Below are positions 1 through 32,000 of a DNA stretch of 32,000 bases, one piece after another. The stretch covers positions 56,381 through 88,380 of the forward strand of contig CAZMGY010000030.1 in NCBI GenBank assembly GCA_964565945.1, in the 5' to 3' direction. The notes beneath the pieces are model-generated. The model ran no database searches and had not been told where the DNA came from. It saw nothing but the letters and a program-made list of their open reading frames with translations. The DNA comes from an uncultured bacterium. GTDB lineage: Bacteria; GCA-001730085. Positions within the stretch are counted from its first letter, which is position 1. Every line of letters begins with the position of its first letter. Position numbers and translations under genes: made by a program.

Positions 1-214
1 TTCTTTGAGCTAAAATTACGCCACCTACACCTCACGTTGATAAAACTTAATGATTTCGTAAACACGTAAATTAACCGCATCACTCGATTCAAGGTTTGGC
101 AACAACCTCCAATCCTTAAGAGTTAGTAACTGTCTGCCCCTACAACGTCAAACTTCTCTCGAATGGGGATTTTTTTTTTGCCAATACGTTTTCTAGGAGG
201 CCCGAAACGGCCCT

Positions 215-1147
215 TTAGTCTGCCAGAAAACGCTCCGCTTCCAAAGCCGCCATACAGCCACTTCCCGCCGCAGTGATCGCCTGACGATAGATTTTGTCTT
301 GAACATCACCACAGGCAAAAACGCCCTCCACACTGGTGGCTACTGTACCTAGCTGAGGGATCAGGTAACCCGTTTCATCTGTATCGAGCTGTCCTTCCAA
401 AAAATCGGTGTTAGGTTTATGTCCAATGGCATAAAACAACCCTCCAGCATCAATCACGGTATCTTCTTGCCTCTGAACATTTTGAACTTTAAGGGAGGTT
501 AAACTCTCTTCCCCCAAGGCCTCCAATAAACCCGTATTCCACATCACTTCGATTTTGTCGTGCTTAAGCACACGGTCTTGCATCGCCTTGGAAGCACGGA
601 ACTGATCACGACGCACCAACATAATCACTTTGCTCGCATACTTGGTCAGATAATGAGCTTCTTCACAGGCCGAATCGCCCCCACCCACAACCACCAAAAC
701 CTGGTCACGAAAGATTGGCAAAGCACCATCACAAACAGCACAGGCCGAAATACCTTTTTGCCAGTAGGTCTCTTCTCCAGGAACCCCCATTCGTTTCGCA
801 GTCGCTCCAGTGGCAATAATCAAACTTTCAGCCTTAAGCTCATCCTTACCCACATAGACTTTAAAAGGTCTAACACTTAAATCCACTCGAGTAACCGTTT
901 CGGTCCGCATTTTGGTGCCACACGCCACAGACTGTCCACGCATACGCTCCATCAATTCTGGTCCTGAAATGCCTTCGGGAAAACCAGGAAAATTCTCAAC
1001 GTCCGTGGTGCTGGTTAGCTGCCCCCCCGCGGCCACTCCTCCAGCCATAAATCCTTCAAACATCAGGGGTTTGAGTTGCGCTCTCCCAGCATAAATCGCT
1101 GCCGTATGCCCAGCGGGTCCAGATCCAATAATAATCACTTTTTCCAT
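215..1147 (-). CDS. trxB: thioredoxin-disulfide reductase
   Basis: 310-aa ORF with ATG at 1147. It has two dinucleotide-binding motifs (GSGPAG, GGGDSA), the redox-active CAVCDG motif and a C-terminal GSGCMAALEAERFL, the pattern of low-Mr TrxR. Confidence 0.95.
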   Translation of the reverse strand: MEKVIIIGSGPAGHTAAIYAGRAQLKPLMFEGFMAGGVAAGGQLTSTTDVENFPGFPEGISGPELMERMRGQSVACGTKMRTETVTRVDLSVRPFKVYVGKDELKAESLIIATGATAKRMGVPGEETYWQKGISACAVCDGALPIFRDQVLVVVGGGDSACEEAHYLTKYASKVIMLVRRDQFRASKAMQDRVLKHDKIEVMWNTGLLEALGEESLTSLKVQNVQRQEDTVIDAGGLFYAIGHKPNTDFLEGQLDTDETGYLIPQLGTVATSVEGVFACGDVQDKIYRQAITAAGSGCMAALEAERFLAD

Positions 1148-1264
1148 GATAAGGTCTCACTTCTATTGATGGGGTTATCTTTCCTCCATTAGTCGCAGCA
1201 AGCCAACAAATACTTACTTGACAATTCCAGCACACACCCTTGAAAAGCCCGTACCCTTAGATTT

Positions 1265-2848
1265 TTAAGCCATTTTGGCTTGCTGAATCTTATGGCGAAT
1301 AAAAGACAAGACATTTTTAATAGAAATTAGGGTAACTTGCCCTTTATGCATCACAGGAACATGACGAAAACCCCCGAGAGCCATCTGGTTGATCGCATAG
1401 CCAATCCGCATAGTATCATCCAACAGCTTGAACTCACGATTAAGCACCACCTCACCCACGGTTAATCGCTCACGATTCACTTGTTTAAGGGCCACTTTGA
1501 GCATAATATCACGCTCAGATAAAATACCTTTGAACTGATCGCCTTCATTCACGAGCACAGCACTCACATCACGATTAGTTTTAAATACATCAATTGCCTT
1601 CGACATACTTTCTTTTATATCCATCGAGGTCGCCTGAACGCCACTATAGATAATCACATCTTCCAAAGGATCACGCATAATACTAAAAATAGGATGCGAT
1701 CGCACCTTGTTCAAATAGTCCTTACGTTCCTTAAGAATCGTGTTTTCCAATTGATCATCATCACTATCTTTAAGACGCGCATTTTGACCTCCACGAATTT
1801 CACCTCCTTCTTGGTCGACTTCCCAAAATTCAGATCCATTCAACAAAACTTGCAAATTGCCTTTACCTTTGGTTTCAAAAGCCATTTTTTGTTGTGCTTC
1901 CAACTGATCATCGTACGTAGGACGGCCCTCCACCGAACGGAAAACGCCCATTGGGGTAGGAAAATCGGGATATTGCATCTGCGTCAGCAAGTAGGCATAA
2001 GTCGGATCAGGATCATTCTCATCATGAACAATTAAATCCGCTTCGGTCACACCATTTTCACCAAGGGTTACCACTTCTGACTTAAGACCATTCATGCGAA
2101 TCCCTTTATCGCGATCTTTGCCAAAAATAAGAGGTTGCCCTTGTTCTAACATCAACAAACGATCGTCGCGTACTTCACGTCCTGAAATATCTTCGAAGGT
2201 TTTATCGTTAAAAATCACACAGTTTTGAAAAATTTCAATAAACGACACACCTTTATGCTCAGCGGCAGCTTTCAGAACTTGGGCCATATGTTTCGGATTA
2301 GTATCCAAAGCCCGCGCAATAAACGTGGCTTCAGCTGCAATCGAAAAACACAAAGGATTGATGGGATGCTCAATCGACCCCATGGGACTCGTCTTGGTTT
2401 TTTTACCAAGCTCCGAGGTTGGACTGTACTGCCCTTTGGTTAAACCATAAATCCGATTGTTAAATAAAAGAATCGTAATATCTAAGTTCCGTCGCAGAGC
2501 ATGCATAAGGTGATTCCCACCAATACTAAGACCATCACCATCCCCCGTGATCACCCATACATTCAATTCGGGGTTGGCCACCTTAACGCCAGTCGCAATC
2601 GCAGGAGCACGCCCATGAATGGTATGAAACCCATAAGTGTTCATATAATAAGGGAAACGACTCGAACACCCGATGCCACTCACAACCACAAAATTTTCGC
2701 GAGGAATTCCCAGCTCGGGAAAAACCTTTTGCACAGCACTTAAAATCGCATAATCCCCACAACGAGGGCACCAGCGAACATCAGCACTCGATACAAAATC
2801 TTTTTTGGTCAACTTAGGTTGTTCTTCACTCGCCTTAGTATCTGTCAT
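1265..2848 (-). CDS. korB: 2-oxoglutarate/2-oxoacid:ferredoxin oxidoreductase beta (TPP-binding) subunit with a C-terminal CBS-pair extension
   Basis: 527-aa ORF whose ATG overlaps the korA stop (ATGA at 2845-2848). Residues 1 to about 345 carry the KorB-type motifs CPRCGDY, GIGCSSRFPYY and GDGDG...NNRIYGLTKGQ, ending near LLNGSEFWEV. Residues about 386-520 look like a CBS pair (GILSERDI..., GGFRHVPVMHKGQVTLISIKNVLSFI). Confidence 0.85.
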   Translation of the reverse strand: MTDTKASEEQPKLTKKDFVSSADVRWCPRCGDYAILSAVQKVFPELGIPRENFVVVSGIGCSSRFPYYMNTYGFHTIHGRAPAIATGVKVANPELNVWVITGDGDGLSIGGNHLMHALRRNLDITILLFNNRIYGLTKGQYSPTSELGKKTKTSPMGSIEHPINPLCFSIAAEATFIARALDTNPKHMAQVLKAAAEHKGVSFIEIFQNCVIFNDKTFEDISGREVRDDRLLMLEQGQPLIFGKDRDKGIRMNGLKSEVVTLGENGVTEADLIVHDENDPDPTYAYLLTQMQYPDFPTPMGVFRSVEGRPTYDDQLEAQQKMAFETKGKGNLQVLLNGSEFWEVDQEGGEIRGGQNARLKDSDDDQLENTILKERKDYLNKVRSHPIFSIMRDPLEDVIIYSGVQATSMDIKESMSKAIDVFKTNRDVSAVLVNEGDQFKGILSERDIMLKVALKQVNRERLTVGEVVLNREFKLLDDTMRIGYAINQMALGGFRHVPVMHKGQVTLISIKNVLSFIRHKIQQAKMA

Positions 2849-4683
2849 GACCCAGTCAACTCCTCTATTTTAGCGCAGATTTCCGCCACAGTGAATGGTC
2901 GTCCTTGGATTTTATTAAAACCAATAGCATCCACCAAATATTCGGCACGAATCATTTTGATTAATTGCCCAGTGTTTAATTCGGGCACAAGCACCGTTTT
3001 AAATTGTTTTAAAAAATCCTTAAGCTCATGAGGAAAAGGAAACAAATGGCGCAAGTGGATACTGCTCACCGATACATCTTGGCTTTTCATTTGTTCCACA
3101 GCAGTGGTAATGGTTCCATAAGTTCCCCCCCAGCCAATAACCAAAAGATCCCCCGACACCTCACCTAAAATATCAAGTGGTGCATAATCATTGGCCATTT
3201 TAAGAACTTTTCCTAATCTTAAATGTGTCATTTGTTCATGATTTTCAAAATCATAACTAACTGAACCTTTTTCATCTTTTTCGAGACCCCCGATGCGATG
3301 CTCCATGCCTGGCGTTCCAGGCAAAGCCAAACGACGCGCTAGGGTTTCGGGGTCACGCTGGTAAGGCACATATGCTTCACCAGGAACAGCCGTCATCACC
3401 TCATTCGGTTCAAAACAAGAGACATCAGGAATTTTCCAAGGCTCAGCGCCATTGGCAATAAATCCGTCCATTAGAATAATCACTGGAGTGTTGTACTTAA
3501 GGGCCAAACGAGACGCCTCAATAACCGTATCAAAACAATCTGCTGGAGATTTAGCTGCAATCACAGGCAAGGGTGAATCACCATTGCGTCCATACATATT
3601 CTGTAATAAATCGCTTTGCTCTGTTTTGGTTGGCAAACCTGTACTAGGCCCGCCACGTTGAACATCAATAATCAAAAGCGGCAACTCGGTGATCATAGCT
3701 AAATTTATAGCTTCGGATTTTAAACAAATTCCAGGACCACTGGTGGCTGTCACCCCAATTGATCCAGCAAAGGCCGCACCAATTGCCACACCAATACCAG
3801 CAATTTCATCCTCAGCTTGCACTGTTTTGATACCAAAGTTTTTATGCTTCGAGAGTTCGGCAATCACATCACTGGCTGGCGTAATCGGATAACCTCCAAA
3901 AACGATTTGTTTTTGGCTTAACTCCGCCACCGTAACTAAGCCCAAAGACAAGGCTTCGTTACCTGTGATTTTACGATAAATTCCGGGTTCCATGGGGGCT
4001 TTTCCCACATGATACCTAACCCCAATAATTTCGGCAGTTTCTCCGTAAAAATACCCCGTCTTAAGAACCTTAACATTGGCCTCTAAAACATCAGGTTTCT
4101 TAGCAAATTTTTTCTCCAACCACGCAATAGTGAGTTCCATAGGACGATCATACATCCAATACATAAGACCCAGAGCGAAAAAGTTTTTGCACAATTGTTT
4201 GGCCGAAACCTTCAAAGGACTTTCTTCGAGAGAATCTAAGGTGAGCTGTGTTATATCAAGGAGAATTAAATTATATTTATCTTGCAAAGCCTCGTCTTCC
4301 AAAGGATTGCTTTCATAACCCGCTTTGCGTAAGTTTTCTTTAGTGAACGTTCCAGTGTTAGCAATCAAAATGCCTTTGTCCAGCAAGTCAGGAAGATTCA
4401 CCTTGAGTGCCGCAGGATTCATCACCACCAATACATCAGGAGCATCCCCTGGTGTCATAATCTTGCGATTTCCAAAATGAATTTGAAACCCCGAAACGCC
4501 TGGCAATGTTCCTTGAGGCGCACGAATTTCAGCAGGAAAATCGGGTAAAGTACTCACATCATTTCCAGCAATAGCACTACTGTGGGTAAACTGCGTTCCC
4601 GTTAACTGCATCCCATCGCCAGAATCTCCAGCAAAACGAATAACAACCGAATCAGTCACTTCTATAGATTTGTGCACAGACAT
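2845..4683 (-). CDS. korA: 2-oxoglutarate/2-oxoacid:ferredoxin oxidoreductase alpha subunit (fused gamma+alpha domains)
   Basis: 612-aa ORF with ATG at 4683. An N-terminal gamma-like domain (RFAGDSGDGMQLTG, DVLVVMNPAAL) is followed by an alpha domain (GYPITPASD, GGPSTGLPTKTEQSDL). The architecture matches two-subunit KorAB enzymes. Confidence 0.85.
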   Translation of the reverse strand: MSVHKSIEVTDSVVIRFAGDSGDGMQLTGTQFTHSSAIAGNDVSTLPDFPAEIRAPQGTLPGVSGFQIHFGNRKIMTPGDAPDVLVVMNPAALKVNLPDLLDKGILIANTGTFTKENLRKAGYESNPLEDEALQDKYNLILLDITQLTLDSLEESPLKVSAKQLCKNFFALGLMYWMYDRPMELTIAWLEKKFAKKPDVLEANVKVLKTGYFYGETAEIIGVRYHVGKAPMEPGIYRKITGNEALSLGLVTVAELSQKQIVFGGYPITPASDVIAELSKHKNFGIKTVQAEDEIAGIGVAIGAAFAGSIGVTATSGPGICLKSEAINLAMITELPLLIIDVQRGGPSTGLPTKTEQSDLLQNMYGRNGDSPLPVIAAKSPADCFDTVIEASRLALKYNTPVIILMDGFIANGAEPWKIPDVSCFEPNEVMTAVPGEAYVPYQRDPETLARRLALPGTPGMEHRIGGLEKDEKGSVSYDFENHEQMTHLRLGKVLKMANDYAPLDILGEVSGDLLVIGWGGTYGTITTAVEQMKSQDVSVSSIHLRHLFPFPHELKDFLKQFKTVLVPELNTGQLIKMIRAEYLVDAIGFNKIQGRPFTVAEICAKIEELTGS

Positions 4684-4685
4684 AA

Positions 4686-5159
4686 TTACGCTCCAAACGG
4701 CTCTTTGGGCACATCACCCAAAAGAGGAGGTAAATTCAAAGTTTCTTCGGGGACATGTTCTGCAATAAAATCAATCAAAACACGTACCGAAAGTAGCCCT
4801 AAAATCTCACCCTTGTCACAGACAGGCAAATGCCGAAAGGGTTTCGATCCAAATAAATTCATTGCTTCGGTCACATCAAGTTCGGGATCAACCGTAAACA
4901 CATTTTGCGTCATAACATCACTGATAGTATTAGAGGATGGCAAGTCGGTTCCAATGTAAAGACGCATAAAATCGCGTTCGGTAACAATACCCACCCAAAA
5001 AGAATCTTGATTCAGAACAAGCAAACAACTTCGATTTCTATCTTGCATCAGTCGAATCGAAGCCTCAATCGTATCTGTATCTTGAACAATCAAAGGTTTT
5101 TGAAGTGGAAGATGTTTCACCTTCTCATGCCAGCAGGGGTGTAATTCTTCGTTTGACAT
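4686..5159 (-). CDS. stand-alone CBS-pair domain protein
   Basis: 157-aa ORF with ATG at 5159 whose stop lies 2 nt before the korA ATG. It has two CBS-like repeats (GIVTERDFMRLY; FRHLPVCDKGEILGLLSVRVLIDFI). The FRH(L/V)PV motif is shared with the KorB C-terminal extension. Confidence 0.8.
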   Translation of the reverse strand: MSNEELHPCWHEKVKHLPLQKPLIVQDTDTIEASIRLMQDRNRSCLLVLNQDSFWVGIVTERDFMRLYIGTDLPSSNTISDVMTQNVFTVDPELDVTEAMNLFGSKPFRHLPVCDKGEILGLLSVRVLIDFIAEHVPEETLNLPPLLGDVPKEPFGA

Positions 5160-5255
5160 AATCGTTTTATTCCATCAAGGCTCATCACCTCATCTTAACA
5201 CAATCAAACTCTTACATTGAACTTAACCTAATAAAATTCAAGTCCAATTGCTCTG

Positions 5256-5284
5256 ATCTTACTCCCCTTTTTCGCAAAGTGCAA
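5256..5284 (-). promoter_or_regulatory. candidate sigma70-type promoter for the CBS-korAB operon
   Basis: The minus strand reads TTGCAC (5284-5279), a 17-nt spacer, then TAAGAT (5261-5256), about 97 nt upstream of the CBS ATG. It lies inside the 308-nt intergenic gap 5160-5467. Sequence pattern only. Confidence 0.3.
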
Positions 5285-5467
5285 CATTTTTTCAAAAATT
5301 AACTCAAATCAAAAAAGCTCTCACTCAAAGGAGTGTTTCATCAGCTTACATCTGTAGAAAAACGGTCGACAACCTTACAATAAGCTTCACAGATTTCAAC
5401 GGATAAACCCACACATTATACAGCAAGAAACGCTTGGATCAGCAATCAACCAACGTTTGATTACAAC

Positions 5468-5938
5468 CTAAGTTTTATGATATTTATGACCTTTAAGAAT
5501 CAAATACGAGCGATAAATCTGTTCTAATAGAAAAATCCGCACCATCTGGTGGGTGAATGTCATGTCCGATAGAGACATCACGAGATCAGGATTGGGCCAC
5601 TCCGTGGCATTTAGTCCAAAGACACCTCCAATCACAAAGATCATACGTTTGACTTGACCTCCATCACGGTGGCCTCGAATCATGGCAGCCATCCCCTCCG
5701 AAGTAAACCGTTGACCCTTTTCGTCGCACAACACCACAAAATCCTGCGGATGAATTTTTTGCATAATGCGTTCACGCTCAGCCACTATCACTCGACTGCA
5801 CTGAGCATCACTTCCTTTTTCTTCGGCCACCACCACCCAATCAATCGACACATGGGGTTTCAAACGATGCAAGTAATGGTCTTGCGCTTTCAGCCACAAA
5901 GGGTCTGTTTTGCCTACAAGAATCACCTGGATTTTCAT
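5468..5938 (-). CDS. rlmH: 23S rRNA (pseudouridine1915-N3)-methyltransferase (SPOUT family)
   Basis: 156-aa ORF whose ATG overlaps the surE stop (ATGA at 5935-5938). Size and pattern (MKIQVILVGK..., FVIGGVFGL, SLSDMTFTHQMVRIFLLEQIYRSY...GHKYHK) match RlmH/YbeA. Confidence 0.9.
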   Translation of the reverse strand: MKIQVILVGKTDPLWLKAQDHYLHRLKPHVSIDWVVVAEEKGSDAQCSRVIVAERERIMQKIHPQDFVVLCDEKGQRFTSEGMAAMIRGHRDGGQVKRMIFVIGGVFGLNATEWPNPDLVMSLSDMTFTHQMVRIFLLEQIYRSYLILKGHKYHKT

Positions 5939-6750
5939 GAAAAAAACGACTCTTTCAAATGATCAATAAATGAGCTTAACTCAAATGGTTGTTTGGGATC
6001 CGAATCATGCGGTAAACAACAATAGTCCGTTAAATCAAAATGCAAGGGCGTAATCGAAATCGAGCCTAATTGGATACATTTTTCATCACTATGATCGGGT
6101 CCAATGAAAGCCTCCTTACCCCCCGCCATCCAGTAATAGGTGCGCCCATAAGTATCCTGTCTACGATCGAAATCTTCGATAAAACGCGACACCCCTTGCG
6201 TGGTGGGACAAATATCATTCACCTGCTCCAAGGCAATGTTAGGCAAATTCACGTTCAGCAACATAGAAGAATAATCCATTTCCACACGAGACACCACATC
6301 GCACAAAGACTCAACCATTTTAATGCTAGCTCCAAAATGAGGCTCTTGGAAAATGGTTAGCGAGACAGCCACCGCAGGAACCCCCTGAATCGCCGCCTCA
6401 ACAGCACCTGCAACGGTTCCCGAATAAATCACATTGATTCCCAAGTTTGGGCCTAAATTAATCCCCGAAATCACTAAGTCGGGTGGCTCAACAAAAATTT
6501 GATGCAAAGCCATCTTTACACAGTCAGCAGGTGTCCCATTGATAGCATAACGCTCAATGCCATCGTCTTTTTCAACGGTTGCAATCCTCAAAGGATGTTT
6601 AAGAGTGATGCCATGCCCACAAGCACTGCGCTCTTCGGTGGGAGCAACCACCGTCACATCGGCTTGACCGCGCAAAGCACTGCACATAGCGTCCATCCCT
6701 GGGGCATGAATACCATCATCATTGGTGATTAATAGACGTAAAGGTTTCAT
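5935..6750 (-). CDS. surE: 5'/3'-nucleotidase SurE
   Basis: LRLLITNDDGIHAPG N-terminal signature plus GINLGPNLG and YSGTVAGA motifs. The ORF extends to ATG 6768. I prefer ATG 6750 (MKPLRLLITNDDG) because GGGAGA lies 5-6 nt upstream of it. Confidence 0.9.
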   Translation of the reverse strand: MKPLRLLITNDDGIHAPGMDAMCSALRGQADVTVVAPTEERSACGHGITLKHPLRIATVEKDDGIERYAINGTPADCVKMALHQIFVEPPDLVISGINLGPNLGINVIYSGTVAGAVEAAIQGVPAVAVSLTIFQEPHFGASIKMVESLCDVVSRVEMDYSSMLLNVNLPNIALEQVNDICPTTQGVSRFIEDFDRRQDTYGRTYYWMAGGKEAFIGPDHSDEKCIQLGSISITPLHFDLTDYCCLPHDSDPKQPFELSSFIDHLKESFFS

Positions 6751-6764
6751 TGATTTCTCCCGAC

Positions 6765-8537
6765 TCATTTTTGTTTTAACATATCTCGATAGAGCTTAGG
6801 AAACAACTGGCCTTTCTTCATCAGTGTCTCAAAACAACCTTGCTCCTGTATTGTGCCACGATCCATCACGATAATCCAGTCAGCATCCACCACAGACTCT
6901 AAGCGATGTGTAACTTTAATCACTGTTTTCCCCAACCAAATATCTTTTAGCTCAGCTTCAAGTTTCTTTTCTGTTTCACGATCCAAAGAACTTGTCGCCT
7001 CATCCAAAATAAAAATATCAGGACTATTCACCAAAGCACGCGCAATCATTAGGCGTTGCTGCTGCCCTCCCGATAAAGTCAGAGCTCCTGGCCCTAATAT
7101 ATCCTCCCAGCCCAACAGTCTTTGGGCTAAAAATTCTTCCAAATGAGCTCTTCGCGCAATTTCTTGCAAATCTTCTTCCGAAACCTTGCGTCCCATTGTC
7201 ACGTTATCTCGAATAGTTCCTGCAAAAAAGAACCTCTCTTGAGGAATATAACCCACCGATGCCAAAAAACCTTGCGGTTCAAGCTCTTTGAGCTCTTGAC
7301 CATCCACCCAAACATGCCCCGTATAATGGTCATACAAACGCAAGATAATATGTAATAACGACGATTTACCCGCACCAGAAGCTCCCACAATCACAGTTGT
7401 TTCTCCCTGACCCAATTTTAACGAAACATCACGAAGAATCTGCCGTTCATTCAAACGCAAACTCACACCCTCACAAACAATCGCATCCAAAAACCTCTTG
7501 TAAGATAATACATAATCTTGCTTGACAGGCTGTGGGAGACCCAAGAAGCCGTAGGTTTTTTCGAAATCAGGCCAAAACTGAACCACCGTAATAGCATCAA
7601 TAGCCAAAGCTTGTATCGCTGGAAACAAACGCATCAAAATAATGACCGCCATACCCAATAAGGGAAGCAACGCTTCGCAGTTATCGGGAAAATAATAAAA
7701 CAACACATATGTCGACACAGCAATTGTTAAATACAGACTAAACATCGATAGGATATGAGGAATATCTCCCGCCATAATAGCCTTAACGCGTGATTGTATG
7801 TATTGAATAGCATTATAATGAACTTTGTTCGTCCATAAATCGGTTAAAGACAGGGTTCGCAAGATCTTCATCCCTAGCAAAATTTCACTATAGACTTTCT
7901 GTTGCTCCTCCCAATGTTTGGTGGCCAAATGCCGTGCATGGTAAACCATGCGTCCCGACAACCTTCGCACGATCATAAGATAAAAAACACCAAACGATAA
8001 AACCCCTAAAGTAATCCATGGTTCAAAGAGAGTCATCAAAATCAACAAAAGAGCAATTTTAACCACCTGGCCCACCACCCGAAAGAAGGCATCCAAACCA
8101 TCAAGCATTTGAATCGATGAAGTTCCTGCCACAAAGGACCATGATTTCATATGTTCTTGCGTGAATTGAACATAGGGTGTGGTTAAAAAAAGCTGGGCTA
8201 ACTGCTTTTGATTATTGAGCGACACATGTGTGACACATTTTTGAGACAAAACCAGCGCCCCCAACCGAGCCAATAGCGTCAAACAGGTCATCAATAGAAA
8301 AAAGCCAAGCACCACATCCAACGAATAGGTGAACCCCAAGGTTGTCAGTGTATTCTCATAAAATTCTAACATCTGGGAAGATGATTTTTGATCGAACACA
8401 AACACCAAAACAGGATAAAAAACAGCCAGATTCAAAAATTCCAACACAGACACCAGCACAACCACCATCAAGGTGAGCATGGTTAACCAGGGGGTTCCTT
8501 GCAAAAACCGTGCAATCACCTTATAAGCATGTCTCAT
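6765..8537 (-). CDS. ABC exporter, fused permease/ATPase (MsbA-like)
   Basis: Walker A GASGAGKSS, signature LSGGQQQR, Walker B FILDEATSSLD and H-loop VTHRL, with a multi-TM exporter domain in the N-terminal ~300 aa. The ORF-track start at 8603 is TTG. The ATG at 8537 (MRHAYKVIARF) sits 1 nt after the upstream stop codon. The exporter's own stop overlaps surE ORF codon 1 by 4 nt. Confidence 0.85.
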   Translation of the reverse strand: MRHAYKVIARFLQGTPWLTMLTLMVVVLVSVLEFLNLAVFYPVLVFVFDQKSSSQMLEFYENTLTTLGFTYSLDVVLGFFLLMTCLTLLARLGALVLSQKCVTHVSLNNQKQLAQLFLTTPYVQFTQEHMKSWSFVAGTSSIQMLDGLDAFFRVVGQVVKIALLLILMTLFEPWITLGVLSFGVFYLMIVRRLSGRMVYHARHLATKHWEEQQKVYSEILLGMKILRTLSLTDLWTNKVHYNAIQYIQSRVKAIMAGDIPHILSMFSLYLTIAVSTYVLFYYFPDNCEALLPLLGMAVIILMRLFPAIQALAIDAITVVQFWPDFEKTYGFLGLPQPVKQDYVLSYKRFLDAIVCEGVSLRLNERQILRDVSLKLGQGETTVIVGASGAGKSSLLHIILRLYDHYTGHVWVDGQELKELEPQGFLASVGYIPQERFFFAGTIRDNVTMGRKVSEEDLQEIARRAHLEEFLAQRLLGWEDILGPGALTLSGGQQQRLMIARALVNSPDIFILDEATSSLDRETEKKLEAELKDIWLGKTVIKVTHRLESVVDADWIIVMDRGTIQEQGCFETLMKKGQLFPKLYRDMLKQK

Positions 8538-8538
8538 T

Positions 8539-9432
8539 TCACCACAGGCCTTTACGATTAGCCCACAATAGCCATTGCGGTAATTTCTCCAAAATCTCCT
8601 CAACCTGCTTAACTGTTTTGTGTTCTAGATTGTTAAGTGAATCCGTGTCCACAGCTTGTCTTTCGGATATACTCATCAAATCTAGAGGATCAACGGTATC
8701 AAAAGAATACTGGTGAACAAAATCTTGCCCCGAAAAAGGTGCCTCAAATTCTTTATAAACCAAAGCCTCCCAATCTCTCTCTTGCTGATGCCCCCAAGAT
8801 CTCACTTTATGCAACATTTGCTCTTTGGTGCGCACCCAACTCAAGTGATGCACCATAGGTTGACCATCCAAACCCAGCACCCGCTTCCATGTTTTTCTCC
8901 CATTGAGGGCATAGCGCTCCCTTTTCGAAAACACCTGCTTAGGCGAAATAGTGGTCTTTTTAATCCAAGTGCCCGCATATTCGGTTTGTTTAGCCCGATA
9001 ACAAATATCTCGAAAATACCAATAAGCTTCAAATGTTACAGTTCGCACAGAATTAAGAAACGAGGAGATAAACCATTCTTTTATCCGATCTGCATCCATA
9101 ATTTCATCATCGTCCAAAAAAAAGACACCCTCACATTCATCCAAAGCTAAGTACCCTAGCCACCGTCCCAAATTGATGCCAAAATGCGGCCCATAGCTCT
9201 TCGTCCACTGATCTGAATAAGGAAACATCAGCCACCGCACATCAGGGTAAAGACGTGCCAAATCAAGAAAATACGTTTCTGGTTCAGGTGTTCCATCCAG
9301 AAGATGATCACACACCACCACCACCACCTGATCACAGATCTTCAAAGTCTGATCAATACAGGGTCTTATAAAGTCACGCCCCAGACTACAATGATTGATC
9401 ACACATGCATGCTTAAGATTTGTCTGATTCAT
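8539..9432 (-). CDS. putative glycosyltransferase (GT17-like, DXD motif)
   Basis: 297-aa ORF with ATG at 9432. It has the segment VVVVVCDH...DGTPEP and the acidic motif FFLDDDEIM. The block HHLSWVRTKEQMLHKVRSWGHQQ resembles the GWHFSY...K..SFSH.E block I recall from bacterial GT17 (PF04724) proteins. The family assignment is from memory. Confidence 0.5.
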   Translation of the reverse strand: MNQTNLKHACVINHCSLGRDFIRPCIDQTLKICDQVVVVVCDHLLDGTPEPETYFLDLARLYPDVRWLMFPYSDQWTKSYGPHFGINLGRWLGYLALDECEGVFFLDDDEIMDADRIKEWFISSFLNSVRTVTFEAYWYFRDICYRAKQTEYAGTWIKKTTISPKQVFSKRERYALNGRKTWKRVLGLDGQPMVHHLSWVRTKEQMLHKVRSWGHQQERDWEALVYKEFEAPFSGQDFVHQYSFDTVDPLDLMSISERQAVDTDSLNNLEHKTVKQVEEILEKLPQWLLWANRKGLW

Positions 9433-9453
9433 AACACCCAGCAGTATATCCCA

Positions 9454-9486
9454 TAAAAAAAGCGCCTTGCAATCAAGTAAGGCGCT
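9454..9486 (-). terminator. rho-independent terminator after the secreted jelly-roll gene
   Basis: A perfect 8-bp stem (AGCGCCTT 9461-9468 pairing with AAGGCGCT 9479-9486) encloses a 10-nt loop. On the minus strand it is followed by a run of 7 U (plus-strand A run 9455-9461). It lies 32 nt past the stop at 9518. Confidence 0.75.
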
Positions 9487-9517
9487 TTCAAAAGCATTAA
9501 CTCTTTAAATGAAAATT

Positions 9518-10099
9518 TTAAAGAGTTTGAAAACTAACATCATCTAAGTAAAGAACACCATCTTTATCAGTCGCATTGATGTCATCAAATACAATAACAA
9601 ATTGTGCAACACTTCTCCAGTCAGTCAAACCACTGAACTTACGGAAAGGAACAACAATTTTTTTCCAGTCACTTGTCACACCTGTGACCAAATAACGTCC
9701 AACTTCTCCGTTAGAGCCTTTAAGCTCTACTTTGAACTGTGTTGTGTAACCTGTTTTTTTATCTCCAACTACATAGAACACTAGCGAGTTGTATTCTCTT
9801 AAATCAACATTGTTTAGATGCATCCAACAACCGTTGTAAGCCGGATTAGGTGAATCAACATCATAATCCAATTTGAGAGAGTATCCAGAGTCGCCATTGC
9901 GAATATCGCCATCGAAAGAATCATTACAGAACTGAGTTGTATCTTTCTCATCTTTGTCCCAGGTGCCGAAGTTTCCACCTAAAAAATTAGGCTTGGACAT
10001 ATCGTTAAAGTCATCCACTAACAACACATTAGCATGCGCTACTACCACCGACGTCAGAATTAGTCCTACCGAAGCTACTACCACTTTCATCATCTTCAT
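9518..10099 (-). CDS. secreted beta-rich protein with a CBM11/CIA30-like (galactose-binding-like jelly-roll) domain
   Basis: ATG at 10099 (MKMMKVVVASVGLILTSVVVAHA, a Sec-type signal) with AGGAG 9 nt upstream. The ORF-track N-terminus MCKKKERPK merely translates that SD region. The mature part carries LLVDDFND, SGYSLKLDY and DGVLYLDDVSF, paralogous to the N-terminal domain of the 494-aa protein at 10731-12215. Confidence 0.6.
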   Translation of the reverse strand: MKMMKVVVASVGLILTSVVVAHANVLLVDDFNDMSKPNFLGGNFGTWDKDEKDTTQFCNDSFDGDIRNGDSGYSLKLDYDVDSPNPAYNGCWMHLNNVDLREYNSLVFYVVGDKKTGYTTQFKVELKGSNGEVGRYLVTGVTSDWKKIVVPFRKFSGLTDWRSVAQFVIVFDDINATDKDGVLYLDDVSFQTL

Positions 10100-10173
10100 T
10101 TTTGGTCTCTCCTTTTTTTTACACAAAACGAATCAATCACCTTTTCCCTAAGTTCTTTGAGGCTCTAGGCCTC

Positions 10174-10632
10174 CTAATGTTTTCTATCGTCATCCGTTCC
10201 ATCTTGACCATCTCGACCCACCGAATACAAATCAAAATAACGACCATCAACCAGTGACGCATGTTTCCGATAACGAAACGGCTGTCCCCAGGCGTCTAAG
10301 ATGTTTCCAGCATCATTCACATCTCGGCCTTTTTTGAGCTCGATGTATGGCCCACGCCAACGAGATCCCAAAGAAGCAAGCCCCAGACCTTTCGTCCCGT
10401 GAACTAAGGCCCACAAAGTAAGCGAATCGGGATAAACACCCATATCCACTTTGTAAAGTTTAAGCGCCAAAGCCAGCGAGGCCAATTGAGCCTCCGTCTT
10501 AGCTTCAAACGCACGGTTACGAGAGGTTCGCAAGGACGGCAAAGCTATACTTGCCAAAATCACCATCACCGAAATGACTGTTAACACCTCTAGTAAGGTA
10601 AATCCTCGTCTACTCATCTCCCTGATCCCCAT
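10174..10632 (-). CDS. gspG: type II secretion major pseudopilin GspG
   Basis: Prepilin leader and methylation site MSRRG|FTLLEVLTVISVMVILASIALP. The C-terminus DAWGQPFRYR...FDLYSVGRDGQDGTDDD matches the GspG calcium-loop pattern. The start is either ATG 10632 or ATG 10617. Confidence 0.85.
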   Translation of the reverse strand: MGIREMSRRGFTLLEVLTVISVMVILASIALPSLRTSRNRAFEAKTEAQLASLALALKLYKVDMGVYPDSLTLWALVHGTKGLGLASLGSRWRGPYIELKKGRDVNDAGNILDAWGQPFRYRKHASLVDGRYFDLYSVGRDGQDGTDDDRKH

Positions 10633-10697
10633 TCTATCATAAAGTAATTTTATTTTACAATAAGATTTTAAAGCTCTAAATAAATCACCTGTTCAAA

Positions 10698-10709
10698 GAA
10701 TTATAATTC
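10698..10709. promoter_or_regulatory. perfect 12-bp palindrome GAATTATAATTC (TATAAT on both strands) upstream of gspG
   Basis: Read directly from the sequence. It lies in the 98-nt gap between the NHL gene stop (10731) and the gspG start. The minus-strand TATAAT is at 10705-10700 and has only a weak -35 (GTTACC). Confidence 0.3.
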
Positions 10710-10730
10710 AGGACAAATCCTCGGTAACGT

Positions 10731-12215
10731 TTATTGAATGCCATCCTGGACCTCCTGAATCTTTAACACCATTACCTTACGATGACTGTGGTCTCCCACA
10801 AACACCAAGGATTCATTATTCTTAATAATAACATCAATAAATTTTAATTGTCCCAGACGATCCAAGTGGCTTACGCCCAAATATTTCCAATTTTTATCAA
10901 ACACATAAATCCCCTTAGCTTTGGACGAAATCACCAAACAGCTTCCCGATATAGGATCAAAAGCACAATCCGAAGAAATAAAAAAGGCGCCTTTTTCATC
11001 GATGCATTTGGCTGAACTCACATATTTTCCATCAAGATCAAATTTATCAATCGAAGATGCAGCCTCATCCATAACATACATATAACCTTGGTGAATTTTG
11101 AGCCGCACCGGCTCCAAAAAGAAGCTAGCCTTTCCCTGCTTTTTCCAAAACAATTGGCCCGACTTACCATCGGATCTATATTTCCAAATCGTGTTGTCCG
11201 AAATATCGAGAACATAGACATAGCCTTCATCATCCACCGCAATATCTTTCAACTCACCAAAAGGCTTTCCATCTCCACGCCAAGTTAACAAGCCTTTTTG
11301 AGCAAAAGTCTCATCCACCACACCTTCGGTCGATAATTTTTGCAAACGTTTATTCACGCTATCGGCCACATAAAAAGCTGTCTTTTCGGGATTAAACGAA
11401 ATCGCCAAAGGTTCATTAAATTCTCCTAAACTTTGCCCTAAACGACCAATTTCTTGCACATAGTGTCCATTTTGATCGTACTTAAAGATAAATGAACCCA
11501 TTTTTTGAACTATAAACAAATTTCCTTGAACATCGCAAGCCAAATCGACCGCAGAAACAATAGGAATCCCCTCCATAAGATTCCCTACCTTCTCCTTACC
11601 CTCTTCCGACAAGTGTATTTGAGAGCTCACGTTATCTAAGTTTTTCTTGGACAGAGTAATATGATCTATATAAAGCGTTCCTTTAGCCTGAGCATCGTTG
11701 GGCGCAACAAAAAGAAAAAGGTTTTTAATATTGCTTTGATCTAACTTTAACTTAGAAAAATTAAATTCGAGATCATTCCACTGATCGGCATTCAAGGCTG
11801 TCTTAATTCCTACATTGGCTTGCTCACCCCGACGGTCTTCCATTTTGAGCAATAGTTTGACCGACCCAAACACACGTATACGTAACACATCGTAATCACT
11901 AAAATTGCACTTGGGATTAATCGAATCAAAATAAGCCCCCACCAATTGAAACGGAGCCGATTTCTCGTAATCCAGTTTCATTGAATACTTCCCTTTGTAA
12001 GCTTTTTTTTGATTAATGGTGTAAGTGTAAACTTTATCTTCATCCAAATGCCACCATCCCGTACTTGTCACAGGGCTCCATAAATTGGCATCTTCAAAAT
12101 CTTCAATCACAACCTCATAAGGGATCTTTGCCCCTAAGGCAACAGCCAAAAAGAGACTCCCTACAACACTATTGATAACTACGTTCACAGCTGAATTTTT
12201 CCCTTTGATACTCAA
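10731..12215 (-). CDS. secreted protein: N-terminal CBM11/CIA30-like jelly-roll domain plus C-terminal NHL-repeat beta-propeller
   Basis: 494-aa ORF with signal peptide MSIKGKNSAVNVVINSVVGSLFLAVALGA. The N-terminal domain carries VVIEDFEDA, GKYSMKLDY and GTLYIDHITL. The C-terminal half has repeated NHL-like units (LGEFNEPLAISFNPEKTAFYVADSVNKRLQKL, LKDIAVDDEGYVYVLDISDNTIWKY, and others). Confidence 0.7.
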   Translation of the reverse strand: MSIKGKNSAVNVVINSVVGSLFLAVALGAKIPYEVVIEDFEDANLWSPVTSTGWWHLDEDKVYTYTINQKKAYKGKYSMKLDYEKSAPFQLVGAYFDSINPKCNFSDYDVLRIRVFGSVKLLLKMEDRRGEQANVGIKTALNADQWNDLEFNFSKLKLDQSNIKNLFLFVAPNDAQAKGTLYIDHITLSKKNLDNVSSQIHLSEEGKEKVGNLMEGIPIVSAVDLACDVQGNLFIVQKMGSFIFKYDQNGHYVQEIGRLGQSLGEFNEPLAISFNPEKTAFYVADSVNKRLQKLSTEGVVDETFAQKGLLTWRGDGKPFGELKDIAVDDEGYVYVLDISDNTIWKYRSDGKSGQLFWKKQGKASFFLEPVRLKIHQGYMYVMDEAASSIDKFDLDGKYVSSAKCIDEKGAFFISSDCAFDPISGSCLVISSKAKGIYVFDKNWKYLGVSHLDRLGQLKFIDVIIKNNESLVFVGDHSHRKVMVLKIQEVQDGIQ

Positions 12216-13035
12216 TTTGAGACATACTTTTGTTTAATAACAGCTGCGTCCTCTTACATAAAGCCCTGTTGAGCCTATAATCGGCTGGCGCAATAAAGTC
12301 AACTCGTTGCGCATTTAGTAACTCTTTGCACTTCTTAAGCTGCTTGGATGTATTAGGCTTATACACCGCAATCGCATAACCACCATTATTTTTAGTGACC
12401 GTCATACTCGGCACATCGGTCAGGCCATCTCCAATATAGATAATCTGCGAAAAAGGTATCGGGCGCTCATCTTCGGGCATGTAATCGTTCACATTTTCAT
12501 GAATGCCTTCGCGCCCCTTATTGATCCTAAAAATATATTGGGTTTTTTCGGTTCCTGTGATCAAAATATTGGGAAAACGCGCTGCATCGTGATGATCAAA
12601 ATAATAGGCCGACGCATAAATTCGTTCGAAATGATGTTTAATATCGATCCCCTCTAATATTTCCTTCATGCCTGCCGAAATGATATAGTGTTTAACATTG
12701 ATGTGCCCATCGCTTTTGACATGAACATAATCATTGATCTGATCGAACCATTCTTTCACCCCATCAAAATATTTAATATTTTGAGCCATCGCCGCAAAAT
12801 CTTCAGGAGCAATGTGTTCTTCATTTTTTTCGGCATACTTAATTAGCAAGCGCATATAGGTCAACATTTCATCGGCATCCTCTTTGAGAGCCTCCTTCGA
12901 CACTTCTTCCCAAAACTCCTTGGGATTAATCCCCATCTTCGGCAATACGGTGTACTCTTGCATCGGCTGAGGAGACAAGGTGCCATCAAAATCATAGATC
13001 ATTGCAATGGTGTTTTTGGTGTAGTTCAGCCCCAT
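12169..13035 (-). CDS. HAD-superfamily hydrolase (PSPase-like subfamily IB)
   Basis: Motif I MIYDFDGTLSP, motif II IISAGM and motif IV YIGDGLTDVP. The ORF-track start at 13047 is TTG. ATG 13035 or ATG 13002 is more likely. The 3' end overlaps the NHL gene start by 47 nt. Confidence 0.75.
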   Translation of the reverse strand: MGLNYTKNTIAMIYDFDGTLSPQPMQEYTVLPKMGINPKEFWEEVSKEALKEDADEMLTYMRLLIKYAEKNEEHIAPEDFAAMAQNIKYFDGVKEWFDQINDYVHVKSDGHINVKHYIISAGMKEILEGIDIKHHFERIYASAYYFDHHDAARFPNILITGTEKTQYIFRINKGREGIHENVNDYMPEDERPIPFSQIIYIGDGLTDVPSMTVTKNNGGYAIAVYKPNTSKQLKKCKELLNAQRVDFIAPADYRLNRALCKRTQLLLNKSMSQIEYQREKFSCERSYQ

Positions 13036-13379
13036 AGTTGATCCCAAGTCTCTTCCTTAAAACCAACGGTCCCTTTGACACCATCAAGCACAAACGGTCT
13101 TTTGATCAGATTACCATTGGACGCCAAAAGCTCCAAAGCTTGTTGTTCACTCATATCGGGCAATTGATCTTTAATACCCAAAGCACGGTAGTCTTGCCCA
13201 GATGTATTGAATATTTTTTTCAATTCCCCCACTTGAGCTAACATCGTTTGCAATTCTTGAATTGAAGGAGGTATTTCGCGAATCATGATATATTGGTAGG
13301 GAATCCCTTTACTATCTAAATATTTTTGAGCTTTTCGACAGATTCCACACTTGTTGTAACCATACACTTTAAGAGCCAT
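13026..13379 (-). CDS. ArsC/Spx-family protein (YffB-like)
   Basis: The pattern MALKVYGYNKCGICRKAQKYLDSKGIPYQYI...LIKRPFVL is typical of the ArsC family. The ORF-track start at 13397 is GTG. The ATG at 13379 lies 2 nt after the upstream stop. Confidence 0.75.
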   Translation of the reverse strand: MALKVYGYNKCGICRKAQKYLDSKGIPYQYIMIREIPPSIQELQTMLAQVGELKKIFNTSGQDYRALGIKDQLPDMSEQQALELLASNGNLIKRPFVLDGVKGTVGFKEETWDQLWG

Positions 13380-13381
13380 AC

Positions 13382-13936
13382 TTAAGATTCCTTCCACTTA
13401 ATAGAACAGCCCATTGAAGGGAAAGGTTTCACAGTGATCACCTCTCCTTGAAGCAGTTGCTTGATTGCATCTTTCAATTCTTCTTGGGTCACATGACTTT
13501 CATCCTTCCAGTTATCATCCATGCGGCCATGAAAAACAAGCTTTTTGTCGGCATCAAACAAATATAGATCTGGTGTGCACTGAGCCTTAAATGCTCTCGC
13601 CACCTCTTGCGTCGCATCAATCAAATAAGGAAAAGGAATTTGCCACTCTTCTATTTTTTGCAACATTTGATCGGAGGAATCTTCGGGATAATTCGGATGA
13701 ATGTTAGGATTAATCGCCACGGTTTGAATCCGTTGAGGTATCGCCCAATGAGCTAAACGAATCAAACGGGACCATATCGCCAAAGCATAAGGACAATGAT
13801 TGCAGGTAAACACCACCAAAAGTCCTTTAGATCCCACCAAACGTTCCGAAAAATACTCCTGTCCGTGGGGATCTTGCAACGAAAAAGGCGGTAAAAGTGT
13901 CCCTAAATCAATATCGATGGACTCAACCAAGGCCAT
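13382..13936 (-). CDS. thioredoxin-fold thiol-disulfide oxidoreductase (AhpC/TSA-redoxin-like)
   Basis: VVFTCNHCPY active-site motif, TPDLYLFD, and C-terminal GCSIKW. The ORF-track start at 13945 is GTG. The first ATG is at 13936 (MALVESIDIDLG). Confidence 0.8.
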   Translation of the reverse strand: MALVESIDIDLGTLLPPFSLQDPHGQEYFSERLVGSKGLLVVFTCNHCPYALAIWSRLIRLAHWAIPQRIQTVAINPNIHPNYPEDSSDQMLQKIEEWQIPFPYLIDATQEVARAFKAQCTPDLYLFDADKKLVFHGRMDDNWKDESHVTQEELKDAIKQLLQGEVITVKPFPSMGCSIKWKES

Positions 13937-14006
13937 ATGCAACACCCTTCTTATTATTTTTATCCAAATTCAGAAGGATATTATACTCTAAAATAAATAA
14001 CTTTTC

Positions 14007-14035
14007 TTGTAAGGATATAACCTGATCCATAGACT
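14007..14035 (+). promoter_or_regulatory. candidate promoter for the small plus-strand ORF
   Basis: TTGTAA (14007-14012), a 17-nt spacer, then TAGACT (14030-14035), 52 nt upstream of ATG 14087. Sequence pattern only. Confidence 0.35.
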
Positions 14036-14086
14036 CATTAGGGTACATGTAGTAAAGAAAAAACCAACATAGAGGAGATTGTAACG

Positions 14087-14233
14087 ATGAAAAAATTAAC
14101 AATTGCCATGATGTTTGCTATCGCACTGAGCGTTTCCAGCCAATTATGGGCTGGTTCTGGATGTTGCGGTGGTGATTCACCAAGCAGTGGTAGGGACAAC
14201 AGAGGTCCTTTATTAGGTTCTTATCCGTGCTAA
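14087..14233 (+). CDS. small (48 aa) Cys-rich secreted peptide or lipoprotein candidate
   Basis: Absent from the ORF track because it is under 60 aa. My own translation is MKKLTIAMMFAIALSVSSQLWAGSGCCGGDSPSSGRDNRGPLLGSYPC followed by a stop. GAGGAG lies 9 nt upstream of the ATG. The N-terminus looks like a signal peptide (KK, then a hydrophobic core). This is the only plus-strand gene candidate in the window. Confidence 0.45.
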   Translation: MKKLTIAMMFAIALSVSSQLWAGSGCCGGDSPSSGRDNRGPLLGSYPC

Positions 14234-14234
14234 T

Positions 14235-14882
14235 CTAGAATCGACTGAGATGTGCCACTAGGGTATCTGAAAGTTTTTGCGCAAGCTGAGGTAGGGATTT
14301 AAAAAAATCCTCCTTAGCTTGTGCATCGGCACAATCGCCGACCGCTTTAATCACCATACAAGTTAACTGAAAATCTGTACAAACCTGAACAATTCCAAAG
14401 GCTTCCATATCAACAACGTGAGCCAACAGAGCCAACTTCTTTTTATCATCCTCATTCTCAATGGGTCGATCAACTGTCACCAAAGATAAAGGCATCAAAT
14501 CTGCCCAAGGCCCTTCATTAACCGCTAAAGCCTTGTGGTCATCTTCGAATGACTCTCGCAAGTCAACATCTAACACGGTGTCAATTTGGACCACATCCCC
14601 AAGCAACAAATCATCAAGCAAGGTACCCGCTAAACCAGCATTAATAACATAACGGGGCTTGTAATGAATTAAAAGATAGCACATTGCCACTTCGGCAGCC
14701 ACTTTTCCCATACCACTGATCATACAAACAGCTTTGTGCTCCGAATTAGGCAAAGAAAACCCATAAATAGGAAAGGGTTCCTCTATCCAAATCTCGGTCT
14801 CCAAAGATTTTAAAAATGGTTTGCCTTCCGCCTTGGTGGCAAAAACAATCGCTAACACTACCTCTTGTCGCATATCATCCAT
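14235..14882 (-). CDS. MTA/SAH nucleosidase-family (PNP_UDP_1) hydrolase; Pfs or futalosine hydrolase type
   Basis: ISGMGKVAAEVAMCYLLIHYKPRYVINAGLAGTL and VDMEAFGIVQVC...AVGDCAD align with my recollection of E. coli Pfs (SGIGKVAA...IINTGSAGGL; VEMEATAIAHVC...AISDVAD). The acidic catalytic positions are retained. The ORF-track start at 14891 is TTG. ATGs occur at 14882 and 14873. Confidence 0.7.
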   Translation of the reverse strand: MDDMRQEVVLAIVFATKAEGKPFLKSLETEIWIEEPFPIYGFSLPNSEHKAVCMISGMGKVAAEVAMCYLLIHYKPRYVINAGLAGTLLDDLLLGDVVQIDTVLDVDLRESFEDDHKALAVNEGPWADLMPLSLVTVDRPIENEDDKKKLALLAHVVDMEAFGIVQVCTDFQLTCMVIKAVGDCADAQAKEDFFKSLPQLAQKLSDTLVAHLSRF

Positions 14883-14943
14883 ATGACACAATATGTTCCC
14901 TACCTAAGTCCCTCCCAGGATCATTAAAAATTACTTTCACGCC

Positions 14944-15163
14944 TTATGATAAGTAGGCATTTTTCTCCTCCAACGGCTTAAAATTTAATATCTTATCACG
15001 ATAGTACTCATACGGCTTTATTCTCGCCTCTAGCTCCTCTTCTAATTTGGTGAACCTATCTTAGATGGTTGAGACAACTTTTTTATTTAGCAATTCCTGA
15101 ATACTTTTAAACTCCACCCCATTCGAGCAATACTGCACTATCAGTGCCATCAATTTTGCTCAT
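14944..15163 (-). pseudogene. hsdS: decayed fragment of a type I restriction-modification specificity subunit (hsdS C-terminal region)
   Basis: The minus strand reads MSKIDGTDSAVLLEWGGV-stop. After a +1 shift it reads EFKSIQELLNKKVVSTI-TAA(15061-15063)-DRFTKLEEELEARIKPYEYYRDKILNFKPLEEKNAYLS-stop. The block ..ILD(K/R)F..L....E.R.K.YEYYRDK(L/I)L.F is the conserved HsdS C-terminal helix as I recall it. No target-recognition domain, hsdM or hsdR is present. Confidence 0.5.
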
Positions 15164-15177
15164 GCTATAACCTCGTC

Positions 15178-15209
15178 ATTCTGCGCGACACAAAGCAAAA
15201 TCGCAGAAT
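15178..15209. repeat. inverted repeat ATTCTGCG-(16 nt)-CGCAGAAT
   Basis: Perfect 8-bp arms at 15178-15185 and 15202-15209, read directly. The arms are related to those of the neighbouring palindrome at 15230-15251. Confidence 0.6.
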
Positions 15210-15229
15210 CTATTGACTTTTATTTATGG

Positions 15230-15251
15230 ATTCCGCAACTGCATGCGGAAT
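15230..15251. repeat. inverted repeat ATTCCGCA-(ACTGCA)-TGCGGAAT, hairpin 30 nt past the AsmA-like gene stop
   Basis: Perfect 8-bp arms at 15230-15237 and 15244-15251 with a 6-nt loop. No U tract follows on the minus strand, so it is not a canonical intrinsic terminator. Confidence 0.6.
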
Positions 15252-15281
15252 GACAATGTACTTTCATGGCTACAATATCTT

Positions 15282-16337
15282 CTACCTCGCAAACACAATC
15301 TTGCTTTTCACACCGTCCTTATCCTTACTTGGAGTCAACACTTTTCGTTTAAATTCTCGTTTGAATTCCTCAACAATCAGAGACAGATTATCTACAATTG
15401 TGCCTTGAGGCGGTTGATCAATAATAAAATTCAACTCCACCTGCCCCCGTTTTTCCATAAGATACGTTTGCATTTGTTTAAGTCTAACAGTTTGCCTTAA
15501 AAGTTCGACATCAACATCTTCGAGCTGAGACATCATCTGAACCCTTAACGAGTCTTTAAGCTTCTGAGTTAACATCGACATCGAGAAAAACCCTTTTAAA
15601 ATCTTGGAATTTTGCTTCGAATTCAAATAGGCATCCACTTGAGACAAGTCCAAATGATTTACTTTAAAGTGCCCCCAAAGCTTTTTTTCCGACAATATAA
15701 AAAAAGACAAATGAAAGTCCTTAACCAAATCATTTAAACCATAACCATAAGCTTCGACCCGAACTAAGGCATCGGTGTTTTCTAGATCAACTTGGCTAAT
15801 GCCAACATAATCCGCATGCAAACTGATATCAATAATACGATCATTCAACCTATCTTTCACATAGACTTGAAAATTCCTCATCTGCAACGAATCAAAATAG
15901 TCTCCCCTAAAAACCGAAGGTTGCTGCCACAAGCCAACAATATCGGTAAATAAGCCCGTTAGAAAGTCGGGAGAACGTTCGATGTTTTGTTTGCGCAAAT
16001 GTCTGTTATCAAATTCGAGTCGAACATCCCTGCACTCGATTCTCGAAAACTTGATACGCCTTTCCACAAAAAAGCTCCATAATGATAATTCGCTCCTAAC
16101 ATGATCAATCTCCAAAAGCACACTTTTTTCATTATTGAGTTTCAAGCTTTCAATACGAATAACACCAGGCAAAATCCCAAACTTAATTCGGTCAACATCT
16201 AAACTTATTTGAGTGTTATCATTCAAAAAAGCATACAACTCCTGAGTGATCCACTTCGCCATAGACACCCGAATTGCGATGGGAACACAAAGAACCAAAA
16301 TAAAACCTAAACTACATAAAACTGGAAAACGTTTCAT
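15282..16337 (-). CDS. single-pass membrane protein with AsmA-like N-terminal region
   Basis: 351-aa ORF. It has an N-terminal anchor MKRFPVLCSLGFILVLCVPIAI. This is followed by ISLDVDRIKFGILPGVIRIESLKLNN..., which resembles the AsmA/DUF748 pattern G.I.L.L.P.L.L..V.L.N. The rest is beta-rich. It is the last gene of the pseudopilin operon. Confidence 0.45.
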   Translation of the reverse strand: MKRFPVLCSLGFILVLCVPIAIRVSMAKWITQELYAFLNDNTQISLDVDRIKFGILPGVIRIESLKLNNEKSVLLEIDHVRSELSLWSFFVERRIKFSRIECRDVRLEFDNRHLRKQNIERSPDFLTGLFTDIVGLWQQPSVFRGDYFDSLQMRNFQVYVKDRLNDRIIDISLHADYVGISQVDLENTDALVRVEAYGYGLNDLVKDFHLSFFILSEKKLWGHFKVNHLDLSQVDAYLNSKQNSKILKGFFSMSMLTQKLKDSLRVQMMSQLEDVDVELLRQTVRLKQMQTYLMEKRGQVELNFIIDQPPQGTIVDNLSLIVEEFKREFKRKVLTPSKDKDGVKSKIVFAR

Positions 16338-16339
16338 GG

Positions 16340-17212
16340 TTAATTTTCATATCCTTCAGACCACGACAGAGGCGTAAAGTCTAGTAAGTCATAAGCCTTT
16401 TGAGATTTTAAGTGAACATTACCTATACGAGGCAAGTTCTCGGGGTCGTCATGACGCGAGGCTTTTATCAAATATTGAGAATCAAACCCATAATGTTGCG
16501 CAATTTTTTCACCCATTTCATACAAACTAACAGCCCTTGGCCCACCCAAATGATACAACCCTTGAACTTTTAAGTTCAACAAATGATGTAAGCCGCGTGC
16601 TAAACACACCGTATTTATTCCCGATCTCAACTCATCGTGAAACAGTGTCATCGGTTTGTTTTGCCCCAGCCTCTTCGCAATCAAGTCCACCGCCCCCTTA
16701 TACCCCTGTAAAGAAGGCCCCATCGGCAACCCAATACGCACAATACCATAAGATGGGCGCTTCTGCACCAAGTCTTCCGCCATAAGATACGTTTTCCCAA
16801 TCACACTTATGGGATCTGGGCTAATATTTTCACAGTAGCCCTCATCGGGCTGTCCAACTCCTGAATAAACTAAATCTGCACTTATATAAAAAATATAAGC
16901 CGACGGTGCCGCATCTAAAATCATTTGAGTACCTAAAACGTTTCTCTCGTAAGCCCTATCAGGACACTTCTCTCCCAAGTCTAAATCGCACATTCCGGCC
17001 GCATGAACAATCATTGTGGGATCTATATCTTCAAGAATCTTGCAAAACGTATCAGGGTCACTCATAGAACAAGGGTAAACATAAGAGGCAGAAAAATAAC
17101 AGGCACTTTTGGGAGGCACAATCCCAATCACTTGGCCGGGATAGCTCTGTTCTAGCAGTTGAAACAGAGGCCAACCATGCATGGAAGAAATACCTGTTAT
17201 AATAATTTTCAT
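16340..17212 (-). CDS. RmlD-like (dTDP-4-dehydrorhamnose reductase fold) extended-SDR protein, catalytic triad apparently substituted
   Basis: 290-aa ORF whose ATG overlaps the stop of the GspK-like gene (ATGA at 17209-17212). MKIIITGISSMHG, IVHAAG, SADLVYSG, ISVIGKTYLMAE and GLYHLGG align to RfbD/RmlD as I recall it (GKTGQVG, VNAAA, STDYVF, NVYGKTKLAGE, GLYHL). Confidence 0.7.
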   Translation of the reverse strand: MKIIITGISSMHGWPLFQLLEQSYPGQVIGIVPPKSACYFSASYVYPCSMSDPDTFCKILEDIDPTMIVHAAGMCDLDLGEKCPDRAYERNVLGTQMILDAAPSAYIFYISADLVYSGVGQPDEGYCENISPDPISVIGKTYLMAEDLVQKRPSYGIVRIGLPMGPSLQGYKGAVDLIAKRLGQNKPMTLFHDELRSGINTVCLARGLHHLLNLKVQGLYHLGGPRAVSLYEMGEKIAQHYGFDSQYLIKASRHDDPENLPRIGNVHLKSQKAYDLLDFTPLSWSEGYEN

Positions 17213-19116
17213 AAACGCCTCACTTGTTGGGCTAACACTTTAGGAAAGGGTTTGCTCTTAAGTTTACTTTGATTGAAGTCCAAAGCCACCTCTACATCGG
17301 CATTCAACTGATAACCTGTATTGTTGTAAACACCTGTAACTTGAACATGAAAAAAGTGGCTTCTCACATCAATCAGATCATAAAGATTCCAAAAAACCTG
17401 ATCCACCTTCTCATTCGATAACTTTTGTTTAAGGGGCAAAATAATATCATAGATATTCTGAAACCCCTTAACATCCTTTTGATGAGAGAAATGTTGTTTA
17501 CGGTAGGCCACAATATGTTCCGCCAGGGGACGATCTATTCCAGGCAGAGACGCCAATACAAAGGCTGAAGATGTATTAATATTGATACGACCCGCCTGAC
17601 GATGTTTAAAAGTTTGATTCACCCCATCAATAACGTCAAAGTAATCGTCCTGATGATGCTCATCTACAAAAAACAGCTGCTTCAAGATAATTAAATCTTC
17701 AATTTCATTAGAATCTAACACACCATTCTGATTGGCATCCTGAACGTCACTGGCTTTTACTTTCAAAAAACTCCAAGGCCCATCGCCTTTGTAGACATAA
17801 GGCAAAAAACCAAGAGGAGACCTACCTAAAGAAAGGTCTTTGCGTCGCACAAACATTCGTTGTTGATCGGCAAACACACTTGCTTCTAAGGCTTGACCAT
17901 AGTTCTCATTAAGAGCTCCAGGGGAAAATCCTTGACTGTAATTATCAGCATGAGCCGATCGAGGATCATCCTTAATCAAACTTTGATCTAAATCGACATC
18001 CAAATTTAAATCAAACACACTCACAAGATTATCTTTCACAAGACTCACCACACCGCGATTGATTTCGAAGTTGGGCACCTCGTGGATCACATCAACATTC
18101 ACATGATCCAGAAACTGCAAGCGTTTGGTATGATCGGTGATTAAAAGAAAAGAACGCGCTGCCAAAATTAAACTTGGTAAGTTGACTGATTCTCTTCCCG
18201 AAGCTTTGGATTCCCACTCTAAGCGATAACCTTCTAATTTGATCTCTTCGGAGTAAGGGTTAAAAATTTCAACAAACTCTCCTCCATGACTATGGGCAAA
18301 ACTGTACATACGTGCCGGATTGACAAAATTCGCGGTATGATAGCGAACTTCGTTGATCAAAGGACGCACTTCATCTCCATACAAAGTCAAACCCACACCC
18401 ATACCGATTTGAAAAAGGGACTCATCGCCATCGACATAATCAATCAAGTTTGCCAAAACCTGATAGGCCTCATCCTCATTGTCGAACAGCTTGACAAATT
18501 CTCTTTCATGATGGATCGTGATCGACTTATCTTGCAAACTCCATACGTTCAATTTGGGCAATCCCTGATCGGTGTAGTTCACTCGAGAACTTACCCAAGT
18601 AACATTTTTATTCAACACATTGAGCCAAGTTGCTTTATTATTAGTCACAAAGCGTCCCCACTCTTGCCTTATTTGAAAAGGAATTGATAATGCCATCCTA
18701 CGGTCAAAAATTTCTTGCTCCCAAGTCACAGGTCTATCAAAATCACCTTTCTTACGCATATAATCAAAAACATCTTGTGCATAAAGCCCCCATGGCGCTT
18801 GATTTACATTCATATAACTCGCTAAATCATCCACACGAACATGAAAAAGCCCTTCCTTGTCCCATTCAAACCAATCCTGATCATGCGACACAAGAGACAT
18901 CGGTTCATTCTCGAAATGATCCTTTATTTTTGACAAGGCCAACGCCATCCCCGATTCGGCATTCATTTTAGCTTTCAATCGATCTTCAACGGGGTTCCCA
19001 TACTCCGTTTGCAACGAAACAAACCGCACAAAAGTAATCCCAACACTCAAAAGAACCAACAAAAGCCCTAACACAAGAATAAGAGCCACCCCACGTTGGC
19101 CGTGAATCATCTTCAT
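17209..19116 (-). CDS. gspK: GspK-like minor pseudopilin, double-sized, with lamin-tail-domain-like insert and EF-hand loop
   Basis: N-terminus GQRGVALILVLGLLLVLLSVG has no Glu at +5, as in GspK. The C-terminus GRININTSSAFVLASLPGIDRPLAEHIVAYRK is the GspK helix-hairpin-helix pattern. The middle (residues about 251-375) reads LINEV...GGEFVEIFNPYSEEIKLEGYRLE...LPSLILAARSFLLI, which looks like an LTD. DANQNGVLDSNE (17704-17739) fits the EF-hand loop. Confidence 0.7.
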   Translation of the reverse strand: MKMIHGQRGVALILVLGLLLVLLSVGITFVRFVSLQTEYGNPVEDRLKAKMNAESGMALALSKIKDHFENEPMSLVSHDQDWFEWDKEGLFHVRVDDLASYMNVNQAPWGLYAQDVFDYMRKKGDFDRPVTWEQEIFDRRMALSIPFQIRQEWGRFVTNNKATWLNVLNKNVTWVSSRVNYTDQGLPKLNVWSLQDKSITIHHEREFVKLFDNEDEAYQVLANLIDYVDGDESLFQIGMGVGLTLYGDEVRPLINEVRYHTANFVNPARMYSFAHSHGGEFVEIFNPYSEEIKLEGYRLEWESKASGRESVNLPSLILAARSFLLITDHTKRLQFLDHVNVDVIHEVPNFEINRGVVSLVKDNLVSVFDLNLDVDLDQSLIKDDPRSAHADNYSQGFSPGALNENYGQALEASVFADQQRMFVRRKDLSLGRSPLGFLPYVYKGDGPWSFLKVKASDVQDANQNGVLDSNEIEDLIILKQLFFVDEHHQDDYFDVIDGVNQTFKHRQAGRININTSSAFVLASLPGIDRPLAEHIVAYRKQHFSHQKDVKGFQNIYDIILPLKQKLSNEKVDQVFWNLYDLIDVRSHFFHVQVTGVYNNTGYQLNADVEVALDFNQSKLKSKPFPKVLAQQVRRL

Positions 19117-19736
19117 AAATTAGGCCCTTTCAACTTGTGCAAATAGCGCTGCTTCTCTTGCCCGTCAAAATAATCAATCACCAAAGCAATTTCATTCAAA
19201 GGTCCAGGGGGCAAACTTTTTAAACCGTTAAGCATTATTTGCATTTGTGTCACTTGGGCACCATTTCTTAGATGATCGGTTAGATTTGATCGATTAAGAT
19301 AATCGTAATTTCTAAGGTCTTGCTCTGTTGGTTGAAAATGGACAGGTCGCAATTGTCTCTCAACCCGTCCTTCGAACAAACGATATTCGACATAATACAA
19401 ACCATCATCCAAAGGATGGGCTTTCTCGGGATCTACGGTGCGTGAAATCAAAAAAGCCAATCGTTCATCGGGCGTCAAACGTATACGATCATAACCTGGC
19501 AAAAAAGTCTTATTGATTAAGGAAGCATCCAAGTCCTCGGATAATTCTTGAAACAGCCAAGCTTGTTGTTCGTAGATCAATTGGCGATCGATTTTTTGTG
19601 TCACGGCGCGGTGTGTTTGTAGGTATATGTTGTAAGCAAAATAAAACAACAAAACCACAATCAATGTGACAATAATCATTTCCATAAGAGTGAAAGCTCG
19701 TTTAGATATAGCTTTCAACGGTATAAACATGTTCAT
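19113..19736 (-). CDS. minor pseudopilin (GspJ-like by position and size)
   Basis: Class-III signal ...KAISKRA|FTLMEMIIVTLIVVLLFYFAY, with Ala rather than Gly at -1 and Glu at +5. The ORF-track start at 19751 is TTG. ATGs occur at 19736 and 19730. The stop overlaps the gspK-like ATG (19113-19116). Confidence 0.6.
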   Translation of the reverse strand: MNMFIPLKAISKRAFTLMEMIIVTLIVVLLFYFAYNIYLQTHRAVTQKIDRQLIYEQQAWLFQELSEDLDASLINKTFLPGYDRIRLTPDERLAFLISRTVDPEKAHPLDDGLYYVEYRLFEGRVERQLRPVHFQPTEQDLRNYDYLNRSNLTDHLRNGAQVTQMQIMLNGLKSLPPGPLNEIALVIDYFDGQEKQRYLHKLKGPNL

Positions 19737-20148
19737 AAGAAGCTCTATCAATAAGTTTAACCTTTAACACTAATTCTCCTTGAACATCCTCAAAGGCTGC
19801 CTCATAATCAATTGCCATCAAGGGCTTCTCTTTAAAACCAACATCTAAAGGATCTAACACAAATAGCCCCTCCTGAACTAAAGAGTTATCGATAGCATAG
19901 TGCGCATGCTGCTTCCAAAATTGATCGGTAAAATACTCTTTTCCTTCTCGCACATAGGCATCACGAATCCCATTCCTTAAAGACTGAGCTATCATTACAA
20001 GATATACATCCTTAGATGTTCTTTGCAAAGACATCACGCCCTGAGGAAATAAGGGGAAAACAGCCATAACCCCCACAAGAAAAACGGTCATCGCCACGGT
20101 CACTTCTAGCAATGTAAACCCTTTAGAGTCTCGAAACAAATATTTCAT
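19702..20148 (-). CDS. minor pseudopilin (GspI-like by position and size)
   Basis: MKYLFRDSKG|FTLLEVTVAMTVFLVGVMAVFPL is a canonical prepilin cleavage/methylation motif. The protein is 148 aa. Confidence 0.6.
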   Translation of the reverse strand: MKYLFRDSKGFTLLEVTVAMTVFLVGVMAVFPLFPQGVMSLQRTSKDVYLVMIAQSLRNGIRDAYVREGKEYFTDQFWKQHAHYAIDNSLVQEGLFVLDPLDVGFKEKPLMAIDYEAAFEDVQGELVLKVKLIDRASYEHVYTVESYI

Positions 20149-20151
20149 GCA

Positions 20152-20754
20152 TTAGTCCTGAAGTTCAATTCGATTATTTTTAGCATCGATCAAAATTGAA
20201 GAGGGTTCGCCTTCAATCAAAATAGGCACTTTATCAACAGTACCTTTCAAAGGAAATATAATACGCCCAGATATAGATTTAAACCGAACCGCAGGTAATA
20301 TGGTAGAAAAGTAACTCAACGAAACATCTTTAATATCCACTTTAATCCTTTGTGTTTTTTGCGCTTGGTCATTATCGATGAATAAGTCTTGCTGACTTCG
20401 AAACATGGCATCTTGTGGTAACAAAAGCCACTCGCTATCCAAGTGAAAGCGACCTTGCTTTTCTTTAACAATCGCTAAGGCTCGTCCAGGAAGTTGATCT
20501 CTTCTTTGAAAATAAGCCGTCGCTTTCACAAAACGATCGTCATGAGAAGGAACAAAAACAACATAGTGGTCCTGAGAGCTCGTCTGAGCTTGCTTCTGTG
20601 CCATGTACAAAATAGTTTTCACCCAATTAATGGCATCGCTACCTTGACGTTTCGATTTATAATCAAAAAAACGTGGCAAAATAAAGCTGGAAAAGAGCCC
20701 CATAAAAAAAATCACCAAAAGAACTTCAATAAGGCTAACACCTTTGCGACTCAT
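20152..20754 (-). CDS. minor pseudopilin (GspH/FimU-like by position and size)
   Basis: MSRKG|VSLIEVLLVIFFMGLFSSFILP, with Glu at +5. The protein is 200 aa. The ATG overlaps the TPR gene stop (ATGA at 20751-20754). Confidence 0.6.
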   Translation of the reverse strand: MSRKGVSLIEVLLVIFFMGLFSSFILPRFFDYKSKRQGSDAINWVKTILYMAQKQAQTSSQDHYVVFVPSHDDRFVKATAYFQRRDQLPGRALAIVKEKQGRFHLDSEWLLLPQDAMFRSQQDLFIDNDQAQKTQRIKVDIKDVSLSYFSTILPAVRFKSISGRIIFPLKGTVDKVPILIEGEPSSILIDAKNNRIELQD

Positions 20755-22670
20755 AGATCCCTTCCCTTTCTTTTTTGACGAAGAACACCCTTCATTTCCT
20801 TAGCAATCGCAGTATACTTGGGATTCTTCATACTTACAATCTCATTGTATACGGTTTGAGCAGCATCATATTGAACAAGCTTTTCAAAACAGCGTGCCAC
20901 CCCCAATTTAGTTTTAAAATACATATCTTCCGTTTTGAATCGCGACATACGGGTCTGAACATTAATATAAATATTCAAGGCTTCTGTCCACAAAGATTGG
21001 TGAAACAAAACATCCGCCAACGCCAACATTGATGAAATAATAATAGGCCCTTCATGACCATACATGCTTTGCTTAAAATATTCCTCTGCCCGCATCCAAT
21101 CTTTCATTCCTCCATAAGCTTGACCAAGCAAATAAGCCATGTTTTGTTTAAGAATTAAAACATCCTCATCAAAAATCAAGGGTTCTAAAGTGTCAATCAC
21201 CCGGAGATAACGACCCTGTTGAATATAAATATCCATTTTACTCAAAAGGGCCTCGCGAAATACTTCATTATGGGGCTCAATAAAATCCAAATACTCCAGA
21301 GCTTTATTGCGTAAACCCTCATTTAAATAGATATGCGCTAACTGGTAATGGGCATCTCCGACCAAATCACTTTCGGGATAATGTTCGATAATTTGACCCA
21401 AAGACCCTTTTTTCTTGTCGTAATCACCCTTAAGCGCATAATAGTCCGCAATCCATAAAAGAACATCAGCAATAAGAGGGTCTTGTGGATACAACTTGAT
21501 CATTTGATCAAAAACCTGTATCCCCTCCTTAATTTTACCAAGACGAATATAAGACCAAGCTTGATAATAATAGACCCGAGATGACTTGCGTGGAAAAAGA
21601 TCCGCCACTGTTTTAAAAAGCTGAATAGCCATTTTGTAATTCGCTAAATTGTAATAGCTTAAGCCAAAAAAAACATAGGCTTCGGCCGTTAAAGAATCTT
21701 TTTGCGAATAGTCCATCACCTCCCAAATGGCAATTGATTCGGCATACTGCTTTTCATAAAAAAAAGACAAGGCTTTTTGGTGATCAATATCTTTTCTCTC
21801 TTCCGCACTCAGTTCAAAGATGTCCTGATAAACGGCTAAAGCCTGTCTCGCCTGAGAATAATCCTGTAATTTCATATAAATCTGGACTTTTTCATACAAA
21901 GCTCTGCGATACCAAATAGACGTTTTATCCACACCCTTCGTCATCTTTTCTGTAATCAGGAGAGTTTCTCGAAAACGTAACATTCCCATCAAGGCCTTCA
22001 CCTTACCATACAAAACAGCTTGCTTTTGATCTTGATTTAAAGGCAAACGAAGGGCTTGATTCATCCGATCCAAGCATGCATCATACTGATCCATATGAAA
22101 ATAGCCTAAACCCGAATAATACAACGCCTGATACATTTGAAAGTCCCATTTTTCTTGAATTGATTGCGACTCTCCTTTGATTTTAGTAAGAAAAAGCTCG
22201 TAAGCCCCCACAGCACCAAGGTAATTCTTAAGCCGATACAGCGCATCACCTAAAACTTTGGCCGATTCCAAACCCCAAAAACTTTGATCGTGGTGCTTAA
22301 GCACATACTTCATATGACCCACTGTGTTGATATCGTATCCTAACAAATAGTAACTCCTCCCCATAATTACATGAATACGAGGGACAAGAGGTGAATCTGG
22401 GTAACTCTCTAACAAAATTCCACTGGTTTCAATCGCTAAGGGGTAATTTTGTTTTTGAAAATAACCATCGGCTAAGAAAAAAAGAACCGCCTCACGTTTA
22501 CGTTCTCCCAAAGAGTGGCTTAAAAAAAGCTGCCCTTGCTTAATAAGATCCTCGTATTTGCGGTCTTCGTAAAGCTGGCACACATCGGAAAATGATGCGA
22601 CGTTTTGCGCAGAAAGATTCGTTACAAAGCTCAATACCCCTAGTAAATTAATGGTAATAATACTTTTCAC
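20751..22670 (-). CDS. exported TPR-repeat protein
   Basis: 639-aa ORF with a GTG start at 22670 and GAGGGAG about 12 nt upstream. It has the signal peptide (M)KSIITINLLGVLSFVTNLSAQ. It also has many TPR-like units (Y..A...Y..G.Y..A...F) along its length. Confidence 0.75.
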   Translation of the reverse strand: MKSIITINLLGVLSFVTNLSAQNVASFSDVCQLYEDRKYEDLIKQGQLFLSHSLGERKREAVLFFLADGYFQKQNYPLAIETSGILLESYPDSPLVPRIHVIMGRSYYLLGYDINTVGHMKYVLKHHDQSFWGLESAKVLGDALYRLKNYLGAVGAYELFLTKIKGESQSIQEKWDFQMYQALYYSGLGYFHMDQYDACLDRMNQALRLPLNQDQKQAVLYGKVKALMGMLRFRETLLITEKMTKGVDKTSIWYRRALYEKVQIYMKLQDYSQARQALAVYQDIFELSAEERKDIDHQKALSFFYEKQYAESIAIWEVMDYSQKDSLTAEAYVFFGLSYYNLANYKMAIQLFKTVADLFPRKSSRVYYYQAWSYIRLGKIKEGIQVFDQMIKLYPQDPLIADVLLWIADYYALKGDYDKKKGSLGQIIEHYPESDLVGDAHYQLAHIYLNEGLRNKALEYLDFIEPHNEVFREALLSKMDIYIQQGRYLRVIDTLEPLIFDEDVLILKQNMAYLLGQAYGGMKDWMRAEEYFKQSMYGHEGPIIISSMLALADVLFHQSLWTEALNIYINVQTRMSRFKTEDMYFKTKLGVARCFEKLVQYDAAQTVYNEIVSMKNPKYTAIAKEMKGVLRQKRKGRDL

Positions 22671-22704
22671 GATACGTTTTTTGCTCCCTCTAAACGGCCT
22701 AGCC

Positions 22705-23514
22705 CTAAGCGCCTATCTTCACATGGGAAAAATGTTTTTGCAAAAGAACCGATGCGGATAAAGCCGCCAAATAACTGGTTTTAGGATTAGAAGGATCCAA
22801 ATTATTTTCGGTAAGCGCCACCATACGTCCCGCAGTACTGATCACTTCGACTTCGTGAGAGTTTTTAGTCCATTCTGGAGAGGTCAAAATACGTACCCGT
22901 GTTTGATCGGGTCCCAAACCCGCTAAACTCAATGTGGCAGCCACATTGATGTTTTTGGGGAAGGCTTTCACCGCTTCACGGGCCGTTCCTTCAAATACAC
23001 ACATCTCTTGTGTAACAGAATCCATATCAATCCCTTTGGATTCTAAATATGGCGCTCCTTTAAGCCCTTGAGGAGGTTTGCGTGTGGTTATCGTCACCGA
23101 GTGAATCTCTGCCATTTTAACGGCCGACAAAGCATCCAAACCTGCGATTGCACCAGAAGGGATATAAAGCCTTCCCTCAGATTGCTCAGCTAATTGACAA
23201 AGCTCGGGATCATCCAACAGACCTCCCACACTAACAATCATCACATCTTTAGCTTGCTCTAGCGCTTGACGAGCAATATCACAAGCCACTGTAGCTCCAG
23301 CGGCTTCAATTACAAAATCAACCTTGGGAATAAGTATCGCATAATCGGTGCAAATTTGAGCAGGTGCTTTTAAACTGTTAACTAAGGCTTCAGCTCGGTC
23401 GTAATGCTTATCACAAACAACATGTAAAGAGGCCTTGGCCAAGAGAATGGTCTCGATATCATTCGCTAACTTGCGACCAATCACACCACAACCAATCAAG
23501 CCAATCTGCGTCAA
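22705..23514 (-). CDS. nadX: L-aspartate dehydrogenase-family protein
   Basis: 269 aa. The N-terminal Rossmann motif [14 protein letters not shown], the overall length and the C-terminal pattern ([13 protein letters not shown]...[16 protein letters not shown]) are as in NadX/AspDH. The TTG start overlaps the panD stop (TTGA at 23511-23514). Confidence 0.7.
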
Positions 23515-23873
23515 GACGCTTCCCCCTCTATCGGCTTGTTCTGTTCATTCACTTGAATAATTTGAGGTTGGTATCTCGTTAATTCCTCTTCGGAATAATG
23601 GGCATAGGTGATAATAATCACAAGATCACCAGATTGAGTCAATCGCGCCGCAGCGCCGTTAATGCATATGGTTCCAGAACCACATTCGCCGATAAGCGCA
23701 TATGTTTCAAAACGAACTCCGTTGTTCACATTAACAACTTGAACTTTTTCTCCAGGCAAAATATTAGCTAATTCCAAAAGGTTCTGATCAATCGTGATCG
23801 ACCCTTCATAATTCAAATTAGCATCGGTCACAGTCGCACGATGAATCTTCGATTTAAACATATCTCGGATCAT
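23511..23873 (-). CDS. panD: aspartate 1-decarboxylase
   Basis: The sequence [29 protein letters not shown] contains the GS self-cleavage site, and [10 protein letters not shown] is also present. 120 aa. Confidence 0.95.
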
Positions 23874-23877
23874 ATCA

Positions 23878-24726
23878 TTAGATTTCTTTCACATCTATGT
23901 GGTCAATCAAACGTACTAAACCTAAGCACACCGAAACAGCCACAATCACAGCATGTTCGACACAAGACACAGGCAGTAGTGTATTATAATCGACAACTTC
24001 CAAGTAGTCTATTGTTAAACCAGGAGCCTTGTCCAACATGGCACGTCCCTTAGAAAGCACCGCATCCGCCTGAGTTTCTCCCGCAAGAATATGTTGACGC
24101 ATCTCCACCAAGGCTTGGTAGATCATCCCAGCATTTTCTCGCTGCTCGGGACTTAAATAAGCATTGCGTGAACTCATCGCCAATCCATTAGGCTCCCGAA
24201 TCGTCGGACAAACCACCACATTGACGCCCATCCTTAAATCTTGAACCATCTGTTCAATAATCCGCAGCTGCTGAAAATCTTTTTCCCCGAAATACGCCCA
24301 TGTCGGCCGAACAAGATTAAAAAAAATACTCACCACAGTGCAAACCCCTCGGAAATGACCCGGACGGGAGGCCCCGCACAAATGCTGCGCCAAAGAAGGT
24401 ACTTCCACCCAAGTTTTAAAATCTTGAGGATACACCTCTTGAGCTTCAGGACAAAAAACAACATTCACACCCAAATCAGCTAATTTGTTCATATCATCCT
24501 CAAGCAAACGAGGATAAGCATCTAAATCCTCATCAACTCCAAATTGCGTTGGGTTTACAAAGAGACTGCCCACAGTCACATCTGCCTGAGACAACGACCT
24601 GCGCATAAGACTTAAATGACCTTCATGCAAAGCCCCCATCGTTGGCACAAAACCGACGCTTTGCCCCTGACCTCTCTTGGATTGGCTCCATAATTGAATA
24701 TCTTCAACTGATTCGATTATTTTCAT
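23878..24726 (-). CDS. panC: pantoate--beta-alanine ligase
   Basis: [18 protein letters not shown] (HIGH-type motif), FVNPTQFG and FGEKDFQQL. The ORF-track start at 24744 is TTG. I prefer ATG 24726 ([13 protein letters not shown]). Confidence 0.95.
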
Positions 24727-24784
24727 AGAAATCCATTGTATCAAAAGTTACGCAAAATTGAAAAACAGGGAACGTTTGGCTATT

Positions 24785-26980
24785 TTATAGGAGATTAAGC
24801 AAAGCCTCTTCGGAAGATACGGGTCGTTCACACTGGTGATCGCGGCAAACATAAACTTGGACTCCCTCTTCGGGAATAGGAAATTGATCAACAAAAGGAA
24901 CAAATTTCGACAAGTTCTTATCCTGTTTAATCCGATAGAGAATCACCATCCGAGGATCATAAGTGCAATCAACCACGTTTTTCATGGCGATGTAAGCTTC
25001 ATTCACTTCGGGTGCCACATAAACAAGTTCCCGGCTTGGCCCTATCGCGATATCCATCGCCATAAGCATTTGAGTAGTGCTAAAGGGCCCTTGTTTCAAT
25101 TCTTTGGCAAAGTAATTGAAAATTTTAAGAACCTTATCCTCAAAATACCCATGTCCTGTCAAACGGGCTAAACGAATCAGATTATAGGCAGCCACGGCGT
25201 TTCCCGAAGGAAGAGCGCCATCATAGGCCTCTTTTTGCTTTAAAACCAAATCTTTTGTTTCAAACGATGCATTGTAAAAAACCCCTTCGGGAGATTGAAA
25301 CAGCCTCAGCATCTGCTCATTCCAATGCAAAGCTTCTTGTAAATACTTGCTTTGAGCTGTCGCCATGTACAGTTCAATCAGACCACTCACAAAAAAAGCA
25401 TAATCATCAAGCATTCCAGGGATGATTTTGTGACCTTGGCGGTAACGATGCCACAGCTGACCTTGTTCATTAACCATTTGATCCAAAACAAACTGCGCCG
25501 CTCGCTCGGCCACCACAATCCAGCGATCATCTTGCAAAGTACGTCCCACATAGGCCATCGTAGCTATCATAAGACCATTCCAATCGGTCAAAATTTTGTC
25601 ATCGCGCAAAGGTCTGAGACGTTTCTCTCGGCGCTTAAAGAGCTTTATTTTTGCTTTTTTCAAAATGCGCCCTATCTTATCCACTTCTTTCTGAAACAAA
25701 GTAGCCAAGTTTTGATCACTGCGTACACGATGCAAAATATTCCACCCAACAAATTCACCCTGCGCATCAACCTTAACATTACCTTGAGATTGAACATCAT
25801 AGGCGGCTTTAAAGACAGCGGCTTCAATTGTACTCAAATGAGTATCGATTTCGACCTCTTGCCAAATGTAAAAGGCACCTTCTTTTTTGTGGACGGCCTC
25901 CTCACGCTCGTAACTATCAGCATCCTCGGCACTGTAGAAACCACCCTGAATGTCGGTCATATCACGAGCAATGTACTCTAAGGTTTCCAAAGCTTTATCT
26001 TTGTAATAGTCCTTCCGCGTGATCAAGTAGGTATCGGCTAAGGCTTTAATGTAAAGCGCTTGGTCGTACAACATTTTTTCAAAATGCGGCACATGCCACT
26101 GCTCATCGGTGGCATAGCGATGAATTCCACCCCCAAGATGATCATAAAGGCCACCGTCACTCATCGCAACAAGAGTCTCTTCCACCATTCGCAAAGCATC
26201 GGCATCCCCACCGCGGCTGTGCATCGCCAAAAGAAAGGACAAGGTGTGTGATTGAGGAAACTTCGGGGCTTCGCTAAAGCCTCCATATTGTTCGTCAAAA
26301 CGTTGCTGAATATCGCGTTTGGCCCAAAGCAGGTGATTATTGTCCCAAGAAATCTCTTGGTCGCGATTTTCGTTTTGCGTCACATCAATCACAGTTAACA
26401 AACGTTCACTGCTATCTTCGATTTCTCCCCGCTTTTCGGTCCACGCTACATGCAACTGCTTAAGGATGTTCAAAAATCCTGGACGCCCCCAGCGATCAGT
26501 GGGAGGAAAATAGGTTCCTCCATAAAAAGGTTTTTTTTCGGGCGTTAGAAACACCGATAGGGGCCACCCTCCTTGACTGGTCATTGCCTGAACCACATGC
26601 ATGTACAAGCTATCAATATCGGGCCGCTCTTCGCGATCTAACTTGATCGACACAAAGTGCTTATTCAAATAGACAGCAATCGTTTCATTTTCAAACGATT
26701 CTCGCTCCATCACATGACACCAATGGCATGTGGCATAACCAATCGACAAAAAAATAGGCTTATCTTCTTCGCGCGCTTTGGCAAAGGCTTCGTCTCCCCA
26801 TGGATACCAATCAACGGGATTATAAGCATGCTGCAACAGGTAAGGACTCTGCTCTTTGGCCAAACGATTAGCTTTGAATTTTCCTTGAACTGACTGCTGA
26901 AAAGATACACTCATCACAACTCCTATCATCAAGGTCCATACATATCTACGGATTCCCTGCCAACTCCCCCAAGCACACAT
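24785..26980 (-). CDS. thioredoxin-domain protein of the YyaL/DUF255 (SPATA20-like) family, with an N-terminal hydrophobic extension
   Basis: The signature is [29 protein letters not shown]...[17 protein letters not shown] long alpha/alpha-toroid-like C-terminal region follows. The first 33 aa ([33 protein letters not shown]) look like a signal or anchor. Confidence 0.85.
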
Positions 26981-26987
26981 AAGAGCC

Positions 26988-28019
26988 TTAATCCCCCAAA
27001 AGTATAGCCGCCCAACGGGTTTCGTCTTGTGCCTCTAACGCAACTTTGATTGTCATTGTCAACGGAATCGATAAGACCATACCCATAGGTCCCAAAATCC
27101 AACCCCAAAAGATCAAGGACATAAACACCACCAAAGTCGACAAACCTAGTCCTTTGCCCATCCACCTCGGCTCAACCACATTAGCCATTACAAAGTTAAT
27201 AAGGACATAGCCAATCAAAATCACAATAGCTTGATGCCAGCTATACTGAACCATCGCCAAAATAATCGGCGGAACAGACGCTATAACAGACCCTATATTT
27301 GGAATATAATTAAGTAAAAAGGCTACCAACCCCCATAAAACAGGGTAGTCAAGCCCAACCCACAGCACTACGATATAAGCCAACACACCTGTGATAAAAC
27401 TCACCAAAGTCTTAATACCTATGTAGTGCCGCACCCCCTGCACAAACTTATGATAAGGCTCTAACAATGCATTATGCGATTTCGATATTCTTTTGATCTT
27501 TAAGGGAAAGCTCGAAGCCTCAAGCAAAATAAAAGTCGCGATAATAAAAATTAAAAGACCATTGGCTAAAGCATTACCAACACCATTCAACATCCTCGAT
27601 GTAAACTTCATCACCGAACCAACATTAAGCATTTTACTTAAACTCACTTGCGCGGTCTCGAAACCCCATTCCACCAATTTTTCATCAATATTGACCATTT
27701 GTTGACGAAACTGAGCTTCATAGGTCGGCACATTATCAGAAAAACCTTGCACCGAAGCACCAATCAATCCCGCAAGCGCCACTCCACCTAAAAAGATGAG
27801 CAACACAACTAAGCCAAAAGCCAATCCTTGTGGACAACCTTTCTCTTGTAACCAAAACATCGGCGACGCAAAAACAACAGCAATAAACACCGCAAACAAA
27901 AAAGGAACTAAAATCGTCTTTGCGGCCATCATTCCAGCCATAATGATAATCACAGCAGCTGTCGTTAAAAATATCATCGACGTTCGATACAGGGGTTGAA
28001 AACTCGCTCCACCCATCAT
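26988..28019 (-). CDS. AI-2E family transporter (PerM/YhhT-like permease)
   Basis: 343 aa and polytopic, with the conserved block [20 protein letters not shown] and the C-terminal PLTMTIKV. Confidence 0.85.
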
Positions 28020-28021
28020 GG

Positions 28022-30049
<2,028 letters not shown>

Positions 30050-30056
30050 CTATGAA

Positions 30057-32000
30057 TTACGCTCGATATAAGACCTCGAGAGAATCACTAAAACTCTCCA
30101 ATAAATCACGCTGCGTTTCGGCCCAAAAATCAATATCTTCTCCTTCGGTTTGCAACAAAGAATCATAAATTTCAGGCAATGTCACAGTGTCCAAAAAGGC
30201 TATTAAAGTACGGTATTCATTCACCTTTTTCACCCCTTCTTGCTCAAGTTTATCAGCGTAAGCTTTCATCGCGTTCAAAGCCTTTGCCCACTCTTCTCGC
30301 GGTGTCGTAGCAATGGCGTAAAGCAAGCTGTGCATTTCTAAAACAATCGGTGATTGTTGAGCATAAAACGTTTGGAGTTTCGTATCGCCAGCGATCATAA
30401 GCTGCCACATCTCATTTCGCATCATGAAACGCATCAAAGCTCCAGGCAATTGAAAAACGCTAGGGTGCACTGTAATCTCATTTATAGTCTTTCCATAAAT
30501 ATTAGCTGGCGTATTTTGAGCCAACGAACTTTGTTTAGGATTAACCCGAACATGACCAACAAAGTCAGTCATACCCCAGTCCTCCAGGGTCCGCTGCGAA
30601 ACAGATGTCCCTCCTGAATAAACTTCTGTTCGAGGGAGAACTGGCATCAACATGAAACCTGAATTTTCACGTCCTCCCATTGCAGAATCCTTTTGAAGCA
30701 TATCCCATGGCGCCATCGATACTATCTCCTTAAATGCAAGGAGCGTACGCATACTATTTCTCATAGATTCAATGGCTAATAGTCCCAACTCCGATACCTC
30801 CCCTCTAACGCCCCATAGATCCTTATTTACAAAGATATCCAAAACCTGGTCCCATAACTCTGTCCAAACATTGTAAATACTGTGATCCCATATAACAATT
30901 CCGGCGGCATACCCTGGGAAATAGCTCTTAACCATAGTAGAAAACCTTACCACCATAGGACCTACCTCATTCAGCTCATGACCAACACTAATATCGCTCA
31001 AGGTATCTCCCAGAACTCCTATATTTTGCACCAAGCCATTCAAAAAACTATAGTATGTTAGCCATTCTTGACCTTGAAAGCGAATATCAAACTCGACGTG
31101 CTCTTTCATTTCCTGAAATAGCTGATGCATACTCTCAACTTGCTGATGCATAGCCTCAACTTGCTGACCTAAAGTCACCGTAGCATCAGAGATATTGTTA
31201 CTAGCTCTTTGAAAAATCCACATTTGCAAAGAGCCCTTAAATTCTTCCATTAAACGAACTATTTTCTCATTAGTATTGGGCAACACCTTATGACCTTTAA
31301 AAGCCATCGTCTCTTGCAGGGCTTTCCGGAACTCGTTGGGCTGAAGTACACATGAACTTAAAAGCGCTTCGTTGCTCACAATAATCTCCCACAACTCCTC
31401 CCATTCTGTCGTCCACTTCTCAAAAACATCTTGATCATAAACAGGCAGCACTCGGGCTTCCCTGGGCACAATACGGCATAGGGCGTCTAGCAACGAAGGT
31501 AGTATATCCTGAGATAACCCCCCCCTCAACAGACTTCCCAACAGAATCAACTCTTGCGTCAATTGGTTAAGAAACTTCTGATATTGCAACCACTCTTGGC
31601 CACGATTCTTCAAGTTTTCATTAACTTCCCCTCTCATCTTTTGAGCTATCTTTTTAATAGCTTCGGAACATTGACGTATTTGATCCAGAAGAGACGCCTC
31701 CTTTACGTCCTTCTCCTCGTAATCTAAAGCAGGGTTCTGAGAGACCTCAAAAATGTAGTTTTTTAAAACACCTTTAAAATTTTGGACCAAGCGATTTATT
31801 TGTTCATCATAGCCCTGTAACCCACTCCAAAGCTCACCCCATACAACCTTCCATTTCTTCTGAGCAGTTGGACTATTTAAGGGAAAACGAGCTAAAATAG
31901 TTTGGAATCCTTCAGAAGCTCTTCGCCATGAAGCATCGTCTCCTTGAACATCTTCGCTCCAACCCAGCATTGCTTTTATCAAAGCTTGTGACTTATCGGA
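30057..32000 (-). CDS. large hypothetical protein built from ~179-aa repeats (5' end probably outside the window)
   Basis: The ORF-track start at 31982 is TTG. The frame stays open upstream to position 32000 (...SDKSQA-LIKAMLGW), so the gene likely continues beyond the edge. I recognised no enzymatic motif. It contains an internal duplication and a 21-bp tandem repeat (see findings). Confidence 0.6.
   Translation of the reverse strand, partial: SDKSQALIKAMLGWSEDVQGDDASWRRASEGFQTILARFPLNSPTAQKKWKVVWGELWSGLQGYDEQINRLVQNFKGVLKNYIFEVSQNPALDYEEKDVKEASLLDQIRQCSEAIKKIAQKMRGEVNENLKNRGQEWLQYQKFLNQLTQELILLGSLLRGGLSQDILPSLLDALCRIVPREARVLPVYDQDVFEKWTTEWEELWEIIVSNEALLSSCVLQPNEFRKALQETMAFKGHKVLPNTNEKIVRLMEEFKGSLQMWIFQRASNNISDATVTLGQQVEAMHQQVESMHQLFQEMKEHVEFDIRFQGQEWLTYYSFLNGLVQNIGVLGDTLSDISVGHELNEVGPMVVRFSTMVKSYFPGYAAGIVIWDHSIYNVWTELWDQVLDIFVNKDLWGVRGEVSELGLLAIESMRNSMRTLLAFKEIVSMAPWDMLQKDSAMGGRENSGFMLMPVLPRTEVYSGGTSVSQRTLEDWGMTDFVGHVRVNPKQSSLAQNTPANIYGKTINEITVHPSVFQLPGALMRFMMRNEMWQLMIAGDTKLQTFYAQQSPIVLEMHSLLYAIATTPREEWAKALNAMKAYADKLEQEGVKKVNEYRTLIAFLDTVTLPEIYDSLLQTEGEDIDFWAETQRDLLESFSDSLEVLYRA
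31121..31166. repeat. 21-bp tandem repeat, 2.2 copies, in frame (QQVEAMH/QQVESMH)
   Basis: Plus-strand units are atgcatactctcaacttgctg (31125-31145) and atgcatagcctcaacttgctg (31146-31166), differing at 2 positions. A partial gctg precedes them at 31121-31124. Confidence 0.85.

Follow-up and report, generated by a model that had tools for sequence, protein, structure and literature searches.

The 32-kb window, the whole stretch of DNA analyzed here, carries every real gene on the minus strand. Seven consecutive ORFs at 15282-22670 encode, in the direction of transcription, an exported TPR-repeat protein; the H-like, I-like, and J-like pilin-class proteins; a GspK-family protein (K); an RmlD-like SDR; and an AsmA-like protein (Table 1). 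The window ORF check found all seven where the initial annotation had placed them, with ATGA stop/start overlaps at 20751-20754, 19113-19116, and 17209-17212. The intergenic gaps (-4, +3, -50, -4, -4, and +2) agreed with the range of -50 to +3 nt given before; with the start that gene callers prefer for the J-like gene, an ATG at 19736, its product has 207 aa and the gap becomes -35 instead of -50.

Table 1. Features of the locus, in the order of transcription (a slash marks the cleavage position)
Feature	Position	Strand	Basis
Exported TPR-repeat protein, 639 aa, GTG start, Sec-type signal peptide LSA/QN	20751..22670	-	TPR Pfam families
H-like pilin-class protein 1, 200 aa, MSRKG/VSLIEV	20152..20754	-	Glu5 prepilin motif
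I-like pilin-class protein 2, 148 aa, DSKG/FTLLEV	19702..20148	-	N_methyl, TIGR02532 passed
J-like pilin-class protein 3, 212 aa (TTG), SKRA/FTLMEM, Ala at -1	19113..19751	-	TIGR02532 passed
GspK-family minor pseudopilin, 635 aa, GQRG/VALIL, no Glu5	17209..19116	-	GspK HMM, AF2/Foldseek
Lamin-tail (Ig-like beta-sandwich) insertion in K, about aa 236-400, core GGEFxEIxNPY	17917..18411	-	Pfam LTD, Foldseek
GspK-type helix-hairpin-helix in K, aa 508-558, G-R-ININT-S…LPG	17443..17595	-	HHH_3, T2SSK
Cytoplasmic RmlD-like extended SDR, 290 aa, noncanonical active site	16340..17212	-	RmlD_sub_bind 1.5e-29
Single-TM AsmA-like (beta-taco/repeating beta-groove) protein, 351 aa, candidate GspN analogue	15282..16337	-	Subthreshold HMMs, AF2/Foldseek
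Major pseudopilin GspG, 152 aa, separate unit 4.6 kb downstream	10174..10632	-	T2SSG, TIGR01710, phmmer

The tight spacing had been taken to mark a single unit, a view that was weakened by the surroundings of the seven genes. Gaps of ≤40 nt continue uninterrupted from 15282 to 31982 (about 17 kb), past the seven ORFs and through aspDH, panD, panC, a DsbH-like gene, a transporter, and ligA. Since this run includes unrelated genes, and since the order of the flanking housekeeping genes is equally conserved in the lineage, spacing is no proof of one functional unit. The 10 kb beyond the left end of the window contained housekeeping genes; to the right, the contigs stop within a 641-aa ORF, in which self-BLAST found no internal repeats. 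Scans for promoters, terminators, Rfam families, and tRNAs gave nothing usable to set operon boundaries.

Judged from their class III signal peptides, which read as first described, H, I, J, and K are proteins of the type IV pilin class, with K lacking Glu5 as GspK does. In the whole window, Glu5-type prepilin motifs were found in the H-like, I-like, and J-like proteins and the distal GspG only. Cut-offs of general pilin models were passed by the I-like protein (N_methyl, 29.6 bits against 21.2; TIGR02532, 23.3 bits against 16.3) and the J-like protein (TIGR02532, 18.4 bits against 16.3); the H-like protein fell under both yet carries KG/VSLIEV. The models specific for GspH, GspI, GspJ, and GspK, in contrast, stayed below threshold: the H-like protein had N-terminal matches to GspH (1.8e-5; 24.8 bits against a cut-off of 80) and to ComGD, and the I-like protein matched PilV at 5e-6 and GspI at 8e-4. 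PDB and hhalign matches of the H-like protein were confined to residues 1 to 67, and the J-like protein resembled pilins at the N terminus only, with the Ala at -1 shared by its L090 orthologue and replaced by Gly in L006. Profile, PDB, and hhalign searches detected no homology of the three globular domains to GspH/I/J, and hhalign was unable to separate G, H, I, and J or, for the I-like protein, GspI from GspJ. Because the resemblance to pilins lies in the N-terminal helix alone, the labels H, I, and J rest on gene order and size. The minor-pseudopilin set proposed initially is supported, with a last member that is GspK-like, and for H, I, and J no pseudopilin-specific model was reached.

The fourth pilin-class protein is a true GspK-family member with a lamin-tail insertion. 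Its match to the GspK model NF037980 was significant, though below the cut-off (7e-16; 58.6 bits against 130), and it also matched Pfam T2SSK (7e-4; 20.3 bits against 24.2) and HHH_3 (1.4e-7). Within the family, NF037980 matched 10 of 10 members and T2SSK 8 of 10; columns G509 and N512 to T515 were invariant in the alignment, and the family profile matched the GspK chain 5vtm_X at the HHH motif. The top PDB match of the AF2 model (pLDDT 74) was the same XcpX/GspK chain, at 4e-4, followed by 9a1f_T, 6utu_C, and 3ci0_K. Pfam LTD matched at 1.3e-4 and was present in nine of the ten family members (best, 9e-13), with columns G279, E283, N286, and P287 conserved, and Foldseek on the AF2 model matched the insertion to the Ig domains of lamins A/C and B1.

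A word-index homology search with the K protein returned only itself, and a JGI metagenome scan with a four-member K alignment gave no match; the relatives were obtained by an exhaustive HMMER search. Lamin-tail-bearing K proteins were found in Sumerlaeota, TA06, Omnitrophota, and the present lineage. Distant K-like relatives in Sumerlaeota, Planctomycetota, Poribacteria, and Armatimonadota, including the lamin-tail-bearing ones of Sumerlaeota, are encoded with GspE/F/G/D-type machinery, in operons of the arrangement E-F-G…K…D that hold GspE, GspF, and GspG, in some cases together with GspD and L/M-like genes. In the present window and lineage, K had no such machinery beside it. The operons of the distant relatives mark the K family as a real component of these machines.

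The distal pseudopilin matched T2SSG at 4.8e-16, TIGR01710 at 6.7e-23 (81.2 bits, slightly short of the cut-off of 88.85), and, by phmmer, E. coli GspG at 1.9e-12. As the initial annotation had noted, gspG lies apart and no machinery is nearby: GspD, GspE, GspF, GspO, GspL, and GspM were not found in the window or in the 10 kb past its left end, and no GspC-like gene was found in the window. These searches covered about 42 kb and do not bear on the remaining genome, where GspC, GspL, and GspM may lie. A precedent for dispersed gsp genes is A. baumannii, in which gspN is located with gspC and gspD. With GspH-I-J-K (ETEC GspIJK, 3CI0; P. aeruginosa XcpUVWX, 5VTM/6UTU), the locus shares a run of four adjacent prepilin-type genes with comparable sizes and a last protein that likewise has no Glu5, has GspK N-terminal motifs and the HHH, and is nearest to XcpX/GspK in predicted structure. 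It differs in a K of twice the length, whose alpha-domain contains the lamin-tail Ig domain as an insertion; in globular domains of H, I, and J that are unrecognizable by sequence; in the Ala at -1 of J; and in the detachment of the set from gspC-G and gspL-O.

The TPR protein matched many TPR Pfam families (TPR_6 at 2.6e-21), fell under the cut-offs for YbgF/CpoB, PorW, BamD, and PilW, and was 40% identical to the gene at the same position in L006 and L090. Its proposed role as a pilotin was not supported, with no lipobox Cys in the signal peptide and a TIGR02521 score of 19.5 against 154. For the SDR, an RmlD fold with substituted catalytic residues had been predicted correctly. Its best PDB sequence matches were MAT2B and RmlD, with which it shares the extended-SDR RmlD_sub_bind fold; this broad model was the only one whose cut-off was reached (TIGR01214, 91.8 bits against 224). 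It differs from both in the loss of the canonical triad (A112, I138, and Y142 instead of T, Y, and K) and in a cofactor motif, TGISSMHGWP, that replaces GxxGxxG. These motifs are family-wide across 120 homologues of several phyla. The substitutions did not arise as an adaptation to this operon, since they are common to about 120 cross-phylum homologues away from pilins, and an SDR with no signal peptide cannot belong to a periplasmic tip. In other phyla, the relatives were solitary in five of five contexts, with no pilin neighbors, and no AsmA-like gene adjoined them in any such context examined. The SDR is a member of a large, uncharacterized cross-phylum subfamily and may simply be a neighbor. 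A role in pilin glycosylation was considered; both this solitary occurrence and the lack of a glycosyltransferase or other sugar gene nearby make it less probable.

The AsmA-like protein gave subthreshold matches to YhdP (2e-4), DUF748 (3.7e-4), and TIGR04411, GspN_Lepto (0.0077; 15.7 bits against a cut-off of 50). The N-terminal regions of YhdP and DUF748 matched all three family members (best, 1.1e-8 and 34 bits, under cut-offs of 46 to 50), and PF01203 (T2SSN) was absent from all three at E ≤ 10. The AF2 model, a TM helix with beta-hairpins, was of low confidence (pLDDT 48.6), and its significant Foldseek matches were therefore used for their identity and not for their TM-scores; the only significant PDB matches were the RBG lipid-transfer proteins Vps13-N, Atg2-N, and LPD-3. 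GspN was recently shown to be an AsmA-like beta-taco protein of the type II secretion system, used for lipoprotein export (PMC12802150). The suggestion of a GspN analogue accordingly gained from this probably shared fold, and failed at the level of GspN sequence models. Like GspN/PulN/EpsN, the protein has a predicted N-terminal membrane anchor and a predicted beta-rich domain with an AsmA-like/RBG signal, and its gene is the last, 3' of the pseudopilin genes. It differs in having no PF01203 match and a TIGR04411 score far under the cut-off, in being about 100 aa longer than typical GspN, in following the SDR and not GspM, and in lying nearer to the YhdP/DUF748 N terminus. The pO157 gene named etpN, taken as a GspN reference, is a prepilin peptidase by Pfam, and its hhalign comparison was discarded.

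Other minor-pilin cassettes away from ATPase, platform, and secretin genes occur at detached or dispersed loci (fimU-pilVWXY1E, Acinetobacter gsp, and the Verru_Chthon cassette, TIGR02598-02600, whose proteins A, B, and C were weakly matched by the present cassette). They are without the large exported TPR protein, atypical SDR, short AsmA-like protein, and lamin-tail insertion found here. The view that the partners match no known operon type holds in that this trio is missing from those described cassettes, but the last gene, whose product probably has the fold of GspN, is not an alien partner.

The TPR-H-I-J-K-SDR-AsmA order is confined to a small uncultured lineage, in which it is kept in L006 and L090 at 29 to 39% K identity; K-SDR-AsmA is kept in four of the five lineage contigs, L098 among them. 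Co-occurrence is thus incomplete even there: in L089 the SDR and AsmA-like genes are both absent, and K directly overlaps a PNP_UDP gene. Synteny of the flanking housekeeping genes is also conserved in the lineage.

Our verdict is that the locus is a dispersed type II secretion-like minor-pilin operon. With a probability of roughly 0.55, H-I-J-K would be the minor-pilin set of a type II secretion-like filament whose machinery is encoded elsewhere, with K as the cap, the AsmA-like protein GspN-like, and the SDR nonstructural. The four pilin-class genes would encode the priming or tip set of this type IV filament, GspG would be its major subunit, and genes for the ATPase, platform, secretin, and peptidase would be located at other places in the genome. 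K would cap the filament, in analogy to the GspI-J-K and XcpVWX tip complexes, and the lamin-tail Ig-like domain gained in its alpha-domain would form the outermost part of the tip, as a surface for contact with ligands or cargo. The AsmA-like protein would be an inner-membrane-anchored beta-groove, most likely with the accessory role of GspN in proteobacterial systems, handling lipidated or hydrophobic cargo; this role is suggested by fold and operon position, not by sequence membership. The TPR protein would be a periplasmic accessory, and the SDR a cytoplasmic protein outside the filament structure, embedded in the operon in this lineage only.

It is possible, if less probable, that the SDR and AsmA-like genes form a separable two-gene envelope module (e.g., one that acts on lipids or glycolipids at the inner membrane) that has no tie to the pseudopilins and adjoins them in a compact, syntenic genome. 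The joint absence in L089 and the position of the SDR between K and the AsmA-like gene fit such a module as well as they fit a GspN role. AsmA-like proteins are generally lipid transporters, the sequence resembles YhdP/DUF748 N termini and not T2SSN, and the flanking housekeeping genes are equally tight and syntenic. Against the module, the K stop and the SDR start overlap as ATGA, which couples their translation, the pair stays 3' of K in four of five lineage contigs despite K divergence, and gspN is likewise a 3'-terminal AsmA-like gene. Moreover, the SDR family is never beside an AsmA-like gene elsewhere, so the pair is itself lineage-specific.

Another reading takes the set for the fimU-pilVWX-type minor-pilin operon of a retractile type IV pilus and not of a secretion pseudopilus, in which case the lamin-tail domain would be a tip adhesin. 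Minor-pilin operons of type IVa pili, such as P. aeruginosa fimU-pilVWXY1E, typically lie apart from the machinery genes; the I-like protein scored higher on PilV than on GspI, and the Sumerlaeota operons with lamin-tail-bearing K hold two PilB/GspE-like ATPases, a short PilT-like ATPase, and five pilin genes. However, the HHH/T2SSK domain of K is specific to GspK, the models and structures that K matches are those of GspK and not of PilX, and the sole major subunit seen is of the GspG type, making a retractile pilus rather unlikely. It is more improbable again that, in this lineage, the SDR and AsmA-like protein are functional tip partners, a pair of cytoplasmic enzyme and membrane groove that prepares lipid- or glycolipid-linked cargo and hands it to the filament capped by lamin-tail GspK; such a pathway would parallel GspN-dependent lipoprotein export, having evolved independently of it and including an extra chemical step. 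Least probable is the self-contained tip or fiber module first hypothesized, with the TPR, SDR, and AsmA-like proteins taking the place of GspC/L/M/N in assembly or anchoring: the lineage does keep the order of the seven genes, the window holds no L/M/C-like genes, and the AsmA-like protein is plausibly GspN-like, but the SDR is cytoplasmic, from a cross-phylum stand-alone family, with no operon-specific change, L089 has neither SDR nor AsmA-like gene, the TPR protein has no lipobox or specific pilotin signature, the 42 kb seen are uninformative on the rest of the genome, and distant relatives retain L/M-like genes beside K, which leaves replacement of GspC/L/M unsupported.

The dispersed type II secretion-like operon would not overturn current models. 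If the reading is correct, the GspK pseudopilus cap can bear an extra lamin-tail Ig-like domain in several little-studied phyla, a binding surface at the filament tip that may bear on cargo or substrate recognition. It would also tie an AsmA-like groove protein outside the GspN sequence family to pseudopilin genes in a remote lineage, broadening the recent lipoprotein-export finding for type II secretion. In addition, the locus flags a large, conserved, uncharacterized RmlD-like subfamily with a rebuilt active site and its own set of conserved motifs, HGWP, H-AG-CDLD, S-A/T-DLVFSG, and GLPMG.

The seven minus-strand ORFs proposed in the initial annotation were found at exactly the coordinates claimed, and its three ATGA overlaps between cluster genes were present in the sequence. 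With a probability of roughly 0.55, the cluster would be an operon for the minor pilins, or tip, of a T2SS-like type IV filament with dispersed genes. On this reading, the K-like protein, carrying a lamin-tail domain (LTD), would form the filament cap, a GspN-like AsmA-fold protein and a periplasmic TPR protein would serve as accessories, and the RmlD-like short-chain dehydrogenase-type protein (SDR) would be a neighbor of uncertain relevance. All components are of known kinds, and the organization has precedents.

Genes of the cluster, in window positions
Gene	Position	Strand	Length	Remark
TPR protein	20751-22670	minus	639 aa	
H-like	20152-20754	minus	200 aa	
I-like	19702-20148	minus	148 aa	
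J-like	19113-19751	minus	212 aa	207 aa from ATG at 19736 (gene callers' start)
K-like	17209-19116	minus	635 aa	
SDR	16340-17212	minus	290 aa	
AsmA-like	15282-16337	minus	351 aa	

The K-like protein matched the GspK model NF037980 (7e-16; 58.6 bits, under the curated 130); it also matched HHH_3 and the T2SSK domain and, with a weak score, the lamin tail domain. The close full-length relatives returned by an exhaustive HMMER search numbered only three (39, 39, and 32% identity); besides these, there were a few more-distant relatives with the same architecture. In an alignment of 10 K sequences, the GspK hallmarks were conserved (an N-terminal helix lacking Glu5, the D97…N103 motif, and, within the helix-hairpin-helix, G509/N512-T515), and so was the lamin-tail core GGEFxEIxNPY; NF037980 matched all 10 members, the LTD model 9 (best, 9e-13), and the T2SSK model 8. 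The best PDB match of the AlphaFold2 model (pLDDT, 74; pTM, 0.70) was Pseudomonas aeruginosa XcpX/GspK (5vtm_X; E = 4e-4), followed by 9a1f_T, 6utu_C, and enterotoxigenic Escherichia coli (ETEC) GspK (3ci0_K), and the remaining matches were the Ig-like tail domains of lamins A/C and B1. Taken together, the GspK model matches, the conserved motifs, and the structural matches to XcpX and lamins show that the K-like protein belongs to the GspK family of cap proteins and has an Ig-like lamin-tail domain (approximately aa 236 to 400) inserted in its helical domain. The LTD would lie at the filament tip; no description of LTD-bearing pseudopilins was found in the searchable literature.

A six-frame motif scan of the window placed Glu5-type prepilin N-termini only in the H-, I-, and J-like genes and the distal major pseudopilin gene gspG; the K-like protein had the same leader without Glu5. 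Four consecutive ORFs with prepilin leaders cannot be a chance occurrence. Against Pfam and NCBIfam, the I-like protein scored above the cutoffs for N_methyl and TIGR02532 and the J-like protein above that for TIGR02532, while the H-like protein remained under the cutoff. The family-specific matches of the three proteins (GspH, PilV, GspI, ComG proteins, and Verru_Chthon cassettes B and C) were all subthreshold and covered the N-terminal helix only, and their lineage profiles matched nothing but pilin N-termini among PDB sequences. Alignment with hhalign to the GspG-K proteins of E. coli and pO157 extended over 20 to 66 N-terminal residues and did not distinguish among G, H, I, and J. Because the similarity is limited to the N-terminal helix, the labels H, I, and J rest on gene order, size, and the class III signal.

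All real genes of the window (G+C content, 42%) are on the minus strand, and from 15282 to 31982 there is an unbroken run of intergenic gaps of ≤40 nt, which takes in genes for aspartate dehydrogenase, panD, panC, a DsbH-like thioredoxin, an AI-2E transporter, and ligA. Gap sizes and the single strand indicate a compact, strongly co-oriented genome. Since such gaps also span unrelated genes, tight spacing is a trait of this genome and provides no evidence for a unit of exactly these seven genes. The window contained no tRNA and no Rfam family. Conservation was assessed in five metagenomic contigs of related organisms. One locus (L006) had the order panC-panD-aspDH-TPR-small pilin ORFs-K-SDR-AsmA; L090 had the same order, plus ligA and the DsbH-like gene upstream; L098 contained K-SDR-AsmA; and L089 (371-2964) contained J-K without the SDR and AsmA-like genes, and there K overlaps at its end with a PNP_UDP nucleosidase gene. 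The partner set is therefore conserved within a small lineage, in which unrelated flanking synteny is equally conserved. No TPR, SDR, or AsmA-like partners were found beside K-like genes outside the lineage, and the searchable literature yielded no description of pseudopilin operons with such partners. Downstream of the cluster in L006, on the opposite strand (10110-17573), are genes for four paralogous secreted proteins of ~155 aa, together with two further small secreted proteins, a 264-aa protein with a signal peptide, and one of 880 aa. Pfam matched none of them, and their arrangement is reminiscent of a chaperone-usher or Csu-like fiber locus.

The SDR has a clear RmlD_sub_bind fold (1.5e-29) and failed the RmlD equivalog model. 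Alignment to MAT2B and RmlD structures gave A112, I138, and Y142 as the triad positions and TGISSMHGWP as the cofactor motif. Since the motifs are nearly invariant across 120 homologues of many phyla (44 to 53% identity), these substitutions do not reflect local degeneration. No signal peptide was detected, and in none of five contexts from outside the lineage (L007, L008, L099, L101, and L102) did the gene have a pilin or AsmA-like neighbor. The SDR is best regarded as belonging to a widespread, uncharacterized, probably still functional enzyme family and as embedded here by happenstance. The subfamily itself (P0003-P0121), with the motifs TG-I/V-TS-I/L-HGWP, H-AG-CDLD, S-A/T-DLVFSG, V/I-GKT-Y/F, and GLPMG, is large and spans Tectimicrobiota, Acidobacteriota, Planctomycetota, Chitinivibrionales, and others; it has no curated family and looks like an enzyme family with a rebuilt active site. 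The best PDB match of the SDR was MAT2B, the methionine adenosyltransferase regulatory subunit, and the gene downstream of the cluster (14235-14891) encodes an MTA/SAH-nucleosidase-like PNP_UDP_1 protein, subthreshold for MtnN and futalosine hydrolase; the two may be linked through the SAM cycle or stand together by coincidence.

The AsmA-like family is tiny (three clusters). All three members matched the YhdP and DUF748 models over the models' first ~275 residues at subthreshold levels (best, 1e-8), none matched T2SSN even at E ≤ 10, and a weak match to TIGR04411 was obtained (0.0077). The AlphaFold2 model was poor (pLDDT, 48.6), showing a TM helix followed by long beta-hairpins, and its only significant PDB matches were the Vps13 and Atg2 N-termini and LPD-3, which share the repeating-beta-groove lipid-transfer fold. 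According to a 2025 mBio paper (PMC12802150), GspN has a predicted AsmA-like beta-taco structure and is required for T2SS-dependent surface lipoproteins. The initial annotation was therefore correct in placing GspN in the AsmA-like clan. An AsmA-like protein encoded at the 3' end of a pseudopilin operon is a familiar kind of partner, although the one in the window is not a sequence member of GspN; its fold and position are consistent with a GspN-like role. The pO157 protein EtpN (EtpN/EptN; L100:12995-13711), considered as a GspN homologue, was rejected because Pfam identified it as a prepilin peptidase (Peptidase_A24 and A24_N_bact), and its name is a trap for users wanting a GspN reference. 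The TPR protein is exported, with a Sec signal and no lipobox, and matched only generic TPR models in Pfam and NCBIfam. A less probable alternative is that the SDR and AsmA-like genes form an independent envelope module: both are absent from L089, a clean two-gene presence/absence difference inside the lineage, so they act as a pair that can be missing; the AsmA-like gene nonetheless occupies the GspN-like position.

To survey the machinery, every ORF of some 90 fetched loci was searched by phmmer with the Gsp proteins of E. coli K-12. The K-like relatives in Planctomycetota, Poribacteria, and Armatimonadota lie within E-F-G-…-K-…-D operons, where L-like (PilM-type) and M-like genes separate K from D. 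In three Candidatus Sumerlaeota loci (L009, L011, and L080), an LTD-bearing K is preceded by two GspE/PilB-like ATPases, a short PilT-like ATPase, and GspF; five tandem GspG-like pilin genes come after it. Because K-like relatives sit in machinery operons, the K family belongs to type IV filament machines. The PilT-like ATPase that accompanies the Sumerlaeota genes would favor a retractile T4P minor-pilin set, but that the cluster is such a set is unlikely, the K-like protein being closest in fold to XcpX/GspK. Still more doubtful is the proposal of the initial annotation that the partners replace GspC/L/M/N, given the L- and M-like genes in the operons of relatives. Its report that machinery is absent nearby was confirmed: E, F, D, O, L, and M are missing from the 32 kb and also from the 10 kb past the left end of the window. 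For the dispersed filament operon, the machinery would be encoded elsewhere in the genome. In P. aeruginosa, fimU-pilVWXY1E is a detached minor-pilin operon, and dispersed gsp genes are known from Acinetobacter baumannii, in which gspN is located with gspC and gspD.

On the right-hand side, contigs assembled from several runs (L095 and L097) stop inside the ORF at 30057-32000, which is open to the window end (hence >641 aa). This ORF had no Pfam or NCBIfam match and no internal repeats by self-BLAST. The gspG gene (10174-10632) is flanked by genes for two Sec-signal proteins, a 202-aa CBM_11-like protein (9518-10126) and a 494-aa protein with an NHL/ScyF-like beta-propeller (10731-12215), whose N-terminal part is weakly similar to the former (24% over 120 aa; E = 0.002); the two may serve the secretion system as substrates or partners. 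Finally, the region 1265-5159 encodes pyruvate/2-oxoacid:ferredoxin oxidoreductase subunits associated with CBS domains, one inside the TPP-binding subunit and a pair in a separate 157-aa protein upstream.

Follow-up and report, generated by a model that had tools for sequence, protein, structure and literature searches.

The 32,000-nucleotide stretch of DNA analysed here (the window), from an uncultured bacterium, encodes a protein of 635 aa whose ends resemble the pseudopilin GspK and whose middle does not, which raises the question of what a filament tip subunit carries in this additional polypeptide and what it may do with it. The initial annotation had proposed a double-sized tip protein of the GspK/PilX type with a lamin-tail-domain (LTD) insert and a perfect EF-hand calcium loop, and all of the motifs that it quoted were confirmed, by residue and nucleotide, in the open reading frame. 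The features of the locus are listed in Table 1.

Table 1. Features of the K-type pilin gene and of its neighbours (positions in the window; residues are those of the 635-aa protein).
Feature	Position	Strand	Evidence
K-family (GspK/PilK-type) minor pilin gene with inserted modules	17209..19116	minus	ORF list: 635 aa, ATG start
Residues 7-106: prepilin-like leader, long alpha1 helix, first pilin beta-strands	18799..19098	minus	best NF037980 stretch, profile positions 1-105
Residues ~107-212: extra, mostly helical block (~105 aa)	18481..18798	minus	gap in all canonical-size GspK homologues (MAFFT)
Residues 213-250: acidic helix and loop, LIDYVDGDES...YGDE	18367..18480	minus	aligned to the D-W-x-D-x-D...G-A-E motif of canonical GspKs
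Residues 252-400: LTD beta-sandwich insert	17917..18363	minus	Pfam LTD; Foldseek; motifs
Residues 460-471: DANQNGVLDSNE, EF-hand-type 12-residue loop, then helix 469-479	17704..17739	minus	PS00018 match
Residues 490-497: DDYFDVID, second acidic D-aromatic-x-D-x-x-D motif, before the ININT hairpin	17626..17649	minus	D[YF][YF]D..D in the eight nearest sequences of alignment A1
Residues 506-560: GRININTSS... helix-hairpin-helix of the GspK alpha-domain	17437..17601	minus	HHH_3 E 1.4e-7, T2SSK E 7e-4
Residues 588-634: closing pilin beta-strands including the C-terminal strand in cis	17215..17355	minus	model strands 588-597, 600-609, 626-634
GspJ/PilW-like minor pilin, 212 aa, A/FTLME	19113..19751	minus	N_methyl and prepilin-domain matches
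GspI/PilV-like minor pilin, 148 aa, G/FTLLE	19702..20148	minus	N_methyl E 4.5e-7; best weak matches are PilV and GspI models
GspH-like minor pilin, 200 aa, G/VSLIE	20152..20754	minus	best NCBIfam match GspH, E 1.8e-5, under cut-off
TPR protein, 639 aa	20751..22670	minus	multiple TPR Pfam families; stop/start overlap with gspH-like gene
GspG-type major (pseudo)pilin, 7 kb downstream of the K gene	10174..10632	minus	Pfam T2SSG E 4.8e-16

The NCBIfam model T2SS_GspK (NF037980) matched the 635-aa protein with an E value of 7e-16 but fell short of the equivalog cut-off (58.6 bits against 130), and Pfam T2SSK (PF03934) matched residues 511-558 with 20.3 bits against a cut-off of 24.2, which was passed by the homologues from two other loci, L009 and L017 (33.3 and 35.4 bits). 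Given that these scores lie under the curated GspK and T2SSK cut-offs, the protein was classed as a K-family homologue and not as a T2SS GspK equivalog. When a profile of the family was compared with the PDB, XcpX (5vtm_X, 8.9e-9) and GspK (3ci0_K, 7.5e-5) were matched, as were ComEA structures; a single-sequence search of the PDB with the 635-aa protein gave weak helix-hairpin-helix (HhH) matches only.

The AlphaFold2 (AF2) model of the protein (pLDDT 79.4, pTM 0.77) has an alpha1 helix at residues 8-70 and strands at 84-97. The N-terminus reads MKMIHGQRG followed by VALILVLGLLLVL (QRG/VALIL), with Leu and no Glu at position +5, and QRGVALILVLGLLLVL is found at residues 7-22. Toward the other end, the ININT...YRK hairpin spans residues 511-540, with G509, N512, I513, N514 and T515 invariant in the family alignment A1, and the closing strands align with the C-terminal strands of canonical GspKs. 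Foldseek searches with the full-length model placed lamin tails at the top and returned 5vtm_X, 3ci0_K and 9a1f_T at probability 1.0 (E 1.5e-3 to 3e-3). The lack of Glu+5 and a C-terminal strand in cis are the marks of the apical subunit in systems without PilY1 (PMC13533445), and the C-terminal beta-propeller of PilY1/PilC (IPR008707) gave no Pfam or NCBIfam match in the protein and was not seen in the AF2 model. The protein is a K-family homologue, a tip pilin of the GspK/PilK type in a type IV filament. The GspK-like ends described earlier were thus borne out by the Glu+5-less helix, the ININT hairpin and the GspK profile and Foldseek matches, and the tip role proposed with them agrees with these matches, including 3ci0_K and 5vtm_X, and with the H-I-J-K gene order described below.

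Lamin tail domains open with INE, continue with G-E-[FY]-[IV]-E-[LI]-x-N-P and carry T-P-G close to their end. All three elements were found in the 635-aa protein, as LINEVRYH at residues 253-260 (LINEV, 253-257), GGEFVEIFNPYSEEIKLEGYRLEWES at 278-303 (with GGEFVEIFNP at 278-287) and SPG at 397-399; LPSLILAARSFLLITDH lies at 313-329 and a conserved DPR at 384-386. E256, G279, N286 and P287 are invariant in alignment A1. Pfam LTD (PF00932) matched residues 254-331 (E 1.3e-4) with 22.8 bits, less than its gathering cut-off of 34.3, and it matched 14 of 17 family members with E values down to 9e-13 and up to 45.6 bits, the L009 and L017 homologues exceeding the cut-off. The profile searches for T2SSK and LTD that the initial annotation had suggested therefore hit both domains, under the cut-offs in the window protein and above them in these two homologues.

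A model of the LTD only (pLDDT 76.7) was then compared with known structures, and the top 14 Foldseek matches were all tails of lamin A/C, B1 or B2, with TM scores (target) of 0.48-0.71 and an rmsd of 3.4-4.5 Å. An LTD-only profile searched against PDB sequences recovered no lamin chain, only a chance match to eIF5A (E 0.2). The link between bacterial and eukaryotic LTDs drawn here thus comes from the comparison of predicted folds, not from sequence alone. The lamin Ig-like fold of the insert agrees with what had been suggested, and the insert does emerge at the alpha-domain entry, a point that the initial annotation had raised as a check; the end suggested for it, residue 375, does not hold, since the conserved DPR and the SPG motif carry the domain to about residue 400.

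In a MAFFT alignment with GspKs of 300-330 aa, the LTD enters after the conserved acidic D-[WY]-x-D-x-D...G-x-E motif and before the alpha-domain begins; the LTD-fold insert sits where the alpha-domain leaves the pilin fold. The doubling in size is only partly due to the LTD, since a second extra block precedes the acidic motif; it was modelled as helices between residues 113 and 208 (pLDDT 56-85).

Ordinary GspK proteins already bind calcium at canonical sites (PMC6211770). In alignment A1, conservation reaches at least 90% at D226, D229 and G247, and the acidic motif at residues 213-250 presumably corresponds to the canonical GspK calcium site. Further downstream, DANQNGVLDSNEI (residues 460-472) fits the full PROSITE PS00018 pattern, for which the chance expectation is 0.005 per protein of such composition (2e-4 for the stricter pattern of the initial annotation); across the long ORF fragments of the window, 12,202 residues in all, the EF-loop pattern occurred once. 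The claim of a perfect EF-hand loop therefore holds for the loop pattern, and a full EF-hand was not found: in the AF2 model the loop (pLDDT 87-90) is preceded by a helix of 3 residues, the exit helix starts at loop position 10 and no partner hand is present, and EF-hand Pfam families gave no match to the protein at E values up to 1. On the evidence of this model, residues 460-479 are best named an EF-hand-like loop-helix, not a paired EF-hand, and calcium binding is putative.

The ligand positions of this loop are kept only among the nearest relatives, P0002/P0154, P0003/P0155 and P0007, and the other members of A1 are gapped there. Judged by this alignment, the loop is clade-specific, and it cannot be essential to the function of the family since most members lack it. 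At least one DxDxDG or EF-type loop was found in 31 of the 41 members that share the architecture.

These 41 members came from an exhaustive HMMER search, in which the architecture was common to 41 of 150 representative matches, with lengths of 589-1529 aa. The exhaustive search was needed because word-indexed searches with the window protein and with alignment A1 were nearly empty, returning only the protein itself and two unrelated LTD proteins. The hosts belong to Sumerlaeota, Omnitrophota, Ratteibacteria, TA06 and UBP4 and include a PVC bacterium, and family members score LTD, T2SSK and HHH_3 in precomputed Pfam tables. We found no paper joining a lamin tail domain with a pseudopilin, T2SS or type IV pili, and no database source naming the relatives as a GspK-LTD architecture. 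The GspK-LTD architecture is an undescribed family, wide and not a one-off. In the L009 and L017 loci, the homologue lies in a PilB-PilT-PilB-PilC-pilin operon whose PilT scores 467 bits against a cut-off of 319, which indicates a retractile surface pilus there.

In the window, the genes are ordered TPR-H-I-J-K with overlapping or adjacent ends, the K gene being the last and its start overlapping the stop codon of the GspJ/PilW-like gene. Glu+5 is present in all three of the H, I and J neighbours. The same order is kept in the L006 locus of a PVC bacterium at 36-47% identity (47% for the TPR protein). An RmlD-like gene and a 351-aa gene downstream were rejected as members of the cluster, since the syntenic L006 locus has neither of them at the corresponding place. 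Scanning the window for tRNAs and for Rfam families gave no match.

Profile scans of the 32 kb window found no GspC, GspD, GspE, GspF, GspL or GspM, no other ATPase, no platform protein and no secretin, and neither PilT nor PilY1. With a GspG-like major pilin nearby, this means that the machine could be a periplasmic T2SS pseudopilus, and the K protein would then be its cap, with the LTD facing the secretin vestibule and engaging or pushing substrates or gating the secretin. We regard this as rather unlikely. The best curated-model matches are indeed GspK and, for the nearby major pilin, GspG (TIGR01710, 81.2 bits, slightly under the cut-off of 88.85), the H-I-J-K order is typical of gsp operons, and the missing PilT and PilY1 would fit as well. 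However, the window lacks the six Gsp components named above, and distant homologues of the same architecture adjoin a bona fide PilT, which T2SSs lack (PMC7248040); moreover, members of 1,000-1,500 aa would be hard to fit into a secretin vestibule.

The interpretation that we consider probable, with modest confidence, is that the protein is an apical K-type minor pilin with a built-in, calcium-stabilised, ligand-binding LTD module at the filament tip. One operon would supply both the K-type pilin and its H-, I- and J-type partners, and the Glu+5-less helix, pilin sheet and cis C-terminal strand of the K protein would build it into the tip or initiation complex. The acidic LTD of ~150 residues, directly following the calcium-site-like motif, would then point to the distal end of the filament, an orientation suggested by topology only, and may contact a ligand there, for instance a glycan, a surface or a protein that is secreted or belongs to a host. 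The main effect of calcium, bound at the conserved D-Y-x-D-x-D site and at the clade-specific EF-type loop, would be to stiffen the junctions. One polypeptide could in this way do the job of PilY1/PilC, of CpaL or of the modules grafted onto modular pilins; that a tip pilin can bear a grafted functional module is well established (PMC8179133).

A different role for the insert would be that of a ligand-free, bulky structural cap that secures the tip position or times the folding of the tip complex. The GspK alpha-domain has been proposed to be a mere cap by which the complex is confined to the tip (PMC7248040), for K homologues with large inserts a role of these inserts in timing tip assembly has been proposed (PMC13533445), and the role of bacterial LTDs is unsettled (PMC6085458). 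Yet the LTD motifs INE, GEFIELYNP, DPR and TPG, which lie on the surface, are kept across phyla in proteins of 22-38% overall identity to the window protein, which suggests more than bulk, and other members add further modules, reaching 1,529 aa, as adhesins typically do. We therefore find a purely structural insert improbable.

Compared with GspK and XcpX (3CI0 chain K, 5VTM chain X), the window protein shares the lack of Glu+5, the ININT hairpin in an alpha-domain that interrupts the pilin fold, the acidic D-aromatic-x-D-x-D...G-x-E motif before the alpha-domain, the cis C-terminal strand and the last place in an H-I-J-K gene order. It differs from them in being twice as long, with a helical block of ~105 aa ahead of the acidic motif, an LTD of ~150 aa at the alpha-domain entry and an EF-type loop that follows the LTD, and in having relatives in PilT-containing operons. 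The entry IPR001322 is presumably the lamin tail domain. Like the modular type IV pilins (PilB and PilC of S. sanguinis; PMC8179133), the window protein is a pilin carrying a functional module for tip display, and Dataset S1 of that study lists a pilin motif with IPR001322 in 6 proteins, plus 1 with an extra domain. In modular pilins, however, the module is C-terminal on a small pilin with the IPR012902 motif, whereas here a K-type pilin carries it internally, after the calcium-site motif and before the alpha-domain, and the architecture of GspK (IPR005628) plus LTD is not in the list of PMC8179133 Dataset S1.

Caulobacter CpaL/TadG, Thermus ComZ and PilX of the V. cholerae competence pilus are likewise apical subunits with a terminal beta-strand and a large extra domain, but in them the insert follows the beta-sheet and precedes the C-terminal donor strand, and it is not an LTD (PMC13533445). 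Bacterial LTD proteins, such as the ExeM/Xds nucleases and multi-LTD surface proteins, share PF00932, the conserved motifs and an extracytoplasmic setting with the window protein; they are secreted or membrane-anchored hydrolases or tandem LTD arrays and none is a pilin, whereas the window protein is one. In PilY1, an EF-hand-like calcium site governs pilus dynamics. PilY1/PilC have a C-terminal beta-propeller, which the window protein lacks, and a calcium switch would be hypothetical in the latter.

Both the binding partners of type IV filaments and the timing of their assembly are set by tip complexes, and how tip function is achieved in lineages without PilY1 is a current question (PMC13533445). 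What is new here is the placement of an LTD at a fixed site of the GspK scaffold, recurring across candidate phyla, and the family is an accessible system in which the role of bacterial LTDs can be tested. More tentatively, it is possible that in several uncultured phyla (Sumerlaeota, Omnitrophota, Ratteibacteria, UBP4 and a PVC lineage) the K-type pilin took over the job of PilY1 and uses the LTD as a calcium-dependent adhesin or sensor displayed where a retractile pilus has its tip. If true, this would be the first defined cellular role for a bacterial lamin-tail domain, a prokaryotic relative of the lamin Ig-fold.

Relatives of the window protein are named "hypothetical", "competence ComEA-like" or "DNA uptake protein ComE-like" in JGI and NCBI records, and the last two names would suggest the tip of a DNA-uptake (competence) pilus, in which the LTD and the ComEA-like hairpin jointly capture extracellular DNA. 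In the same direction point the strongest Pfam match of the protein, HHH_3 (residues 508-551, above the Pfam cut-off), the ComEA structures matched by the family profile, the presence of LTDs in extracellular nucleases such as ExeM, where removal of the LTD lowers activity in vitro (PMC6085458, PMC8289736), and the large inserts in K-type pilins of competence pili (PMC13533445). However, 16 of 17 members have an acidic LTD segment (net charge -2 to -22, pI 4.1-5.4), with a net charge of -9 and a pI of 5.1 in the window protein, whose overall pI is 5.4; given this acidity, a DNA-binding role for the domain was down-weighted. The hairpin is, moreover, an ordinary motif of the GspK alpha-domain that also occurs in non-competence T2SSs, and we would give DNA capture very little weight. 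ComEA identity was rejected as well, for the curated models were missed by far (TIGR01259, 16.2 bits against 152.35; TIGR00426, 18.2 against 53.1) and the likeness of the 635-aa protein to ComEA is confined to the single hairpin. The ComEA-like and DNA-uptake names derive from the HhH match alone and are probably misleading when metabolism or competence is inferred from MAGs.

Judged from the single sequence alone, the lamin tail domain (LTD, PF00932) and GspK assignments of the 635-aa window protein are sub-threshold. Matches to the T2SSK and LTD models, as proposed in the initial annotation, were obtained, but both lie below the curated cut-offs. Since the curated equivalog cut-off of T2SS GspK, from which it differs in this respect, was also missed, the protein was filed as a K-family homologue only. 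The peptides quoted in that annotation were each found at the claimed residues and nucleotides, and the 12-residue EF-hand loop read at residues 460-471 fits the complete PROSITE EF-hand pattern, for which about 0.005 matches per protein of such composition are expected by chance and which occurs once in the whole window; thus, these sequence facts were right and go beyond chance.

Features of the K gene, its operon and the encoded protein
Feature	Position	Strand	Score	Remark
K gene	17209..19116	-		635-codon ORF; ATG start overlaps stop of upstream gene
ComG/GspJ-group minor pilin	19113-19751	-		prepilin-type N-terminus A/FTLME, Glu+5; weak best match ComG/GspJ group
GspI/PilV-like minor pilin	19702-20148	-		prepilin-type N-terminus G/FTLLE, Glu+5; weak best match GspI/PilV
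GspH-like minor pilin	20152-20754	-		prepilin-type N-terminus G/VSLIE, Glu+5; weak best match GspH
TPR protein, 639 aa	20751-22670	-		upstream of H-I-J-K; stop/start-coupled to gspH-like gene
NCBIfam T2SS_GspK	residues 7-106 (best stretch)		E 7e-16; 58.6 bits	cut-off 130, below
Pfam LTD	residues 254-331		E 1.3e-4; 22.8 bits	cut-off 34.3, below
HHH_3	residues 508-551		E 1.4e-7; 32 bits	cut-off 27, passed
Pfam T2SSK	residues 511-558		E 7e-4; 20.3 bits	cut-off 24.2, below
Model: long helix	residues 8-70			followed by pilin strands
Model: helical block	residues 113-228
Model: beta-sandwich	residues 253-381
Model: loop, then helix	residues 458-468, 469-479		pLDDT 87-90
Model: hairpin helices, three closing strands	one strand 626-634

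The N-terminus of the window protein (QRG/VALIL) has Leu at +5, and the lack of Glu+5 marks the apical K subunit (PMC13533445). The 639-aa TPR protein may be a pilotin or a PilF/PilW-like accessory factor, with a TIGR02521 match of only E 5.6e-4 in the NCBIfam scan; its counterpart (47% identity) occupies the equivalent position in L006, the syntenic locus of a PVC bacterium.

A word-indexed homologue search returned nothing besides the window protein itself, which recurs in identical form on 15 contigs assembled from public sequencing runs. HMMER, run exhaustively against 1.84 billion representatives, yielded 181 matches. In a 17-sequence family alignment, full-length homologues (589-727 aa) are 21-38% identical to the window protein, and the invariant or near-invariant positions are D226, D229 and G247 in an acidic motif, E256, G279, E283, N286, P287 and D328 in the LTD, DPR at 384-386, and G509 and N512-T515 in the GRININT helix-hairpin-helix. 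Pfam scanning of each member detected the LTD in 14 of the 17 (best E 9e-13), T2SSK in 15 and HHH_3 in 16, and the family profile matched the solved structures of XcpX (5vtm_X, 8.9e-9) and GspK (3ci0_K, 7.5e-5). When the matches were classified with segment HMMs made from this alignment, an N-terminal pilin part followed by the LTD and then by the C-terminal hairpin and strands was found in 41 of 150 representatives among the matches listed, window protein included. These are 589 to 1,529 aa long among the matches listed, which puts the window protein at the small end of a large family. The distant members P0015, P0016, P0022 and P0068 carry thrombospondin-type-3-like DGIDNDGDGxIDE repeats in the N-terminal extra block and after the hairpin (alignment columns ~240-290 and 850-870), sites at which the window protein has none.

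The insertion point of the LTD was mapped by aligning the family with GspK homologues of 291-334 aa from the same HMMER search. The short GspKs align through the N-terminal helix and DExxKiNiN strand, over the KNGP-x-x-S-x-x-EL segment that opens the alpha-domain, over the ININT hairpin and over the C-terminal strands, and their motif L-x-D-W-x-D-x-D...G-A-E corresponds to LIDYVDGDES...YGDE (~225-249) of the window protein. They are gapped at ~107-212, an extra helical block, and at ~250-450, the LTD with its return linker, which places the LTD exactly at the alpha-domain entry, immediately after the acidic motif. Given its conservation and the 3CI0 structure, we infer that this motif is a putative GspK calcium site. 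Two canonical calcium sites are present in GspK (PMC6211770).

A full-length AlphaFold2 model computed on the family alignment reached a mean pLDDT of 79.4 and a pTM of 0.77. Its confident Foldseek matches in the PDB were of two kinds only, the Ig-like tails of lamin A/C and B1, and GspK/XcpX (3ci0_K, 5vtm_X, 9a1f_T), every one with probability 1.0 and E ~1e-3. When residues 248-402 were modelled separately (pLDDT 76.7), the top 14 matches were lamin A/C, B1 or B2 tails (target-normalised TM 0.48-0.71, rmsd 3.4-4.5 A). The predicted insert agrees with the Ig-like fold originally suggested. The window protein is homologous to both GspK and LTD proteins.

The EF-type loop retains all liganding positions in the nearest three or four clusters only (P0002/P0154, DENNDGILQDEE; P0003/P0155, DINSNGLFDANE; P0007, DSNHNGLLDDSE), and is deleted in P0004, P0006, P0008, P0009 and every more distant member. 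In the AlphaFold2 model it is a lone loop-helix without a partner hand, and the Pfam scan gave no EF-hand HMM match in the window protein. Of the 41 architecture-bearing representatives among the matches listed, 31 have one or more DxDxDG or EF-type loops, at differing positions (33 loops before the LTD, 11 between LTD and hairpin, 9 in or after the hairpin), so acidic calcium-type loops are a recurrent but mobile decoration. Structural stabilisation of an extracytoplasmic protein fits this pattern better than a conserved regulatory switch. A further acidic motif, DDYFDVID (residues 490-497, 17626-17649, minus strand), directly precedes the ININT hairpin and is kept in the eight nearest homologues of the alignment. 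It resembles the D-aromatic-x-D-x-D motif N-terminal to the LTD, and is a hint that a unit of acidic motif plus hairpin was duplicated internally, or that a third calcium site exists.

K subunits form the filament cap, and in systems without PilC/PilY1 the terminal beta-strand comes from the K subunit in cis, often with large inserts or adhesin domains (PMC13533445); grafted functional modules are commonly carried by pilins (PMC8179133). With the cis strand present in the window protein, PilY1 lacking among the adjacent genes and the LTD placed at the apex-forming alpha-domain, we somewhat favour a role in which the LTD would act as a built-in tip module contacting a ligand, while calcium would rigidify the junctions. 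In this proposed way of working it is like modular or tip-adhesin pilins. A periplasmic T2SS cap engaging substrates or the secretin is a rather unlikely reading, and a purely structural cap an improbable one. Capture of DNA by a competence tip, a reading echoed in the names "competence ComEA-like..." and "DNA uptake protein ComE-like" that sources give to some relatives, is hardly to be expected, as 16 of the 17 members have an acidic LTD (pI 4.1-5.4) and the ComEA models were missed by a wide margin. Other names given to relatives are "hypothetical protein" and "helix-hairpin-helix domain-containing protein".

The precomputed Pfam strings of the same relatives read LTD + HHH_3 + T2SSK. Full-text literature searches pairing the lamin tail domain with pseudopilin, T2SS or type IV pili yielded no description of the architecture, which is machine-detectable yet undescribed. 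IPR001322 is taken here as the lamin tail domain. A survey from the Pelicic lab counted pilin plus IPR001322 in no more than 6 proteins and in 1 further protein that has an additional domain, and its list holds no GspK + IPR001322 architecture (PMC8179133).

The closest genome match, "PVC group bacterium (ex Bugula neritina AB1)", shares the gene order PanC-PanD-AspDH-TPR-H-I-J-K at 36-63% identity. Across species-representative genomes, about twenty matches cover acidic motif, LTD and hairpin, in Candidatus Sumerlaeota/BRC1, Omnitrophota, Ratteibacteria, TA06, UBP4 and unclassified MAGs. At two such loci, L009 and L017, the homologues exceed the Pfam cut-offs for LTD, T2SSK and HHH_3, and the operon runs PilB/GspE, PilT, PilB/GspE, PilC/GspF, pilins, then the K-LTD gene. 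Because the retraction ATPase PilT is present (TIGR01420, 467 bits, cut-off 319), these lineages point to a surface type IVa-like pilus. No ATPase, platform protein or secretin was found within the window, which has only a GspG-like major pilin (10174-10632), 7 kb from the K gene. Each K-LTD operon (L009 94-17453, L017 28-17653) has two PilB/GspE-type ATPases and one PilT. Beyond these operons, the opposite strand carries PMT_2 glycosyltransferase genes at L009 and L017 and, at L009, also a GT87 gene, which may connect the operons with glycosylation of pilins or of the envelope.

The GspG-like gene lies between the genes of a CBM11-like protein (9518-10126) and of a 494-aa NHL/beta-propeller protein (10731-12215), the second of which is partially similar to ScyF-type PEP-CTERM proteins (region 9518-12215, minus strand). 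An RmlD-like SDR gene (16340-17212, minus; RmlD_sub_bind E 1.5e-29) overlaps the K gene stop by 4 nt, and a 351-aa membrane protein (15282-16337, minus) weakly similar to YhdP/DUF748 and Leptospira-type GspN comes next; both are absent from the equivalent position in L006, where a PNP_UDP_1 gene directly follows K. tRNA and Rfam scans of the window (1-32000) gave no match, nor did ORFs 30057-31982 (minus, 641 aa) and 8539-9432 (minus, 297 aa) match Pfam/NCBIfam at E <= 0.001. Beside the subunits of a 2-oxoacid:ferredoxin oxidoreductase (1265-5159, minus), one of them a TPP-binding subunit that carries a fused CBS domain (527 aa), lies a separate CBS-pair protein of 157 aa. The minus strand bears nearly all long ORFs, and the three plus-strand ORFs of at least 120 aa lie inside minus-strand genes. 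GC skew stays strongly negative all along the window (-0.15 to -0.28), which would be expected of a window wholly co-oriented with replication in one replichore.
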